Shown here in pieces: positions 1-64,000 of a DNA stretch of 64,000 bases. Where the stretch lies: NCBI GenBank assembly GCA_002721545.1, contig PBKR01000030.1:5150-69149 (forward strand), read 5' to 3'. Position numbers and translations under genes: made by a program. Source of the stretch: Nitrosomonadaceae bacterium (GTDB lineage Bacteria; Pseudomonadota; Gammaproteobacteria; Burkholderiales; Nitrosomonadaceae). The notes under the pieces are model-generated. The model was given only the letters and a program-made list of their open reading frames with translations. It did not search any database and had not been told where the DNA came from. Within the stretch, counting starts at the first letter, position 1. The number at the start of each line of letters is the position of its first letter.

Positions 1-516
1 CGTGAAGCTGGTGCTCATCAAGAAGTATTTAATTTGCTCAGTGATAGTTTAAAGAAATTACCTGATTATCCTGAATTACTATACGATCGAGCTATGGCTG
101 CAGAGCAAATTGGCAAAACAGATATTTTAGAAAAAGATTTACGTAAATTAATTCAGCTAAATCCAAGTCATGCTCATGCACATAATGCACTTGGCTATAG
201 TTTTGCAGAGCATGGTACTCGCTTACCAGAGGCGCTTGAATTAATAGAAAAAGCTATTAAACTTTCTCCTGAGGACCCGTATATTATAGATAGTTTGGGT
301 TGGGTGCATTACCGAATGGGTAATCTCGATAAAGGAATAGGCTATCTTAAGCAAGCTTTTATAATGAAACCTGATCCAGAAATTGCTGCTCATTTAGGAG
401 AAGTTCTTTGGATGCAAGGGACGAAGAAAGAAGCAGAAAGAATTTGGCGTTCTACTATCAAACATTATCCAGATAATGAGGTATTACGTAATACTATGAA
501 GAAATTCATACCATAA
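1..516 (+). CDS. TPR-repeat protein, 5'-truncated by window edge
   Basis: Frame 1 is open from base 1 (REAGAHQEVF...) into the listed ORF. TPR-like units are present (AHNALGYSFAEHG, PYIIDSLGWVHYRMGN, AAHLGEVLWMQG). It lies directly upstream of lolB. Confidence 0.7.
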   Translation, partial: REAGAHQEVFNLLSDSLKKLPDYPELLYDRAMAAEQIGKTDILEKDLRKLIQLNPSHAHAHNALGYSFAEHGTRLPEALELIEKAIKLSPEDPYIIDSLGWVHYRMGNLDKGIGYLKQAFIMKPDPEIAAHLGEVLWMQGTKKEAERIWRSTIKHYPDNEVLRNTMKKFIP

Positions 517-532
517 AGTTAGTAGCTGTAAA

Positions 533-1207
533 ATGATAATAAAATTTGTGGGGATGTGCTCTTCTTATAAGCTACAGTTTTCTATATTTGATAAAGGAAA
601 CTTATATTCTTTTACACACCCTATCTTATTTTTCTATGTATTTTCATTACTTGTTGGTTGCTCCCCATTTACTTTAAGGACTCCTATTATTGGAGAAACA
701 CGCATAATTAAAGCTGGGGAAGATACATCATCTGTAAATTTTGAGCTGATGGGTAGAGTAATAGCTCAAGGTAATGATAAAGTTTTTACTGGTGGAGTAC
801 GATGGGAGCATACCAATACTGATGATAACATTCAGCTGCTTTCTCCATTTGGACAGACATTAGTAGAGATAAATAGTAATAAGGATTTTACTTCACTTAC
901 CACATCAGAACAAAAGAATTATAGAGCTTCAAATGTGGAGGAACTTACTAATCAGGTAATAGGATGGAAGCTACCACTTTTAGGCTTACAGTATTGGGTA
1001 CGTGGTGTAAATTCACCTAAAACAGGAGCAGAGGTTGATAGAGATATAAATGGGCATATTATAGAAATTAGGCAAGATGGATGGATTATTACATATACCT
1101 ATCATTCTTCTTCACAATTAATGCGAACAAGACATCCTAGAATATTAGTATTAGAGCGTAGTAATATTAAAATTAAATTAGTAATAGATAACTGGATAGT
1201 CAAATAG
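533..1207 (+). CDS. lolB: outer-membrane lipoprotein LolB
   Basis: Lipobox LLVGC lies after a hydrophobic N-terminus. LolB-like core is present (GGVRWEH, LLSPFGQT, GLQYWVRG). lolB-ispE-prs synteny holds. The true start may be the internal ATG at 554. Confidence 0.75.
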   Translation: MIIKFVGMCSSYKLQFSIFDKGNLYSFTHPILFFYVFSLLVGCSPFTLRTPIIGETRIIKAGEDTSSVNFELMGRVIAQGNDKVFTGGVRWEHTNTDDNIQLLSPFGQTLVEINSNKDFTSLTTSEQKNYRASNVEELTNQVIGWKLPLLGLQYWVRGVNSPKTGAEVDRDINGHIIEIRQDGWIITYTYHSSSQLMRTRHPRILVLERSNIKIKLVIDNWIVK

Positions 1208-1237
1208 CTATTTATTAAATAATAGGTAATTAATTCA

Positions 1238-2092
1238 ATGGCAAAATTTGTTTGCTCTGCTCCTGCTAAGATTAATTTATTTTTACATGTTATAGGTCGT
1301 AGAAGTGATGGCTATCATCTATTGCAAACAGTATTTCGTTTTCTTGACTTTTCTGATCAAATGGAATTCATTCTTAGAGATGATGCTAGAATTAAACTAA
1401 ATACTTCTATTATTGGGCTGTCAGCAAAGGAAAATTTGTGTGTACAAGCCGCACAATTATTACAGAAAGAAAGTGGAACCTCTCTTGGTGTAGAAATATA
1501 TCTAGAAAAATTTATCCCTATGGGAGGTGGCCTTGGTGGAGGCAGCTCAGATGCAGCGACTACTCTTTTAGTTCTTAACCATTTATGGAATTTAAACTGG
1601 AGTAAGGAAAAATTAATGGAGCTAGGCCTTATTCTGGGAGCAGATGTTCCATTTTTTATATTTGGTGAAAGTGCTTTCGCAGAAGGGATAGGTGAGAAAT
1701 TAAAGCCTATTAAATTAAAACCATCTTGGTATCTAATATTGAAGCCGCCCGTTCATGTGCCAACAGAAGAGATATTTGCTAGTAAAGAATTGACACGAAA
1801 CACAATTCCAGTCAAAATACCGCCCTTTTCAATCGAGCTTGGGCACAATGATTTAGAGTCGGTGGTATGCTTATCTTACTCTGAAGTGGCTCGTCATTTA
1901 GATTGGCTGAGGCAGCTAGATAGCACTAAAATGGTAGGTATGACTGGTTCTGGAGCCTGTGTTTTTGCTGAATTTGAAACAGAATCAGCGGCGCAAATAG
2001 CTCTTGCTAGCATTCCTATTGATATGAGTGGTTTTATAGCTCAGGGATTAGACTATCATCCCATACGGGAATTATTTGGACGGGATGATTAG
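1238..2092 (+). CDS. ispE: 4-diphosphocytidyl-2-C-methyl-D-erythritol kinase
   Basis: N-terminal APAKINLFLHV..R.DGYH motif and GHMP-kinase loop PMGGGLGGGSSDAA. Conserved position between lolB and prs. Confidence 0.9.
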   Translation: MAKFVCSAPAKINLFLHVIGRRSDGYHLLQTVFRFLDFSDQMEFILRDDARIKLNTSIIGLSAKENLCVQAAQLLQKESGTSLGVEIYLEKFIPMGGGLGGGSSDAATTLLVLNHLWNLNWSKEKLMELGLILGADVPFFIFGESAFAEGIGEKLKPIKLKPSWYLILKPPVHVPTEEIFASKELTRNTIPVKIPPFSIELGHNDLESVVCLSYSEVARHLDWLRQLDSTKMVGMTGSGACVFAEFETESAAQIALASIPIDMSGFIAQGLDYHPIRELFGRDD

Positions 2093-2100
2093 AAAAATTA

Positions 2101-2175
2101 TGGGGAGTCGCCAAGTGGTAAGGCACTGGGTTTTGATCTCAGCATACGTAGGTTCGATCCCTACCTCCCCAGCCA
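2101..2175 (+). tRNA. tRNA-Gln (anticodon UUG)
   Basis: Hand-folded 75-nt cloverleaf. Acceptor TGGGGAG/CTCCCCA, anticodon stem CTGGG/CTCAG with loop TT-TTG-AT, T-arm GGTTCGATCC, encoded 3' GCCA. Confidence 0.9.
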
Positions 2176-2263
2176 TAGATAGGTTTATTTGAGTGATTTT
2201 GTGGCTTAGAGATTGGATCGGCGTTTCATAAAGAATGTATTGGGCAGTAATTCTTGGTTACGA

Positions 2264-2338
2264 TGGGGAGTCGCCAAGTGGTAAGGCACTGGATTCTGAT
2301 TCCAGCATTCGTAGGTTCGATCCCTACCTCCCCAGCCA
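2264..2338 (+). tRNA. tRNA-Gln (anticodon CUG)
   Basis: 75 nt and near-identical to the first tRNA-Gln. Anticodon arm CTGGA-TTCTGAT-TCCAG gives CUG. Encoded CCA. Confidence 0.9.
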
Positions 2339-2428
2339 TATATAATAAAGAAAATTATGTTTATAATTACTTTTAATAAAGTATTATATGGAAATATTTT
2401 TTAATTTCATACTATTCAATATATAACT

Positions 2429-3379
2429 ATGTCCTATGATAGCTTAATGGTTTTTACCGGTACCGCTAATCCGAAGCTGGCTCAGGATGTGGTAAGGCAT
2501 CTTAATATTCATCTTGGGCGTGCAACGGTTAGTCGTTTTAGTGATAGTGAGATAATGGTTGAGATCCTAGAGAATGTACGTGGTAAGGATGTTTTTATAT
2601 TACAGTCAACTTGCATGCCCTCAAATGATAGTTTGATGGAGGTTTTAGTCATGGTAGATGCACTAAAGCGCGCTTCTGCTGGACGTATTACTGCAGCAAT
2701 TCCCTATTTTGGCTATGCACGCCAGGATAGAAGGCCTCGTTCAGTACGGGTCCCAATTACAGCAAAAGTTGTAGCAAATCTACTTACTACTGTTGGAATT
2801 GATAGGCTGTTAACAATGGATCTGCATTCTGACCAGATTCAAGGTTTTTTTGATATATCTGTGGATAATGTTTATGGTATGCCAATTCTTCTTGGAGACG
2901 TATGGACATCTAATTACAAGAATTTAATTGTAGTTTCACCTGATGTAGGGGGTGTGGTTCGAGCAAGAGAAATGGCTAAAAGGCTGGAATGTGATTTGGC
3001 TATTATAGATAAGCGACGTCCTAAGCCTAATGTTGCTAAAGTAATGAATATTATTGGTGAAGTTAAAGGGCGTACTTGCGTTATTATGGATGACATGGTC
3101 GATACAGCTAACACATTATGTGAAGCAGCTAGAGTATTAAAAGCGCAAGGCGCACAGAGTGTAGTAGCTTATTGTACTCATCCAGTTCTTTCTGGAGAGG
3201 CTGTAAAACGTATTGAGAACTCTGAGTTAGATAAATTAGTAGTGACAGATACAATTCCTTTACGTGAAGATGCTAAAGCTTCTAGTCGTATTCAACAGCT
3301 GAGTGTGGCAAGTTTATTAGCAGAAACTATGTTAAGGATTATTAATGAAGATTCAGTAAGCTCCCTGTTTATGGAGTAA
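2429..3379 (+). CDS. prs: ribose-phosphate pyrophosphokinase
   Basis: Full-length Prs-like sequence ([22 protein letters not shown]-binding loop [11 protein letters not shown]). Confidence 0.95.
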
Positions 3380-3440
3380 GTTTTAGAGAGGTATATTTTG
3401 GGTCATCTGGTCGCGGATGACTTTATTCTGGAGAGGTGTA

Positions 3441-4133
3441 ATGCAAATTGAAATTAGTGTTAATAAAAGGGTACTTCAAGGTAAGGGTGCGAGCCGCCGC
3501 CTACGTAATTGTGGGAAGGTTCCAGGAATTATATATGGTGGTGAGAAGCAAGCTCAGCCTATAGAGCTTGATCACAATAATTTATATCACAAACTAAAGC
3601 TTGAAGCATTTCATGCGTCTATTCTATCTATCGATTTAGAAGGAAAAAAAGAGCAGGTCCTGTTGCGTGATTTACAAATGCATCCATTCAAATTACAGGT
3701 GTTACATATTGATTTTCAAAGGGTTGATCAGAATAAAAAAATACATATGAAAGTTCCATTGCATTTTATCAATGCTGATGTTTCACCTGGAGTAAAATTA
3801 TCGGGAGGTATTGTTAGTCATGTTTTTACTGAGTTAAATATTTCTTGCTTGCCTAAAGATTTACCAGAATTTATAGAGGTTGATTTGATAGATTTATCTT
3901 CTAATAATTCAGTTCATTTAAAGGACCTAAAAATGCCTTCTGGAGTAGAGGTTCCTTTATTAACAAAGGGTGAAAATCCAACTGTTGCTACAATCGTAAT
4001 TCCTAGAGCTGTTGTTTCTGAAGAGTCAGCTGAGGCAGAAACAGTAGATGCTGCAGAAATCCCTACAACTGTTCAGAAATCAGAGGATGAAGAAAAAGAA
4101 ACTGAGGATAAAGATGAAGGTAAGAAAAAATAG
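3441..4133 (+). CDS. rplY: 50S ribosomal protein L25 / general stress protein Ctc
   Basis: L25/Ctc family N-terminus ([17 protein letters not shown]) with an acidic C-terminal tail. ATG 3441 is preferred over the ORF-track start 3417 because GGAGAGG precedes it. Confidence 0.85.
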
Positions 4134-4152
4134 ATATTTCAGCATAGATTTT

Positions 4153-4187
4153 GCCCGCTGGAGCTAGCCTAGCTCGGCGGGTTTTTT
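4153..4187 (+). terminator. rho-independent terminator after rplY
   Basis: Stem CCCGC..GAGCTA / TAGCTC..GCGGG (5+6 bp, 3-nt loop) followed by TTTTTT. Confidence 0.6.
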
Positions 4188-4217
4188 AATGGATTTTTAA
4201 GATATAGAGCGCCTTAA

Positions 4218-4796
4218 ATGAAGCTTATTGTGGGATTAGGAAACCCAGGCAAGAAGTATCTTTCTACACGGCATAATGTAGGGTATCAGTGGGTAGCTAA
4301 ATTAGCTGATAAGCTGGAAGTGACGTTTAGAAAGGAGGAAAAATTCTATGCTTTGTGTGCACGTATTGGCCAAGGGGAAGATAGTTTTTGGTTGTTTTGC
4401 CCCCAAACATATATGAATGAAAGTGGAAAGGCGGTATTAGCAATATGTAATTTTTATAAAATAGATCCAGAACAAGTCATTGTAATTCACGATGAGTTAG
4501 ATTTACCTCCTGGGGCTATAAAATTAAAAATGGGTGGAGGATTAGCAGGGCATAATGGCTTGAAGGATATAGCTACATGCCTATCTACCAGAGAATTCTG
4601 GAGATTGCGGATTGGCATAGGTCATCCTGGAGATAAGAGTTTGGTAGCTAATTATGTATTGTGTCCCCCATTTAAAGAGGATAATCATAAAATTCAAAAA
4701 TCTATTATTAGTAGTTTTGATATATGGCCACTTCTGATTCAAGGGAATTATCAGAAAGCAATGCTAAAGTTACATACTATAAGTATTAAAAAATGA
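4218..4796 (+). CDS. pth: peptidyl-tRNA hydrolase
   Basis: MKLIVGLGNPG..Y..TRHNVG N-terminus and HDELDL motif. pth-ychF synteny. Confidence 0.9.
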   Translation: MKLIVGLGNPGKKYLSTRHNVGYQWVAKLADKLEVTFRKEEKFYALCARIGQGEDSFWLFCPQTYMNESGKAVLAICNFYKIDPEQVIVIHDELDLPPGAIKLKMGGGLAGHNGLKDIATCLSTREFWRLRIGIGHPGDKSLVANYVLCPPFKEDNHKIQKSIISSFDIWPLLIQGNYQKAMLKLHTISIKK

Positions 4797-4872
4797 TATT
4801 TAATTTACGAATAAGATTATCAGTATCGGTTGGTATTTTTTCTTTATCGTTTACTCATATTTAAATAAATTT

Positions 4873-5967
4873 ATGAGTTTACAATGTGGAATTGTTGGCT
4901 TACCGAATGTAGGAAAATCAACCTTATTTAATGCACTAACTAAGGGTGAAATTGCTGCAGATAACTATCCTTTTTGTACTATTGATCCAAATACTGGCAT
5001 AGTAAAGGTACCCGACCAGCGCTTACTTGAGATTAGTGCAATTGTTAAGCCTAAGAAGGTGCAGCCTGCTATAGTTGAGTTTGTAGATATAGCAGGTCTT
5101 GTTGCGGGTGCTTCTAATGGTGAGGGATTGGGTAATAAATTTCTTGCTAATATTCGTGAAACTGATGGAATTATAAATATGGTACGTTGTTTTTCGGATG
5201 ACAATGTCGTTCATGTTTCCGGTAAAGTAGACCCTATTTCAGATATTGAAACCATACAGACTGAGTTGGCTCTTTCTGATATAGCTACGATTGAAAAAAC
5301 GTTAAAACGTGAAACTAAATTAGCTAAATCAAGTAATGATAAAGATTTGATTAAATTAATTAAATTATTAGAGCGGGCCAGAGAAGAACTTAATCAAGGA
5401 AGGTCAATTAGAAGTATAGAATTTGATAAAGATCAGATAGAGTTACTAAAGCCTCTATGTTTACTTACTGCTAAGCCTGTCATCTATGTAGCTAATGTAG
5501 GAGAGAAGGGGTTTGTTGAGAATCCATTTCTAAAGCAAGTAGAAGAATATGCTGCAAAAGAAAATGCACCAGTGGTAGTAATTTGTGCAGCACTTGAAGC
5601 AGAGATTGCTGAATTATCAGATGAAGATAAGAAAATATTTCTAGCAGATACCAGCCTTGAAGAACCAGGTTTAAACCGTCTTATTAGAGCTGCTTATAAA
5701 CTTCTTGGTCTACAAACATATTTTACCGCTGGTGTTAAAGAAGTACGTGCATGGACTATACATAAAGGAGACACTGCTCCGAAAGCTGCAGGTGTGATTC
5801 ATTCTGATTTCGAAAAAGGATTTATTCGCGCTGAAGTTATTAATTATAAAGATTTTATAATCTATGATGGTGACCAAGGATCAAAGGAAGCTGGAAAAAT
5901 GAGACTGGAGGGAAAAGAATATGTAGTAAAAGACGGAGATGTAATGAATTTCCGTTTTAATGTTTAG
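4873..5967 (+). CDS. ychF: redox-regulated ribosome-binding ATPase YchF
   Basis: P-loop [12 protein letters not shown], central coiled-coil insert, C-terminal TGS-like domain (FIRAEV..Y.D). Confidence 0.95.
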
Positions 5968-6235
5968 TAATATAGAAACTCAGCTATATGAGATTAGTGT
6001 TGTTTTTTAAATTAGCAATTTCCTTTACAATAAATTGTATTGATAAGGGATCATAATGCAGTACACTATTTTTCATATAAATACATATTCTAAATACTAC
6101 TGAAATAAGGGACAGTGGATTAAAAGGCTTTATATAAAATAAGAATATATGAATAATTCATTATATAGAGTGCGCATAAATTTTTAATAATATGTATGCT
6201 TTTATTATGGTTAGGCTTAATTTTAAGGAGTCAAT

Positions 6236-6604
6236 TTGCTAATGAAAATGAGAGTGAAATATTTGATGATGTTGTCAATACTGTTGATTTTATTACCTTC
6301 TGCTGCTATGGCTAATGACTATCCAACTCATGCAGGTGAGAAATTAGGAAGTGGTGTCGCTAATATTATTACAGGCGTTTTAGAAATTCCTAAAACTATG
6401 ATTGTTAGAAGCCGTACTGATGGAATAGGTTATGGTATGACGAATGGTTTTTTTGTTGGAATTGTACATGCTTTTGGGCGTACTTTAAGCGGGGTTTTTG
6501 ATGTAACAACATTTGTAATTCCTACTACTTCTTTTGTTCAGTCTGAATACATATGGGATAATTTTGATCAAGAGACTATTTATATCTCTCCTCAGAGTCG
6601 ATGA
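6236..6604 (+). CDS. small secreted protein resembling the exosortase-associated TIGR04073 family
   Basis: Signal peptide, then the KLG.GVANIITG.LEIPK motif as I recall it for TIGR04073. AAGGAG lies upstream. The start could be TTG 6236 or ATG 6242. Confidence 0.5.
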   Translation: MLMKMRVKYLMMLSILLILLPSAAMANDYPTHAGEKLGSGVANIITGVLEIPKTMIVRSRTDGIGYGMTNGFFVGIVHAFGRTLSGVFDVTTFVIPTTSFVQSEYIWDNFDQETIYISPQSR

Positions 6605-6680
6605 ATTTATTGCAGGTATAAGAGCTATCAACTTTTGAGCTAACTATTTTTATATTCTCTTTTACATAGTTAGTATATAA

Positions 6681-7352
6681 ATGGAAAAAGACTACTGGTT
6701 GAGACGTTGGAAGCAGCAAGAAATTGGTTTTCACCAGAGCAAAGCTAATTCTTATTTATGTGAACACTGGGAAAAATTATATCTAGATCAGGATGACACG
6801 GTATTTGTACCTCTTTGCGGAAAGAGTCTGGATATATCTTGGTTATGTTCACAGAATTATAAAGTTCTAGGTGTTGAAGTAAGTACTATTGCAGTAGAAA
6901 GCTTCTTTAAAGAAAATAAGCTTATCCCAAATATTAATTGTTGTGAACGATTTGATCGTTATGAAACGGATAGAATTAGTATTTTTAGAGGTGATTTCTT
7001 TAATCTAAATAAACAAGATCTAGTTAAAGTTAGAGCAGTATATGATCGGGCATCTCTGGTAGCACTTCCTCAAAAAATGCGGTATATGTATGTACGGCAC
7101 CTCTTAGAAATTTTACCATTAAATATTCAGATTCTACTTATTACTTGTGAATATTCACAGTTAGAAATGCAGGGTCCACCATTCTCTGTTTCAGTAAATG
7201 AGGTGGAGGATTTATTCAGCAGGCATTCAAATATATGCTTGCTAGAAAGGCTTGATGTATTAAATCAATACCCTAAATTTTATAAGAGAGGGTTGAGTAA
7301 ATTACATGCCAATATTTTTCTTCTGACTCTAAAAAATAACCAGTATGAATAG
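6681..7352 (+). CDS. tpm: thiopurine S-methyltransferase family protein
   Basis: TPMT signature N-terminus (YW..RW.Q.EIGFHQ, VFVPLCGKSLD..WL, GVE.S..AV). Confidence 0.8.
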   Translation: MEKDYWLRRWKQQEIGFHQSKANSYLCEHWEKLYLDQDDTVFVPLCGKSLDISWLCSQNYKVLGVEVSTIAVESFFKENKLIPNINCCERFDRYETDRISIFRGDFFNLNKQDLVKVRAVYDRASLVALPQKMRYMYVRHLLEILPLNIQILLITCEYSQLEMQGPPFSVSVNEVEDLFSRHSNICLLERLDVLNQYPKFYKRGLSKLHANIFLLTLKNNQYE

Positions 7353-8799
7353 AGACTCTTTGATTAATAATGCATTTTCAAAATTAGCTGATATTTCTGA
7401 ATCAATTATCTTTTATAGTATTGACCTTGATTTAGTAAATGCGTCAGGGGATTCGATTAAGCTGCCTTTGATTCTTCTTTGGCTTGTTGTGGCTTCAGTA
7501 TTTTTTACATTTTATTTTAGATTTATCAATATCCGATATTTTAAGCATTCAGTTGCGGTTGCTTTTAACCGTTATCCTGAACCCAATGCTGATGGACAAA
7601 TTAGTTCTTTTCAAGCTCTTGCAACATCACTTTCAGGAACCGTAGGGCTCGGTAATATTGCAGGTGTCGCTGTAGCAATTACTGTAGGTGGGCCAGGTGC
7701 AGCTCTGTGGATGGCAATTATGGGTATGTTTAGTATGTCAACAAAATTTATAGAGGTGAGCCTTGGTGTGAAGTATCGTCACCATTCTGACCAGGAGAAT
7801 AATAAGAGTATTTCAGGTGGACCAATGTATTATCTACGTGATGCTCTAAATAATAGAGGCATGTCAAATTTAGGAAGAATTCTAGCTACATCATTTGCAA
7901 TTGCTTGTATTGGTGGGGCTATAGGTGGAGGTAATATGTTTCAGGCAAACCAATCTTTTGCACAGTTTCTTAATATTACAGGTGGAGAAGAAAGCTGGTT
8001 TTATAATAAAGGTTGGGTTTTTGGTTTAATAATGGCGATTATGGTAGCGGTAGTTATTATAGGTGGAATTAAATCAATTGCTTCTGCAGCTTCAAGAATT
8101 GTACCTTTTATGGCTGGAATATATTTGCTGACTGGAATTTTTATTATCGTAATAAATTTATCTTCTTTGCCAAATGCATTACTGATTATTGTAACTTCTG
8201 CATTTTCCCTGCAGGCCGGTATCGGTGGCTTTATTGGTGCATTATTAGCTGGCGTGCAAAGAGCAACATTCTCGAATGAGGCGGGCCTTGGTTCGTCAGC
8301 TATTATCCACGCAACAGCCAAGACAAATATTCCGGTGAAACAGGGTATTGCAGGTATGATGGGTTCTTTTGTTGATACAGTTATTATTTGTATGATGACA
8401 GCACTGATTATTGTTATCTCTGGTGTGTATAAAACAACAGAAGGCATGGCTGGAATTGAGTTAACTTCTGCAGCAATGGGAAGCGTCGTTTCATGGTTTC
8501 CTTATGTATTATCTTTATGTGTCATATTATTTGCTTATTCGACAATTATTACTTGGTATTATTATGGTGAAAAATGCCTTGCTTTTCTATTTGGAGAGAA
8601 AAAAATAATTACGTTATTATTTAAAACTCTATTTTGTTTTTTCGTTGTTATTGGAGCAGCAGTAGAACTTGCGAATGTTATTCGTTTCTCTGATGCTATG
8701 ATGCTTTCACTGGCAATTCCAAACATTATTGGACTTTATATTTTAGCGCCAGAAATTAAACAAGACTTACGAGAATACGTGAAGACAATTAAGAATTAA
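7345..8799 (+). CDS. alanine/glycine:cation symporter (AGCS family)
   Basis: Polytopic membrane protein with the AGCS signature QALATSLSGTVGLGNIAGVAVAI..GGPGA.WM. The start overlaps the tpm stop by 8 nt (ATGAATAG). Confidence 0.85.
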   Translation: MNRDSLINNAFSKLADISESIIFYSIDLDLVNASGDSIKLPLILLWLVVASVFFTFYFRFINIRYFKHSVAVAFNRYPEPNADGQISSFQALATSLSGTVGLGNIAGVAVAITVGGPGAALWMAIMGMFSMSTKFIEVSLGVKYRHHSDQENNKSISGGPMYYLRDALNNRGMSNLGRILATSFAIACIGGAIGGGNMFQANQSFAQFLNITGGEESWFYNKGWVFGLIMAIMVAVVIIGGIKSIASAASRIVPFMAGIYLLTGIFIIVINLSSLPNALLIIVTSAFSLQAGIGGFIGALLAGVQRATFSNEAGLGSSAIIHATAKTNIPVKQGIAGMMGSFVDTVIICMMTALIIVISGVYKTTEGMAGIELTSAAMGSVVSWFPYVLSLCVILFAYSTIITWYYYGEKCLAFLFGEKKIITLLFKTLFCFFVVIGAAVELANVIRFSDAMMLSLAIPNIIGLYILAPEIKQDLREYVKTIKN

Positions 8800-8816
8800 A
8801 TATAGATAATTAAATT

Positions 8817-9527
8817 TTGGGGGAAATCTTGAAGACTACTTTAATTACTGGTGCAAACCGGGGAATTGGTTTTGAGTTTGCAAGGCAGCTTGTTGCTGAT
8901 GATTGGTTTGTTATAGCTTGTAATCGCAATTCTGACAATTCAGATTCTCTTAACAAGCTTGCAGCTAAATATCCTGATAAGATAATGTTACATACTCTTG
9001 ATGTGACAAATCACAAACAGATAAAAAAATTAGCGCAAACTTTGTCTAGTGAATCTATAGATTTACTTATTAATAATGCAGGATTTTATCCTGATAGAGA
9101 AAGAGGTTGCTTTGGACAAATAGACTATGATGCCTGGGCCTATACTTTTTTAGTAAACACTATGGCTCCGTTAAAGATGGTCGAAGAGTTTATAAATCAT
9201 ATCACTAAAAGTAGGAAAAAAATTATTGTAACTATAACTAGTAAGATGGGTAGTATTTCTGATAACGCTCGTGGTGGTAGTTATATATATAGATCAAGTA
9301 AATCAGCTTTAAATATGGTCATGAAGAGTACAGCTATTGACTTAAAATCGAAAAATATTATTTCAGTCTTATTGCATCCTGGATGGGTGAGAACTGACAT
9401 GGGTGGTCCAAATGGATTAATCTCTGCAGAGCAGAGTGTGTCTGGTATGTTAGATATCATAAAAGAATTTACAATTGATGACTCTGGAAAAATTTTTGCT
9501 TATGATGGAAAAATAATTCCATGGTAG
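8817..9527 (+). CDS. SDR-family oxidoreductase
   Basis: TGANRGIG cofactor motif, NNAG, catalytic YRSSK. The start is uncertain (TTG 8817 or TTG 8829). Confidence 0.8.
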   Translation: MGEILKTTLITGANRGIGFEFARQLVADDWFVIACNRNSDNSDSLNKLAAKYPDKIMLHTLDVTNHKQIKKLAQTLSSESIDLLINNAGFYPDRERGCFGQIDYDAWAYTFLVNTMAPLKMVEEFINHITKSRKKIIVTITSKMGSISDNARGGSYIYRSSKSALNMVMKSTAIDLKSKNIISVLLHPGWVRTDMGGPNGLISAEQSVSGMLDIIKEFTIDDSGKIFAYDGKIIPW

Positions 9528-9664
9528 ATGTTTTTCTAAATCTTCTGTAGTAATGGGAATTAAAAAATGGGATTAGTATAATTCAACTGCCCTAAATTTT
9601 TTGATTTGATTCGCATATACTGATCTGATAAATCAATTATTACTGATGACTGTATAGATAGGGT

Positions 9665-10588
9665 TTACATAGATTCTGCTGCTATTAAACGTTTTGGTGT
9701 TATTGAGCCGCATTTTGCAATTTCCCCTAGTCCCAGTAATTTTTTCTTATTGTCATATACTCTGATTTTTTCTCCTTCCTTGAACTTTCTTGCTAGTGTT
9801 ACGTCAATTATGGTCTGTCCATTTAATAAACGTCTAGAATCAATATTATTAACAAATACAGCTGGTAAATTTTTCAAGAGAGTATCAATAGGATGTAGGC
9901 AAGACTCCCGTTTTGCAAGTGACATGTTTTTAAATATGTCTAGAGTGTAAGAATTTAATAAATTTATGCCTCCTATAGCATTTCTATTTAAGGAGGTAAC
10001 ATATGCTCCACCACATCCTAGTACTTTACCAAAATCTTCAGCTAACGCTCGGATATACGTACCAGAGCTACATGTAACTGTAATATCTATTTTATTCTTT
10101 TTAATCGCTATTACTTGTAAATCGTATATTGTTATTTCCCGTGGGTTTCTTTTAATTACTACTCCTTTCCGTGCATAAGTATATAAAGGCCTTCCCTCAT
10201 GTTTCAGAGCACTATACATAGGTGGAATTTGCATAATTTTTCCAGTTAAATTTTGTATAGCTAAATCAATTTTCTTTGATGTTAAGTTAACACTACCTGC
10301 AGCAGATATTTCTCCATCAGCATCTCCAGTTGAGCTGATATACCCAAGCTGTAGAGTAGCTGTATAAGTTTTATTTGCACCTAATAAAGCAGAGGTAAAT
10401 TTCGTGGCTTCACCAAAACAAACTGGTAGTAGGCCAGTTGCTATTGGATCTAGCGTACCAGTGTGCCCTGCTTTTGATGCATTTAATAAGCGTTTGGCAA
10501 TTTGAAGTGCCTTATGGGAAGTAATTCCAGTAGACTTATTTAGTAACAGAACTCCACTAATTTCTCGTTTAGTTGATTTAGTTAGCAA
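9665..10588 (-). CDS. truB: tRNA pseudouridine(55) synthase
   Basis: Catalytic motif GHTGTLDP, PPMYSA, C-terminal PUA-like region. Last gene of the rimP-nusA-infB-rbfA-truB block. Confidence 0.9.
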   Translation of the reverse strand: MLTKSTKREISGVLLLNKSTGITSHKALQIAKRLLNASKAGHTGTLDPIATGLLPVCFGEATKFTSALLGANKTYTATLQLGYISSTGDADGEISAAGSVNLTSKKIDLAIQNLTGKIMQIPPMYSALKHEGRPLYTYARKGVVIKRNPREITIYDLQVIAIKKNKIDITVTCSSGTYIRALAEDFGKVLGCGGAYVTSLNRNAIGGINLLNSYTLDIFKNMSLAKRESCLHPIDTLLKNLPAVFVNNIDSRRLLNGQTIIDVTLARKFKEGEKIRVYDNKKKLLGLGEIAKCGSITPKRLIAAESM

Positions 10589-10658
10589 AATCTATAGATT
10601 TAATAGCGGGATGTATATAAAAAGAAAATTATAAATTAATTCCTAATAGGAATACGTG

Positions 10659-11024
10659 TTATTTTTTTTGTTTATCTTGTTTTATAGCTTTATCTATTAA
10701 CTGTGAAAGATGAACTCCTTGCTCAATAGATTTATCATAAATAAAAGTAAGTAATGGAACTACTCGAAGCCTTAGTCGACGTGATAATTGGTTGCGTAAA
10801 AATGCTGCCGCATGTTGTAATCCTTTCTCAGTTAGAAAATTATCTTCAGCATTCCCAAGTGTAGTATAAAATATTTTTGCATGGCCATAATCTTGGCTTA
10901 ACTCAACCCCTGTTAGAGTAATCATGCCAATACGTTTGTCTTTAAGTTCATTATGAATCAATTCTGCTAGTTCACGTTGAATTTGATCAGCAATCCTTAA
11001 GGCACGAGAATATTCTTTAGGCAT
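10659..11024 (-). CDS. rbfA: 30S ribosome-binding factor RbfA
   Basis: RbfA-like sequence (R..RIADQIQRELAELI, ITLTGVELS.D...AKI). Synteny between infB and truB. Confidence 0.9.
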   Translation of the reverse strand: MPKEYSRALRIADQIQRELAELIHNELKDKRIGMITLTGVELSQDYGHAKIFYTTLGNAEDNFLTEKGLQHAAAFLRNQLSRRLRLRVVPLLTFIYDKSIEQGVHLSQLIDKAIKQDKQKK

Positions 11025-11036
11025 TATATCGATGTG

Positions 11037-13640
11037 CTATAGACTTCTAGCAATTTCGACAATCTCATAAGCTTCTAGTTGGTCTCCTACTTGGATATCA
11101 TTGAAATTTTTTAATGATAGGCCACATTCAAAGCTTGACCTTACTTCTTTTGCATCATCCTTAAAACGCTTTAAGGAATCAAGTTCACCAGTATGAATTA
11201 ATTCATCATTTCGTTTTAGTCTAACCCTTGACCCACGTTTTATAATGCCTTCAAGCACATAACAACCTGACACAACACCAATTTTGGAAATACGAAATAT
11301 TTCACGAACTTCCACAAGACCTACAACATTTTCCTTTTGGTCTGGGGTCATCATGCCTGATAGTGCTTTTTTAATTTCATCTACTGCTTCATAGATAATA
11401 TTATAGTAACGTACATCAATCCCTGTAGATGCAATTAACTTTCTTGCGGTAGCATCTGCTCTAATATTAAAACCTATTACAACTGCTTTAGAAGCAAGGG
11501 CTAGATTAATATCTGATTCTGTAATTGCGCCAACACCGCTATGGATAATGTTAACCCTGACTTCATCTGTTGAAAGGTTCTCTAGTGCATATGTTAATGC
11601 TTCAAAGGAACCTTGCACATCTGATTTTATTATTAATGGGAGTACTTTAACTTCATCTTTTTGGTCAAATACATTCTCTAATTTAGCAGCTTGTAATTTA
11701 GCAAGCTTAATGTCACGGAATTTACCTTGCCGGAAAAGCGCTATTTCACGTGCTTTTCTATCATCTACTAACGTCATCACGACTTCTCCTGCCTTTGGAA
11801 CTTCTGACAACCCTTGAATCTCTACAGGAATGGAAGGTCCGGCTTCTTCTACCGGATTACCATTTTCGTTTAGCATCGCCCTAATTCGACCAAAAACAGC
11901 ACCTGCAAGCAGGTTATTACCTCGTTTTAAAGTTCCAGACTGAACTAATATTGATGCTACAGGACCACGACCCTTGTCAATACGTGATTCAATAACGATA
12001 CCTTTTGCAGGGCCATTGATTGCTGCTTTAAGTTCCAGTATTTCAGCTTGCAACAACACACCATCAAGTAAATTATCAATACCCTGACCAGTTTTAGCTG
12101 ATACTTCAATGAACATAGTATCACCACCATATTCTTCAGGTAGAACTTCCTGATTAATTAACTCTTGTTTTATACGTTCAGTATTTGCTTCTGGTTTGTC
12201 GATTTTGTTGATAGCAACAATCATTGGTACTTTTGCAGCTTTGGCATGATGTATTGCTTCTATAGTTTGTGGCATAACGCCATCATCTGCTGCAACTACT
12301 AGGATAACCAGATCAGTAACTTTAGATCCACGGGCGCGCATTTCAGTAAATGCTTCATGGCCTGGTGTATCGAGAAAAGTAATCATACCTTTCTCTGTTT
12401 CAACATGATACGCACCAATATGCTGTGTAATTCCTCCTTTTTCTCCGCTTGCTATATGTGTGCGTCGTACATAATCTAGTAAAGAAGTTTTACCATGATC
12501 AACATGACCCATAACTGTAACAACTGGAGAGCGCGGTTCTATTTTTAGATCTTCATTAAGATTCTCTTCATTATCTGATAGAAATGCTTCAGGGTTATCT
12601 AAAGCAGCCTGCTTTGCAATATGACCCATTTCCTCTACAACTATCATTGCAGTATCTTGATCCAGCATTTGATTAATAGTTACCATACTGCCCATTTTCA
12701 TTAGGGCCTTAATTACTTCAGCTGCCTTCACTGTCATTTTTTGAGCAAGTGCTCCAACAGAAATAGTTTCAGGTACTATTACTTCGTGCACGACGGGCTC
12801 TGTTGGTGCAGAGAAAGCATGGATTGTTTGTTCCTCACTTGGATTATTTTTTACATGTTTCTCCCTTCTAGCACGCCACCCAGATTTTCCTACGGAAAGA
12901 TCATTTCGTCCTTTATGGCTACGCTTACCTGTATTAGCGTCACTCCAAACAACTTGCTTAGTTTGTTTCTTTTTCTTTTCAGCTTTTGCTGCTTTTTCTT
13001 CTGGTTTAACTATTGGTTTATGTAAAGTACCTTCTGTCGGAGAAGGACGATATTTCTTTTCTTTATCTACAATTATACTTTCTGGTTCTTTATTAGAATC
13101 TTTTTTATCTTGTTTAGTATCAGTTGTAGTTGATTTTTTATTGCGTTGCTTCTTTGTATTAACTTCAGCTGTTTGCCGAGCAATCAATTCAGCTTGTTTT
13201 TCTTCTTCTTCTTGGCGTAATGCTTGCTGTGTTTTATCTATTGAGTGGGAACGGGTAGGTTTATATTTATTTGATATAGGTGAACTAGGCGTAGAAATGA
13301 TTTTACTAGAATCCTCTTTCTGAACTTTTTTATCTTTTGGCTCCTCACGCTTAACAAACACACGTTTTTTTCGGACCTCTACCTGTATTGTATGTGCTTT
13401 TCCAGTACTATCTGATTTTCTGATTTCAGAGGTTTGCCGACGAGTTAAAGTTATCTTGTTTTTTTCTCTTTTTGTGCCATGGGATTTTCGGAGATAATCA
13501 AGTAGCTGAGCTTTGTCCTCCTCAGTTAAGTTATCCTTAGCCAGTTTTTTATTTACACCAGCAGCCTTGAGTTGCTCGAGTAATGCTGACGGCAACAGTC
13601 CAAGTTCATTAGCAAATTGTTCTACTTTAGTTTGTGACAT
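11037..13640 (-). CDS. infB: translation initiation factor IF-2
   Basis: GTPase motifs [21 protein letters not shown]. Lys/Glu-rich low-complexity N-terminal region typical of IF-2. Confidence 0.95.
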
Positions 13641-13682
13641 TTAAATGATAAACTTTTTAGTTTATAAGCTATTACACTGCTT

Positions 13683-15158
13683 TTAAGTAAACCATGGTTC
13701 ACGTGCGGTCATAATTAATTCTTTTGCTCGTTCTACATCAATTTCAATCATTTCTACCAGATCGTCAACAGATAGATCCGCAAGGTCTTCTTGAGTTTTA
13801 ATTCCTTTTGATGCCAATTCACGTGCGGTTGCATTATCCATGCCTTCTAATGATCTGAGATCTTCATCCATATTTTCTACATTCTCTTCACTGACAATAG
13901 CTTCAGTTAATAGCATATTACGTGCTCGGTTTCGTAATTCAGTAACAGTTTCTTCATCTAGTGATTCAATCTCTATCATTTCATTTAGAGGTACATAAGC
14001 TACTTCTTCCAAGGTGGTAAATCCTTCTTGTGCAAGAATGTCTGCTACTTCTTCATCTACATCAAGTTTTTCCATAAATACTTCTCGTATTGCTAAGATC
14101 TCTTCTTCATTCTTAGCCAATGATTCTTCCATGGACATTATATTTAGTTCCCATCCTGTCAAGTCAGATGCAAGCCTCACATTTTGGCCGCCACGACCTA
14201 TTGCTTGAGCTAAATTCTCCTCATCAACAACAATATCCATACAATGCTTTTCTTCGTCTACAACAATACTAGTAATTTCAGCAGGCGCAAGTGCATTGAT
14301 AACGAATGTAGCAGGATCATCTGACCACAAAATGATATCTATTCGTTCACCTGCTAATTCACTTGTAACAGCCTGTACTCTTGAGCCACGCATACCAACA
14401 CAGGTACCAATCGGATCAATTCTTTGATCATTGGATTTTACAGCAATTTTTGCACGTGATCCGGGGTCTCGAGCAGCAGATTTTACATCCAGCATTCCCT
14501 CTTCAATCTCTGGCACTTCAAGTTCAAATAATTTCATAAGAAAATCAGAATCTATCCTTGACAATATTAATTGCGGCCCTCTAACTGTTCGATCAACTTT
14601 TGATAGATAAGCACGTACACGGTCACCCACCCGTAAATTTTCTTTTGGAATCATTTGTTCTCGGGGTAAAGCGGCCTCAATTTTTCCTGATTCAATAATG
14701 GCATTACCACGTTCCATACGTTTTATAGTACCGGTCACCATATATTCTTCACGTTCTAGAAAATCATTTAAAATTTGTTCCCTTTCAGCATCACGAATTT
14801 TCTGAAATATTACTTGCTTTGCTGCTTGTGCTCCAATACGCCCAAACTCAATAGGCTCCAATTCTTTTTCTATAAATTCTTCTAACTGGATTTTATCGTT
14901 AATTTTTTGAGCTTCATCTAAGGAAACTTGATGAGCAGGGTCAACAACGGCGTCACGGTTTTCTACTACCTGCCAACGGCGGAAAGATTGATAGTTACCT
15001 GTTTCGCGATCAATAGCTACACGTACACCAGCATCTTCACGAAATTGTTTTTTTGTCGCTGAGCCTAATGCTAGCTCCAAGGCAGTAAAAACCACGTCTC
15101 TTTCAACATTTTTTTCACGTGCTAATGCATCTACTAACAATAAAACTTCGCGGCTCAT
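13683..15158 (-). CDS. nusA: transcription termination/antitermination factor NusA
   Basis: NusA N-terminal, S1 and two KH regions ([19 protein letters not shown]) plus an acidic C-terminal repeat region. Confidence 0.95.
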
Positions 15159-15185
15159 GTTACCTCCAGCCAGATTTTTAGTTAT

Positions 15186-15614
15186 TTATAATTTTGGAAC
15201 TAGACGGACCTTTTCCAGGTTATTTAATTTAAAATTAAATATTTCTCCATCTATGTCCAACTTTAATATTTCATCTTGTACTTCATGTAAAACACCAATG
15301 AAATTTCTTCGTCCTTTTAGTGATAAACGTAGCTTCAGTTTGACTTCTTGCCCCGTGAAACGGATAAAATCAGATTTTTTTGTAAGTAGTCTATCAAGCC
15401 CAGGAGAAGAAACCTCCAGTCGGTCATAGAAAATATTTTCAACTGTCAATAGCTTACTCAAATGGTTACTTACTGACCCGCAGTCCTCAACATTCACGCC
15501 ACCAGGCTTATCTATAAATATTCTTAATAATCGTCCACGTGACGACCTCTCCACGTTAACTAATTCATATCCTAAATTAGTGATGGTTGGGTCTAAAATC
15601 TCAAATAGCTCCAT
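15186..15614 (-). CDS. rimP: ribosome maturation factor RimP
   Basis: RimP motif LEVSSPGLDR. First gene of the nusA-infB operon. Confidence 0.9.
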   Translation of the reverse strand: MELFEILDPTITNLGYELVNVERSSRGRLLRIFIDKPGGVNVEDCGSVSNHLSKLLTVENIFYDRLEVSSPGLDRLLTKKSDFIRFTGQEVKLKLRLSLKGRRNFIGVLHEVQDEILKLDIDGEIFNFKLNNLEKVRLVPKL

Positions 15615-15629
15615 AGCATCGTCAGAAGC

Positions 15630-15651
15630 AAAAAATGGGCTAAATAGCCCA
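15630..15651 (-). terminator. terminator-like hairpin in the rimP-nusA-infB leader (candidate attenuator)
   Basis: The minus strand reads TGGGCT-ATTT-AGCCCA followed by TTTTTT. It ends about 15 nt upstream of the rimP ATG. Confidence 0.4.
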
Positions 15652-15822
15652 CAACAATTGTATTATATGATATCAAAAATTTATAAAAAATGAAAGAGAT
15701 ACTTGGTGTTTTTAAACTGAAGTTAATGAGTAAATTTAAGCTTGGGTTTGATTCAAAAAATGCAGGTGATACAATTTCTCTTATATATGATATTTTGAGA
15801 AAAATGAATTTTGGAGTTTTAA

Positions 15823-17790
15823 GTGGCAACAATTAAATCAATTCTACAAGAGAACCGAATTTTTAAGCCTAATGATAATTTTGTAGCTCAGGCTAATTTG
15901 TTAAATAAAAAGGATTATTCTTCTCTTTGCAAAGAAGCAGAAGGAAATTATGAGAATTTCTGGGGTAGGCTAGCAAGAGAGTATATTCAATGGCGTAAAC
16001 CATTTACTCGTGTTTTAGATGAAAGCAACCATCCTTTTTTTAAATGGTTTGATGATGGTGTGCTAAATGTTTCTTATAACTGCCTTGATCGTAACCTTGA
16101 GTGTAATTCGGACAAGACGGCTATAATTTTTGAGTCTGATGAAGGGAACATAACGAATATTACATACCGTGAACTTTATTTACGAGTATGTCAATTTGCT
16201 AATGGACTCAGATCCTTAAATATTAAGAAAGGTGATCGAATTATTATATATATGCCTATGAGTATTGAGGCAGTAGTAGCAATGCAGGCTTGTGCCAGAA
16301 TTGGTGCAATTCATTCCGTTGTATTTGGTGGTTTCTCAGCAAAGAGTCTTCACGAGCGTATTGTGGATACTGCTGCTGTAGCTGTAATTACTGCAGATGA
16401 ACAAATGCGTGGGGGGAAAGGTATTCTTTTGAAATCGGTAGTTGATAAGGCTCTGACTATGAGTAATACTGATTTTGTTAACTCAGTAATTATATATCAG
16501 CGTACTGGTACACATATAGAATGGAATAGTGTACGCGATACTTGGTGGCATCAGCTTATTACTGATAAGCCAGATTATTGTGAGCCTGAGTGGGTCAGTG
16601 CGGAGCATCCTTTATTTATTCTTTATACATCTGGTTCTACAGGAAAGCCCAAAGGAATACAGCACTCTTCTGCTGGTTATTTATTGGGTGCAATGGTGAG
16701 CATGAAATGGGTTTTTGATTACAAATCAACTGATATTTTTTGGTGTACTGCGGATGTGGGATGGATTACGGGGCATAGTTATGTTGCTTATGCCCCACTG
16801 GCAATGGGTGCTACACAGATTATTTTTGAGGGCATACCTACTTTTCCTGATGCAGGGCGTTTTTGGAAAATAATTCAGGATCATAGAGTTACAACATTTT
16901 ACACTGCTCCTACAGCAATCCGTTCATTAATTAAATTGGGCTCAGAATTACCTGGGCAGTATGATCTTTCCTCTTTGCGATTATTAGGTTCTGTAGGAGA
17001 GCCAATTAATCCAGAAGCTTGGGTTTGGTACTATGAAGTCGTTGGCCAGTCACGTTGTCCCATTGTAGACACTTGGTGGCAAACTGAAACAGGCTGTCAC
17101 ATGATTGCTCCAATACCTGGTGTTGTTTCACTCAAGCCTGGTTCTTGTACTTTTCCATTACCTGGGATTATGGCTGCTATAGTGGATGAGACTGGTCATG
17201 AAGTAGAAAATGGAGAAGGTGGTCTGTTAGTTATTAAGCGCCCATTTCCTTCATTAGCAAGAACTATTTGGGGCAACCCAGATCGTTTCAAGAATACATA
17301 TTTCCCTGAGGATATAGGCAATAAATATTATCTGGCAGGTGATTCTGCTCAATGTGATTCAGATGGTTATTTTTGGATAATGGGACGTGTTGATGATGTG
17401 CTGAATATATCTGGACACCGTTTGGGAACTATGGAAATTGAATCAGCACTTGTGGCTAATTCTTTAGTTGCAGAAGCGGCAGTAGTAGGAAAGCCACATG
17501 AAATTAAGGGTGAAATAATAGTAGCTTTTGTAGTACTTAAAGGGCCCAGCCCTAAAGGAGAGAATGCTAAGCAAATAGCTATTGAATTACGAAATTGGGT
17601 ATCAAAAGAAATAGGCCCAATTGCAAAACCTGAGGAAATCCGTTTTGGCGATAATTTACCAAAAACTCGTTCAGGAAAAATTATGCGGCGCTTGCTGCGT
17701 ACTATTGGAAGAGGGGATGAGATAACTCAGGATATTTCTACTTTAGAGAATCCAGCAATACTTGAGCAGTTAAAGAAATCGGCAATATGA
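15823..17790 (+). CDS. acs: acetyl-CoA synthetase
   Basis: Full-length Acs (655 aa) with AMP-binding motif [11 protein letters not shown] and C-terminal [14 protein letters not shown] start. Confidence 0.95.
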
Positions 17791-17849
17791 GTCAACAAAG
17801 TAAGCATAATCGAATACTTGGAAGAAAGTATTGTTATTGAGTAATTCTC

Positions 17850-18809
17850 ATGATATCACCAAATAGTATTAATTATGATCATGGTATTTGTGCTATTGAT
17901 TCAGAATATTATCGTCCCGGTCTAGCTTCTATTCATTTGATAATTGAGGGAAATAAAGCAGCACTAGTAGATACTGGAACCTTTTTTTCTGTTCCGGGAG
18001 TGATGAAAATATTATCTCAAAAAAAAATTCCTCCTGAGAATATTGTGTATGTGTTTCTTACACACATACATCTTGATCATGCTGGTGGAGCTGGGGAGTT
18101 TATGTCTCTCTTTCCTAATGCAAAGTTAGTTGTACATCCACGTGCTGTACGTCATATGATAGACCCTTCCAGACTCATTAAAAGTGCAATGATGATTTAT
18201 GGGGAAGGAAATTTTAGGAGGCTATACGGTGAGATTAATCCAGTGGATGCTAATCGTATAGTTGAAGCAACTGATAATCTTTGTATCCAAATGAATGGAC
18301 GAGCGCTATTGTTTATTGATACGCCAGGCCACGCCCGCCACCACTATTGTATTTTTGATGAAAAAAGCAATTCGTTTTTTACTGGAGATACTTTTGGAGT
18401 ATCTTATCGGGAATTTGATGTAGGTGGTATGGAATTTGTTTTTCCAACTACTACACCAGTACAATTTGATCCTTTGGAGGCCCATAATTCTATAGATCGG
18501 ATCATGAGCTATCATCCAAAATATGCTTTTCTTACTCATTACTCACGTATTGGAAACTTATCTCATCATGCTGTATTACTACATAATTTGATTGATAAAT
18601 ATGTAACAATAGCTACCAATATATATAATCAGGGAGCTAAAGGGAAAACGTCTTTGGTGAAAGAACTACAAGAGTTACTTACAAGACAGATTCAATCACA
18701 CGGATGTGTTCTACAAAAGCATGAAATTTATGGCCTGTTAAATATGGACATCAATCTTAATGCTGAGGGGCTGATATATTGGCTCGAATTGAATAATAAA
18801 AAATGTTAA
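17850..18809 (+). CDS. MBL-fold metallo-hydrolase
   Basis: HxHxDH motif (THIHLDHAGG) and a downstream TPGH motif. Confidence 0.8.
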   Translation: MISPNSINYDHGICAIDSEYYRPGLASIHLIIEGNKAALVDTGTFFSVPGVMKILSQKKIPPENIVYVFLTHIHLDHAGGAGEFMSLFPNAKLVVHPRAVRHMIDPSRLIKSAMMIYGEGNFRRLYGEINPVDANRIVEATDNLCIQMNGRALLFIDTPGHARHHYCIFDEKSNSFFTGDTFGVSYREFDVGGMEFVFPTTTPVQFDPLEAHNSIDRIMSYHPKYAFLTHYSRIGNLSHHAVLLHNLIDKYVTIATNIYNQGAKGKTSLVKELQELLTRQIQSHGCVLQKHEIYGLLNMDINLNAEGLIYWLELNNKKC

Positions 18810-18834
18810 GAATGTTGGATAAATTAATGATTAA

Positions 18835-18925
18835 GGAGAGATGGCTGAGTGGCTTAAGGTACACGCTTGGAAAGCGTGCGTATGGTTCATCCGTACCGCG
18901 GGTTCGAATCCCGCTCTCTCCGCCA
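18835..18925 (+). tRNA. tRNA-Ser (anticodon GGA)
   Basis: 91-nt class II tRNA. Acceptor GGAGAGA/TCTCTCC, anticodon arm CACGC-TTGGAAA-GCGTG, long variable arm, T-arm GGTTCGAATCC, encoded CCA. Confidence 0.9.
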
Positions 18926-19085
18926 CTTATGGAGTATAAAGCTTTGATTATTAGGCTTTATTTGTAACTAGATAGTGTTCTATACCACATTCCATACCAC
19001 ATAATTTATCTGTAGGGGGTGGAATAATGCCTCTTATCTCCCAAAATTTCTTGCTCCACAAATCAATGTTCGATATTGTCTTTAA

Positions 19086-19496
19086 ATGGACGATAAAGTT
19101 CGTAAAAATAATATTGACTGGGATTTCTGGTTGTTAATGCCGCATGTAAAAATATGGCAGGCAGTTGCTTTATCAATAGATATTGATCCAAAAAAGATGA
19201 CTGGGCGTATGACATCTAAGGGCCCACAATTTTATTCCAAATCATTTCGGACTATAAAGGAACAAAATGATTTTGATAGGCGCTGTGAATTGTTGATCGC
19301 ACGAGTTCTCAATACTAATGATATACGGATTGTTTTTATATCTAATGTGAGCATTGACTCCGAAATCTATCTAAACAGTTTTGTAGATTGGGTATTAAGT
19401 GTAGAGTGGAATATTCCTCAAGAACTAAGAATTATAGCAACTGCAAAAGAAAAGATTAGTATTTTAGAAAAGAGCTATTCAAGTAATAAAATATAA
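19086..19496 (+). CDS. hypothetical protein (136 aa)
   Basis: Only an ORF with coherent composition. No family recognised. Confidence 0.4.
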   Translation: MDDKVRKNNIDWDFWLLMPHVKIWQAVALSIDIDPKKMTGRMTSKGPQFYSKSFRTIKEQNDFDRRCELLIARVLNTNDIRIVFISNVSIDSEIYLNSFVDWVLSVEWNIPQELRIIATAKEKISILEKSYSSNKI

Positions 19497-19525
19497 TAGA
19501 GATATAGTATTTAGAAATAGGAAGT

Positions 19526-19921
19526 ATGAAAAATTTATTATGGATTTTAGTGTTTTCTGTTATTAGCACTCACTCAATTGCAGAGTGGAATAAAGTCGAT
19601 ACTAGTAATCAAATTGGATTAACTGCGTATGCTGATTCTTCTACTATTGTTAAGTCTGGAGCTAAAGTAGAGATGTGGGTCTTATATGACTATAAGACAG
19701 CTCAGAAAAGTGCTAGAAAGCCTTTTCTATCAATTAGAGGTCAATGGAGATATGATTGTAAAGAAATAAAAGAGCAGCCAGTTTATGAAATTTTACTATC
19801 AGAAAATATGGGGAGAGGTGAAGTCATAGGGAAAACTATTTATGATGAATCTATGAAATGGCTGTCCATTGTGCCTAATAGTGTTGGTATGGCTTTCTGG
19901 AAATTAGCTTGTAGAAGATAA
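19526..19921 (+). CDS. small secreted protein, possibly surface-adhesin-E-like
   Basis: Signal peptide (..STHSIA/EW). The pattern W..V......YAD..SI...G....W.L.DY......YDC....W..V.P.S..AF..AC resembles the adhesin E family as I recall it. Unverified. Confidence 0.45.
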   Translation: MKNLLWILVFSVISTHSIAEWNKVDTSNQIGLTAYADSSTIVKSGAKVEMWVLYDYKTAQKSARKPFLSIRGQWRYDCKEIKEQPVYEILLSENMGRGEVIGKTIYDESMKWLSIVPNSVGMAFWKLACRR

Positions 19922-19995
19922 AGTAATTTTTAGTTATAAATTAATAATTTATATTGATCCATAAGTTATTTCATCTTTTTGTATCTTAAATACCA

Positions 19996-20445
19996 TTGAG
20001 AAATTTTATTGGAGAATGTCTGATTTATAGAACCTCAATTACTACTGAAACTATTGATTCTTATCTTGCTGCTGACTATATAGTAAATGCTGTTGAGTCA
20101 TTCGTTCTTAAGATTGGTAAGCCAAGCGTTGAGATTGATAGATGGTTTAAAGCTAAAAACTATGATCGAGCTGCATATGTAACAGCATGGAATCCACTTG
20201 GAGAGAAAATCCCAGATTATAAGAATTATGCTGCAGAGAAGAAGCTTATTTTAGAGATAGAATCTTGTAATCTCTTTTATCTTAAGGGTAAAAGCATCGA
20301 TCCATCAGGGGTATGGGTAGATGAACCGAGTGTCTTAATTTTTGGAATATTACTCAAATCTGCAAAGGAGCTAGCAAAACGATACCGTCAAAATGGATTT
20401 GTTTATGTAGATAGCGATACAAAACCACAATTAATTTTATTGTAA
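19996..20445 (+). CDS. hypothetical protein, DUF3293-like
   Basis: The AAYVTAWNP motif and the size resemble DUF3293 from memory. TTG start, no in-frame ATG nearby. Confidence 0.45.
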   Translation: MRNFIGECLIYRTSITTETIDSYLAADYIVNAVESFVLKIGKPSVEIDRWFKAKNYDRAAYVTAWNPLGEKIPDYKNYAAEKKLILEIESCNLFYLKGKSIDPSGVWVDEPSVLIFGILLKSAKELAKRYRQNGFVYVDSDTKPQLILL

Positions 20446-20490
20446 ATAATCATATATCCTACATATCTATAGAGTTATGTTAAATATTCT

Positions 20491-21129
20491 TTATTTTATC
20501 AATGTGGTAGTTATTTTTTTTCTTCTAATAATTTCGTTCCTATCTTGTTGTAGCTGTTCTCTTGCTTCATCTTCGATAAAGATATGTCCAATGTAGTTAA
20601 GTATCCACATATTAGGCACAATATCTGCATGATAATAAATATGTGTATTAGTACCTTTTGAAATTATTTCTGTAGTTTCCATCATTTTATGCATATTCCC
20701 ACTAATCATTCGTTTATTAATTTTTTTAAATGGGATTAAGTAAATTTCTTTTATAGTTTCAAAATTAAAGCTAGCTCCACTTAATTTTATTATTGATACT
20801 TGAGTAACACGCAAAGTATTGCCTTTTTTGCTTGAGACTTTACTAGACAGCATGCTTGATTTGAAACTGGGAAAATTATCAAAATCAGTTAATGTTTCCC
20901 ATACTAATGATGCGGGTGCCGGCACAATATAATGTGCATCAAGAATAATTTTTTCACCGTCATTTTGTATAGATAAATTTATATCGTTTTGATTTTTATT
21001 GTTATTATTATTGTCTTTGTAATTAGATGGTTCTGTTTTATCCATTCCTTCGCTAAAGGAGGGTGATGAAAATAAGAAAAAACTGATAGTCATTAGGGCT
21101 ATATTTGAATTTATATTTATTAGTTTCAT
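20491..21129 (-). CDS. secreted SRPBCC (START/cyclase-dehydrase-like) domain protein
   Basis: Signal peptide, poly-Asn linker (DNNNNNKNQND), then an SRPBCC-type start (PAPASLVWETLTDFDNFPSF). Confidence 0.55.
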   Translation of the reverse strand: MKLININSNIALMTISFFLFSSPSFSEGMDKTEPSNYKDNNNNNKNQNDINLSIQNDGEKIILDAHYIVPAPASLVWETLTDFDNFPSFKSSMLSSKVSSKKGNTLRVTQVSIIKLSGASFNFETIKEIYLIPFKKINKRMISGNMHKMMETTEIISKGTNTHIYYHADIVPNMWILNYIGHIFIEDEAREQLQQDRNEIIRRKKITTTLIK

Positions 21130-21145
21130 ATTTTCAGTAATTAAT

Positions 21146-21235
21146 TGGCGGAAGCGGTGAGATTCGAACTCACGGAAGAGTTTCCCCTTCGCTAGTTTTC
21201 AAGACTAGTGCCTTAAACCGCTCGGCCACGCTTCC
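21146..21235 (-). tRNA. tRNA-Ser (anticodon UGA)
   Basis: The reverse complement folds as a 90-nt class II tRNA. Acceptor GGAAGCG/CGCTTCC, anticodon arm CTAGT-CTTGAAA-ACTAG, long variable arm, GAGTTCGAATCTC T-arm, CCA. Confidence 0.9.
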
Positions 21236-21561
21236 TTTGATCAAATTTGGGCCATCAAGATCATACCTTCTTGAAATAGATTTGACTAGCCGGTTTTAGT
21301 ATAAATTATTAAGTATTATAGTGTGTTATAAAGAAAACAATAGTTGATGAGAATTAATTTATAAGTACTATATTTAGGTGGTCTAAGTAGGATATTGTTT
21401 ATTTATTGATCTTTGGTATGTTAAAATACTATAGTTTTACTCCGCTTTTTTAAGTTTCTTTTATAAGTAAATAATTTTGGGTAGTTTGCAGTTAGTACGT
21501 CGAAATTTCTGATGATTTTCCTTGTTGAGGAAGATAAAAGTAAGAATATAGATCATATATG

Positions 21562-21597
21562 GAAGATATAGAAGATATAGAAGATATAGAAGATATA
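21562..21597. repeat. perfect 9-bp tandem repeat (GAAGATATA) x4
   Basis: Read directly. Four head-to-tail identical copies followed by a partial GAT. Confidence 0.95.
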
Positions 21598-21612
21598 GAT
21601 AAAGAAAATCGG

Positions 21613-22191
21613 ATGAGTGGGAGACGAAGATTTCTGATTACTGCTACGTCAATAGCAGGAGGTGTGGCGGTTACTGCCTGGGCCACGCCTTTTATATTAA
21701 GTATGATGCCTAGTGAACGAGCTAAGGCTGCGGGAGCGCCGGTCGAAGTTGATATTAGTAAACTTGAACCTGGAATGCTTTTGTTGGTTGAGTGGCGTGG
21801 TAAAGTGGTTTGGGTTTTAAATCGTACTTCTGAAATGCTAGCTAGTCTTCCAAAACTTGAAAGTAAATTAACTGATCCTAATTCAGAGAAAGCTCAGCAA
21901 CCTGAATATGCTAAAAACCAAACACGATCAATTCGACCAGAAATTTTGGTAACTACAGGTGTCTGTACACATTTGGGGTGTTCTCCAGTTTATCGTAAAG
22001 AGATTGCTCCAGCAGACCTTGGTCCAGATTGGATGGGTGGATTCTTTTGCCCCTGTCATGGTTCTAAATTTGATTTGGCTGGTCGTGTTTATAAGAATGT
22101 TCCTGCTCCTACTAATTTGCTAGTTCCGCCACATATTTATTTAAGCGAGAATATTTTGTTAATTGGTTCGGAAACTAAGGAAGAGGCATAA
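21613..22191 (+). CDS. petA: ubiquinol-cytochrome c reductase Rieske iron-sulfur subunit
   Basis: Tat motif SGRRRFL and Rieske boxes CTHLGCSP and CPCHGSKFD. The start is ambiguous: ATG 21613 (typical length) or ATG 21559, which adds MEDIEDIEDIEDIDKENR. Confidence 0.9.
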   Translation: MSGRRRFLITATSIAGGVAVTAWATPFILSMMPSERAKAAGAPVEVDISKLEPGMLLLVEWRGKVVWVLNRTSEMLASLPKLESKLTDPNSEKAQQPEYAKNQTRSIRPEILVTTGVCTHLGCSPVYRKEIAPADLGPDWMGGFFCPCHGSKFDLAGRVYKNVPAPTNLLVPPHIYLSENILLIGSETKEEA

Positions 22192-23436
22192 ATGAGTAAA
22201 CGACTAGATTCATTTGTATCTTGGATAGATAAGCGCTTTCCATTGACTGCTAATTGGAAGGCGCATCTTACCGAATACTATGCGCCAAAGAATTTTAATT
22301 TTTGGTATTATTTTGGTTCTCTTGCTATGTTAGTTATGGTAAATCAATTACTTACAGGCATCTTTCTTACAATGAATTATAAGCCAGATGCTAGTATGGC
22401 ATTTGCTTCTGTTGAATATATTATGCGTGATGTAGATTTTGGATGGCTAATTCGTTATATGCATTCAACTGGTGCTTCTATGTTTTTTGTAGTGGTATAT
22501 TTACATATGTTTCGTGGAATATTATATGGATCATATCGCCAGCCAAGGGAATTATTGTGGCTTATCGGCTCAATGATATTTTTTGTTTTAATGATGCTAG
22601 CATTTACTGGGTATATTCTTCCGTGGGGGCAAATGTCTTATTGGGGAGCCATGGTAATTATTAGCATGATTGGAGCAATTCCTGCAATTGGTGAGCCACT
22701 TTCCCAGCTCATACTAGGTGATTTTACACTTTCTGATGCTGCTTTGAACCGTTTCTTTGCTTATCATGTTGTGACGTTACCTGTTTTATTAGTAGCACTG
22801 GTAATGGTTCATATTATAGCTCTACATGAGGTTGGCTCAAATAATCCAGATGGTATTGAAATTAAAAAGAATCGTGATCCTAAGACGAATATTCCAGTAG
22901 ATGGAATTCCATTTCATCCTTATTACACAGTGAAAGATATATTTGGGGTTGTAGCATTCTTGATAGTATTTTGTGGCATCATATTTTTTGCACCAGAAAT
23001 GGGTGGATATTTTCTAGAGTATAATAATTTTATTCCGGCTAATACACTACAGACGCCTGATCATATTGCACCGGTATGGTATTTCACTCCATATTATTCA
23101 ATGTTAAGAGCTGCAACAGTTAATTTTCTCTGGATAGATGCAAAGATTTGGGGAATAATATTGATGGGTGGTTCAGTAGCAATCATTTGCCTGCTCCCGT
23201 GGCTGGATCGAAGTCCAGTAAAATCAATTCGTTATAAAGGACCTTACTTTAAAACCGCGATGGTTCTTTTTGTAATTAGTGTGCTTGTCCTAGGATGGCT
23301 AGGGACCAAGACACCTACTCCTTTATATACAACTCTTGCACAGATATTTACAGTTGTTTATTTTGCTTTTTTCCTTTTAATGCCATGGTATAGCAAGATA
23401 GATAAATGTAAGCAAGAGCCAAAAAGGGTGTCATAA
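22192..23436 (+). CDS. petB: cytochrome b
   Basis: Polytopic cytochrome b of the bc1 complex (WYYFGSL, RYMHSTGASMFF, PEWYF-like VWYFTPYY). Abuts the petA stop. Confidence 0.95.
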   Translation: MSKRLDSFVSWIDKRFPLTANWKAHLTEYYAPKNFNFWYYFGSLAMLVMVNQLLTGIFLTMNYKPDASMAFASVEYIMRDVDFGWLIRYMHSTGASMFFVVVYLHMFRGILYGSYRQPRELLWLIGSMIFFVLMMLAFTGYILPWGQMSYWGAMVIISMIGAIPAIGEPLSQLILGDFTLSDAALNRFFAYHVVTLPVLLVALVMVHIIALHEVGSNNPDGIEIKKNRDPKTNIPVDGIPFHPYYTVKDIFGVVAFLIVFCGIIFFAPEMGGYFLEYNNFIPANTLQTPDHIAPVWYFTPYYSMLRAATVNFLWIDAKIWGIILMGGSVAIICLLPWLDRSPVKSIRYKGPYFKTAMVLFVISVLVLGWLGTKTPTPLYTTLAQIFTVVYFAFFLLMPWYSKIDKCKQEPKRVS

Positions 23437-24173
23437 TGAAAAGAATGAGAGACTTGTTGTTTCTTTCTTTCTTTTTTCCATTGCTAGCATATGCAGGTGG
23501 AGCAGAAATAGTATTAGATCGTGCACCAATCAAAACTACAGATATATCTTCCTTGCAACGCGGTGCTAAAATATTTGTAAATTATTGTTTGACTTGCCAT
23601 AGCGCTAATTTTATGCGCTATAACAGACTAAAAGATTTGGGATTAAGCAAGACACAAATCAAAGAGAATCTTATTTTCACAGGGCAGAAACCTGGCGATC
23701 TCATGGAGGTTGCTATGAAAAAAAAGGAGTCTGAGAAGTGGTTTGGAGTAACTCCACCAGATTTGTCAGTAATCGCGCGCTCACGTGGTGTTGATTGGCT
23801 GTATACATATTTGCGTCAGTTCTATCGAGATGATTCTACTGCAACGGGTTGGAATAATTTGTTGTTTGATAGGGTTGCCATGCCTCATGTCTTATATGAA
23901 TTGCAGGGAGAGCAGCAGCTTATAATAGAAGAAATTGACGATGGGAAAGGTGGTAAGCATGACGTAAAGAAATTAGTTTTAAGTAAGCCAGGTACACTCA
24001 CCAAAACAGAGTATGATATTTATGTTGCTGATTTAGTTAATTATTTGTCTTATTTGGGGGAACCTCATGCAGCTCGTCGTAAACAAACAGGGATACTTGT
24101 TATGCTTTTTCTTCTGGGAATGCTAGGACTTACTTATGCGTTGAAGAATGATTTTTGGAGGGAAGTCCATTGA
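23436..24173 (+). CDS. petC: cytochrome c1
   Basis: Signal peptide, heme motif CLTCHS, C-terminal membrane anchor. 1-nt overlap with petB (TAATG). Confidence 0.9.
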   Translation: MKRMRDLLFLSFFFPLLAYAGGAEIVLDRAPIKTTDISSLQRGAKIFVNYCLTCHSANFMRYNRLKDLGLSKTQIKENLIFTGQKPGDLMEVAMKKKESEKWFGVTPPDLSVIARSRGVDWLYTYLRQFYRDDSTATGWNNLLFDRVAMPHVLYELQGEQQLIIEEIDDGKGGKHDVKKLVLSKPGTLTKTEYDIYVADLVNYLSYLGEPHAARRKQTGILVMLFLLGMLGLTYALKNDFWREVH

Positions 24174-24230
24174 TAGATGCTTATAGTCATGTTTGAGTGC
24201 AGAGTATTTTTACTGGTGAGGAATTAAGCT

Positions 24231-24830
24231 ATGATGACATTGTATTCAGCTACTACGTGTCCTTTCAGCCACCGCTGTAGGATAGTATTGTTTGAAAAAG
24301 GTATGGATTTTCAGATTATTGATGTGGACTTAGATAATAAGCCTGAAGATCTAGCAGTAATGAGCCCATATGGGCAGGTTCCTGTTTTAGTTGAGCGCGA
24401 GCTTATTTTATATGAATCTAATATTATCAATGAGTACGTTGATGATCGTTTTCCTCACCCACAATTGATGCCTGCAGATCCAGTTATACGTGCTCGTGCA
24501 AGGTTATTTTTATACCGATTTGAACAGGAACTTTTTTGTCATATTGATGCTGTAGAAAATGGAACACCAAAAGTGGCAGAAAAAGCTCGAGCAGCAATTT
24601 GTGATAATTTGACTTTGATTTCACCTGTATTTGCTAAGCAAAAACATATGTTGGGTGAGGAGTTCTCAATGCTTGATGTGGCAATTGCACCGCTCTTGTG
24701 GAGGCTTGATTATTATGGGATTAAATTACCTAAACAGGCTGCACCATTATTGAAATACGCTGAGCGTTTATTTAGTAGACCCCCATTTATTGAGGCACTG
24801 ACAGCTTCTGAGAAAGCAATGCGGAGATAA
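24231..24830 (+). CDS. sspA: stringent starvation protein A
   Basis: GST-fold sequence closely matching SspA (LYESNIINEYVDDRFPHPQLMP). Conserved position after petABC. Confidence 0.85.
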   Translation: MMTLYSATTCPFSHRCRIVLFEKGMDFQIIDVDLDNKPEDLAVMSPYGQVPVLVERELILYESNIINEYVDDRFPHPQLMPADPVIRARARLFLYRFEQELFCHIDAVENGTPKVAEKARAAICDNLTLISPVFAKQKHMLGEEFSMLDVAIAPLLWRLDYYGIKLPKQAAPLLKYAERLFSRPPFIEALTASEKAMRR

Positions 24831-24888
24831 AAATATCTAAACTATTATTTTTTATAATATAAGATACATAAATTTTAGCTCTGTTTGT

Positions 24889-24964
24889 GCCGGCATAGCT
24901 CAGTTGGTAGAGCAGCTGATTTGTAATCAGAAGGTCCCGAGTTCAATTCTTGGTGCCGGCACCA
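24889..24964 (+). tRNA. tRNA-Thr (anticodon UGU)
   Basis: 76 nt. Acceptor GCCGGCA/TGCCGGC, D-arm GCTCAGTTGGTAGAGC, anticodon loop TT-TGT-AA, encoded CCA. Confidence 0.9.
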
Positions 24965-24970
24965 TTAAAT

Positions 24971-25212
24971 CAAAGAGTTATAGGTTTATGCTTGTAGCTC
25001 TTTTTTCATTTGGCATAATTGTGGCACGCTCAACTACAAAATACCTTTTAACTTCGACACAATGAAAAGGGCACTTGTCAATATTAAGCTCGTGTGCTGG
25101 TTAGCTAATACTTAACAAACTACTCTACTTCCTATCTAGACAAATATCATTACAGGTATATAGTTATGTAATGTTATTTAGGAAAGATCCAATGAAAAGA
25201 CTATGCCTATTT
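24971..25212 (+). repeat. left copy of an inverted-repeat module (terminator + spacer + signal-peptide gene start)
   Basis: Aligns by eye with the reverse complement of 45684..45850. Shared blocks are CAAAGAGTTA, CTTGTAGCTC+T-run, TCTAGACAAAT, a 21-nt identical run GTATATAGTTATGTAATGTTA (25156..25176 = rc of 45720..45740) and AGAAAGATC.AATGAAAA. The left copy carries roughly 75 nt of extra spacer. Confidence 0.8.
24973..25006 (+). terminator. rho-independent terminator after tRNA-Thr
   Basis: 12-bp stem AAGAGUUAUAGG / CUUGUAGCUCUU (3 G-U pairs), 6-nt loop, then T6. Confidence 0.6.
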
Positions 25213-25767
25213 TCAATACTCATCCTAGCTCTTGTTTCTTGTTCAAGTAAGCAACTAGAGTCGGTGACCAGTGGCGCATGCGTAATAGACTCTGGCTCTT
25301 TTCCTGTTGGTTTTAATGCATACGTTGTGCCTGAAGGAAATCACCCATCTTATCCACCTTTCTGTTCACCTGTACCAGCAGGTTTGTTAAATATAGTAAT
25401 TGACCTATTCTCATTTGAGTTACGAGAACAGCCAATTGCAATTAAAGTAGTAAAAATAGAGCCAAATGAAGAGCAAGAAGCATTATCTATACCTTCTACT
25501 ACATATAATAATGGCAGCATCCCTATTATGATCTCATTAGAACCACGCAGTAAATATAATATTTTATTATTAGAAGGTAATCCAGATAAAGATATTGGCA
25601 CATCTCTTGTTACAATTCCGATAGAAACGCGCAGAAAAGGAGACTATGTCCATACTGGAAAAGCAGGCTCTGGTTCTAAATATGGATATCTATTTATAAT
25701 ATTTGGAATTGCAGGGGCAATAGTTTTAGCTTATAGGTATTTATTTAATGGTTCGTTTAGTAAATAA
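25192..25767 (+). CDS. hypothetical lipoprotein with C-terminal membrane helix
   Basis: Lipobox LALVSC after MKRLCLFSILI. C-terminal hydrophobic stretch YLFIIFGIAGAIVLAY. ATG 25192 is preferred to 25171. Confidence 0.5.
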   Translation: MKRLCLFSILILALVSCSSKQLESVTSGACVIDSGSFPVGFNAYVVPEGNHPSYPPFCSPVPAGLLNIVIDLFSFELREQPIAIKVVKIEPNEEQEALSIPSTTYNNGSIPIMISLEPRSKYNILLLEGNPDKDIGTSLVTIPIETRRKGDYVHTGKAGSGSKYGYLFIIFGIAGAIVLAYRYLFNGSFSK

Positions 25768-25965
25768 CTTATTTGCCTCATATATGTGTATCTTGCCCAA
25801 AATGCATTACCTTTTTTCCTCGACCATTTATTTTTTTGAGTGAGACTATGAAAATGAAGAGGGTGATTATCTGAATTTTTGCTTTGTGCCATAAGTAGAT
25901 GTTTGATCAAGGAAGTAAATCTATTCAAATTTGGCCCTCACGTAACCTCAAATAGATGGACAGAA

Positions 25966-26580
25966 ATGAAAGTTAACAGAAACAGACTCAATCGTGCTAT
26001 TGCGCTATTTGATGAGTTAAATAGCAAAGATCCTAATCGTGAAGTCATAAATGGAAAAGAGCAATCAAAAGAGTTACTTTACGCACATAGGGTAACAACA
26101 ATGCTAAAAAGTTATGTATCAAACCCATCAGAAATATTGCAGCTAGCAGCAAGATGTCAGCATGTTCAGCGATGGAAGGTTGGCCGCAGAAGCTTCCCCA
26201 TGACAAAAACTGGTTATTATCAGTGGCGTAAAAAGCTTAGAGACTTTCATGCTCATACTGCTGAAAAGATTCTTCGTGAGGTAGGGTATGAAGAAAGTGT
26301 GATTGACCAAGTTTGCTCATTGGTTAAAAAAGAAAAGCTAAAGACAGATATTGAATCGCAGACTTTAGAGGATGTTGTTGTACTAGTATTTATAGAAAAT
26401 TATTTAGAAGATTTTATCAATAAGCATAGTAATTTTGATGAAAATAAGATAATGGATATAGTAGATAAATCATTGCGTAAGATGACAATTAAGGGGCGCC
26501 AGACAGCATTAGCTATGCTGGAATCTAAATCAGGAAGTACACTATCATGGTACACTTCTAGGTGTCAGTATCATAAGTAG
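25966..26580 (+). CDS. DUF4202 domain protein
   Basis: The core (ELLYAHRV, LAARCQHVQRW...R..FPM...GY..WR..L..FHA..A..IL...GY, LEDVVVLVFIE) matches DUF4202 from memory. ATG 25966 is preferred to the ORF-track start 25879. Confidence 0.65.
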   Translation: MKVNRNRLNRAIALFDELNSKDPNREVINGKEQSKELLYAHRVTTMLKSYVSNPSEILQLAARCQHVQRWKVGRRSFPMTKTGYYQWRKKLRDFHAHTAEKILREVGYEESVIDQVCSLVKKEKLKTDIESQTLEDVVVLVFIENYLEDFINKHSNFDENKIMDIVDKSLRKMTIKGRQTALAMLESKSGSTLSWYTSRCQYHK

Positions 26581-26996
26581 AGAGTAATAAGGGCTATATT
26601 ATTGAGTAAGTGACACTACTACCGAAAATTAATAATTATTGTGTATGTAATAGTTTTATTTATTGTTCTTTTTTTTGATCATAGAGCTTCTTCTTTTTTG
26701 ATCAATTGGTTATGTGGATGATTCTATCTATCATAGAGAATAGATGTATAATTTAGTAAGATTTTTATATGCATATTAAGGGCAAGATTTATTACGCTGT
26801 CATAAAAAGAATCAATAGAATCAAATTAATAATCTAATCGTGAGTATTAATGTAAGAAATTATCAGGATTGAAATTATGATAGTTCTATTAAGATTTAGA
26901 AAATATCAAATATATTTTATGTGATTATATTTATAACGAAAAGGCTACTTAAAAGAGATAAAAGTTATTTTTCAAATGATAGGTGTTATAAAACTT

Positions 26997-27143
26997 ATGA
27001 AATATATAAAAACAAAAAAAAATACATCTGGTTTAAGCCTTCTTATGACAATGATTGTTGTTGCAATTATTGGAATTGTAGTGGAGGTGGTACTTGTATC
27101 TTATGAGAGATCTGTTGCGCAGGAACAGGTTATTAAGAAATGA
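26997..27143 (+). pseudogene. relic of a type IV pilin-like N-terminal domain (48 codons)
   Basis: Hand translation gives MKYIKTKKNTSG/LSLLMTMIVVAIIGIVVEVVLVSYERSVAQEQVIKK*. It resembles the prepilin leader plus N-terminal helix (G/FTLIELMIVVAIIGIL) but lacks Phe1 and Glu5 and has no globular domain. Confidence 0.35.
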
Positions 27144-27298
27144 ATTTATTCTCCATGGGGTTCTGCTTTATTGTATTTTCATGCCTTCTTAATGCCGCCA
27201 TTTGTTGTATGGGAGGGCGTGATAATTAACCATATCGTGGATAGGTAAAATAAGCTGTATTTGAATACAGCTCCTATACAGAAAAAAGGTCTATATTT

Positions 27299-29806
27299 AT
27301 GGCGCTATTAGTAAGATTTATTCATTTAGTATGTTTAGCCTGCCTAATTACTACCTTTGTCTGGTCCTATGCGCCTGCTCAGGAGATTTTGCCTGATAAA
27401 TCAGAAATTGAAGCTCCTGAAATTTTAGAGCCTAGAGTACAAGCAATTCCATTGGAAGCAATATCAGACCGTGCGGCAAAGACTAGTGTAGAGTTACGTG
27501 CTCTTCTTCCAACAACAGAATCAATTCAGATACTTAAACGTATCGATTTAGAGCTTGATCTTGCTCTTCCAGAAGTAAATTCATTACTAGCAGAAATTCG
27601 GGAGGAGCTTGCAGGTAAGCCTAATATCCGTACTTTACGCGAGCTTGAAAATAGAAATAGTAGAATTCTTAAGCAACGTATACAGCCATGGATTAAGGAA
27701 CTTGATGAAAAGCTTGTCGAAATTCAGAAATCCCTTCAGAAAACAGAAGAGATTGTAGCAATCTGGGCAGAAACTTCAGCTGAAGTAAGCTTGCAGGATA
27801 ATGTAGCTGAGACTACTGTGAAGAGAATAGCTTTAGTACGTAGTGATATTGATAAAGCGCGCTCAAAGATTGTAGAGCATCGCAATCAAATATTGGCTGT
27901 ACGTGATAAATTGATTATACCTAGTAGTTCTCTTGAAGCAGATTTTAAGCAGTTACAAAACTCTAATGGATCAATAATTAAAGGTATTTTCGGGGCTAAT
28001 AGGCCACCATTATGGAGCCCTTTAATACGTGATTCTCTGCAAAAAGAGTGGGCTTCGCTGGAGTTGCAGAAATTATTTTATAGGATTAAGAAAGATACAA
28101 GTGATCAAGCGCCTTTATTAAATTTCCAATTGTTATTATTTATAGTTTTGGCTCTTATTTTGTATTGGCTTCGCTCCCGTGTCCGGACAACTAATTCTGA
28201 TAAGGGCTATGATTTACAGAATGCTAGGGAAGTGTTTGAAGTGCCATTGGCAATGGCACTATTGATTACTGCAAGTTTTACTACTCCTTTGGATTGGTTA
28301 GGGACTAATAATGTAAGTTTTATTGTAGTTTCTCTTTGTGGTGTAGCTATTTTATCAATTATTAGACGCTTTCAGTTACCTATTGTTGCTCCATTAATAT
28401 GGGGGCTTATGATTATAGCTATCTTTGATCGAGTGGCACTTGATCTTTTAAGTACTTCGCCTACACTTGAACATGTTGTATTCCTAATTGAGATGATCGT
28501 AGCACTTGGTTTTTTATTTTGGTTTCTGAGATCACAACACCAAACTAAATCTTCCCCATTAGCCCCATTTCTACCACTTTTAAATTATGCAATGAGATTA
28601 GCTGCTGTAGTTCTAGCAGTAGCAATATTTTCTGATCTAATTGGATGGGATGATTTGGCCAGAGTACTTCGTGCTGGAATTCTTGGGGGTGGTTATGCGA
28701 GCATTGGAGTTTATGTATTATTTTTGGTATTTCAAAGCTTAATAGCTTTTGTGCTTCTTTTCCGGCCACTTAGCCTACTTCGTATGGTTTCAAGAAATCG
28801 GCAGCTCATTCGGAAACGTATTGGAGGAGCGATGAAAATAATTGCTATTGGTCTATGGGGAGTACTTGTGTTACGACCGATAGGTTTGCTTGATCTTATA
28901 TTAGATAATTTTACTAGAGTATTGAATGCAACCACTTCAATTGGTTCTATCTCTATCTCCTTGGGGGATATTATGGTATTCGTTCTAATTATTTGGTTCT
29001 CACGCTTGCTTGCACGTTTTGTAAATTTTGCTCTTCATGAAGATGTATTTTCAAGAGTTCGTACAGGTAGAGGTGTTCCTCAGGCTATTGCTGGTCTTGT
29101 ACGATATTCACTAGTCATTATTGGTTTCTTTGTTGCTTTGGCTGCTGCTGGAATTGAACTTACAAAATTAAGTATCATAGCAGGTGGTCTTGGTGTAGGT
29201 ATTGGATTTGGTCTTCAGAATGTAGTAAATAATTTTGTATCAGGCTTGATTCTGCTTTTTGAAAGACCAATTGGAGTAGGTGACATTATAGAGCTACCAG
29301 AAATATGGGGGGAAATGAAAAAAATTGGAATACGTGCAAGTGTAATCCGAAAATTCGACGGATCAGAAGTGATCGTTCCAAATAGTATGTTGGTATCTGA
29401 TAAAGTTGTGAACTGGACCTTAACAGACAGGGTTCGTCGGCTTGAATTAGATATTGGTGTCGAGTATGGGACGCCAGCCCAACAGGTGATTGATATTCTT
29501 GTGAAGGCAGCCAAATCTAATAAGAGGGTTTTTTCTGATCCTGAGCCCCGCGCTTTCTTCGTTAATTTTGGTGACAGTGCCCTTGAATTTAAGCTTTGGA
29601 CTTGGGTTGACGTTAACTATGGTTATTCAATTCATAGTGAACTAGCTATTGCAGTTCAGGAAGCACTAAAGCATGCATGCATCGGCGTTCCATTCCCACA
29701 ACGTGATCTTCATATAGTGAGCGAGAATAAGGGCCAAATTCCAGATTCAGATACAGGAGTATCTATATCTTCAAATCTAGCACCTACTTCAGGTTCTGAT
29801 AAATAG
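27299..29806 (+). CDS. large mechanosensitive channel of the MscS family (MscK/MscM-like)
   Basis: 835 aa. Signal peptide and coiled-coil periplasmic region, multiple TM helices, MscS pore/beta domain GLGVGIGFGLQNVVNNFVSGLILLFERPIGVGD. Confidence 0.85.
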   Translation: MALLVRFIHLVCLACLITTFVWSYAPAQEILPDKSEIEAPEILEPRVQAIPLEAISDRAAKTSVELRALLPTTESIQILKRIDLELDLALPEVNSLLAEIREELAGKPNIRTLRELENRNSRILKQRIQPWIKELDEKLVEIQKSLQKTEEIVAIWAETSAEVSLQDNVAETTVKRIALVRSDIDKARSKIVEHRNQILAVRDKLIIPSSSLEADFKQLQNSNGSIIKGIFGANRPPLWSPLIRDSLQKEWASLELQKLFYRIKKDTSDQAPLLNFQLLLFIVLALILYWLRSRVRTTNSDKGYDLQNAREVFEVPLAMALLITASFTTPLDWLGTNNVSFIVVSLCGVAILSIIRRFQLPIVAPLIWGLMIIAIFDRVALDLLSTSPTLEHVVFLIEMIVALGFLFWFLRSQHQTKSSPLAPFLPLLNYAMRLAAVVLAVAIFSDLIGWDDLARVLRAGILGGGYASIGVYVLFLVFQSLIAFVLLFRPLSLLRMVSRNRQLIRKRIGGAMKIIAIGLWGVLVLRPIGLLDLILDNFTRVLNATTSIGSISISLGDIMVFVLIIWFSRLLARFVNFALHEDVFSRVRTGRGVPQAIAGLVRYSLVIIGFFVALAAAGIELTKLSIIAGGLGVGIGFGLQNVVNNFVSGLILLFERPIGVGDIIELPEIWGEMKKIGIRASVIRKFDGSEVIVPNSMLVSDKVVNWTLTDRVRRLELDIGVEYGTPAQQVIDILVKAAKSNKRVFSDPEPRAFFVNFGDSALEFKLWTWVDVNYGYSIHSELAIAVQEALKHACIGVPFPQRDLHIVSENKGQIPDSDTGVSISSNLAPTSGSDK

Positions 29807-29988
29807 CCAGTATTTAATTTTTGGTGACATTATTAGGGTTTATGTTCGCTTATTTTTAATTAATCAATGATTTTAATCTACATAAAATAGATTTAAGTTA
29901 GCTTACCTCCTCCTTTTTAGTGATGTTAAAATTAGGATAGGCTGAAAATTATATAGTTTGTATTAGTATTTATGAAGGATATTAGATA

Positions 29989-32766
29989 ATGAGTTCCCAG
30001 TCTTCAACGAAGAAAATTGATGATAAGGATTTGCCGTTACGTGAAGACATTCGTATGTTGGGACGTATTCTAGGCGATACTTTACGTGAGCAAGAAGGCG
30101 TAGCTATTTTTGATTTGATTGAGAATATACGACAAACTGCTGTTCGTATACATCGCGAGCAGAATCCAGAAGCGCGTCATGATCTAAATAAACTTCTTAA
30201 TCAGTTATGTAATAGAGATACTGTAATGGTGGTCAGGGCATTTAGTTATTTGTCGCAGCTTTCTAACATTGCTGAAGATATACATCATAATCGCCGCCGC
30301 CGTGCACATCTTTGTGCGGGATCAGCGCATCAGGAAGGTAGTATTGCATTAGCTTTAGAAAGAGTAATAGAAGATGGGTCTTCTGCTAATATAGTAATTG
30401 ATTTTTTTAAAGAAACCGCAATGTCTCCAGTATTAACTGCTCACCCCACAGAAGTGCAACGAAAAAGCATATTAGACTGTCATTCAACTATAGCAAGTTT
30501 GCTAAATGAAAGGGATCGGTTACAGCTTACCCCGGAAGAATTAAAGAGTAATGAAGAGGGTTTACGTCGTGCTATCTTGACACTTTGGCAGACTCGTATG
30601 TTGCGCTTTGATCGCTTAACAGTAGATGATGAAATAAAAAATGGCCTGTCTTATTATCAACAGACTTTTCTTACTGAAGTGCCACATGTCTATGCAGAAA
30701 TCGAAGATATACTTGAAGGTAGTATGGGCAAAGATACCCCACACATTCCGCCTTTCTTGCGTATTGGTAGTTGGATAGGAGGGGACCGTGATGGAAATCC
30801 ATTCGTAAGTGATCAGACAATGCTGAGCGCAATTGAGCGTCAATCAGCTTTAGCACTTGATTATTATATGAAACAAACGCATCAAATCGGTCGTGAGCTG
30901 AGTCTGACTAATATTTTGGTTGAAGTGAGTGATGAATTGGAAGGGTTGGCTGCCTCATCCCCTGATCGAGCAGTGAGTCGTAAAGATGAGCCCTATCGGC
31001 GTGCATTAATTGGGATCTATGCACGTCTTGTTGCTACCAGTAAAAAGCTTGGTCACACAGTTACACCTCTTCGATCAGTTGACTTTGCTAAGCCATATAA
31101 AGAATGTACAGAATTTATTCATGATTTAGATATTGTTATTAATTCACTCAAATGCCATAAATCGGAATATTTGGCTAATGGATCATTACGTCATTTACGG
31201 CGAGCAGCTGAAGTTTTTGGTTTTCATCTTGCCTCATTAGATATACGCCAGCATAGTCATATTCATGAACATGTGGTAGCAGAATTGTTACAGAATGCTA
31301 CAGGAATTTCTTACTCAGAAATGAATGAAGCTGAACGTACCCAATGTTTACTTACTGAAATCAGTAATCCTCGTCCGCTATTTTCTCCTTATTTAAAGTA
31401 CTCAAAAATCAGTCAGAGTGAGATTAGTATTTTAAAGATGATGGCGGAGATCCATAGTAGGTTTGGTCATGATTCTTTGCCAAATTATATTATTTCTAAG
31501 GCTAATAGCACCTCTGATATTTTAGAAATAGCATTGTTGCTGAAGGAAGTTGGATTATTAAAAACAGGAGAGGATCCTAATTTACATCTTAATATCATTC
31601 CTTTGTTTGAGACAATTGCTGATTTACGAAACTGTATTGATATTATGGATGAATTATTTTCACTACCATATTATCGAAAATTACTTAATTCACGTGGTGA
31701 TGTGCAAGAAATAATGCTTGGGTATTCTGATAGTAATAAGGATGGTGGATTTTTAACCGCTAATTGGGAGCTTTATAAGGCCGAAACGGAATTAACAAAT
31801 CTTTTTTCTAAGCATTCAATTAAATTGAGATTATTTCATGGGCGGGGAGGTACAGTAGGACGCGGCGGAGGTCCGAGCTATCAAGCAATATTAGCTCAGC
31901 CGCCAGGCTCGGTTAATGGTCAAATACGTGTTACAGAACAAGGAGAAGTTATAAGTAGTAAATATGCTAACCCTGAAATAGGAAAGCGTAATCTTGAAAT
32001 ATTAGTGGCGGCTACTGTTGAATCTTCATTATTAAATCGGGATGTATCAGATACACATACAGAGAAATATTTTCAGGCTCTTGAGTCATTGTCACAAAGT
32101 GCATTCTCTGCATATCGGAATCTAGTATACGAAACTCCTGGTTTTGAACGTTATTTCCAGGAATCCACACCAATTAGAGAGATAGCAGGGCTGTTTATAG
32201 GAAGTCGTCCATCATCACGTAAAAAATCTGAACTTATTGAGGATTTACGAGCAATCCCATGGGTATTTAGTTGGAGTGTGAATCGCTCTACAATACCTGG
32301 TTGGTATGGCTTTGGTTCTGCTGTAGAGGAATTTATATCGTGTAAGGGTCATGGTGAGGATGGACTCAAATTATTACAAGAGATGTATAAAATTTGGCCA
32401 TTTATGCAAACGTTGTTATCTAATATGGATATGGTATTAGCGAAAACGGATATGAGTATTGCGTCAAGTTATGCTGAGTTAGTAACAGATAGTAAATTAC
32501 GTAACAAAGTATTGACTGGTATTCAAGAAGAATATGAGCGTAGTAAAAAATGGCTATTTGCTATTACAAAGCATAGCGAGCTACTCGCAGATAATCCTAC
32601 TCTTGCTCGTAGTATTCGTAACCGCACTCCATATATAGATCCATTAAATCACTTACAGATAGAATTGCTCCGTCGTTATCGTGCTGGCGATACTGATAAT
32701 TCAATAAAGCTCGCAATTCATCTAGCTATTAATGGGGTTGCTGGTTGGCTAAGAAATAGTGGCTAG
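29989..32766 (+). CDS. ppc: phosphoenolpyruvate carboxylase
   Basis: Ppc signatures VLTAHPTE, GYSDSNKDGG, FHGRGGTVGRGGGP and C-terminal LRNSG. Confidence 0.95.
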   Translation: MSSQSSTKKIDDKDLPLREDIRMLGRILGDTLREQEGVAIFDLIENIRQTAVRIHREQNPEARHDLNKLLNQLCNRDTVMVVRAFSYLSQLSNIAEDIHHNRRRRAHLCAGSAHQEGSIALALERVIEDGSSANIVIDFFKETAMSPVLTAHPTEVQRKSILDCHSTIASLLNERDRLQLTPEELKSNEEGLRRAILTLWQTRMLRFDRLTVDDEIKNGLSYYQQTFLTEVPHVYAEIEDILEGSMGKDTPHIPPFLRIGSWIGGDRDGNPFVSDQTMLSAIERQSALALDYYMKQTHQIGRELSLTNILVEVSDELEGLAASSPDRAVSRKDEPYRRALIGIYARLVATSKKLGHTVTPLRSVDFAKPYKECTEFIHDLDIVINSLKCHKSEYLANGSLRHLRRAAEVFGFHLASLDIRQHSHIHEHVVAELLQNATGISYSEMNEAERTQCLLTEISNPRPLFSPYLKYSKISQSEISILKMMAEIHSRFGHDSLPNYIISKANSTSDILEIALLLKEVGLLKTGEDPNLHLNIIPLFETIADLRNCIDIMDELFSLPYYRKLLNSRGDVQEIMLGYSDSNKDGGFLTANWELYKAETELTNLFSKHSIKLRLFHGRGGTVGRGGGPSYQAILAQPPGSVNGQIRVTEQGEVISSKYANPEIGKRNLEILVAATVESSLLNRDVSDTHTEKYFQALESLSQSAFSAYRNLVYETPGFERYFQESTPIREIAGLFIGSRPSSRKKSELIEDLRAIPWVFSWSVNRSTIPGWYGFGSAVEEFISCKGHGEDGLKLLQEMYKIWPFMQTLLSNMDMVLAKTDMSIASSYAELVTDSKLRNKVLTGIQEEYERSKKWLFAITKHSELLADNPTLARSIRNRTPYIDPLNHLQIELLRRYRAGDTDNSIKLAIHLAINGVAGWLRNSG

Positions 32767-32878
32767 ATAATATTCTTTTTATTTATTTGAATTTGAAGAT
32801 CAATGCAGTAATCAAGAAAAATAGAATAGTAAAATGTCATTGATATTTAGGCTTAACTTTTTATATATTGGAGGAGAA

Positions 32879-33235
32879 ATGGTTCGTCCATTGTTTATCT
32901 TTATATTTGTCATGGCTTTTTTTTCGTCTGTTGTAGTTGCAGAAGAGAAAAATAGTTCAAATTCTTTTATTTCAGAGTATCCCGCACATACTTGTACTCT
33001 TCCTCCTCCTAAGCCAGATGAATTGAGAGAATTTACTGGAAAAAGAGATGTAGAAAAGGAGGTAGAGAAATATAATACTTACGTAGCAGAATATAATGTT
33101 CAGGTAGATGACTATAATGCAAAAACAGAAATATATAGAAGCTGTATAAAAGAATATATAGATAGTGCAAAAAAAGATATGGAGAAAATTAATAAAAAAA
33201 TAACTGATGCAATACAGGAGGCAAATTCACAGTAA
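32879..33235 (+). CDS. hypothetical secreted coiled-coil protein
   Basis: GGAGGAG lies before ATG 32879. Signal peptide (..SSVVVA/EEK), Lys/Glu-rich remainder. No family recognised. Confidence 0.45.
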   Translation: MVRPLFIFIFVMAFFSSVVVAEEKNSSNSFISEYPAHTCTLPPPKPDELREFTGKRDVEKEVEKYNTYVAEYNVQVDDYNAKTEIYRSCIKEYIDSAKKDMEKINKKITDAIQEANSQ

Positions 33236-33397
33236 CTAAGATAGTGGAAAATTATTTGAGCTAAATGGCAGTAGTTTTACGGATTGCAATAAGGATGTTC
33301 TTGCCAGTTTAATATGCTTTCCACATACAGTAACGCATTCAAAAGTTAAGTGATCAGTGAGAAACTTGTTCCAAGAATTTTTTCGCTAAGAGAGGGG

Positions 33398-34882
33398 TTA
33401 TGTGCCACAGAAAGTTTCATGAACAATTTGTTCTGGTCGTGGTGCTCGAGCATATTTTTCCAGCGCTGCTTGGTATTCAAAGGGTTGCTTTACAACATCT
33501 ATAAGTTGATGAAAAAGATTAAAATCTTTATTCTCTACAGCTGCTTTGATAGCCTCTTCAATAAGATGGTTACGAGGGATAAAGGCGGGGTTCAGTGTAT
33601 ACATTTCAGTTTGTCTTTTTTTAGGGGACTGTGTGCTTTTTGCTAATCTTTTTTTCCAGATTTTTAGCCAATAATTGAATTTTTCAGAACAAATGATAAG
33701 AGTTCCTATATTTGTCTTAGTATCATTACCTGCTAGATCTGATAGATATCGAAAGGTTAAAGTATAATCCATTTTATCCTTAGCCATTATATCGAGTAAG
33801 TCTTTAGTGAGTTTTATATCGCCTCGCATATTATGACGTAAGCCAAGTTTCATCATCATGCCAGTTTGATATGATTCTGTTAATAAATTCATATATTTAT
33901 CAAGAGCATCTTGTGCTAATTTTATGGCTCTTTCTCGATTATTATCCAAGAAAGGAATTAAAGTCTGAGCGAGTTGCATTAAATTCCAGCATCCGATGGC
34001 AGGTTGTTTGTTATAAGCATAACGACCATTGTGATCAATAGAACTAAATACAGCACCAGGATTAAATGTATCCATAAAAGCACATGGGCCATAATCAATT
34101 GTTTCTCCAGATAGCAGCATATTATCTGTATTCATAACTCCATGAATAAAACCTATCCTTTGCCAGGAAGAAATTAGGTGTGCCTGGCTTCTAATGACAG
34201 CATCGAGCATTGCAAGAACTGGATTTTCGTTGTTGGTAGCTTCGGGATAATGCCGTTTTATAACATGATTGATTAGAATTTTTAGGCTTTCTTGATCATC
34301 TCGAGAATAGAAGAATTCGAATGTACCGATACGGATATGACTTTTTGCAATACGGACAAGAATAGCACCGGGTAAAATATTTTGTCGATATACATGATCA
34401 CCAGTTGCAGCAGCAGCTAATATCCGTGTTGTAGAAATATGCAAAGAAGCCATGGCCTCACTTACTATGTATTCACGTAAAATAGGCCCTAATGGTGCAC
34501 GACCATCGCCTCCTCGCGAATAAGGAGTAGGACCAGAGCCTTTTAATTGAAAATCATAGCGCTCTTTTTGGTTGTCTAAAATTTCACCTAGTAGAATTGC
34601 GCGACCATCACCTAATTGTGGACTCCACATACCAAATTGATGCCCAGCATAAACAGTAGCAATTGGATCCCCCCCATCTGGGACTATATTGCCTGCAATT
34701 GTTGATACTCCTTCATTGGATTCTAACCATGTTGAATCAATGTTCAGTTTCTGAGCTAACGTATGATTGATTTTGATAAGAGAAGGTGCAGAAACAGGGA
34801 CTGGATTCTGGCGCGTATAAAATTGACTAGGCAGTCGAGCATAGCTGTTATCAAAATGGATAGGGGCTTTTGTTTTTAACAA
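33398..34882 (-). CDS. selO: protein adenylyltransferase (AMPylase) SelO
   Basis: SelO/YdiU pseudokinase features (FDNSYARLP, QLGDGRA, HGVMNTDNM). TTG start. Confidence 0.9.
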   Translation of the reverse strand: MLKTKAPIHFDNSYARLPSQFYTRQNPVPVSAPSLIKINHTLAQKLNIDSTWLESNEGVSTIAGNIVPDGGDPIATVYAGHQFGMWSPQLGDGRAILLGEILDNQKERYDFQLKGSGPTPYSRGGDGRAPLGPILREYIVSEAMASLHISTTRILAAAATGDHVYRQNILPGAILVRIAKSHIRIGTFEFFYSRDDQESLKILINHVIKRHYPEATNNENPVLAMLDAVIRSQAHLISSWQRIGFIHGVMNTDNMLLSGETIDYGPCAFMDTFNPGAVFSSIDHNGRYAYNKQPAIGCWNLMQLAQTLIPFLDNNRERAIKLAQDALDKYMNLLTESYQTGMMMKLGLRHNMRGDIKLTKDLLDIMAKDKMDYTLTFRYLSDLAGNDTKTNIGTLIICSEKFNYWLKIWKKRLAKSTQSPKKRQTEMYTLNPAFIPRNHLIEEAIKAAVENKDFNLFHQLIDVVKQPFEYQAALEKYARAPRPEQIVHETFCGT

Positions 34883-35276
34883 AGTTTTTATTAATTTTGC
34901 TAATAGGAGGAATGATCAAAATTATGGGCAGTATTTTGACGGCTAGTTTCATTTATGTAGGATGTATATATATTAAAGATGTTAGTTCGATGGCTCATAT
35001 GGAGCAGTATTTAGAAACTATTTTATTTAGTATATTTGTCAAATAAATGATAGAAATTATAGAAGAAACAGTACATTTTATACAAGTGATGTAAGAATTT
35101 TTGTATGAAAATGATCATATAGTTGTCTATTAGGGTTGCTATATTGCTCATAGATTTCATTTTTTGAGAGTAGTGACTAGCTATACTTCCATTGTTTTTT
35201 AACCTACCCCGATATATATTTTTATGATTTTGTTTCATTCTATTATTCGATAGGTAGTTTTAAAATAATAGAGTAT

Positions 35277-36278
35277 TTAATCTTTTAATTCCGCATAATT
35301 ATGCATATGCGCTTTTCTAATTATTTCCATTTCTTCATTAAATTTGTTTGCTACTTTTTTTCCTTGTAATTTTACAAATTCTAGGAATGCAAGTGTTACA
35401 GGAGACAATTTTTTATTCTTTGGGTGCACTAGATACCAGTATCGATGGATAGGAAGCCCTTGGACATCTAATATTGCAATTGGCCCCGATGTTCCTTCCA
35501 ATGCTAGTGAATGCATAGATAATATTGATACACCTAGTTCTGCTACAACTGCCTGCTTAAGCGCCTCATTACTGGCAAGTTCCATATGACCGTCTGGTGT
35601 TTTCAGTCCTTTGCTTGCAAATAGACGGTTGATGGCATCACGCGTACCTGAGCCTGGTTCACGAAGAATAAATGGTTCTTCAAGAAAGCGTTCGAGTGGA
35701 ATATTCGGTACGCCTGCTAATGGATGATTACAGCTTGCCATTGCGACTAATGGATTTGGTATGAACGGGTAAGATATAACATCAAGTTCCGGTGGTGGCT
35801 CGCCTAGAATGCATAGATCATCTTCATATCCAGTAAGGCGTTCTAGAATGTGTTCTCGATTTTCAATACTCAAGGAGAAATCAACATCCGGATGCAATCG
35901 GCCAAATTGACCAAGTAGATCTGGTACAAGGTATTGAGAAGAAGTAATGATAGCTAGACGTAAGTGCCCACATTTGACCCCTTTAATATCCGATATTTTT
36001 GCTTCAAGGTTAGTAATATTATCAAATATTTCCTGGCATATTGTATATACTTCGTTACCTGCTTCAGTTAGGTGAATTCGTATTCCTCTCTGCTCAAATA
36101 GCGGTAAACCAACGGTGTCAGCAAGTTTCTTGAGCTGCATTGATACAGTGGGCTGAGCTAAAAATAGCTCTTCTGATGCGCGTGTAAAGCTATTGTTGCG
36201 TGCCACAGACTCAAAGACTTGAAGTTGCCGTAAAGTTATGTGTCGCGCAAGGTTGCTTACTAAATTTGTAGACTTCAA
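35277..36278 (-). CDS. cbbR: LysR-family transcriptional regulator of the RuBisCO/carboxysome operon
   Basis: LysR wHTH (ITLRQLQVFESVARNNSFTRASEELFLAQPTVSMQLKKL). Divergent from cbbL, the classical CbbR arrangement. TTG start. Confidence 0.8.
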   Translation of the reverse strand: MKSTNLVSNLARHITLRQLQVFESVARNNSFTRASEELFLAQPTVSMQLKKLADTVGLPLFEQRGIRIHLTEAGNEVYTICQEIFDNITNLEAKISDIKGVKCGHLRLAIITSSQYLVPDLLGQFGRLHPDVDFSLSIENREHILERLTGYEDDLCILGEPPPELDVISYPFIPNPLVAMASCNHPLAGVPNIPLERFLEEPFILREPGSGTRDAINRLFASKGLKTPDGHMELASNEALKQAVVAELGVSILSMHSLALEGTSGPIAILDVQGLPIHRYWYLVHPKNKKLSPVTLAFLEFVKLQGKKVANKFNEEMEIIRKAHMHNYAELKD

Positions 36279-36742
36279 ACGTCTAATCCCCCATTTTTAA
36301 TAAGATAAAAATTGATAAATAAGTATCGATTGCAGAAAAACCAGAATAAGAAGTTTCAACTATTGCTAATGTATAGAGTATATATTCTGGATAGAATCAA
36401 AATGAAAATTGTAACCAAATCATATCTTGAGCTGTTCTCAAAATATTACAGCGCAAGAGATAAATACATAACATAACATACCTATAGACTAATATCTATA
36501 GATCATATCGAAAATATATATTTTCTATTGTAGTTTTTTTCTTTTATATTCCATATTAGAGTAATTCTAAGTTTTTAAAATTTTGATCACTATTATATTA
36601 ATTATAGAAAATATGATCAGAAACTTGACTGGTGATAATTAAATACGAAGCACAAGATAAGCGAATTATTTGGATTAAAGTAACTATATTTTACGGTTTT
36701 AGTTATTTACTAAGGTAAATATTAATTGTAGGAGAGGATCAT
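36279..36742. promoter_or_regulatory. cbbR-cbbL divergent control region
   Basis: Assignment by position only. 464-bp AT-rich spacer between divergent cbbR and cbbL. Contains ATTC-N6-GAAT (36384..36397), two CTATAG boxes 8 nt apart (36482..36501) and a perfect 16-bp palindrome GAAAATATATATTTTC (36510..36525). GGAGAGG RBS lies before the cbbL ATG. No binding site is proven. Confidence 0.5.
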
Positions 36743-38155
36743 ATGGCAGGAAAAACATACAAAGCTGGCGTCAAGGATTATCGTGATAGTTACTGGACAC
36801 CAAACTATATCCCCCTCGATACAGACTTGCTAGCTTGCTTTAAAATTGTAGCACAGGAGGGAGTTCCACATGAAGAGGCTGCTGCTGCAGTTGCTGCGGA
36901 ATCTTCTACAGGCACATGGACAACTGTGTGGACTGATTTGCTAACTGACATGGAATATTATAAGGGTCGTGCTTACCGGATTGAGCAGGTTCCAGGTGAT
37001 GATTCTGCATTCTATGCATTTGTTGCTTATCCTATTGATTTATTTGAAGAAGGTTCAGTTGTTAATGTGTTGACCTCATTGGTTGGTAATGTATTTGGTT
37101 TTAAAGCTATACGTAGTTTGCGACTAGAAGATGTACGCTTTCCGATCGCCTTTGTTAAGACCTGTGGTGGCCCACCAAATGGTATACAGGTGGAGCGTGA
37201 TCGCATGAATAAATATGGCCGTGCTTTGCTAGGTTGTACTATCAAGCCAAAGCTTGGCTTGTCTGCAAAGAACTATGGTATGGCTGTATATGAGTGCCTA
37301 CGTGGTGGTCTTGATTTTACTAAGGATGATGAGAATGTTAATAGTCAGCCATTTATGCGTTGGCGCCATCGTTTTGAATTTGTGATGGAAGCAGTTTTAA
37401 AGTCTCAAGCTGAAACTGGAGAACGTAAAGGTCACTATCTGAATGTAACTGCAGCAACGCCAGAAGAGATGTATAAAAGAGCTGAATTTGCAAAAGAGTT
37501 GGGTGCTCCAATTATAATGCATGATTATTTAACTGGTGGGCTCTGTGCTAATACTGGCTTAGCAAACTGGTGTCGTGATAATGGAATATTATTGCATATT
37601 CACCGTGCCATGCATGCTGTATTAGATCGTAATCCCTATCATGGGATCCATTTCCGAGTATTAACTAAGGTTTTAAGGTTGTCAGGTGGTGATCATTTAC
37701 ACTCTGGTACTGTAGTTGGTAAGTTAGAAGGGGATAGAAATGCAACCCTAGGCTGGATTGATTTGATGCGTGAATCATTTGTTCCAGAGAATAGAGAACG
37801 TGGTGTTTTCTTTGATCAAGATTGGGGTTCTATGCCTGGTGTGATACCAGTTGCTTCAGGCGGCATTCATGTTTGGCATATGCCTGCTCTCGTTAATATA
37901 TTTGGTGATGATTCCTGTTTACAATTTGGAGGGGGAACACTTGGCCATCCATGGGGTAATGCTGCAGGTGCCACTGCAAACCGAGTAGCCCTAGAAGCTT
38001 GTACTGATGCACGAAATCAGGGGCGTCCTGTAGAGCGTGAAGGGAAAGAAGTGTTAACCGAAGCTGCACAGCATTCACCTGAACTAAAAATTGCCATGGA
38101 GACATGGAAAGAAATTAAATTTGAATTCGATACTGTAGACAAGATTGATACATAA
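36743..38155 (+). CDS. cbbL: RuBisCO large subunit, form IA
   Basis: Full-length form I large chain ([22 protein letters not shown] with the carbamylated Lys, [11 protein letters not shown]). Carboxysome-linked, hence form IA. Confidence 0.97.
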
Positions 38156-38197
38156 ATATTATTACGTCAATTAAAATTGAAATTATGAGGTATAGCT

Positions 38198-38536
38198 ATG
38201 GATGAAGTCAGACCGTATAAAGCAACTGAACGTAGAGGAGAGACATTCTCATATCTGCCGCCATTCACACCTGAGAAGATTCGTAAGCATATTGCTTATA
38301 TGATTTCTCAAGGCTGGAATCCGGCTATTGAACATACTGAACCAGAAAAATTATTTTCTAATTTTTGGTATCTATGGAAGCTACCATTCTTTGGTGAGAA
38401 ATCAGTTGAAAAAGTAATGGCAGAAATAGATGCATGTCATCGTGCAAATTCAGGACATCTTGTACGTTTAACCGGATTTGATAATTACACACAATGCCGT
38501 GGCACAGCTTTTATTGTTCATCGTGGTGGACGTTAA
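38198..38536 (+). CDS. cbbS: RuBisCO small subunit
   Basis: Typical 112-aa form IA small chain (ETFSYLPP, QGWNPAIEH, FWYLWKLPFFG). Confidence 0.95.
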   Translation: MDEVRPYKATERRGETFSYLPPFTPEKIRKHIAYMISQGWNPAIEHTEPEKLFSNFWYLWKLPFFGEKSVEKVMAEIDACHRANSGHLVRLTGFDNYTQCRGTAFIVHRGGR

Positions 38537-38623
38537 ATATTAATAATATTATGTGTTTATAAAATAATTTTTGATTTTTTTAGTAAAAATATTAGATAAA
38601 ACTGAGATTAAATTTAACTATAA

Positions 38624-40768
38624 ATGAGTAAAAATATATCAAAATCTGACACCTTATTTGACGTCCAAACTGGACGTGATGCATCTCGTATGAGGCGTGC
38701 ACAACTAGTAGCTGGAAAAGTAGGCTTGCCACCTATTAAAGAACGTGTGCGTACAAATGAGCATAATGCTAAAAATAAAGAAGTGATTATTGAGCCTACA
38801 GATATATTGCCATCAGCTGTTATTGAAACTAAAAGCACTGATAAGACGTCATTAGTAGGCCGTGATGCATCCCGTGCTCGACGTGCAACATTAATCCAAG
38901 GTAAAAATGGAATATTGCAGTCTGCTGCAATTGAAACGAACTCAGGTTCTGTTTTGGATGAGGCTGATGAATGTACTGGTCAAGATGATTGCTCTTGTAG
39001 TGAGGAAAAAGAAGACCGATTATTTGCAAAGCCTATTCGTAGTGGAAGCAAAAATAAAGGGAACAGAAACAAAGGAAACCAAGCAAGAGTCAGGGATATT
39101 ACGACGCGGCCAAGTGGTCGTTTGCGTCAAGCTAATCCGGTTAAGTATCCACCTAAAGTGGCTGAAAGTGAAAGCTATGCAGGTCACAAAGTGACTGGAG
39201 TTCGTATTGGTCGGGGAGAGAATGTTACAGGAGATGAGCGCGGATCTTCCGTTCAAGTAACTGGTAATCAGTATATTGGAAAAGAGACTGGTTACAATCC
39301 TCGAGAAGGTGGTATTAAAGTTGGGGCTAGTAAAACATCTGGTGGACAAACTGTAACTGGGTCACAGGTACGTAGTAAGATAAGTATTACAGGAGATGAG
39401 TCTAATCCTGAATTAAATATTACTGGAGCGGCTGATCAGGAGCTGAATGATGATCTGTTGCAACATCGGGAGCAGGGGAGCGATGCTGCACAGACTCAGT
39501 TTCAACGGCAAAATGATCCGCATGGTCATACTGTATTTGGCGCCAATCTTGGGCGCTCTGTCAAAACAATTGGTTCTCGCAATCGCAACATTGAATATAG
39601 TAAAGAAGAATCTATGGGAGGACGTCCAATTACGGGTACTGCAGTTGGTCGAAGTGAACTAACAACCGGTGATGAAAGTGGATCTTGTCATGATATTACA
39701 GGTAGCCAGTATTTAATGCCGGCAGTAAAGCAGCCATTATGTGAAACTAATGGGCGCGAAGTACCAAAGAAAGTTGGTATTAGCCATACGTTGTACGGTA
39801 CACGTACAACTGGAACCCAAGTTGGCCAGCGTATACACCAATCTGGAAATATTACTGGTACAGCAGAAGAGGGTACTTGCCAAGATATTTCTGGTACTGA
39901 ATATTCCAGTGCTGAAGAGTATAAAAGCCACTGTGGAATAACACCTACTCGAGCTGGTAATGAAAATGGGGCTAATGCTTCAACATGGGGCGGGCAATAT
40001 GTGACAGGTGTAGATATAGAGCATAATGAACGCGTAACAGGAGATGAACCTGGCGCATGTAATGCGATTACTGGCACACCTTATGCGGGACCAAATCAGT
40101 ATCAGACTTTTTGTTCTGTTGAGAGCGAGAATAAAGCTGAGCAGTTGGTTTCACCAGAAATGGCATCAGGTAATCATGTTAGCGGTGATATTACGATCAA
40201 CGTTGATAAGGTTTCAGGTACACAACGAGGCAGTGAGAAAGATATTACGGGCACATCGTATTATTGTGCTAATCCCGATAAAGATATTAGTACAGATGTA
40301 ATGAAGAATCTTCAAAAAATAAACAACAGCTTTAGTGTAAAGACTCCACAACGAGAATATCAGGAACTAGCTGGTTTTGATGCTATCAATGCTCCAACTG
40401 CAGAAAGTCGTATTACTGGTGCGTTTTCGGTTGGTGAAGGAAAGGTTACTGGTAATAACGAATTTCGTTTTCACCCTAGATCAACGGCTGAGGCTAATGC
40501 ACGTGTAACGGGAGAAGGACGCGTGGAGGGTAGGACTATAACTGGTAGCGCGTGGACATCAAAAGATAATGTAACTGGAACCGAAGGTCATATTGCTGCT
40601 GAGCGTAATCCAAGTGAGCGGCAAGGTAGCTCACATGCTTTTGCCAACTCAAAACTATTTAAGGATAAGGGTAGCAAACCTGAGCCTACGCATCATGTTA
40701 CAGGGATGGTAGGTTGGTCACCTAAAACCTCTGCTCGTATTACATACTCAGGCGGAGCACATGGTTAA
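38624..40768 (+). CDS. csoS2: carboxysome scaffold protein CsoS2
   Basis: Basic, repeat-rich 714-aa protein. Two N-terminal RuBisCO-binding-type motifs (GRDASRMRRAQLVAGKVG and GRDASRARRATLIQGKNG), many [VI][TS]G triplets with Cys-containing middle repeats (SCHDITGSQY, TCQDISGTEY, ACNAITGTPY), and C-terminal VTG repeats. Confidence 0.9.
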   Translation: MSKNISKSDTLFDVQTGRDASRMRRAQLVAGKVGLPPIKERVRTNEHNAKNKEVIIEPTDILPSAVIETKSTDKTSLVGRDASRARRATLIQGKNGILQSAAIETNSGSVLDEADECTGQDDCSCSEEKEDRLFAKPIRSGSKNKGNRNKGNQARVRDITTRPSGRLRQANPVKYPPKVAESESYAGHKVTGVRIGRGENVTGDERGSSVQVTGNQYIGKETGYNPREGGIKVGASKTSGGQTVTGSQVRSKISITGDESNPELNITGAADQELNDDLLQHREQGSDAAQTQFQRQNDPHGHTVFGANLGRSVKTIGSRNRNIEYSKEESMGGRPITGTAVGRSELTTGDESGSCHDITGSQYLMPAVKQPLCETNGREVPKKVGISHTLYGTRTTGTQVGQRIHQSGNITGTAEEGTCQDISGTEYSSAEEYKSHCGITPTRAGNENGANASTWGGQYVTGVDIEHNERVTGDEPGACNAITGTPYAGPNQYQTFCSVESENKAEQLVSPEMASGNHVSGDITINVDKVSGTQRGSEKDITGTSYYCANPDKDISTDVMKNLQKINNSFSVKTPQREYQELAGFDAINAPTAESRITGAFSVGEGKVTGNNEFRFHPRSTAEANARVTGEGRVEGRTITGSAWTSKDNVTGTEGHIAAERNPSERQGSSHAFANSKLFKDKGSKPEPTHHVTGMVGWSPKTSARITYSGGAHG

Positions 40769-40892
40769 TGTTATTAAGGTTATTAATGGTTAAATCAGAG
40801 CAGACAAAAGAACAAGATATGAGTAAGAACGTGTATGGACGCTCACAGTTTTGTGTTTCTCTGCAAGGAAGTAATCATACGGAATCAATACA

Positions 40893-41165
40893 ATGAAAAT
40901 TTGCCAAGTAGAAGAGACATTAGTAGCGACAGCACGTATTGGACAGCTTGGTACCCGCCGCTTGTTGGTGGTTAGGGAAAGAGATAGCGCTAGTAGGCAG
41001 GTAGCAGTTGATCCAGTTGGTTGTAAGGAAGGTGACTGGGTAATAGTTGCTGGTAGTTCAGCTGCCCGAGCTGCTGCAGGTAGTAATGATTATCCAAGTG
41101 ATTTCACTATTGTTGGGATTATCGATTATTGGGAAGAAGAATTAAATAGTGGAAAAAAGAAGTAG
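40893..41165 (+). CDS. csoS4A: carboxysome vertex (pentamer) protein CsoS4A, EutN/CcmL family
   Basis: Close to CsoS4A as I recall it from Halothiobacillus (MKI.QVE.TLV...RI, RQVAVD..GC..GDWV, GSSAAR.AAGS..YPSD.TI.GIID.W). Confidence 0.85.
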   Translation: MKICQVEETLVATARIGQLGTRRLLVVRERDSASRQVAVDPVGCKEGDWVIVAGSSAARAAAGSNDYPSDFTIVGIIDYWEEELNSGKKK

Positions 41166-41170
41166 GTTAA

Positions 41171-41425
41171 ATGGATATACAACGTGTTGTGCGAGATTTG
41201 GTTACGACAAAGCGTAATTCTTGGTTAGCTTCCAAATCATTACGTGTCGTTGAAGATGCTTCGGGTACTTTGAGTGTTGCGTTGGATCCTGTTGGCTGTA
41301 AGCCGGGCGATTTTGTCATTACTATGGGGGGAACAGCTGCAAGATTAGCTACTGATAATCCAAAAATTACTACCGATCTAACTATCGGCGGGATTATTGA
41401 TCATTGGAGCGAAGATGATTGGTAA
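41171..41425 (+). CDS. csoS4B: carboxysome vertex protein CsoS4B, EutN/CcmL family
   Basis: CsoS4B-like sequence (LRV.EDA.G..SVA.DP.G...G..V....G.AAR, TDLTIGGIIDHW). Confidence 0.85.
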   Translation: MDIQRVVRDLVTTKRNSWLASKSLRVVEDASGTLSVALDPVGCKPGDFVITMGGTAARLATDNPKITTDLTIGGIIDHWSEDDW

Positions 41426-41518
41426 ATTAAAGATGGGGAATTCTTCGGCAATTATGTCGCAACTTTTATAAGTAGTATTTGATTTGGCAATTTTAACTTT
41501 AACGGTAGGAGAATAGAA

Positions 41519-41800
41519 ATGGCAAATGAAAAAATGGGTATAGCGTTAGGGATGATTGAAACGCGTGGCTTAGTTCCGGCAATTGAGGCAGCTGATGCCA
41601 TGACTAAAGCATCTGAAGTTCGTCTTATTGGGCGGCAATTTGTTGGTGGTGGTTATGTCACCATATTGGTTCGTGGTGAAACTGGTGCTGTGAATGCTGC
41701 AGTTCGTGCTGGTGCTGATGCTTGTGAACGTGTTGGTGATGGTTTAGCAGCTGCACATATAATTGCTCGTCCACATACAGAAGTAGAACAGATTTTATAA
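41519..41800 (+). CDS. csoS1: carboxysome shell hexamer protein CsoS1 (BMC-H), copy 1
   Basis: Canonical BMC domain GIALGMIETRGLVPAIEAADAMTKASEVRLIGRQFVGGGYVT..VRGETGAVNAAVRAGADA. Confidence 0.95.
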   Translation: MANEKMGIALGMIETRGLVPAIEAADAMTKASEVRLIGRQFVGGGYVTILVRGETGAVNAAVRAGADACERVGDGLAAAHIIARPHTEVEQIL

Positions 41801-41818
41801 GGCCAAAGGAGTTAAATT

Positions 41819-42151
41819 ATGGCAAACGAAAAATTGGGTATAGCATTAGGGATGATCGAAACTCGTGGTTTGGTTCCAGCAGTAGAAGCAGCTGATGCTA
41901 TGACTAAAGCATCAGAGGTTCGTCTTATTGGGCGGCAATTTGTTGGTGGTGGTTATGTCACCATATTGGTTCGTGGTGAAACTGGTGCTGTGAACGCAGC
42001 AGTTCGTGCTGGTGCCGACGCTTGTGAACGCGTTGGTGATGGTTTGGCTGCAGCACATATTATTGCGCGCCCTGATAGTGAAATAGAACCGATTCTTACG
42101 GTTAAAGCTACTGCTCAAGGTGGTCGTGATAGTGAAGTTACTGGTAAATAG
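41819..42151 (+). CDS. csoS1: carboxysome shell hexamer protein CsoS1 (BMC-H), copy 2 with C-terminal extension
   Basis: Near-identical to copy 1 over about 90 aa, plus a 17-aa tail (TVKATAQGGRDSEVTGK) reminiscent of CsoS1B-type extensions. Confidence 0.95.
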   Translation: MANEKLGIALGMIETRGLVPAVEAADAMTKASEVRLIGRQFVGGGYVTILVRGETGAVNAAVRAGADACERVGDGLAAAHIIARPDSEIEPILTVKATAQGGRDSEVTGK

Positions 42152-42228
42152 AGCTGATACAGTTTAGTTTTTTATAATAGTATAAAATATTTTAATAATA
42201 TAGTTATACCAAGTAAATTATGTTTATG

Positions 42229-42263
42229 TAGTAGTTGTTGAATTACAATTCTAGCAACTACTA
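42229..42263 (+). terminator. imperfect long hairpin after the csoS1 genes (possible intra-operon attenuator or RNA-stability element)
   Basis: TAGTAGTTG..TGAATT-AC-AATTC..CAACTACTA: 9-bp outer stem plus 5-6-bp inner stem. The following T-tract is weak (TATTATT). Confidence 0.3.
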
Positions 42264-42386
42264 TATTATTCAGTACAGTTTATTTAAGACAGTAATTAAT
42301 ATATAAAAAATTTGTTACTAGGATTTAGTTGTATTAGAAAATATCTATTTGGTACAGCATAAATATCAAATAGGAGGAGTTTCGAT

Positions 42387-43787
42387 ATGAGTGGGAGTCT
42401 TATAAAATATTCAAGGAATACTGAGAATGCACCAAAAAGTTCCGTTTCTACACAAACTGTAGCTTTCTCTCATTATAATAATGTTTCAGCTCAGTTACCT
42501 GTAGATCCTAAAACTGGAGAAATTGTACCTGGTGATGTACAGGCACAGGCAAGGCAATGCTTAATAAATATTAAAGCAATTGTAGAAAGCATCGGTCATG
42601 TTATGGACGATGTTGTTAAAATTAATATATTTCTTAAGAATATTTCAGATATCTACGCTGTAGATGCAGTATACACACCATTTTTTCAAAGCTATTTTCC
42701 TACTCGTACAGCAGTTGGGGTTGTTGATTTACCTATGAGTAATGCTTTAGTACAAATTGATGCAGTGATTTCAAATGGTGAAGGTACGCCTTCGACTTCA
42801 TTTTCACCCTCAGAAGAACCTTGTGATCTTATTCCACCATTTGGTTTGCATAATAATCAGGCACAGAATTTTATGCATAATCAAATGAGAGTTAGGGTTG
42901 AGCGTAATCCTGTGATCAATGTTCCAATAAGCCAGCAACCAGGAAAATTGGTAAGAAATACAGAGAATGCACCAAAAAATCCTATATCGTCTCAAAATGT
43001 AGCTTTTTCTCATTACAGTAATATTTCAGCTCAATTACCAATTGACCCAAAATCAGGCCAATTGGTAGCTGGTGGTATAAAAGAACAGACAGGGCAATGT
43101 CTAAAAAATATTAAGTCAATTTTAGAAAGTATTGATGTACCTTTTGATGATATTGTGAAGGTAACTATTTTTCTTAGGAATCTTTCAGATATTCAGGCTG
43201 TGAATGAAGTTTACACAACATTTTTTCCAGATTCTGGTATTGCTAGAGCTGTAGCTTATACTCCTGCACGGACAATATTTGTTGTCTCAGGTTTGCCAAT
43301 GGATTCTTTAGTACAAGTTGATGTAGTTATCTCACATGGAGATGGTACTCCTCCTCAAGCTGTTGAAGATAGGCATGGACTTATAATCAGAGCAAGTAAT
43401 ACGGAGGGTGCCCCAAGAAATTCTATACACACACAAACGGTAGCCTTTTCTCATTATAATCATATTGCAGCTCAATTACCTATTGACCCTAAATCAGATC
43501 AGATAATAGCAGGCGGTGTAAAAGAGCAAGCTGAGCAGTGCTTAAGAAATATCAAAGCAATTGTGGAAAGTGTTGACCATGTTATGGATGATATAGTTAA
43601 AATAAATATTCAACTTAAGAATATTGCAGATATTGGTATTGTAAATACAATTTATACTACCTTTTTCAAAGGCGACCTTCCTGCAAGAACAGTAGTTGGC
43701 GTTTCTGCTATCTCTATGGGTGCTTTGGTACAAATTGATGCAGTTGTATCTAATGGTGAGGGAACTCCGCCAAATTTTGCAAAATAG
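42387..43787 (+). CDS. single-chain triple RidA/YjgF/YER057c (Rid family) domain fusion protein
   Basis: GGAGGAG RBS. Three tandem Rid domains, each about 130 aa (aa 5-135, 186-322, 331-461). Each runs from NTE(N/G)AP...VAFSHY...AQLP.DPK...QC(L).NIK.I(V/L)ES to LVQ(I/V)D.V(I/V)S.G(E/D)GTP. Each retains the Arg of the F/T/L-P-x-R-T motif (R107, R295, R434). Confidence 0.8.
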   Translation: MSGSLIKYSRNTENAPKSSVSTQTVAFSHYNNVSAQLPVDPKTGEIVPGDVQAQARQCLINIKAIVESIGHVMDDVVKINIFLKNISDIYAVDAVYTPFFQSYFPTRTAVGVVDLPMSNALVQIDAVISNGEGTPSTSFSPSEEPCDLIPPFGLHNNQAQNFMHNQMRVRVERNPVINVPISQQPGKLVRNTENAPKNPISSQNVAFSHYSNISAQLPIDPKSGQLVAGGIKEQTGQCLKNIKSILESIDVPFDDIVKVTIFLRNLSDIQAVNEVYTTFFPDSGIARAVAYTPARTIFVVSGLPMDSLVQVDVVISHGDGTPPQAVEDRHGLIIRASNTEGAPRNSIHTQTVAFSHYNHIAAQLPIDPKSDQIIAGGVKEQAEQCLRNIKAIVESVDHVMDDIVKINIQLKNIADIGIVNTIYTTFFKGDLPARTVVGVSAISMGALVQIDAVVSNGEGTPPNFAK

Positions 43788-43944
43788 TAGTACAGGCTAA
43801 CAATACTTTATTGAGCTAGGACCTCAATAACCATCAGAAGAATTAAGTTATATTAGTTTAGTGCTATAGCATTATTGAAGTTTCTGGCATCATTTAATAT
43901 TTTTAATACGGTTAATGTATTATTAATATACTCTAGGGACAGTA

Positions 43945-44199
43945 ATGGATAAAGAAAATGTTGAGTACTGGACTACCAAGGGTAATCCACCTGGTCTGTT
44001 TAGACGATTCGAATTCGAAAACTATAATAAACTTCGAATTTTCTTGGATCGTCTTGCCGATTTATCTAAGGAGAAAGAATATTATCCGGATATCAGTTTT
44101 GGAGTAACTTATGCCAATATTACTATATATGCTAGTGATGCAAAAGAATTAAGTGTTGAGGATAAAGCGTTTGCACATAGTGTAGATAAGTTAATTTAG
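43945..44199 (+). CDS. pterin-4a-carbinolamine dehydratase-like protein (alpha-carboxysome RuBisCO assembly factor, acRAF-like)
   Basis: 84-aa PCD fold pattern (F.F.N......FL.R.A.L....EYYPDISF....ANITI). The catalytic HHP of true PCDs is replaced by YYP, as described for acRAF. Located in the cso locus. Confidence 0.7.
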   Translation: MDKENVEYWTTKGNPPGLFRRFEFENYNKLRIFLDRLADLSKEKEYYPDISFGVTYANITIYASDAKELSVEDKAFAHSVDKLI

Positions 44200-44214
44200 T
44201 ACCACTTATATCAT

Positions 44215-44853
44215 ATGGATACTGGAGTAATAGCAGTTGCAAATCAGAAGGGAGGAGTCGGTAAGACGACTATAGCCATGAATATGGCTGCTGGTTTAAT
44301 TCGCCGCGGGAGTTGTATTGTAATTGATTCAGATCCTCAAGGCTCTGCTACATTGTGGACAGAGTTATCAGGAGATCCGAGTAGATTTCCAGTAGACGTA
44401 GTTTTAGCAGAGAATAAATTAGATAAACAGGTAGCGCAGTTGCAAAGAAAATTTGATTACATAATTATTGATAGTCCACCAGAGATTAAATCCGGTTCTA
44501 TAATGAGTGTAATGTCAATTGCTCAAATTTTACTTGTACCTTTATTGCCATCACCTATGGACTTATGGTCGAGCACTCGTATAGAGGAATTAATTAAACG
44601 TGCGAAGAAAAAAAATCCAAAGATATTAGCATTTATTTTGCTTAATCAAATTGAGCCTAGAAGTGCAATGTCTCGCGGGATGGATGAGGCATTACAGGAA
44701 ATTGATATTCCTGTATTACGTAATCGTTTAGGTCGTCGTGCAAGCTACCGGACATCAGCTCTAGAAGGGTGTAGTGTTTATGATCTTGGCTATCGTGGGC
44801 GAGTCGCATCTGAAGAAATTGATGGTATTATTGATGAGGTGTTAGGACTATGA
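44215..44853 (+). CDS. mcdA: ParA-type ATPase, carboxysome positioning protein McdA-like
   Basis: Deviant Walker A NQKGGVGKTT with signature Lys, Walker B IIIDSPP. Located in the cso locus directly upstream of a McdB-like gene. Confidence 0.8.
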   Translation: MDTGVIAVANQKGGVGKTTIAMNMAAGLIRRGSCIVIDSDPQGSATLWTELSGDPSRFPVDVVLAENKLDKQVAQLQRKFDYIIIDSPPEIKSGSIMSVMSIAQILLVPLLPSPMDLWSSTRIEELIKRAKKKNPKILAFILLNQIEPRSAMSRGMDEALQEIDIPVLRNRLGRRASYRTSALEGCSVYDLGYRGRVASEEIDGIIDEVLGL

Positions 44854-45167
44854 GTAAAGGGATTTTTTCTAAGAAATTGGCTGCTAGTACACGTAAGGCT
44901 AAAAAAATTATTCCAGAAGTGAAACCAAGATCTGCATCAACATTAGTTACTAACCAAAAGAAAGCTAAGAAAATTATTCCAGAAGTGAAACTAAAATCTG
45001 CATCATCATTAGTTGTTAATCGAAAAAGAGCTAAAAAAATTATTTCAGATGTGAATCTAAAAGCTGTATTATTACGGGAATTAACATCTCCAAGTGATAT
45101 TTTAAATCCTACTGATTCAAAGCTTCTTTTAAATCAGCAATATGAGGAACGAATCTGGCCTGATTGA
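44850..45167 (+). CDS. mcdB: McdB-like disordered, repeat-containing partner of McdA
   Basis: 4-nt ATGA overlap with mcdA. 105 aa, very basic, with 22-aa tandem repeats (KAKKIIPEVK.(R/K)SAS(T/S)LV.N.K). Trp is third from the C-terminus (..ERIWPD), matching the published hallmark of alpha-McdB proteins. Confidence 0.65.
   Translation: MSKGIFSKKLAASTRKAKKIIPEVKPRSASTLVTNQKKAKKIIPEVKLKSASSLVVNRKRAKKIISDVNLKAVLLRELTSPSDILNPTDSKLLLNQQYEERIWPD
44898..45070 (+). repeat. 66-bp tandem repeat, about 2.6 copies, inside mcdB
   Basis: Copies start at 44898, 44964 and 45030 (each GCTAA(A/G)AAAATTATT(C/T)CAGA). Copies 1 and 2 differ at roughly ten positions. Confidence 0.85.
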
Positions 45168-45235
45168 ATTTATTGGCCGTGCTAGAACTGGTTACAGCTT
45201 TTAAGTCTCCAAATTCTAAATTAAGTCTCAGTACC

Positions 45236-45586
45236 TCAGTCCTTATTGCTAACCTCAACGTGTTGGATTTTTCCATTGTAGACTATTACATATTCTTTGC
45301 CAGATCGTTGTACCACTTCTCCATCAAGGGTTATGCCAGTGAAGGTGAAATCAAAAAGAACTATTCCCGGCTTAACCTCTTTGATGTTATGCACATTCCA
45401 TCCTAAAGTGTCGAAACCGGAGAAAAACTTTGTTTGCATATCCATAATTTGATCAGAGCCAAGGAAAATATCTTTATTCGCTGAGCTATAGGTGCTTGAA
45501 GATGTGAATAGTTTCTTAATTTCTGTTAGCTTTCCTTTATTAGAAAGTTCAAAGTATTTTTTTGCTAGCTGAACAGTATCAGTCAT
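45236..45586 (-). CDS. NTF2-like (SnoaL-like) domain protein
   Basis: 116 aa with the alpha+beta cone pattern typical of NTF2-family proteins (AKKYFEL...G.L..I..LF..., ...V.FDFTF.G...DGE...R.G.EY....NGKI). Convergent with the cso operon. Confidence 0.55.
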   Translation of the reverse strand: MTDTVQLAKKYFELSNKGKLTEIKKLFTSSSTYSSANKDIFLGSDQIMDMQTKFFSGFDTLGWNVHNIKEVKPGIVLFDFTFTGITLDGEVVQRSGKEYVIVYNGKIQHVEVSNKD

Positions 45587-45590
45587 TATT

Positions 45591-45704
45591 TTATTTACTC
45601 TTCATTCTCGTGATATTAAATCTTTTTATCTTCATAGTTTCACTCAAACAAGGAGTAGCGATAATAGATAGGAGAAGTAGTGGAAGTAGGAATAATTTTT
45701 TCAT
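45591..45704 (-). other. 37-codon signal-peptide-only ORF (possible N-terminal fragment of the downstream NTF2-like gene)
   Basis: Hand translation gives MKKLFLLPLLLLSIIATPCLSETMKIKRFNITRMKSK*. The stop lies 4 nt before the NTF2-like ATG, in another frame. The 5' end belongs to the inverted-repeat module. Confidence 0.3.
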
Positions 45705-45850
45705 TTGATCTTTCTTAGTTAACATTACATAACTATATACTTGTAGTGAAATTTGTCTAGAGAGGACATACAGTGTTTTGTTGTATCTGAGTGTGACAAA
45801 TTTGTAACAAATGAAAAAAAGAGCTACAAGATATATCCTGTAACTCTTTG
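45684..45850 (-). repeat. right copy of the inverted-repeat module
   Basis: See the left copy at 24971..25212. Same order of blocks on the opposite strand, immediately 3' of tRNA-Lys. Confidence 0.8.
45814..45848 (-). terminator. rho-independent terminator after tRNA-Lys
   Basis: The minus strand reads AAGAGUUACAGG-AUAUAU-CUUGUAGCUCUU followed by T7 (A-run 45814..45820 on the plus strand). Confidence 0.6.
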
Positions 45851-45857
45851 TTTTTTC

Positions 45858-45933
45858 TGGTGGGTCGTGGGAGGATCGAACTCCCGACCTTCGGATTAAG
45901 AGTCCGTTGCTCTACCAGCTGAGCTAACGACCC
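45858..45933 (-). tRNA. tRNA-Lys (anticodon CUU)
   Basis: The reverse complement is GGGTCGTTAGCTCAGCTGGTAGAGCAACGGACTCTTAATCCGAAGGTCGGGAGTTCGATCCTCCCACGACCCACCA. Anticodon loop CT-CTT-AA. Confidence 0.9.
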
Positions 45934-46428
45934 AGAATAATAATGGTATTTATAAATTAAGGTTAGTGCATATTAAAATAAAATCACTGTAGTTTTGCAG
46001 TGCATGTAGATTATTTTAGATAGAACGAATCTTGGTCAAATTTATTTAATTTTTTCTACTTAGTAGTAATGATATTATTTGAATAAGCAGTATTTCTATT
46101 TTCTTGTTAAGTATAAGAATAAGAATTAGAGCATGTAAGGCTCATTAAAGCAATCAGGAAATTATGATGGCAATAAAGTCAATAGAATTAAAAGATTTAC
46201 CTCTACGTCGACGTGTACTATCATGCCAGTATAATGATATTTTTATCGATTTATCTTGTATGGTTATTAGTAATAGATATAAGAATAAATAAAAGTATTG
46301 TTGGTATCGGTTTTCTATTTTTAGAGCAAGCAGCATTTAATAAGAACTTATTAGGAAACTTGGGATTTAAGGAATTAGATATAAAAAGCCATTCATTTTA
46401 ACTATATTTGTAATTAAGTTTCTCCTGA

Positions 46429-46920
46429 ATGATGAGGAATCAAATGCCGAAATTAGCAATTACATCAGAATCTTTTAGGCAAGATGGAGTGATTCCAGTT
46501 CGTCATACTTGCGATGGTCAGGATATTTCACCCGCTCTATCCTGGCATGGAATACCTATTGGCACCAAGAGTTTAGTTCTGATAGTTGACGATCCAGATG
46601 CACCTGATCCTGCTAATCCTAAAATGACATGGGTACATTGGGTTTTATATAATATTTCACCTGATGTAGATGGATTATCTGAGAATGCTGCTATAACAGG
46701 TGTGCCCTTTGGTATATTGGAGGGTATTAATGATTGGCAGCGCACAGGATACGGAGGTCCATGCCCTCCAATTGGTACCCATCGTTATTTTCATAAACTC
46801 TATGCTATTGATATAGTGTTACCTGATTTAAAAAAGCCAACTAAGGCAATATTAGAAGAGAAAATACAAGGCCATATAATTGAATACTCTGAATTAATTG
46901 GCCGTTATCACCGTAGCTAG
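46429..46920 (+). CDS. YbhB/YbcL-family Raf-kinase-inhibitor-like (PEBP) protein
   Basis: PEBP motifs DDPDAPDP, HWVLYNI, GYGGPCPP.G.HRYFHKLYA. Confidence 0.85.
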   Translation: MMRNQMPKLAITSESFRQDGVIPVRHTCDGQDISPALSWHGIPIGTKSLVLIVDDPDAPDPANPKMTWVHWVLYNISPDVDGLSENAAITGVPFGILEGINDWQRTGYGGPCPPIGTHRYFHKLYAIDIVLPDLKKPTKAILEEKIQGHIIEYSELIGRYHRS

Positions 46921-46945
46921 TGAGTATTAATTTGAAATTATTAGC

Positions 46946-47365
46946 TCATGGACGTGTATTTGATTGTTTTTCAAATTCTTCTAAGTGAACAATAGGTTTT
47001 TGTTTCCATTTAGCTTTACGATGCTCTACTAAAATATTTGTGAATATACCGCCGCGTACATAGAATTTGGCGATAAGCCGCATATATTTTGGTCTGATTG
47101 CAGTAACAAGATCATTAAGAATATGGTTAGTAACTGCTTCATGAAAGGCATTTTTGTCTCTGTAAGACCAAATATAGAGTTTAAGGCTCTTAAGCTCAAT
47201 ACATTTTTTGTCAGGGATATAGTCGAGTATTAGGGTTGCAAAATCTGGCTGCCCAGTTTTTGGGCACAGGCAAGTAAATTCAGGGATTTCCATGTGAATA
47301 TGATAATCCCTTTTGGAAGAAGGGTTAGGAAAGGTTTCTAATTTATGTATAGATTTTTTTGGCAT
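46946..47365 (-). CDS. queF: NADPH-dependent 7-cyano-7-deazaguanine (preQ0) reductase, type I
   Basis: QueF motif [15 protein letters not shown] and E..SLKLY..S(Y/F)R. Confidence 0.9.
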
Positions 47366-47488
47366 TCTCTTATCTGAAGCAAATCAGTTAAAATATAAAA
47401 TATAAATGTATATATTTTAGAAAAACTTTATAAGAATTTTATTTCATTACTTTGATCTTACCAATTATAACTGGTTACGGGCAATAAA

Positions 47489-50400
47489 TTGCGTCTTTCA
47501 CATATCAAACTTGCTGGCTTTAAAACCTTTGTTGATCCAACTGTTATTCCTGTACCTAGTGCTTTAGTGGGAGTTGTTGGTCCTAATGGGTGTGGGAAAT
47601 CTAATGTGATCGATGCGGTTAGATGGGTACTAGGTGAATCAAAAGCATCTGCTTTACGTGGGGAGTCTATGCAGGATGTCATCTTTAATGGGTCTTCTAA
47701 TCGCAAATCTGTAGGACGTGCAAGTGTGGAGTTAGTTTTTGATAATAGCCTTGGCAAGGCTGGGGGGAAGTGGTCGGAATATGCAGAAATCTCTATTAAA
47801 CGGGTTCTATTGAGGGATGGTGATTCTGCTTATTATATGAATAATATCCATGTCCGGCGACGTGATATAGCTGATGTTTTTCTTGGAACAGGTATTGGTG
47901 GTCATGGTTATGCAATCATTGAACAGGGTATGATTTCAAGAATAATAGAGGCAAAACCTGAAGAATTACGTGCATTTCTGGAAGAAGCTGCTGGAGTTTC
48001 TAAATATCGTGCACGTCGTCGGGAAACTGAGTTACGGTTGCGTGATACTAGAGGAAATTTATCACGGATAGGGGACATTTGTCAGGAATTGGAAAAACAA
48101 TTACAACATCTAGAGGAACAAGCAGAAGTTGCAGGTAAATTTAAAGGCATGCAGGAAAAGCTGGGAGTTGCATATAATTTACTATGGCTAGCACGTAAGC
48201 AGGAGGCTGGAGCGCAGCGTATTCGTAGAGGAAAAGAGATTCAGCGATTGGAGTTGGAGCTGGAGGCAGAAAATTCAACTTTTCGTAGTATAGAAACCCG
48301 CTTAGAAGAGGGTCGTACAAAGCATTATGCTGCTAGTGACAGCTTGCATGAAGGTCAGGGGGAATTATATGAAGCTAATGCTAAGGTAGCTAAAATTGAA
48401 CAACAAATACAACATTTACGTGATAATAAAAATCGTATTGAGCAGCAAATTACTGTAACCAAAAATCAGGTCAATAATTATGATGAGCAATTAGAGGTTT
48501 TTACAGAGAGTTTAGAAAAATGGCGCAAGGAATTTGAGCAAGCAAGCTTAAAATTTGAAAGTAATCAAGAGGAGGCTTCTATAGAAAATGAGAAGCTACC
48601 GCAAACGAAAGCAGCGTTTCATTTACAGCAGGAAAAATCTAGAGAAATTCAGAGTAAATTACTACTTACTGAGCAAGCTAGGCAGTTAGAAGATAGTAAT
48701 CGTACACATGCCACAAAATCTTTGCAGCAACTTGAATTGCGTAGAGAAAAGCTTTTGGAGGAGCAGAATGCACTTCTACATCCTGATAGTTTTGAATTAT
48801 CACGATTAGAAGGAGAAATAGAAAATATTGCCTCTGAACTTGAACAAAAACAGAATTATTTTATACAAACTGAGAAAAAACTTCTTAAAGCGGAAGAGGT
48901 TAAGCGTAAAATTATACAGAAGAAGCAATTGTTAGAGCAGGAGAGTACACAAATGGAAGCCCGTTCCTTAGCTTTGGAGCGTCTTCAACATCGACTTGAG
49001 GATAATGACGGACTAAGTAAGTGGCTTACAAAATATAATCTAGATGTTTTACCGCGTTTATGGCAAAACATTCAAATAGAGAAGGGGTGGGAAGACGCAT
49101 TAGAGTCAGTTTTACGTGAACGACTTAATAGTTCTTCTCTTGAAAGCTTAGAAATTGCACAGGATTGGTTAGAGGACTCTCCTCCTGGAAAATGGACATT
49201 ATTTGAGACTTCATCTTCAGTAGAACAGAAGGTGGGAGAAGAAGTATTACATAATAAGAAAGACTGGAAGTTACTAGAGTGCTATTTGGCTTGTGAAGAT
49301 ACTGGGATTAAATCCGTATTAAAGGAATGGCTTAGAGGAATTTTTGTAGTTGAGAGTATACAAGACGGTCTCCTACAACGTATAAAGCTTTCTCCAGGAG
49401 AAATGTTAGTAACACGTGAAGGACATTTTTTCACTAGGCATAGCCTTACATATTATGCTCCTGATACCCAATTACATGGGGTCCTAGCGCGTCAGAGAGA
49501 AATAACTAACATCAAGAATGATTTAAAAAAGATAGAGTCTAATCTTATTACGCAGAAATCTAAATTAGTCGCCATTGAGAAAGACTGTTCTAAATTAGAG
49601 GCGCTGATTTCGCAACTACGCCTGAATAGCGAAAAGCTTCAGAAAAATTATCATAATTTGCAGATACAGACGTTAAAATTAACACAATTGGCACAGCAAT
49701 CTGATCAACGTGGGAATCAAATTTTAATTGAATTAGCAGGAATTAAAAAACAAATAGATATTGAGAATTCTCAAAAACAAGATTCAGAAGAAAAATTAAT
49801 TAAACATCAAGAACAAGTTCTGATTTTACAAGAGAAAATGAGGAAAAAGGAGGAGGAGGAAGAGGCTGCTGAAGAAGTTTTTAATAATCAGCAAAACTAT
49901 GTAAGGAGTATAGAGAAGAAAATGCAGGAAACTGAGTTCTATAAAAAGACTTGTCAGAATAAAATTTCTGACACAGAAAATGCTATCCTTGGTATTGAAG
50001 AAAATTTAGTTGGGCTTAGAGCTAGCTTGAATAAATTAGAGTCAGAGCAAGATAATTTTGATAGTTCTATATTAAATAATCAGATGCAAGAATGTTTAGT
50101 ATTAAGTAAAGAGAAAGAGGAATTTTTAAGAACTGCACGTAGTATCTTAGAAGATGCTGCTAAGGATTTGCAAGAAATGGAGAAAGAACGTATAGCCTCT
50201 GAACAGAAGATGGGCCCTTTACGTGAATTAATAAATCAAATGCGCTTGAAGGAGCAGGAGGCTCGGATTGTAGAGAATCAATTTCATGAGAAATTAGAAG
50301 AATCGGATGCAAAAGAAGAAGAGCTGACACAGATATTAGGTAAAACTAAGCCCTCTAGAATACAGGCTAATATTAATCAGCTTGATTCTGAAATTGAGAA

Positions 50401-51028
50401 TTTAGGTGCAGTTAACCTTGCTGCTTTGGAGGAATTGTCTGCATCAAAAGAACGTAAAATTTATCTTGATTCTCAGTTTAGTGACTTGCAGGAGGCAGTC
50501 AAGACTCTAGAAAATGTAATTAAACGTATAGATAGAGAAACTCGAGAGCGCTTGCTGGAAACTTTTGAGGAAGTAAATACTCATTTAGATGAAATGTTTC
50601 CTGCTATATTTGGTGGTGGAAAAGCTAAATTGATATTAAGTGGTGAAGAAATTCTAGATTCTGGTGTTGAAATTAATGCACAGCCACCAGGAAAGAAGAA
50701 TAGCTCTATTAAGCTGTTATCGGGTGGAGAAAAGGCTTTAACAGCATTGGCGTTGGTATTCTCGCTATTTAAGCTGAACCCTGCTCCATTTTGTTTGCTA
50801 GATGAGGTAGATGCACCATTAGATGATAGTAATACTGAACGTTTTTGTGATTTATTAAAGAAAATGTCAGAACAGACGCAATGTTTATTTATTAGCCATA
50901 ATAAAATTACTATAGAACTAGCGCAGCAATTAATTGGCGTCACAATGCAGGAGCAAGGTGTTTCACGAGTTGTTGCTGTTGATATTGAGGAGGCTGTAAA
51001 ATTTACTAAAGTGGCAGAGGCTGGATAA
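47489..51028 (+). CDS. smc: chromosome segregation protein SMC
   Basis: Walker A GPNGCGKSN, long coiled coils with a hinge, signature LSGGEKALTALALVF, Walker B CLLDEVDAPLD. TTG start. Confidence 0.95.
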   Translation: MRLSHIKLAGFKTFVDPTVIPVPSALVGVVGPNGCGKSNVIDAVRWVLGESKASALRGESMQDVIFNGSSNRKSVGRASVELVFDNSLGKAGGKWSEYAEISIKRVLLRDGDSAYYMNNIHVRRRDIADVFLGTGIGGHGYAIIEQGMISRIIEAKPEELRAFLEEAAGVSKYRARRRETELRLRDTRGNLSRIGDICQELEKQLQHLEEQAEVAGKFKGMQEKLGVAYNLLWLARKQEAGAQRIRRGKEIQRLELELEAENSTFRSIETRLEEGRTKHYAASDSLHEGQGELYEANAKVAKIEQQIQHLRDNKNRIEQQITVTKNQVNNYDEQLEVFTESLEKWRKEFEQASLKFESNQEEASIENEKLPQTKAAFHLQQEKSREIQSKLLLTEQARQLEDSNRTHATKSLQQLELRREKLLEEQNALLHPDSFELSRLEGEIENIASELEQKQNYFIQTEKKLLKAEEVKRKIIQKKQLLEQESTQMEARSLALERLQHRLEDNDGLSKWLTKYNLDVLPRLWQNIQIEKGWEDALESVLRERLNSSSLESLEIAQDWLEDSPPGKWTLFETSSSVEQKVGEEVLHNKKDWKLLECYLACEDTGIKSVLKEWLRGIFVVESIQDGLLQRIKLSPGEMLVTREGHFFTRHSLTYYAPDTQLHGVLARQREITNIKNDLKKIESNLITQKSKLVAIEKDCSKLEALISQLRLNSEKLQKNYHNLQIQTLKLTQLAQQSDQRGNQILIELAGIKKQIDIENSQKQDSEEKLIKHQEQVLILQEKMRKKEEEEEAAEEVFNNQQNYVRSIEKKMQETEFYKKTCQNKISDTENAILGIEENLVGLRASLNKLESEQDNFDSSILNNQMQECLVLSKEKEEFLRTARSILEDAAKDLQEMEKERIASEQKMGPLRELINQMRLKEQEARIVENQFHEKLEESDAKEEELTQILGKTKPSRIQANINQLDSEIENLGAVNLAALEELSASKERKIYLDSQFSDLQEAVKTLENVIKRIDRETRERLLETFEEVNTHLDEMFPAIFGGGKAKLILSGEEILDSGVEINAQPPGKKNSSIKLLSGGEKALTALALVFSLFKLNPAPFCLLDEVDAPLDDSNTERFCDLLKKMSEQTQCLFISHNKITIELAQQLIGVTMQEQGVSRVVAVDIEEAVKFTKVAEAG

Positions 51029-51034
51029 TAAAGC

Positions 51035-52297
51035 ATGGGCCAAATTAATATGAGTGATTTACAAATCAATTTGATTGTTGCTGGAATTGTAATAATTTTG
51101 GCTGTGATTTTCTATAATTGGTTACAACAGCGTAGGAATCAACGTAATACAAAGGAAGCATTCGAGAATAAATATGAAGATGTCTTATTAGAAGCAGAAA
51201 AAGAAAGAATAGAACCGAAAATAAAAAAAGAATTGAAAATAGACTCTAGGGTAGAGCCAAGTATAAAAGATTGGGAAGTGGAAGATCCTGATAATCAATT
51301 AGGGCAGGATTATTTAGATTTAGCTAATAAAGAGATAGAAATAATTGAAACCGATAGTCAGCTAGAACAGCATAGTTTGCATGAAATTAATAAAGATATT
51401 GGGATAGCTGAGGATGATAGCCAGTTGCAGCAATATGTAGATGCAGTTAATGAGCGTGTTAAACAGGGAGAGAGTGTTAATAATAATGCTTTTGACTATG
51501 TAGTGAACATTCAATTTAAAACAAACATTACTGTATTATATCTCGTAGAGATACTGCAAAGGAAGGTAGATTTTGGAAAGCCGGTACGTTGGTATGGACA
51601 AAAATTTATAGGTGGGTCCTGGGAAGAAATTACAATAGAATCAGGCAGAAATATAGAGTACAAATGTCTAAGAGCTTGCTTACAACTTGTTGATCGGTCT
51701 GGCCCTGTAAGTGAAGTTAGTTTGTCTGAATTTCGTGACATGGTGCAGGAATTTGCAGAATTAAATAATGCGGTTACTGACAATCTAGATATTGGGGAGG
51801 CATATTCTCAGGCAGTACTACTTGATCAGTTTTGCGCTGAAGTAGATATTATGATTGGAATTAATGTTATCAGTAAAGATGGTGGGGCATTTACTGGGAC
51901 AAAAATTCGTTCTTTGGCAGAGGCATCTGGATTTAAGCTTGAAGGTGGGGGTATATTTAACCTTCAGGAAGAAAATGATGATGCTAAATTTATCCTTCAG
52001 AATTATGAAACTACACCTTTCCTTCCTGAAAATATGAGGAAGATGACGACTAGTGGTGTTACATTTTTATTTGATGTGCCTAGAATTAAGAATGGTGATA
52101 GAGTTTTTGATCAAATGACAAGTCTTGCAGGAACTTTTGCGTCGACTTTAGGTGGCATAATGGTTGATGATAACAAGGTGCCATTAAGTGATAGTGGAAT
52201 TGATAGAATTAAACATAAGCTAGTTGAGATCTATTCTGCAATGGAATCAAAGAATCTTCCTGCAGGAGGTGAGATAGCGTTGAGACTATTTGTGTGA
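51035..52297 (+). CDS. zipA: cell division protein ZipA
   Basis: N-terminal membrane anchor (LIVAGIVIILAVIFY), acidic/Gln-rich linker, C-terminal globular domain. Conserved smc-zipA-ligA order. The start could be ATG 51050. Confidence 0.75.
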   Translation: MGQINMSDLQINLIVAGIVIILAVIFYNWLQQRRNQRNTKEAFENKYEDVLLEAEKERIEPKIKKELKIDSRVEPSIKDWEVEDPDNQLGQDYLDLANKEIEIIETDSQLEQHSLHEINKDIGIAEDDSQLQQYVDAVNERVKQGESVNNNAFDYVVNIQFKTNITVLYLVEILQRKVDFGKPVRWYGQKFIGGSWEEITIESGRNIEYKCLRACLQLVDRSGPVSEVSLSEFRDMVQEFAELNNAVTDNLDIGEAYSQAVLLDQFCAEVDIMIGINVISKDGGAFTGTKIRSLAEASGFKLEGGGIFNLQEENDDAKFILQNYETTPFLPENMRKMTTSGVTFLFDVPRIKNGDRVFDQMTSLAGTFASTLGGIMVDDNKVPLSDSGIDRIKHKLVEIYSAMESKNLPAGGEIALRLFV

Positions 52298-54445
<2,148 letters not shown>

Positions 54446-54816
54446 GAATATCTTTTTATTTTAATTCTTAATATATAACAGTTCTATACTTTCTTAAGAA
54501 GAATTGTGACAAATACTCGATAATGTGGAACAGATTATTTGGCAGGAATCATTTCAGAAACCGTACAGAAAATGGTCGTAGATATCATTGATACAGTATT
54601 CGAATAATATCTATTTGTATTGATTGTAATGGATGGAGAAATTATTTTTACAGGAATTCTGGCCATTATTTATATTTTTACTGAATTTCAATTATTTACA
54701 TAAGTCCCGTTACAACGATAAAATTAAAGGTGAAGAGATTATTTGGTAGGTTTTAGCTCATATAAATGTAACTGGTATAGTTGTATTGGCGAAGGAAATA
54801 GTAAGGATATAAAAGT

Positions 54817-55338
54817 ATGGCGATTCAATCTGTTTTGAGAATGGGTGAGGAGAGTTTGTTACAGGTGTCAGAGAGAGTAGAAAAATTTAATACACCTGAG
54901 TTAAATAATCTTATTCAAGATATGCATGACACTATGAAGCATGAAGAGGGTGCTGGGTTGGCAGCGCCTCAGATTGGTATTGGTTTACAGGTGGTTATTT
55001 TTGGTGTGGAGCAGAATGCACGCTATCCTGATGTTGAAAGCGTGCCTTATACTATACTGATAAATCCTACAATTAAACCTCTTACAAAGGAAAAAGAGGA
55101 AGATTGGGAAGGTTGTTTAAGCGTCCCAGGTATGCGTGGCATGGTTCCTCGATTTTCTAAAATCCATTATCATGGTTACGATCAATATGGAAATACTATA
55201 AGCAGAGATGTAGTCGGATTCCACTCCCGTGTAGTTCAGCACGAGTGTGATCATTTACAGGGAATACTTTATCCTATGCGTATTACTAATTTTCGTACAT
55301 TTGGTTTTACAGATGTATTGTTTCCGGCTAAAAATTAA
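54817..55338 (+). CDS. def: peptide deformylase
   Basis: All three Def motifs are present: [24 protein letters not shown]. Confidence 0.9.
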
Positions 55339-55364
55339 TTAAGGAGAAACTAGAAAATAATTAT

Positions 55365-55787
55365 TCAGGGTTTCACCACTACTAGTATCACTATTGCAAT
55401 CAGAATTATTACTGGAATTTCATTAAACCAACGATAGTAAATATGTCCATGTTGGTTTTGGTCCCGCTTAAAATCAGCTAATAATCTACCGCAGTAATAA
55501 TGGTAGGCAATCAATACAGCAACCAAAGAAAGTTTAGCATGGAGCCACCAGCTGCCTTCGATTCCAGAAATACCATAACCAAGCCAAAGCCACATACCAA
55601 ATATAATAGTCAATATTGCTCCAGGTGTCATAATCCCATAATAGAGTTTACGTTCCATGACCTTGAAACGTTCAATACTAGGCAGATCATCACTCATAGC
55701 ATGATAGACAAATAATCTTGGGAGATAAAAGAGTCCAGCAAACCAAGTGACCATGAATATAATATGTAATGATTTTATCCAGAGCAT
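55365..55787 (-). CDS. hemJ: protoporphyrinogen IX oxidase HemJ
   Basis: 140-aa four-TM protein with the HemJ N-terminus (LW.K.LHII..V.WFAGLFYLPRLFVYH). Confidence 0.8.
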   Translation of the reverse strand: MLWIKSLHIIFMVTWFAGLFYLPRLFVYHAMSDDLPSIERFKVMERKLYYGIMTPGAILTIIFGMWLWLGYGISGIEGSWWLHAKLSLVAVLIAYHYYCGRLLADFKRDQNQHGHIYYRWFNEIPVIILIAIVILVVVKP

Positions 55788-55877
55788 TTGATTTTATATT
55801 GGGCTAAAAGAGATAATTATAGTAGAGGTAGCTTTATTTTTCCTATTATTGATTTTTTGTAGCAAAGATTTTGGTAA

Positions 55878-57029
<1,152 letters not shown>

Positions 57030-57054
57030 ATATCTTCGACACTGCATCTTAAGG

Positions 57055-57555
57055 CTATTTTTGTAATATCACACTCCATGCTTTTAGTTTTTGTTTGTAA
57101 GTTATAGAGGCATGTGCAGGACTTGTTGACGGGAGCCGCGTATAGCGTATTAAATTAGGTTTAAGTTTGTGCAGAACAAGTTTATTAAAGCATTTTTCAG
57201 CCATTGCGCCGTTGAAAAAAATATCTGTAATATTTTGATGGGTATAAAGAAATAATTCGAAATTGTTTGCGTGCGCAGAAGCTTGGTTAATATCAGAATC
57301 AAGGCTACTTGCGCGCGCGCATGAAGCCAAAACATCCCATAGGGCTATACCATTTGATTTTAGTATATTAATTCTCATCGTATAAGGGAGAGTTCTAGTA
57401 GCTGCGACCAAATCATCCATAATTGGCCAGAAAGAATTACGGCTATGTGCATAATATTGTCCTACTATCAGGGATGTTTTGCTTGGTATACTTCCCAGAA
57501 TAAGGAGCCTTGCATTAGGATTCTCAATTGGAGCGAAACTATTAATATAATGCAT
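57055..57555 (-). CDS. DNA-deoxyinosine (hypoxanthine) glycosylase, UDG family 6-like
   Basis: UDG-superfamily motifs LLILGSIPS and NSFW. ATG 57555 is preferred (1 nt after the nnr stop) over the ORF-track start 57588, which would overlap nnr. Confidence 0.7.
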   Translation of the reverse strand: MHYINSFAPIENPNARLLILGSIPSKTSLIVGQYYAHSRNSFWPIMDDLVAATRTLPYTMRINILKSNGIALWDVLASCARASSLDSDINQASAHANNFELFLYTHQNITDIFFNGAMAEKCFNKLVLHKLKPNLIRYTRLPSTSPAHASITYKQKLKAWSVILQK

Positions 57556-57556
57556 A

Positions 57557-59128
57557 TTAATACCTCTCTTTGTTGCAGCCCTTACCATGAGGGCTATAAA
57601 CCCATTTATTTAGTAATTCTCGTGCAGCATCTGTAATTTCTGATGCGGTTATTCCTACAGGACCGCTAGTTTGCTCTAATAAATTATCTGCAGCAGCGCC
57701 ATGTAGATAAACCGAAAGTAATAATGCCTTTTTTACAGCTAATCCTTGTGCTAGTAGCGCACCAATGATGCCTGATAAAACGTCACCTGTTCCTGCACTA
57801 CTCAGACTAGGATTGCCACTAGTATTTATGTAATATCTTCCATCAGGTAGCATACATATGCTGCCTGCACCCTTCAGTACCACATAGCATTTGAATCTCT
57901 TTACCAGCTCTTTTATTGTTTCTATACGGTTGTTTTGGACATCCGTAGAAGAGATACCTAAAAGTCTTGCTGCTTCTGCAACATGGGGTGTAAGCACAGT
58001 ATGTCCATCACGGTTACTCAGCGTATCAGCAAGCTCTGGATAAACGGAAATAAGGTTCAATGCATCAGCATCTAGTACTAATGATTGTGAAGATTTAAGT
58101 GCACAGTTAAACCAAAAATAAGCATCAGTACTCATTCCTAATCCTGGTCCAATTACCAGACAATTTAAATGATCTAGCTTAAATAATTCATGAGGTGAGC
58201 GGAACATTAATTCGGGCTGTACGGGGCTAAACGTAAGTATATTGTCAGTAATGAAACCTAGGTATACGCGTCCCGACCCTAATTTTAATGCTGCTGTTCC
58301 TGCAAGGAGAGCTGCTCCAGTCATCCCGGCAGAGCCACCAATAATACCTATGCTACCAAACAGGCCTTTATGGCTATTAGCACTTCGAGCTGGCGGTAGT
58401 AATTGCTGTATGCACGACAGATTTAATACCCATGATTGAGGCTTTATCAGAGTAGAAGTATCAATATCAAGGTTACGTAAAATAATTTCTCCAGAATACT
58501 CGGTACCTTGATGGGTCAAAAGTCCAGGTTTCATACCAATGAATGTAACAGTGATATTGGCATGAATTGCCGAACCGTATACCCGACCATCATCACTATT
58601 TAGCCCACTAGGAATGTCAAGTGCAAGTACTGGCAGATTCATATGGTTTATTACATTAATTAATTTATGGATTGGACCTTCTAAGTCTCTTGAAAGGCCA
58701 ATACCAAATAACCCATCTACTATGGCATTCCATTCCTTTTTAGTTGGGATCTCAGAAAGTATTTCGCCACCTGCAGCGGTCCAGGCATCCATTGCATTTT
58801 TCGCTTCATTTGATAATTTTGTAGGAATTCCGGTAAATACAAGAGTAACTTTAAACCACCATTCTTGAAGATAGCGAGCCACAACAAAAGCATCACCACC
58901 ATTATTCCCAGGACCTGCTATAACCAGAACCTTATTTTTTTCGTTAGTCAGTAATTTATCTCGTGCCACTTTCGCTGCAGCTAAACCAGCCTTTTCCATC
59001 AAATTTATAGGAACAGAAGCACTAGTAGCAAGCTTTTCAAGCTTACGTATTTCTTTAGCAAGATAAATAGGAGTATTTTTATTCATATAATTAATTGTTA
59101 AAGTAATGCTTCTAAGGCTGTGGGTCAC
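57557..59128 (-). CDS. nnr: bifunctional NAD(P)H-hydrate repair enzyme (epimerase/dehydratase)
   Basis: N-terminal YjeF_N (GPGNNGGD) and C-terminal carbohydrate-kinase domain (GTGDVLSG). The start is either GTG 59128 (AGAAGG upstream) or ATG 59086. Confidence 0.9.
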   Translation of the reverse strand: MTHSLRSITLTINYMNKNTPIYLAKEIRKLEKLATSASVPINLMEKAGLAAAKVARDKLLTNEKNKVLVIAGPGNNGGDAFVVARYLQEWWFKVTLVFTGIPTKLSNEAKNAMDAWTAAGGEILSEIPTKKEWNAIVDGLFGIGLSRDLEGPIHKLINVINHMNLPVLALDIPSGLNSDDGRVYGSAIHANITVTFIGMKPGLLTHQGTEYSGEIILRNLDIDTSTLIKPQSWVLNLSCIQQLLPPARSANSHKGLFGSIGIIGGSAGMTGAALLAGTAALKLGSGRVYLGFITDNILTFSPVQPELMFRSPHELFKLDHLNCLVIGPGLGMSTDAYFWFNCALKSSQSLVLDADALNLISVYPELADTLSNRDGHTVLTPHVAEAARLLGISSTDVQNNRIETIKELVKRFKCYVVLKGAGSICMLPDGRYYINTSGNPSLSSAGTGDVLSGIIGALLAQGLAVKKALLLSVYLHGAAADNLLEQTSGPVGITASEITDAARELLNKWVYSPHGKGCNKERY

Positions 59129-59180
59129 GAGCCTTCTCGTGTAAAATTATACTTTCAATTTCAATTTCAAATTCCATCTA

Positions 59181-62100
59181 ATGCTTCGATTTCGTGGTGG
59201 CAGTGCACTATCTTCCTTTCGTCTGAGAAAATTAACTGACGAAATAAGGGTGCTTGTTCCTCAAGTTTCCCACATTTCTGCCGAGTTTTGGCATTTTTGC
59301 GCAGAAGCACGTAGTTTGGGGGATAACGAGACTATTATTCTTGAGAAGTTGCTTACCTATGGTGCAGTAGCACAGAAGAATACGATTTCTTGTGGTGAAT
59401 TATTTTTGGTATTGCCTCGTCCTGGAACCATCTCTATTTGGTCATCAAAAGCTACAGATATTGCCCATCAATGTGGATTAGATATGATTGAGAGATTGGA
59501 ACGTGGTGTAGCCTTTTATATAAAATCATCCGAAGAAAAACTTTCAGCTAAAGAAAGAAATCTATTATTCCCGTTGATTCATGACCGAATGACTGAAGCA
59601 GTATTTGGTTCTTTTAATGATGTAGATAGTTTATTTCAACATGTGGACCCTGTGCCTTTAAACGTAATTGATATACGGGTCGACACATTAGAGACGCTGC
59701 AACGTGCTAATAACAAGATGGGACTTGCTTTATCACCTGAAGAAATTAAATATCTTTCAGATTATTACTCAAGGGTTGGGCGTAATCCTACAGATGTGGA
59801 GTTAATGATGTTTGCTCAGGCTAACTCGGAGCATTGTCGTCATAAGATTTTTAATGCAGATTGGATAATAGATGGTAAGCCTCAGTCTAAATCACTATTT
59901 TCAATGATTCGTAATACTCATGATTCAAATCCAAGGGGTACGATAGTTGCATATACAGATAATTCTTCAGTCATTGAAGGGTCGAAAATTGCTCGTTTTT
60001 ATCCTGAAAAGGATAATTGTTATACATATGCTATAGAACAGATACATATTTTAATGAAAGTAGAAACTCATAACCACCCGACTGCCATATCACCTTATTC
60101 TGGTGCTGCAACTGGAGCAGGAGGGGAAATTCGTGATGAAGGAGCTACTGGTCGTGGTTCAAAGCCAAGGGCTGGATTAACTGGTTTTTCAGTTTCAAAT
60201 TTAAATATTCCAGGTTTTATTCAACCTTGGGAGAGACATTCAGAATCAGGAAAGACAGGTTCATATGGTAAGCCAACACGTATCTCATCATCTTTGCAAA
60301 TCATGTTAGAAGGACCAATTGGTGCAGCAGAATATAATAACGAATTTGGTCGTCCTAATTTGGCTGGGTATTTTCGTACTTTTGAGGAATTTGTCAGGGA
60401 TGAAATGCGCGGTTATCACAAGCCTATTATGTTGGCTGGCGGGATTGGACACATTTCTAGCTATCATTCATCCAAGGAGGAATTCCCACCTGGTGCATTA
60501 ATGATTCAGTTGGGTGGACCAGGCATGTTGATTGGGTTAGGTGGAGGTGCAGCTTCTAGTATGGGCACCGGAGATAATACAGAGGATTTAGATTTCAATT
60601 CAGTACAGCGTGGTAATGCAGAAATGGAGCGGCGTGCTCAGGAAGTAATAAACAGATGTTGGCAGATTGAAAGAACTGGGAAAGCAAACCCAATTTTGTC
60701 AATTCATGATGTTGGTGCAGGTGGTTTATCTAATGCTTTGCCAGAATTGTTACATGATGCGCAGCGTGGCGGTAGCATTGATTTACGTGAGATTCCTTTG
60801 GAAGAGTATGGTATGTCGCCAATGCAGATTTGGAGTAATGAGGCACAAGAGCGTTATGTATTGTCAATTTTGCCAGAGTCGCTTGAATTATTCAGAGCAA
60901 TTTGTAAGCGCGAGCGTTGCCCATTCTCAGTAGTAGGAAAAGCAACAAGGAAAGAAAATCTTTCAATAAATGATTCGGTGTTCGATAACCACCCAGTTGA
61001 TATGGAGATTTCCGTATTACTTGGAAAATTACCAAAAATGGTACGTGAAGTTACTCATATTAAGAAGCTATTGGTACCATTGAATACGGCAGAATTAGAT
61101 TTGAAAGACTGTGCTTATAAGGTACTTAGATTGCCTGTGGTTGCAGATAAAACTTTTCTCATAAGTATTGGCGACCGTACAGTAGGAGGAGTAACAGCGC
61201 GTGATCAAATGGTAGGTCCATGGCAAGTTCCAGTAGCAGACGTAGGGGTAACGTCAATGGGTTACCAAACTTATCAGGGTGAGGCATTTTCTATAGGTGA
61301 GAAAGCGCCGCTAGCATTACTTAACCCTGCATCGGCAGCACGTATGGCTGTAGGCGAGGCTATTACTAATATAGCAGCTACATTGATTGAGGATATTGAA
61401 GAAATAAAGCTTTCAGCCAATTGGATGGCAGCAGCAGGGCATCCTGGTGAAGATGCAGATTTATTTGATGCGGTTCATGCAATAGGTATAGAACTTTGTC
61501 CGCAGTTAGGTATTAGTATCCCAGTTGGGAAAGACTCGATGTCAATGAAGACAGTATGGGAAGATAAATCTGATGATAATTATTGTTGTGCAAGGAAGGA
61601 AGTAATTTCACCCTTATCTATAATAATCTCAGCTTTTGCAAGAGTCACTGATGTTAGAAAAACACTTACACCAGAATTACAAACTGATTGTGGTGAGACA
61701 GAATTGATCCTAATTGATCTTGGAGCAGGTAGGAATCGGATGGGTGGTACTGCGCTGGCACAAGTTTATAAACAAATAGGAGATACAGCACCTGATCTTG
61801 TGGGTTCAGATGGCATAAAGAAACTTAAAGGTTTTTTTGCCGTCATACAGTTATTAAATAAAAAAAATAAAATATTGGCCTACCATGACCGATCTGATGG
61901 AGGTTTATTTGCAACACTATGTGAAATGTCTTTTGCGGGTCACGTGGGTGTGTCTATAAATTTAGACCAACTCTGTTTTGATGTACTTTCTAATGATATA
62001 GATGGGGCTGAATCATTGCAGGAAATTCTAAGTGGAAGATCTTTAGAACGAATGCTATCTGTCCTGTTTAATGAAGAGCTAGGGGCAGTAATTCAGATAA

Positions 62101-63188
62101 GAGCTGAAGATCATGATGACTTTATGGAAGCTATATCTGGAGTAGGATTACGTGATGAGAGTTTTGTAATAGGCTGCCTGAACAGTGATGATGAAATACG
62201 TCTAATGAGAAATAATGAGCCAGTGTTTTTAGAGAGCCGTACAGTGTTACATCGCGTCTGGTCAGAAACAACTTATGAGATGCAAAAATTACGCGATAAT
62301 CCGGTTTGTGCTCAACAAGAACATGATCTTAAGCTCGAAGCTTCTGATCCAGGGTTACAAGTGAAATTGAGTTTTGAAGCAGATGATGATATTGCTGCGC
62401 CTTATATTCAGAAAGGTATTAGGCCGAGAATTGCTATTTTGCGTGAACAAGGTGTAAATGGTCATGTAGAGATGGCTGCTGCTTTTGATCGGGCTGGGTT
62501 TTTAGCAATAGATGTACACATGAGTGACATCATTGAGAGGCGCATTTATCTAAAGGATTATAAAGGTTTGGCTGTGTGTGGAGGATTTTCTTATGGTGAT
62601 GTACTAGGTGCTGGCGAGGGTTGGGCAAAATCTATTCTATTTAATAACTATGTTCGTGATGAGTTTGCGGCCTTTTTTGAGCGTACTGATACCTTTGCAT
62701 TAGGTGTATGTAATGGCTGTCAAATGTTGAGTAATTTGAATGAATTAATTCCAGGGGCCGAAAATTGGCCACATTTTATTCGTAATAAATCAGAGCAGTT
62801 TGAGGCACGCTTTGCGTCTGTGGAAATTCAGGAGAGCCCATCATTATTTTTTGATGGGATGGCTGGAAGTATCATGCCAATTGTTGTTTCGCATGGAGAG
62901 GGGTATGCGGAATTTACAAATAAAGGAAGGTTTGAGGATTCTAAGCTATTAGTAACAATGCGTTTTGTAGATAATTATGGCCAACCTACTGAGACCTATC
63001 CCTTAAATCCTAATGGGTCGCCCATGGGGGTTGCTGGTATGACGAGCCCTGATGGACGTTTTAGCATAATTATGCCACATCCGGAGCGAGTATTTCGTAC
63101 AACCCAGAATTCTTGGCATCCAAAAGATTGGCAGGAAGATGCACCATGGATCAGAATGTTTAGGAACGCAAGAAAATGGATTGGATAA
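59181..63188 (+). CDS. purL: phosphoribosylformylglycinamidine synthase (single-chain large PurL)
   Basis: 1335 aa, colinear with large PurL. C-terminal glutaminase with GVCNGCQM nucleophile and HPER motif. Confidence 0.97.
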   Translation: MLRFRGGSALSSFRLRKLTDEIRVLVPQVSHISAEFWHFCAEARSLGDNETIILEKLLTYGAVAQKNTISCGELFLVLPRPGTISIWSSKATDIAHQCGLDMIERLERGVAFYIKSSEEKLSAKERNLLFPLIHDRMTEAVFGSFNDVDSLFQHVDPVPLNVIDIRVDTLETLQRANNKMGLALSPEEIKYLSDYYSRVGRNPTDVELMMFAQANSEHCRHKIFNADWIIDGKPQSKSLFSMIRNTHDSNPRGTIVAYTDNSSVIEGSKIARFYPEKDNCYTYAIEQIHILMKVETHNHPTAISPYSGAATGAGGEIRDEGATGRGSKPRAGLTGFSVSNLNIPGFIQPWERHSESGKTGSYGKPTRISSSLQIMLEGPIGAAEYNNEFGRPNLAGYFRTFEEFVRDEMRGYHKPIMLAGGIGHISSYHSSKEEFPPGALMIQLGGPGMLIGLGGGAASSMGTGDNTEDLDFNSVQRGNAEMERRAQEVINRCWQIERTGKANPILSIHDVGAGGLSNALPELLHDAQRGGSIDLREIPLEEYGMSPMQIWSNEAQERYVLSILPESLELFRAICKRERCPFSVVGKATRKENLSINDSVFDNHPVDMEISVLLGKLPKMVREVTHIKKLLVPLNTAELDLKDCAYKVLRLPVVADKTFLISIGDRTVGGVTARDQMVGPWQVPVADVGVTSMGYQTYQGEAFSIGEKAPLALLNPASAARMAVGEAITNIAATLIEDIEEIKLSANWMAAAGHPGEDADLFDAVHAIGIELCPQLGISIPVGKDSMSMKTVWEDKSDDNYCCARKEVISPLSIIISAFARVTDVRKTLTPELQTDCGETELILIDLGAGRNRMGGTALAQVYKQIGDTAPDLVGSDGIKKLKGFFAVIQLLNKKNKILAYHDRSDGGLFATLCEMSFAGHVGVSINLDQLCFDVLSNDIDGAESLQEILSGRSLERMLSVLFNEELGAVIQIRAEDHDDFMEAISGVGLRDESFVIGCLNSDDEIRLMRNNEPVFLESRTVLHRVWSETTYEMQKLRDNPVCAQQEHDLKLEASDPGLQVKLSFEADDDIAAPYIQKGIRPRIAILREQGVNGHVEMAAAFDRAGFLAIDVHMSDIIERRIYLKDYKGLAVCGGFSYGDVLGAGEGWAKSILFNNYVRDEFAAFFERTDTFALGVCNGCQMLSNLNELIPGAENWPHFIRNKSEQFEARFASVEIQESPSLFFDGMAGSIMPIVVSHGEGYAEFTNKGRFEDSKLLVTMRFVDNYGQPTETYPLNPNGSPMGVAGMTSPDGRFSIIMPHPERVFRTTQNSWHPKDWQEDAPWIRMFRNARKWIG

Positions 63189-63244
63189 ACTTATAATAGT
63201 TTGTGTTGAAATAATTAGAAAATAATACTGTGGAGATTAACAGA

Positions 63245-64000
63245 ATGTTAGTGGCAAGATATGTAGTTTATATTAATATTTTTATTCTATTTATTTTGAT
63301 GCCTAGTATTACATCTTTCAATACTGTATTTGCAGAAATAATACCAGATAATGGATATAAATCAGAATGTGTTCCTGTCGGAAGTTGGAAGGTGCCGGGA
63401 GGTAAGGAAATAACAGGTGATAAAGTTATTTCTTATGCGGCTAATCAGTCCGTTGTATTATTGGGAGAAGTACATGAAAATTTAGAACATCATCGTTGGC
63501 AGCTACAAATGCTAACGTCATTATATGCACGAAATCCTGATATGGTTATTGGCTTCGAAATGTTTCCGCGGCGTGTTCAGGGAGCTCTTGATAAGTGGGT
63601 GGCTGGTAGTCTTTCTGTTGCAGAATTTCTTGATGCATCAGATTGGCAACATGGCTGGAGTATGAATGCTCAGGCATACTTACCACTTTTTCATTTTGCA
63701 CGGATGAATAAAATACCGATGGTGGCACTTAACATCGACTCTCATTTAAGGAAGGAGGTATCTTTAAAAGGTTTTGATATTTTATCAGAAGGGAAATTTA
63801 AGGGAATAACACGTCCAGCAGAACCAAGTAATGCTTATCTTGAATACTTAAGGATTATTTACAAAAAACATGATCGCAGTCATAAAAATAGTGTTGATGA
63901 TTCAGATTTTCAGCGTTTTGTAAGGGGACAGCAGTTATGGGATCGAGTAATGGCACAAGCTATACATTCAGCATTGATTCGACCGAAGGTTGCATCGGTA
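63245..64000 (+). CDS. ChaN-family (Tiki/haem-binding uptake, DUF399-like) protein, 3'-truncated by window edge
   Basis: Not in the ORF track because it runs off the window. GGAGA RBS, ATG 63245, open for 252 codons. Signal peptide, then VVLLGEVHENLEHHRWQ...IGFEMFPRR, typical of ChaN family proteins. Confidence 0.7.
   Translation, partial: MLVARYVVYINIFILFILMPSITSFNTVFAEIIPDNGYKSECVPVGSWKVPGGKEITGDKVISYAANQSVVLLGEVHENLEHHRWQLQMLTSLYARNPDMVIGFEMFPRRVQGALDKWVAGSLSVAEFLDASDWQHGWSMNAQAYLPLFHFARMNKIPMVALNIDSHLRKEVSLKGFDILSEGKFKGITRPAEPSNAYLEYLRIIYKKHDRSHKNSVDDSDFQRFVRGQQLWDRVMAQAIHSALIRPKVASV

Follow-up and report, generated by a model that had tools for sequence, protein, structure and literature searches.

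The alpha-carboxysome operon of an uncultured planktonic lineage of Nitrosomonadaceae, which are ammonia oxidisers, has lost csoSCA, the gene of the carboxysomal carbonic anhydrase (CA), and this loss is very probably genuine, ancient and clade-wide. The 124-bp gap left in its place is a relic of csoSCA produced by an in-frame internal deletion of about 490 codons. Carboxysome models take the internal CA as indispensable. Loci without csoSCA are already published and the present clade adds another case; how they cope without CsoSCA is a question raised in 2022 and answered for Thiomicrospira only, where an iota-CA is employed. Here closed chromosomes show that the loss is real and a molecular fossil reveals how the gene went. 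The new element is the companionship of the csoSCA-less loci of this clade with a gene for a modified protein of three fused RidA domains (3x-RidA).

The window, that is, the whole 64-kb stretch of DNA that was analysed, is identical to one contig of the metagenome-assembled genome (MAG) GCA_002448775.1. SMC in the window was identified solely through the precomputed calls of this identical contig. The features of the locus and its flanks are as follows.

34883-35276, no strand: SelO-cbbR gap, the former 3x-RidA site, in which the old upstream region of 3x-RidA remains at 34883-35099
35277-36278, minus strand: cbbR, LysR-type regulator, divergent from cbbL (HTH_1 and LysR_substrate, as precomputed for the identical contig)
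36743-38155, plus strand: cbbL, Rubisco large subunit (PF00016 and PF02788, E 1e-136)
38198-38536, plus strand: cbbS, Rubisco small subunit (PF00101)
38624-40768, stop included, plus strand: csoS2, carboxysome scaffold protein of 714 aa (PF12288, E 4e-68)
40769-40892, no strand: csoS2-csoS4A gap of 124 bp, the csoSCA slot of typical loci
40786-40896, plus strand: vestigial csoSCA mini-ORF of 36 codons, MVKSEQTKEQDMSKNVYGRSQFCVSLQGSNHTESIQ and stop, whose TGA overlaps the csoS4A ATG (ATGA)
40893-41165, plus strand: csoS4A, pentameric vertex protein (PF03319)
41171-41425, plus strand: csoS4B, pentameric vertex protein (PF03319)
41519-41800, plus strand: csoS1, hexameric shell protein (PF00936; pore motif FVGGGY in the translation)
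41819-42151, plus strand: second csoS1 copy, with a C-terminal extension (PF00936)
42363-43851, plus strand: 3x-RidA cassette, which splits the ancestral csoS1-acRAF spacer (breakpoints mapped against L009 and L010)
42834-42944, plus strand: disordered insertion of 3x-RidA, in the linker of Rid domains 1 and 2 (residues ~150-186)
43945-44199, plus strand: acRAF, pterin-4a-carbinolamine-dehydratase-like Rubisco assembly factor (PF01329)
44215-44853, plus strand: mcdA, ParA-type carboxysome positioning ATPase (PF13614 and PF01656)
44850-45167, plus strand: McdB-like partner, named by position, lysine-rich repeats and a C-terminal W-P-D
45236-45586, minus strand: SnoaL_2-like gene (Pfam SnoaL_2, 27.8 bits, barely over the cut-off)

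Evidently, this is a cso locus: it is led by the Rubisco subunit genes and contains CsoS2, CsoS1 (BMC-H) and CsoS4A/B (BMC-P). The NCBIfam models for CsoS2 match the window protein, but under their curated cut-offs, and its translation contains two N-terminal GRDASRxRR repeats of the Rubisco-binding type. The McdB-like protein (44850-45167) has no family match; its gene follows mcdA in all loci compared.

The search for a CA covered 64 kb of the window genome and 10-kb flanks of the relatives. Among real-looking window ORFs of at least 100 aa, Pfam detected neither CsoSCA nor a beta-, alpha- or gamma-CA, nor a CaMKII_AD-type family, nor any DabA, SbtA or SulP transporter. No match to PF08936, PF20686 or PF20687 was found anywhere in the 64-kb window, and tblastn with the CsoSCA of L028 and L029, two typical loci, had no match below E = 0.5, neither in the window nor in the related loci. 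In typical loci (L028, L029, L036 and L037), a csoSCA of 1.58 kb occupies the slot between csoS2 and csoS4A. The preliminary description of this DNA had placed the csoS2 stop at 40768 and the csoS4A start at 40893 with 124 bp between them, with which the ORF listing and Pfam agree. It had further stated that csoSCA is missing from the canonical slot with the other cso genes intact, as Pfam scans and locus comparison confirm, and that no ORF of the window resembles a CA, for which Pfam scans and tblastn were both blank. The comparison of synteny that it had called for uncovered an intact csoSCA between csoS2 and csoS4A in none of the relatives of the clade. What it had regarded as a plain spacer in the csoSCA slot, though, turned out to be a csoSCA-derived mini-ORF.

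The csoS2-csoS4A junction is not peculiar to one contig. The triple-RidA gene of the window locus was seen on 23 independently assembled contigs, and those whose listed places reach csoS2 have the same junction there (L001, L002 and L006). A csoSCA-less junction was also observed in 17 loci of other species and in further metagenome contigs, and it measures 43-130 bp in every related species locus spanning it. Among these loci are four on closed chromosomes (OY760140.1, OZ252054.1, OZ250175.1 and OZ242188.1). The genomes of the clade are small, 2.0-2.4 Mb. An assembly or binning artefact, in which csoSCA is present in the organism and was collapsed out of the contig, was left open by Podowski et al. 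(PMC9239080) for draft freshwater MAGs. Here its probability is negligible, since independent contigs, obtained from different samples with different assemblers, share the junction, since it is found in four chromosomes closed with long reads, and since it varies between species in both sequence and length with an in-frame relic kept.

The relic itself retains the ribosome-binding site of csoSCA, its start codon and its first ~25 and last ~6 codons, and it is still tied to csoS4A via the stop/start overlap (ATGA) of the original gene. With the alternative ATG at 40768 the mini-ORF would have 42 codons. Nucleotide alignment to typical loci starts at the csoS2 stop, spans the ribosome-binding site and extends into the first 10 codons, and the 3′ end common to the relic and typical loci reads CGGA(A/G)TCAAxACAATGAAAAT. 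Directly before the stop codon the relics end in ..HTESIQ or ..TESMQ, to be compared with ..HTAESMQ and ..SESRQ of CsoSCA. At the protein level, the L012 relic scored 40-41 against the CsoSCA N-ends of L029 and L037 (shuffle mean ~16, p = 0.0003), and the window relic matched the N-end of L029 with p = 0.0007. The window relic reached p < 0.01 with one of four outgroup N-ends only, because the N-ends of CsoSCA are poorly conserved; stronger matches came from the less decayed L012 and L019 relics.

In each of the 17 loci examined the relic frame is uninterrupted, with lengths of 36-37, 11 or 8 codons, the shortening to 11 or 8 codons having taken place, in frame, in sister lineages. The codon differences between relics (43 nonsynonymous vs 8 synonymous, with no third-position excess) indicate that the peptide evolves almost neutrally, and the frame has nonetheless stayed open. 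All six long marine relics are open, an outcome that simulations reach in 2.4% of cases under a star phylogeny, which overstates independence. Most likely, the relic would survive only as a leader whose translation couples that of csoS4A to the upstream genes; the frame might also have stayed open by luck (simulation p about 0.02). The idea of a conserved micro-protein, such as a free peptide that binds Rubisco, found no support, given the 43 vs 8 changes and the missing third-position bias. In the marine lineage the relic has mostly lost the basic residues seen in the CsoSCA N-end.

The remaining operon is well preserved. Across the clade loci, CbbL is 91-97% identical, CsoS4A 84-97% and CsoS1 94-100% (80% in one locus), with CsoS2 just 52-85% identical across the same loci, a pattern which suggests that the operon, csoSCA aside, is under purifying selection. 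Because none of the other carboxysome genes is disrupted and all are conserved between species, the cells presumably still build shells filled with Rubisco. It might be argued that the whole locus is decaying junk of which csoSCA was merely the first loss, as an essential component is gone and no bicarbonate transporter adjoins the clade loci, unlike the outgroups. Such decay is improbable: the other genes are of full length with high amino-acid identity in all sampled species, neither the pore motif of csoS1 nor the repeats of CsoS2 show damage, and the loss is older than the split of lineages whose CsoS2 proteins are ~52% identical, with no other gene decayed in that time.

The preliminary description had treated the absence of csoSCA as unprecedented, which it is not, as it had already been reported (PMC9164163, PMC9239080, PMC12628692 and PMC12646314). 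It had also proposed a high-CO2 or acidic niche, for which no support was seen; the traceable contigs stem from Tara metagenomes of marine origin and from a MAG of Lake Biwa. The USF Genomics Class, Sutter, Kerfeld and Scott (2022, PMC9164163) defined 'No csoSCA' alpha-carboxysome loci in Nitrosospira multiformis, Thiomicrospira, two Thiomicrorhabdus species and Pseudonocardia sp. N23. The window agrees with their definition as far as the locus itself goes, the remaining cso genes being present and apparently functional and csoSCA gone from the locus; the definition further excludes a csoSCA homologue elsewhere in the genome, of which 64 kb were covered here, with 10-kb flanks of the relatives. 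As in those loci, cbbLS, csoS2, csoS4AB, csoS1 and acRAF are conserved, csoSCA is missing from its slot and the origin is from a typical locus. Unlike those loci, the window clade has a relic (of 36 codons in the window) and 3x-RidA at every locus; a RidA gene is not mentioned in PMC9164163. Nitrosospira multiformis belongs to the same family as the window organism. No named protein from it was found among CsoS4A relatives down to 70% identity, and therefore the window clade appears to be a separate lineage.

The Thiomicrospira locus contains csoSX, a degraded csoSCA, and an iota-class CA, according to the passages of PMC12628692 and PMC12646314 that cite Wieschollek et al. (2024). Similar to the present case, the csoSCA remnant described in these passages lies between csoS2 and csoS4A and its N-terminal part is best kept; it is, however, still a gene of considerable size that matches PF08936 weakly, whereas in the far more reduced window relic ~30 csoSCA codons are left, with a nearly neutral substitution pattern and no family match. 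Closer to the window organism, Great Lakes Nitrosospira MAGs from hypolimnion samples lack csoS3/csoSCA (Podowski et al. 2022, PMC9239080). The ecotype NspGL1 among them is likewise a streamlined planktonic member of the Nitrosomonadaceae; its Rubisco is of form IA, its cso operon was described as 'lacking the expected carbonic anhydrase' (PMC9239080), and it probably represents the window clade's freshwater branch (cf. the Lake Biwa locus L013). Its gap was reported as a possible draft-assembly problem, whereas here the gap is real, as evidenced by the closed chromosomes and the relic ORF. With the canonical cso operon (Halothiobacillus neapolitanus; L028, L029) the window locus shares the gene order and the ATGA coupling into csoS4A, and its CsoS4A is 83-85% identical to those of L028 and L029, Burkholderiales MAGs that are the nearest typical relatives. 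These two possess a CsoSCA of 527-529 aa, a gene resembling bacterioferritin and, next to the locus, a DAB or SulP transporter, none of which is found in the window locus, while 3x-RidA is present in the window locus and absent from both.

The ways in which CO2 might reach Rubisco overlap, and our grading of them is a ranking of our own. The preliminary description had named a CA encoded elsewhere, replacement by a non-homologous protein and a CA-less carboxysome. A CA unrelated to CsoSCA and encoded outside the window may well be in use, a reading we tentatively favour. Precedents are CcaA of beta-carboxysomes and the Thiomicrospira iota-CA, a non-homologous protein in place of CsoSCA, as described in the relevant passages of PMC12628692 and PMC12646314. 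Somewhat unlikely in our view is a CA-free carboxysome, the shell of which would be kept for Rubisco packaging, protection or McdAB-based inheritance, with CO2 arriving by diffusion; in these streamlined, slow-growing cells an internal CA would then be useless because a bicarbonate pump would be lacking. Consistent with this, DAB, SbtA and SulP genes are absent within 10 kb of every clade locus and typical outgroup loci have an adjacent DAB or SulP; the genomes are small (2.0-2.4 Mb), and a back-of-envelope estimate puts the diffusive CO2 supply to a sub-micron cell above demand by orders of magnitude. Nevertheless, no obvious change towards CO2 permeability is seen in the shell proteins, FVGGGY being kept (PMC9164163 reported likewise for other lineages), both CsoS4 vertex proteins are retained, and the sole csoSCA-less lineage tested to date has another CA (PMC12628692). 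Moreover, a Halothiobacillus strain from which csoSCA has been deleted requires high CO2 (as cited in the corresponding passage of PMC12646314), which speaks against a simple organelle that combines a tight shell with the lack of a CA. Should the CA have no replacement, the clade would provide a natural test of the value of a carboxysome without a CO2-concentrating mechanism, a value that bears on minimal carboxysomes for crops.

Pfam scans and structural comparison yielded no iota-CA candidate in or near the locus. The SnoaL_2-like gene (45236-45586, minus strand), the sole NTF2-like gene nearby, was considered as an iota-type CA of the kind found in Thiomicrospira carboxysomes, as it lies 68 bp past mcdB and its product belongs to the NTF2-like fold class (Pfam SnoaL_2, 27.8 bits), a broad class that iota-CAs share. 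This assignment is very improbable and was rejected on sequence, synteny, homologue context and predicted fold. The gene flanks the locus in the window species alone and not in sister species; a 79%-identical homologue elsewhere lies beside TspO and, on two of the four contigs listed, beside transhydrogenase genes, but not beside cso genes. There is no sequence match to any solved iota-CA in the PDB. Searched with the high-confidence predicted model (pLDDT 96), the top 50 structural matches include limonene epoxide hydrolases, SnoaL cyclases and ketosteroid isomerases and no iota-CA.

3x-RidA proteins are a subset of the Rid family with three fused RidA domains, presumed to be a covalently linked trimer (Niehaus et al. 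2015, PMC4433059). The window cassette consists of a 24-nt ribosome-binding region, the ORF at 42387-43787 (466 aa) and a 64-nt tail. Its product has three PF01042 stretches, scores 263 bits with TIGR00004 (cut-off 106) and is modelled by AF2 as three RidA-fold domains (pTM 0.77, TM 0.85-0.9 to solved RidA chains). To our knowledge, neither a function nor a genomic association has been published for 3x-RidA. Here it adjoins the csoSCA-less locus in all 10 genome-collection loci whose contigs reach far enough, in the window species, and on each contig looked up via the triple-RidA protein. Its position varies between three sites, one ~30 nt past mcdB, one upstream of cbbR and one within the operon itself. 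The window lineage has the ORF transferred into the csoS1-acRAF spacer with only 24 nt of upstream sequence and without its promoter region, and the window SelO-cbbR gap can be aligned with two gaps of its closest relative L010, SelO-RidA3 and RidA3-cbbR. Around the cassette Rfam detected tRNAs only, and a consensus scan of it found promoter-like sites not in excess and no bounding terminator-like site.

Like other members of the subset, the window protein has three fused domains, with the putative substrate-binding arginine in each; unlike them, the carboxysome-linked copies have an additional disordered stretch inserted between domains 1 and 2, in which a short motif is conserved. This insertion of 37-85 aa, with the core N-x-Q-x-Q-N-F-M, occurs in all carboxysome-linked copies and only there, heterotroph copies (421 aa) being without it. 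In the AF2 model its pLDDT is 25-35, with a short helix at residues 158-165. Derivation of the insertion from the CsoSCA N-terminal region, the CsoS2 N-terminal repeats or McdB was rejected, no similarity being found (p > 0.27). In the numbering of E. coli RidA, the residues which we take to bind substrate or act in catalysis are Arg105, Tyr17 and Glu120. The Arg105 equivalent is present in all three Rid domains (PTRT, PART, PART), the Tyr17 equivalent is replaced by Ser, Ser and His, and the Glu120 equivalent by Gln in all three.

3x-RidA might be a carboxysome-associated component of the clade, recruited via the insertion motif and acting as a metabolite-repair or accessory enzyme or in a CA-like manner, which we consider unlikely on balance. 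In its favour, the gene is adjacent to every csoSCA-less clade locus on a sufficient contig, occupies three positions, two of them in or on the operon, and entered the operon without its old upstream region, and the motif-bearing insertion is confined to the carboxysome-linked copies. No 3x-RidA was found within 10 kb of typical outgroup loci with csoSCA. On the other side, the domain cores are 66-78% identical to stand-alone genes of Vibrio, Marinobacter, Desulfobulbaceae and Laribacter, and the heterotroph genes have no conserved neighbourhood (Vibrio, Laribacter and a 2.8-Mb metagenome genome); therefore the core activity is not specific to carboxysomes. Furthermore, one clade amounts to one evolutionary event, a GST gene and a ~210-aa protein also stay adjacent through the same rearrangements, tandem duplication followed by loss is a possible neutral explanation, and the insertion is unlike the CsoSCA N-terminal peptide, the CsoS2 N-terminal repeats and McdB. 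The independent csoSCA-less locus of Pseudonocardia has no 3x-RidA within 10 kb, which also rules out 3x-RidA as a universal companion of csoSCA loss.

Within this reading, the least likely variant, that 3x-RidA itself supplies the lacking activity, is highly improbable, and we know of no Rid protein with CA activity. More generally, 3x-RidA could be a previously unrecognised component of CA-less alpha-carboxysomes through N-x-Q-x-Q-N-F-M, in the boldest version by metal-free conversion of bicarbonate to CO2, a proposal that we regard as quite unlikely. Were that boldest version true, it would be the second non-homologous replacement of CsoSCA after the Thiomicrospira iota-CA. In any case, the modified 3x-RidA is a concrete, testable protein, and its link to these loci is the first consistent genomic association of the family. 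The ~210-aa protein, which flanks freshwater-branch loci and is absent from the window, was rejected as a CA candidate for want of any CA signal; it displays an HxD...H pattern and a weak match to the Fe/2-oxoglutarate halogenase family (E 0.1).

The genes of the carboxysome locus were placed from the ORF list and Pfam scans, the McdB-like gene from the ORF list.

Carboxysome locus in the window
35277-36278, minus strand, cbbR-type LysR regulator, divergent
36743-38155, plus strand, cbbL
38198-38536, plus strand, cbbS
38624-40768, plus strand, csoS2
40893-41165, plus strand, csoS4A
41171-41425, plus strand, csoS4B
41519-41800 and 41819-42151, plus strand, csoS1, two copies
42387-43787, plus strand, 3x-RidA, 466 aa, three Rid domains
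43945-44199, plus strand, acRAF
44215-44853, plus strand, mcdA
44850-45167, plus strand, McdB-like gene

The genes csoS2 and csoS4A, which usually flank the carboxysomal carbonic anhydrase (CA) gene csoSCA, are separated by 124 bp (40769-40892). Pfam scans of the real-looking ORFs with 100 aa or more across the 64 kb found no CA family of any class and no DAB, SbtA or SulP transporter, while a tblastn search in which two genuine CsoSCA proteins of the nearest typical loci served as queries gave a best E-value of 0.5. The window and the 10 kb around every related locus have neither a CA nor an inorganic carbon pump. The gap length, Pfam and tblastn confirm the statement of the preliminary description that csoSCA is missing from its slot. 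The two csoS1 copies are in tandem and near-identical over the first ~85 codons, because of which terminator-like hairpins are reported twice. Copy number of csoS1 among related loci varies from one up to three or four, and a second csoS4A-like copy was seen in the related locus L016.

The marine MAG GCA_002448775.1 (Nitrosomonadaceae bacterium) has a contig identical to the window. The 3x-RidA gene was found on 23 contigs assembled independently; among the places shown, the three that reach csoS2 have the same junction. A CsoS2-alignment scan with one genome per species provided 13 further loci, 12 labelled Nitrosomonadaceae, Nitrosomonadales or Betaproteobacteria and one Gammaproteobacteria, including four closed chromosomes of 2.05-2.43 Mb. 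csoS4A begins 43-130 bp after csoS2 in every junction-spanning locus, and the junction agrees in extra metagenome contigs. A misassembly, which would have left an intact csoSCA in relatives, had been considered earlier; synteny revealed csoSCA at none of the spanning junctions, and recurrence of the junction on independent contigs and in species-level loci, four closed chromosomes among them, rules out an assembly artefact. In species with CsoS2 only 52-85% identical to that of the window, identity is 91-97% for CbbL, 94-100% for CsoS1 (80% in one locus) and 84-97% for CsoS4A, values that point to clear purifying selection on the rest of the operon. The loci show that csoSCA was deleted in situ and the remaining operon conserved; Rubisco-filled carboxysome shells are presumably still built. 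In contrast, the closest loci outside the clade, in Burkholderiales MAGs with CsoS4A 83-85% identical, are typical, with the order cbbLS-csoS2-csoSCA (527-529 aa)-csoS4AB-csoS1-bfr-acRAF-mcdA and with DAB or SulP transporter genes alongside, of which the window has none.

The gap holds a short open frame, which begins at 40786 (ATG GTT AAA...; an upstream in-frame ATG is at 40768) and whose TGA overlaps the csoS4A start codon (ATGA, 40893-40896), exactly as the csoSCA stop does in typical loci. This frame is open in 17 of 17 loci examined. It comprises 36 codons in six marine-branch loci, 36 and 37 in the related loci L012 and L019, and is shortened in frame to 11 (MIKSLYTESMQ*) or 8 codons (MIKSLSIQ*) in the remaining ones. 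Its N-terminal end resembles those of CsoSCA, as seen for L012 (MIKLLRTRQQNAGIRMYGKPVEFDVA) against the typical loci L029 (MITATRTKRQRHVGGFYGPADYGVA) and L037 ((V)INAMRNKRSNSLGVYNPADFDYA). The L012 alignment score of 40-41 compares with a shuffle mean of ~16 (p = 0.0003), and the more decayed window copy gave p = 0.0007 against L029 and p = 0.04 against L037. The nucleotide alignment with typical loci begins at the csoS2 stop, covers the ribosome-binding site and takes in the first ten codons; CGGAATCAATACAATGAAAAT at the 3′ end has its counterpart in CGGAGTCAAGACAATGAAAAT of these loci, and the C-terminal ends are alike (..HTESIQ* and ..YTESMQ* versus ..HTAESMQ* and ..KSESRQ* of CsoSCA). These matches at both ends and in the nucleotides therefore identify the gap as a csoSCA fossil, which arose through in-frame deletion of ~490 codons. 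Of the interpretation in the preliminary description, the loss of csoSCA thus stands and the plain spacer does not.

The relic peptide itself is not conserved, since the six marine copies differ at 43 nonsynonymous versus 8 synonymous codons and lack third-position bias. Nevertheless, only 2.4% of simple simulations left all six free of stops. Translation of the relic would bring ribosomes to the csoS4A start, which is probably the sole reason why the frame was kept, and its final codons also contain the csoS4A ribosome-binding site; translation of csoS4A is thereby probably coupled to the relic frame.

Loss of csoSCA as a phenomenon has already been described. 'No csoSCA' loci were reported in Nitrosospira multiformis, all Thiomicrospira, two Thiomicrorhabdus species and Pseudonocardia N23 (PMC9164163, 2022), for which the proposals were a shell permeable to CO2 or recruitment of a CA from elsewhere, and the cso operon of a Great Lakes Nitrosospira ecotype was noted to lack csoS3/csoSCA 'in our draft assembly' (PMC9239080, 2022). 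The present clade is a further csoSCA-less lineage and probably includes that ecotype; the advance over PMC9239080 is that the loss is real, as established on closed genomes. As cited in PMC12628692 and PMC12646314, Wieschollek et al. 2024 found that Thiomicrospira carboxysomes contain an iota-class CA and gave the name csoSX to the degraded csoSCA of that genus; the relic seen here is much smaller. The new details are the csoSCA fossil with its csoS4A coupling and the modified 3x-RidA accompanying the operon.

How CO2 is supplied was weighed among three readings whose estimates overlap, the remainder being artefact or decay. Supply by a non-CsoSCA CA encoded elsewhere is a tentative reading, put at slightly below an even chance; that cells lacking a bicarbonate pump manage with no CA at all is possible but doubtful; the 3x-RidA protein as a carboxysome partner is unlikely. 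Iota-CAs share the broad fold class of the SnoaL_2-like protein encoded at 45236-45586 (minus strand). On synteny and structural modelling this gene was rejected as an iota-CA: the window species alone has it beside the locus, a homologue elsewhere shows no linkage to cso genes, and its confidently predicted model is nearest to epoxide hydrolases and ketosteroid isomerases. The NTF2/SnoaL_2-like protein has 116 aa, its gene is convergent with mcdB, and the family is small (~80 members in diverse aquatic bacteria).

The 3x-RidA class was named, uncharacterised, by Niehaus et al. 2015 (PMC4433059). The 466-aa protein has three PF01042 domains, scores above the TIGR00004 cut-off and is modelled by AlphaFold as three RidA folds (pTM 0.77). 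The family is widespread and extremely conserved, with 421-aa Vibrio, Marinobacter, Desulfobulbaceae and other copies 66-78% identical. Heterotrophs carry it as a solitary gene with unrelated neighbours, whereas in this clade it adjoins the csoSCA-less locus in all ten genome-collection loci with a long enough contig, as well as in the window species and every other contig found via a triple-RidA protein. Its position is straight behind mcdB, ~30 nt away, in the freshwater and other branch, upstream of cbbR in most marine species and between csoS1 and acRAF in the window species. All carboxysome-linked copies carry a 37-85-residue insertion between Rid domains 1 and 2, which heterotroph copies lack; apart from a short helix it is predicted to be disordered, and its conserved core, N-x-Q-x-Q-N-F-M-[RH], reads as the signature of a putative short linear interaction motif. 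The adjacency at three positions and this motif argue for a true carboxysome association, which we nevertheless regard as rather improbable, and a CA-like role as very improbable indeed. The link was kept out of the main explanation because a single clade amounts to one evolutionary event, the domain cores are nearly those of heterotrophs, tandem duplication followed by loss could give the adjacency neutrally, the independent csoSCA-less Pseudonocardia locus has no 3x-RidA, and the insertion showed no resemblance to known Rubisco-binding peptides. Moreover, the unrelated GST gene and a ~210-aa protein also stay adjacent through the same circular-permutation-like rearrangements. More mundanely, 3x-RidA may be a metabolite-repair enzyme co-regulated with autotrophic flux in streamlined genomes.

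Breakpoint mapping showed that 42152-42362 and 43852-43944 together make up the ancestral csoS1-acRAF spacer (87% identity with the related locus L009), split in two by a cassette (42363-43851) of a 24-nt ribosome-binding region, the ORF 42387-43787 and 64 nt. Between SelO and cbbR, the site that it left (34883-35276) retains the former upstream region of the gene. Thus, 3x-RidA entered the operon without ~215 nt of upstream sequence present in L010, the closest relative, and a promoter would be expected in this region left behind.

In the window, ~10 kb (24889-34882: tRNA, lipoprotein, DUF4202, MscS-type channel, PEP carboxylase, 133-aa secreted protein, SelO) parts the GST gene from cbbR, and thus the bicarbonate-using PEP carboxylase sits 3.5 kb from the Rubisco operon. 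In the sister species L008, L011 and L017 the GST gene is followed directly by the RidA gene and then cbbR. On the public MAG contig (L001 690-1367) the SelO call is a fragment of 225 aa, against a 494-aa ORF in the window (33398-34882), and only part of it aligns at 100%, which suggests that the deposited record differs locally in assembly or by a frameshift.

Recurring neighbours of carboxysome loci of relatives (coordinates within each locus)
NUDIX + TMP-TENI fusion: L027 1189-2145; L028 13988-14953; L029 12032-12973; L030/L031 11613-12617
NUDIX + TMP-TENI, smaller pieces: L007 606-1163; L008 20255-20596
~202-220-aa protein: L007 11653-12294; L027 11476-12084; L025 948-1610; L013/L018/L019 ~5960-6625

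The fusion of NUDIX and TMP-TENI (thiamine-phosphate-synthase-like) domains recurs right beside alpha-carboxysome loci, and its occurrence in such different hosts as Burkholderiales, Nitrosomonadaceae and Pseudonocardia suggests an unrecognised accessory function. The ~202-220-aa protein, with an HxD...H pattern, flanks freshwater-branch loci, either after the RidA gene or upstream of cbbR, and is absent from the window; it has no confident family match, the weak one being to the Fe/2-oxoglutarate halogenase family (E 0.1). A tRNA (45861-45933, minus strand) lies just downstream of the carboxysome locus. Some strain variants of this species have a phage-type integrase gene (L002 13699-14901, L006 7818-9020) after the SnoaL-like gene in place of the PBP/QueF genes, which makes the mcdB-side end of the locus a hot spot of integration.

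What the first reader, a model, noticed from the sequence alone, without database searches (positions are those of the whole stretch)
42387..43787. Single-chain triple-RidA (Rid family) fusion protein embedded in the alpha-carboxysome operon
Seen in sequence: a 466-aa ORF with a strong GGAGGAG RBS lies on the operon strand between csoS1 and the acRAF-mcdA-mcdB genes. It consists of three tandem RidA/YjgF-type domains (aa 5-135, 186-322, 331-461). Each domain starts NTE(N/G)AP..VAFSHY and ends LVQ(I/V)D.V.S.G(E/D)GTP. A 50-aa Pro/Gln/Asn-rich linker joins domains 1 and 2, and an 8-aa linker joins domains 2 and 3. Domain 2 carries an insertion (PDSGIARAVAY). Each domain keeps the Arg equivalent to RidA R105 (R107, R295, R434). 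The canonical GPY and the conserved Glu are changed (FSHY, and QID/QVD). Established knowledge: RidA proteins are obligate homotrimers with active sites at subunit interfaces. The Arg is diagnostic of the imine/enamine-deaminase clades (RidA, Rid1-3). Known alpha-carboxysome accessory genes are csoS1D, bacterioferritin-like, acRAF, McdAB and CbbQ/O. I know of no Rid protein among them. Inference: the fusion should fold as a covalent pseudo-trimer with three non-equivalent sites. It sits where csoS1D or bfr-like genes usually are, in a locus that also lacks csoSCA. Candidate roles, all speculative, are a carboxysome-associated metabolite-damage enzyme, a threefold-symmetric shell or pore partner, or part of a replacement for the missing CA function.
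Basis: partly seen in the sequence, partly recalled or inferred. Interest (0 to 1): 0.85.

Follow-up and report, generated by a model that had tools for sequence, protein, structure and literature searches.

The report
Carboxysome-linked triple-RidA with disordered insertion
A known type of three-in-one RidA enzyme has picked up a disordered linker segment and become a fixed neighbour of the CO2-fixing carboxysome genes in planktonic Nitrosomonadaceae whose carboxysome loci lack the usual carbonic anhydrase, which makes it a candidate new carboxysome-associated protein.

Summary
ORF 42387-43787 (+) encodes a 466-aa protein with three Rid/YjgF domains, and it lies between csoS1 and acRAF in an alpha-carboxysome locus that lacks csoSCA.

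The fusion itself is not new. It is the '3x-RidA' architecture named by Niehaus et al. 2015. This subfamily occurs in at least 546 species-level genomes, and in the 76 non-Nitrosomonadaceae genomes whose context was read it is a 410-423-aa gene with no cso linkage.

The apparently new part is a clade of planktonic 'Nitrosomonadaceae' MAGs. Every context I read there places the gene no more than 2 kb from a csoSCA-less cso cluster, in at least 5 different gene arrangements and in different genomic neighbourhoods.

All 54 proteins of that type, and none of 139 short ones, carry a 52-92-aa insertion between domains 1 and 2. The insertion is predicted disordered, contains a conserved motif (Q-x-[QR]-NFM-[RH]) and is under purifying selection. 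The folded domains and the catalytic Arg residues are unchanged.

My best reading (confidence 0.48) is that an ordinary 3x-RidA was recruited to the carboxysome through a linker short linear motif, by analogy with the N-terminal peptide of CsoSCA. A carbonic-anhydrase-replacement role is unsupported but not excluded (about 0.08). All evidence is comparative-genomic.

The parts
42387..43787 (+). 3x-RidA coding sequence (466 aa plus stop)
42373..42379 (+). Shine-Dalgarno GGAGGAG. The roughly 35 bp before the ATG are the only upstream DNA conserved between gene arrangements.
42396..42779 (+). Rid domain 1 (aa 4-131); Arg107 at 42705-42707
42780..42938 (+). Clade-specific disordered insertion in the domain 1-2 linker (aa 132-184). 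Short forms have only about 8-9 residues (QEPCDLIK) here.
   Evidence: pLDDT 31-43; dN/dS 0.2-0.6
42855..42899 (+). Conserved short linear motif within the insertion (aa 157-171, NQAQNFMHNQMRVRV; core Q-x-[QR]-NFM-[RH]-[EDN]-x-M). It is duplicated in longer relatives.
42939..43343 (+). Rid domain 2 (aa 185-319), with a subfamily-wide 8-11-aa loop insertion at aa 281-291 (43227-43259); Arg295 at 43269-43271
43344..43376 (+). Short linker between domains 2 and 3 (aa 320-330, PPQAVEDRHGL), conserved across the subfamily
43377..43760 (+). Rid domain 3 (aa 331-458); Arg434 at 43686-43688
42228..42264 (+). RNA hairpin in the 235-bp csoS1-to-3x-Rid spacer; possible attenuator after csoS1
   Evidence: spacer fold z = -2.75
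43788..43890 (+). About 100 bp of 3' flank that is conserved with the gene in the other arrangements, so the gene moved as a compact cassette
35277..36278 (-). cbbR (LysR regulator), divergent from cbbL
36743..38536 (+). cbbL (36743-38155) and cbbS (38198-38536), form I Rubisco
38624..40768 (+). csoS2, with two N-terminal GRDASR.RR......GK repeats. It is followed directly by csoS4A, with no csoSCA between them.
40893..41425 (+). csoS4A (40893-41165) and csoS4B (41171-41425)
41519..42151 (+). Two csoS1 BMC-H shell genes (41519-41800, 41819-42151)
43945..44199 (+). acRAF-like gene (Pterin_4a family)
44215..45167 (+). ParA-type mcdA (44215-44853) and mcdB-like gene (44850-45167; three 22-aa repeats, C-terminal RIWPD)

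Best explanation
The gene encodes a member of the known 3x-RidA class, in which three Rid domains in one chain fold as a covalent pseudo-trimer.

In one clade of planktonic Nitrosomonadaceae (the window is identical to a Tara Oceans MAG, GCA_002448775.1) this protein was recruited into the alpha-carboxysome gene module. The recruitment did not change the enzyme. The folded domains and the three substrate-binding Arg residues cannot be told apart from those of heterotroph orthologues. What changed is the linker between domains 1 and 2, which gained a 52-92-residue intrinsically disordered insertion with a conserved short linear motif (Q-x-[QR]-NFM-[RH]-[EDN]-x-M, one or two copies).

Inferred mechanism. 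The disordered segment tethers the pseudo-trimer to a carboxysome component, with Rubisco the most likely target by analogy with the CsoSCA and CsoS2 peptides. The protein is then co-assembled with, or held at, the carboxysome. There it carries out the same chemistry as elsewhere: Arg-anchored binding of a small 2-imino or 2-oxo carboxylate and hydrolysis.

Shown: the architecture, the clade-specific insertion, its predicted disorder and selective constraint, and the invariant linkage to csoSCA-less loci.

Inferred: the physical association, the binding partner and the substrate.
For: 1. Linkage. All contexts read for insertion-bearing proteins (window/L001-4, L005, L009, L010, L011, L012, L091, L092, L093, L094/95) lie no more than 2 kb from cso genes. 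None of the 76 loci with 410-423-aa forms does.

2. The gene occupies at least 5 positions:
- csoS1-[X]-acRAF (window)
- mcdB-[X] with gaps of about 30 bp (L005, L012, L091, L094)
- acRAF-[X] (L092, L093)
- SelO-[X]-cbbR (L009, whose CbbL is 97% identical to the window's)
- tRNA-[X]-cbbR (L010, L011)
The cso-plus-X block also sits in different genomic neighbourhoods.

3. Insertion. It is present in 54 of 54 long proteins and 0 of 139 short ones, and there are no near-fixed substitutions in the folded domains.

4. The insertion is predicted disordered (pLDDT 31-43, against more than 90 for the domains). It is under purifying selection: dN/dS is 0.21-0.61, against 0.10-0.35 for the domains, in pairs with dS of at least 0.2.

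5. Precedent. CsoSCA is encapsulated through a disordered N-terminal short linear motif that binds Rubisco, and such motifs are evolutionarily plastic (PMC10614612).

6. The catalytic Arg is conserved in 53-54 of 54 sequences per domain. Arg is the essential RidA residue, while Tyr17 and Glu120 are dispensable (PMC4433059).

7. The gene's composition equals that of the genome, so it is a long-resident gene.
Against: - There is no direct evidence of transcription, of the protein, or of its localisation.
- All cso-linked members form one clade, or two sister groups in a weakly resolved NJ tree. Recruitment is therefore effectively a single evolutionary event, and some of the adjacency could be inherited synteny.
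- In three lineages (L009-L011) the gene is outside the operon and convergent with cbbR, so it is not co-transcribed with the cso genes there.
- The motif shows no detectable similarity to the clade's own CsoS2 Rubisco-binding repeats (0 of 52 linkers at p<0.05), and it occurs in no other protein of the loci.
- No imine-generating reaction is known inside carboxysomes.
- Part of the insertion in the longer forms looks like slipped duplications of the N-terminal strand of domain 2 (KVARNTENEPGKFARNPEPYP), which could be structurally neutral.
Confidence: 0.48

Rival explanations
1. Co-located housekeeping enzyme. The 3x-RidA stays cytosolic and does generic imine/enamine damage control. An example would be protecting PLP enzymes of glycine/serine and phosphoglycolate-salvage metabolism that run in proportion to Rubisco activity. 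Its position next to cso reflects co-regulation or inherited synteny, and the linker insertion serves some other purpose or is a tolerated expansion.
For: - The folded domains are identical in kind to those of heterotroph orthologues.
- In heterotrophs the commonest immediate neighbours, though rare, are PLP-dependent enzymes. There are 4 PALP proteins, 2 of them threonine dehydratases. Nitrogen-catabolic genes also occur: OTCase, carbamate kinase, XdhC and urease accessory genes.
- In L009-L011 the gene is a separate transcription unit.
- Only one 3x-Rid locus of this subfamily from the complete chromosome OZ252054.1 appears among the best 80 hits. The cso-linked copy is therefore probably the cell's only copy and must also cover any ancestral role.
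Against: - This does not explain why an insertion with a conserved motif under purifying selection co-occurs perfectly with cso linkage.
- It does not explain why the gene remains adjacent through at least 5 rearrangements and different chromosomal neighbourhoods.
- These are small AT-rich genomes (2.2-2.4 Mb; 36.6% GC in the window). From general knowledge of streamlined genomes, such genomes rarely keep 50-90 useless residues.
Confidence: 0.27
2. Functional replacement of CsoSCA. The 3x-RidA, tethered in the carboxysome, supplies the missing HCO3-/CO2 interconversion or a related one-carbon carboxylate reaction such as carbamate breakdown. It would use its Arg-lined inter-domain pockets and the subfamily-specific invariant His, Cys and Asp residues. 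That would make it a new kind of carbonic anhydrase.
For: - Every cso locus with the gene lacks csoSCA, DabAB and any other recognisable CA, and the whole 64-kb window has none.
- The nearest outgroup has csoSCA and no 3x-Rid.
- How csoSCA-less carboxysomes work is an acknowledged open question (PMC9164163; PMC9239080).
- The subfamily has invariant His, Cys, His and Asp residues that canonical RidA lacks.
- Some heterotroph copies sit beside urease or carbamate-kinase/carbamoyltransferase genes.
Against: - The fold and sequence are plainly Rid, with no similarity to any CA class.
- The same protein, with identical invariant residues, occurs in at least 546 species-level genomes. In the 76 loci sampled outside the Nitrosomonadaceae clade, the nearest flanking genes include no CA, SulP or DabA.
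- The independent csoSCA-less Pseudonocardia-type locus has no 3x-Rid.
- From memory, Thiomicrospira solves the same problem with an iota-CA. I did not retrieve that paper here.
- The co-occurrence amounts to a single evolutionary event.
- A CA gene elsewhere in these genomes could not be excluded.
Confidence: 0.08
3. Non-catalytic structural or chaperone role. The pseudo-trimer acts as a cross-linker or holdase for Rubisco. It would take over the Rubisco-binding and scaffolding side of CsoSCA, or the role of the lost ferritin-like protein, or it would work together with the adjacent acRAF in Rubisco assembly.
For: - The gene is adjacent to acRAF in the window and in L092/L093.
- It occupies the position of the ferritin-like gene in the outgroup.
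- Longer relatives have two motif copies, which would give multivalency.
- A chaperone activity has been reported for chlorinated RidA. This is my recollection and was not retrieved here.
Against: - The catalytic Arg and all pocket residues stay strictly conserved in the clade, which argues for retained ligand binding or catalysis.
- The window protein has a single motif copy, so it is monovalent and a poor cross-linker.
Confidence: 0.1

Closest known systems
[quoted passage not shown] 2015, BMC Genomics, PMC4433059; example EF_0115 of Enterococcus faecalis)
   Same: - Three tandem PF01042 domains in one chain of about 400-470 aa, presumed to be a covalent trimer.
- The R105-equivalent Arg is present in each domain.
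- The AF2 model is compact (pTM 0.86).
   Different: - This protein belongs to one very conserved subfamily: a single 50%-identity cluster, at least 61% identity across phyla.
- Tyr17 is replaced by Ser or His, and Glu120 by Gln.
- There are extra invariant His, Cys, His and Asp residues.
- The carboxysome-linked clade has in addition a 52-92-aa disordered insertion between domains 1 and 2.
RidA / YjgF / UK114 homotrimeric imine deaminases (e.g. E. coli RidA 1QU9, P. horikoshii PH0854 2DYY, goat UK114)
   Same: - Each domain superposes at about 1 A rmsd, with target-normalised TM-score 0.90-0.96.
- Sequence identity is 26-40%.
- The carboxylate-binding Arg is conserved.
   Different: - It is a single chain rather than three subunits, so the three sites are not equivalent. 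Only domain 2 has the loop insertion, and domain 2 lacks the loop His.
- The Glu and Tyr of the classical site are replaced.
CsoSCA encapsulation peptide / CsoS2 N-terminal repeats (short linear motifs in disordered regions that bind Rubisco; Blikstad et al. 2023, PMC10614612)
   Same: - It is a disordered segment with a short conserved motif attached to a folded enzyme encoded in a cso locus.
- The motif sequence is lineage-specific.
- The copy number varies.
   Different: - The segment is internal, between two domains, not N-terminal.
- There is no detectable sequence similarity to the RxxxxxRRxxxxxxGK repeat of this clade's CsoS2 or to PRLDLIEQA.
- Binding has not been tested.
Atypical csoSCA-less alpha-carboxysome loci (USF Genomics Class/Sutter/Kerfeld/Scott 2022, PMC9164163; Great Lakes Nitrosospira NspGL1, PMC9239080)
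   Same: - The locus has cbbLS-csoS2-csoS4AB-csoS1 with no csoSCA, in Nitrosomonadaceae.
- Its function is unexplained.
   Different: Those descriptions mention no Rid protein. Here a 3x-RidA is a constant member or neighbour of the locus. The Pseudonocardia-type csoSCA-less locus lacks it.

Membership tests
Rid (YjgF/YER057c/UK114) superfamily, PF01042 | Significant match to the family profile | tested here: met
   PF01042 matches three stretches (E 4.2e-68, 227.3 bits against a cut-off of 27.3). There are 47 PDB Rid hits.
Rid (YjgF/YER057c/UK114) superfamily, PF01042 | Chorismate-mutase-like alpha/beta fold of the monomer | tested here: met
   The AF2 domains have pLDDT above 90. Foldseek against RidA monomers gives target-normalised TM 0.90-0.96 and rmsd 0.9-1.5 A.
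Rid (YjgF/YER057c/UK114) superfamily, PF01042 | Trimeric assembly with inter-subunit clefts | tested here: inconclusive
   A whole-chain pTM of 0.86 implies confident packing of the three domains. No single-chain 3x-Rid structure is in the PDB.
RidA subfamily (imine/enamine deaminase) | Arg equivalent to R105, which is essential for activity | tested here: met
   R107, R295 and R434 align with R105. They are conserved in 53-54 of 54 cso-linked sequences and 137 of 139 other sequences.
RidA subfamily (imine/enamine deaminase) | Tyr17 and Glu120 of the classical site | tested here: not met
   Tyr17 aligns to S21/S201/H348 and Glu120 to Q123/Q310/Q449. Alanine substitutions at these positions had little effect on S. 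enterica RidA (PMC4433059), so this failure is not disqualifying.
RidA subfamily (imine/enamine deaminase) | Curated subfamily model TIGR00004 | tested here: inconclusive
   The whole protein scores 263.6 bits against a cut-off of 106.25, but that is the sum of three domains, so each domain alone would fall near or below the cut-off.
RidA subfamily (imine/enamine deaminase) | 2-aminoacrylate / 2-iminoacid deaminase activity | not testable with these tools
   This needs an enzyme assay or complementation of a ridA mutant.
3x-RidA architecture (Niehaus 2015) | Three RidA-type domains fused in tandem in one polypeptide | tested here: met
   The definition is quoted.
Alpha-carboxysome component / accessory protein | Encoded in or next to the cso locus, conserved across relatives | tested here: met
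   11 contexts representing at least 8 distinct lineages, in at least 5 arrangements, all no more than 2 kb from cso genes. The gene is absent from the outgroup locus L096 and from the Pseudonocardia-type locus L097.
Alpha-carboxysome component / accessory protein | Co-transcription with cso genes | not testable with these tools
   Indirect evidence only. Gaps to mcdB are about 30 bp in L005, L091 and L094. The window has a 235-bp spacer with a hairpin. In L009-L011 the gene is a separate unit. The consensus promoter scan was uninformative (34 sites against 35 expected).
Alpha-carboxysome component / accessory protein | Targeting or encapsulation determinant | tested here: inconclusive
   The clade-specific insertion is disordered, carries a conserved motif and is under purifying selection. 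It shows no similarity to the CsoS2 repeat, and no binding test was possible.
Alpha-carboxysome component / accessory protein | Physical presence in carboxysomes | not testable with these tools
   This needs proteomics of purified carboxysomes or heterologous assembly.
Carbonic anhydrase (any known class) | Sequence or fold of a known CA class (alpha, beta/CsoSCA, gamma, iota and others) | tested here: not met
   Only Rid families match. All structural neighbours are Rid proteins. CsoSCA tblastn is negative.
Carbonic anhydrase (any known class) | CO2/HCO3- interconversion activity | not testable with these tools
   This needs MIMS or stopped-flow assays and complementation of CA-free strains.

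The most novel reading that the evidence does not exclude
In these abundant planktonic Nitrosomonadaceae the linker-tethered 3x-RidA is the functional substitute for the missing carboxysomal carbonic anhydrase. A Rid-fold pseudo-trimer would catalyse HCO3-/CO2 interconversion, or carbamate-to-CO2 conversion, inside the carboxysome. That would define a new carbonic anhydrase class and would explain how one group of csoSCA-less carboxysomes works.
Probability: 0.08. Interest if true: 0.92.

Novelty: new variant of a known kind. Interest (0 to 1): 0.6.

Why it matters
Alpha-carboxysome loci without a carbonic anhydrase are an acknowledged puzzle (PMC9164163). In streamlined freshwater Nitrosospira the missing gene was put down to an incomplete assembly (PMC9239080).

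This analysis shows three things for a clade of planktonic Nitrosomonadaceae MAGs. The published parallel, NspGL1, is an ammonia oxidiser, but no amo genes were seen in the DNA examined here.
- The absence of csoSCA is real in complete chromosomes.
- One extra gene, a 3x-RidA with a clade-specific disordered insertion, always travels with the locus.
- The insertion is the only thing that distinguishes the carboxysome-linked protein from its orthologues in heterotrophs.

This gives a concrete and cheap experimental handle: test whether the 50-aa linker targets cargo to carboxysomes, and whether the protein has deaminase or CA activity.

If the protein is encapsulated, it would be a new class of alpha-carboxysome cargo and a new natural encapsulation tag. 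It would also be the first functional context for the very conserved but uncharacterised 3x-RidA subfamily. If it is not encapsulated, it is a co-regulated housekeeping enzyme and the finding is minor.

Tried and rejected
1. The first AlphaFold2 run, on 16 near-identical sequences, failed (pLDDT 37). It was rescued by adding diverse 3x-Rid representatives.

2. Resemblance of the linker motif to the CsoS2 Rubisco-binding repeat. I suspected this by eye. A PSSM test against shuffled linkers rejected it (0 of 52 at p<0.05).

3. The 116-aa SnoaL-like ORF (45236-45586, -) as a conserved iota-CA-type partner. It is present only in the window's own species and absent from L005 and L009-L012, so I rejected it as a clade-wide component.

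4. A search for a dissolved-inorganic-carbon theme around heterotroph orthologues.
- Urease clusters (5 loci) and carbamate kinase/OTCase/XdhC clusters (5-6 loci) looked suggestive.
- A bulk Pfam count of 147 flanking genes shows no dominant partner and no CA, SulP or DabA.
- These contexts fit generic nitrogen and PLP metabolism at least as well.

5. DabAB or any CA in the window: none was found.

6. The idea that csoSCA-less loci in general carry a 3x-Rid is rejected by the Pseudonocardia-type locus.

7. Recent horizontal insertion of the gene into the operon is rejected, because GC and GC3 equal those of the genome. The gene did move as a compact cassette: only about 35 bp upstream and about 100 bp downstream are conserved.

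8. The Nitrosospira multiformis csoSCA-less locus could not be inspected.

9. I could not test whether the invariant His, Cys, His and Asp residues cluster in three dimensions, because model coordinates are not exposed.

10. The literature searches for Rid, L-PSP or deaminase together with carboxysome or microcompartment found nothing relevant.
Full report
OBSERVATION

The ORF at 42387-43787 (+) is real. It has an ATG start and encodes 466 aa. GGAGGAG lies at 42373-42379, 7 nt before the start codon.

Pfam PF01042 (Ribonuc_L-PSP) matches three separate stretches (E 4.2e-68). NCBIfam TIGR00004 also matches three stretches. 47 solved Rid proteins match one or other domain.

csoS2 is followed after 124 bp by csoS4A. 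tblastn with an outgroup CsoSCA finds nothing in the window.

In an alignment of the three domains with E. coli RidA, the canonical GPY (Tyr17) aligns with S21/S201/H348, not with FSHY. R105 aligns with R107/R295/R434, and Glu120 with Q123/Q310/Q449.

THE FUSION IS A KNOWN AND WIDESPREAD ARCHITECTURE

Niehaus et al. [quoted passage not shown] They presumed these to be covalently linked trimers, and noted rarer two- and four-domain forms.

- A scan of one genome per species found at least 546 species encoding a relative of this protein. The best 80 span Vibrio, Photobacterium, Marinobacter, Psychrobacter, Clostridium, Desulfosporosinus, Bacillus, Bacteroidales, Chloroflexi and others, at 61-72% identity.
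- In an exhaustive search of 1.84 billion cluster representatives, the close subfamily collapses into a single 50%-identity cluster. Dozens of further clusters of 380-430 aa match with three Rid stretches at 28-46% identity.
- In heterotrophs the gene is essentially a loner. Among 147 nearest flanking genes in 76 loci there are 151 Pfam families. The most frequent ones occur only 3-4 times: PLP-dependent enzymes including two threonine dehydratases, thioredoxin, TetR, HupE/UreJ and carbamoyltransferase. No carbonic anhydrase or bicarbonate transporter appears.

STRUCTURE

A first AlphaFold2 run on a shallow alignment failed (pLDDT 37). With diverse 3x-Rid sequences added, the model is confident: mean pLDDT 84.5 and pTM 0.86.

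- The three domains (aa 4-131, 185-319, 331-458) are above 90.
- Low confidence is confined to aa 132-184, the domain-2 loop at 283-288, the linker at 320-330 and the termini.
- Each domain superposes on RidA monomers at about 1 A, with target-normalised TM 0.90-0.96. No single-chain 3x-Rid has been solved.
- The high pTM supports a compact pseudo-trimer. I could not measure the inter-domain geometry, because coordinates are not exposed.

WHAT IS SPECIAL HERE: A CLADE IN WHICH THE GENE TRAVELS WITH THE CARBOXYSOME LOCUS

The window's protein is identical to one from a Tara Oceans 'Nitrosomonadaceae bacterium' MAG (GCA_002448775.1). Using the window's cso proteins as tblastn probes against all fetched loci, cso genes are found within 10 kb only in the Nitrosomonadaceae MAG loci, and in none of the 76 others.

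Three more divergent relatives (65-69% identity) from other metagenomes are also cso-linked. The gene occupies at least five positions:

| Position of the gene | Loci |
|---|---|
| Between csoS1 and acRAF | window |
| About 30 bp after the mcdB-like gene | L005, L012, L091, L094/95 |
| Directly after acRAF, with no mcdAB | L092, L093 |
| Between SelO and a convergent cbbR | L009 (CbbL 97% identical to the window's; the same PEPC-orf133-SelO flank) |
| Between a tRNA and cbbR | L010, L011 |

Only about 35 bp upstream and about 100 bp downstream of the gene are shared between arrangements, so it moved as a compact cassette. The chromosomal neighbourhoods of the whole cso-plus-Rid block also differ between lineages.

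Every one of these loci lacks csoSCA, DabAB and the ferritin-like gene. The nearest outgroup (L096) has DabAB, csoSCA and a ferritin-like gene exactly where the window has the Rid gene, and it has no Rid. The gene's GC (0.36) and GC3 (0.19) match the genome's.

THE LINKER INSERTION

All 410-423-aa forms join domains 1 and 2 with about 8-9 residues (QEPCDLIK). All cso-linked forms have 52-92 residues there. In a de-duplicated set, 54 of 54 long proteins have the insertion and 0 of 139 short proteins do.

There is not a single near-fixed substitution between the two groups in the folded domains. The Arg residues, the Gln at the Glu120 position and the subfamily-specific invariant His, Cys, His and Asp residues are equally conserved in both groups.

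- The insertion carries a conserved core, Q-x-[QR]-NFM-[RH]-[EDN]-x-M. It occurs once in the window (aa 157-171) and twice in longer relatives (QARNFMREMAFHSQARNFMRDQMRTG).
- Many relatives also show partial duplications of the first strand of domain 2.
- The motif occurs in no other ORF of the window or the clade loci.
- The insertion is predicted disordered.
- It evolves two to three times faster than the domains but under purifying selection. dN/dS is 0.21-0.61, against 0.10-0.35 for the domains, in pairs with dS of at least 0.2. One very close pair is too noisy to use.
- It does not resemble the clade's CsoS2 Rubisco-binding repeats (GRDASR.RR......GK) in a PSSM test against shuffled linkers.

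INTERPRETATION

The only thing that distinguishes the carboxysome-linked protein from its heterotroph orthologues is a constrained disordered segment with a short linear motif. That is how alpha-carboxysome cargo is known to be recruited. CsoSCA binds Rubisco through a disordered N-terminal peptide. Its motif is lineage-specific and differs from the CsoS2 motif, although both bind the same site (PMC10614612).

I therefore favour recruitment of an otherwise ordinary 3x-RidA to the carboxysome through the linker (confidence 0.48), with its catalytic chemistry unchanged. The essential Arg is kept. The Tyr and Glu that are replaced are dispensable in S. enterica RidA.

The rivals are:
- **Cytosolic, merely co-located enzyme (0.27).** This is supported by the separate transcription unit in L009-L011 and by the weak association with PLP enzymes in heterotrophs.
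- **Non-catalytic scaffold or chaperone role (0.10).**
- **Replacement of CsoSCA's catalytic function (0.08).** This is attractive because csoSCA-less carboxysomes are an open puzzle (PMC9164163; PMC9239080) and no CA is visible in any locus or in the 64-kb window. However, the fold is plainly Rid. The identical protein is also common in heterotrophs with no inorganic-carbon context. An independent csoSCA-less locus lacks it, and the co-occurrence rests on what is effectively one evolutionary event.

NOVELTY AND LIMITS

The architecture is known. The carboxysome-linked variant with its insertion is, as far as the searchable literature shows, undescribed. All evidence is comparative-genomic plus a structure prediction. 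Transcription, localisation, binding partner and substrate are inferences.

I could not scan whole genomes of the clade for a CA elsewhere. I also could not inspect the Nitrosospira multiformis locus, or examine the model's coordinates.

Noticed in passing
window 45236-45586 (-): A 116-aa SnoaL_2-like (NTF2-fold) ORF lies convergent with the end of the cso operon and overlaps an 80-aa ORF on the + strand. From my recollection, iota-carbonic anhydrases share this fold. The ORF is present only in the window's own species and not in the other clade loci.
   Followed up: partly
window 45858-45933 (-), with a terminator-like hairpin at 45849-45818: tRNA-Lys(CTT) lies just beyond the locus. In an otherwise identical contig (L002) a phage-type integrase and a 242-aa gene replace the PEBP gene at this point. 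L005 also has an integrase about 9 kb downstream. The end of the locus looks like an integration hotspot.
   Followed up: partly
L005, L010, L011, L012, L091, L093, L096, L097 (not in the window): A fusion protein of about 320 aa (NUDIX plus TMP-TENI, i.e. MutT-like plus thiamine-phosphate-synthase-like) recurs directly beside cso loci, both in this clade and in the outgroups, including the Pseudonocardia-type locus.
   Followed up: partly
window 42387-43787; residues H29/H209/H356, C58/C238/C385, H71/H398, D75/D255/D402: These residues are absent from canonical RidA but are 100% invariant in 193 subfamily sequences. Domain 2 lacks the loop His (V251). Whether they form a site, for example for a metal, could not be tested without coordinates.
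   Followed up: partly
L017, L021, L034 (Oceanisphaera); L029, L030 (Marinobacter): The 421-aa 3x-Rid gene sits at the end of a urease cluster. In Oceanisphaera it is on the same strand, about 200 bp after hupE/ureJ. In Marinobacter it is divergent from ureD. So the association is kept at different ends of the cluster in two genera.
   Followed up: partly
L044, L045, L046, L065, L072, L078, L015 (Photobacterium, Vibrio, Moritella): The 3x-Rid gene lies beside carbamoyltransferase (OTCase-like), carbamate-kinase-like and XdhC/YqeB-like genes. This is reminiscent of the E. coli ygeW-yqeA-yqeB nitrogen-heterocycle catabolic cluster; the resemblance is from memory.
   Followed up: partly
P0030 (Laribacter hongkongensis, 579 aa; L007), P0002 (634 aa), P0023 (565 aa): Laribacter P0030 carries a fourth Rid domain. 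P0002 and P0023 are long enough for four domains but were not checked. P0002 also carries the cso-type linker insertion. How a four-domain chain would satisfy a threefold assembly is unclear.
   Followed up: no
window 44850-45167 (+): The McdB-like protein has three tandem 22-aa repeats (…KKAKKIIPEVK.KSAS.LV.N.) and ends in RIWPD. It has no Pfam hit.
   Followed up: no
window 41620-41663 and 41920-41963 (+): Identical stretches inside the two adjacent csoS1 genes give duplicate hits in the terminator scan. The two shell genes are recent or homogenised duplicates.
   Followed up: no
window 29989-32766 (+) and 33398-34882 (-): PEP carboxylase, another enzyme that uses HCO3-, and the SelO/YdiU protein adenylyltransferase lie immediately upstream of cbbR. 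The same flank is kept in L009. SelO also recurs a few kb from the cso locus in L094/L095.
   Followed up: no
L010:~400-475 and L011:~3190-3265: A tRNA gene with a TGT (Thr-type) anticodon loop lies directly upstream of the 3x-Rid gene in the arrangement where the gene is next to cbbR.
   Followed up: no
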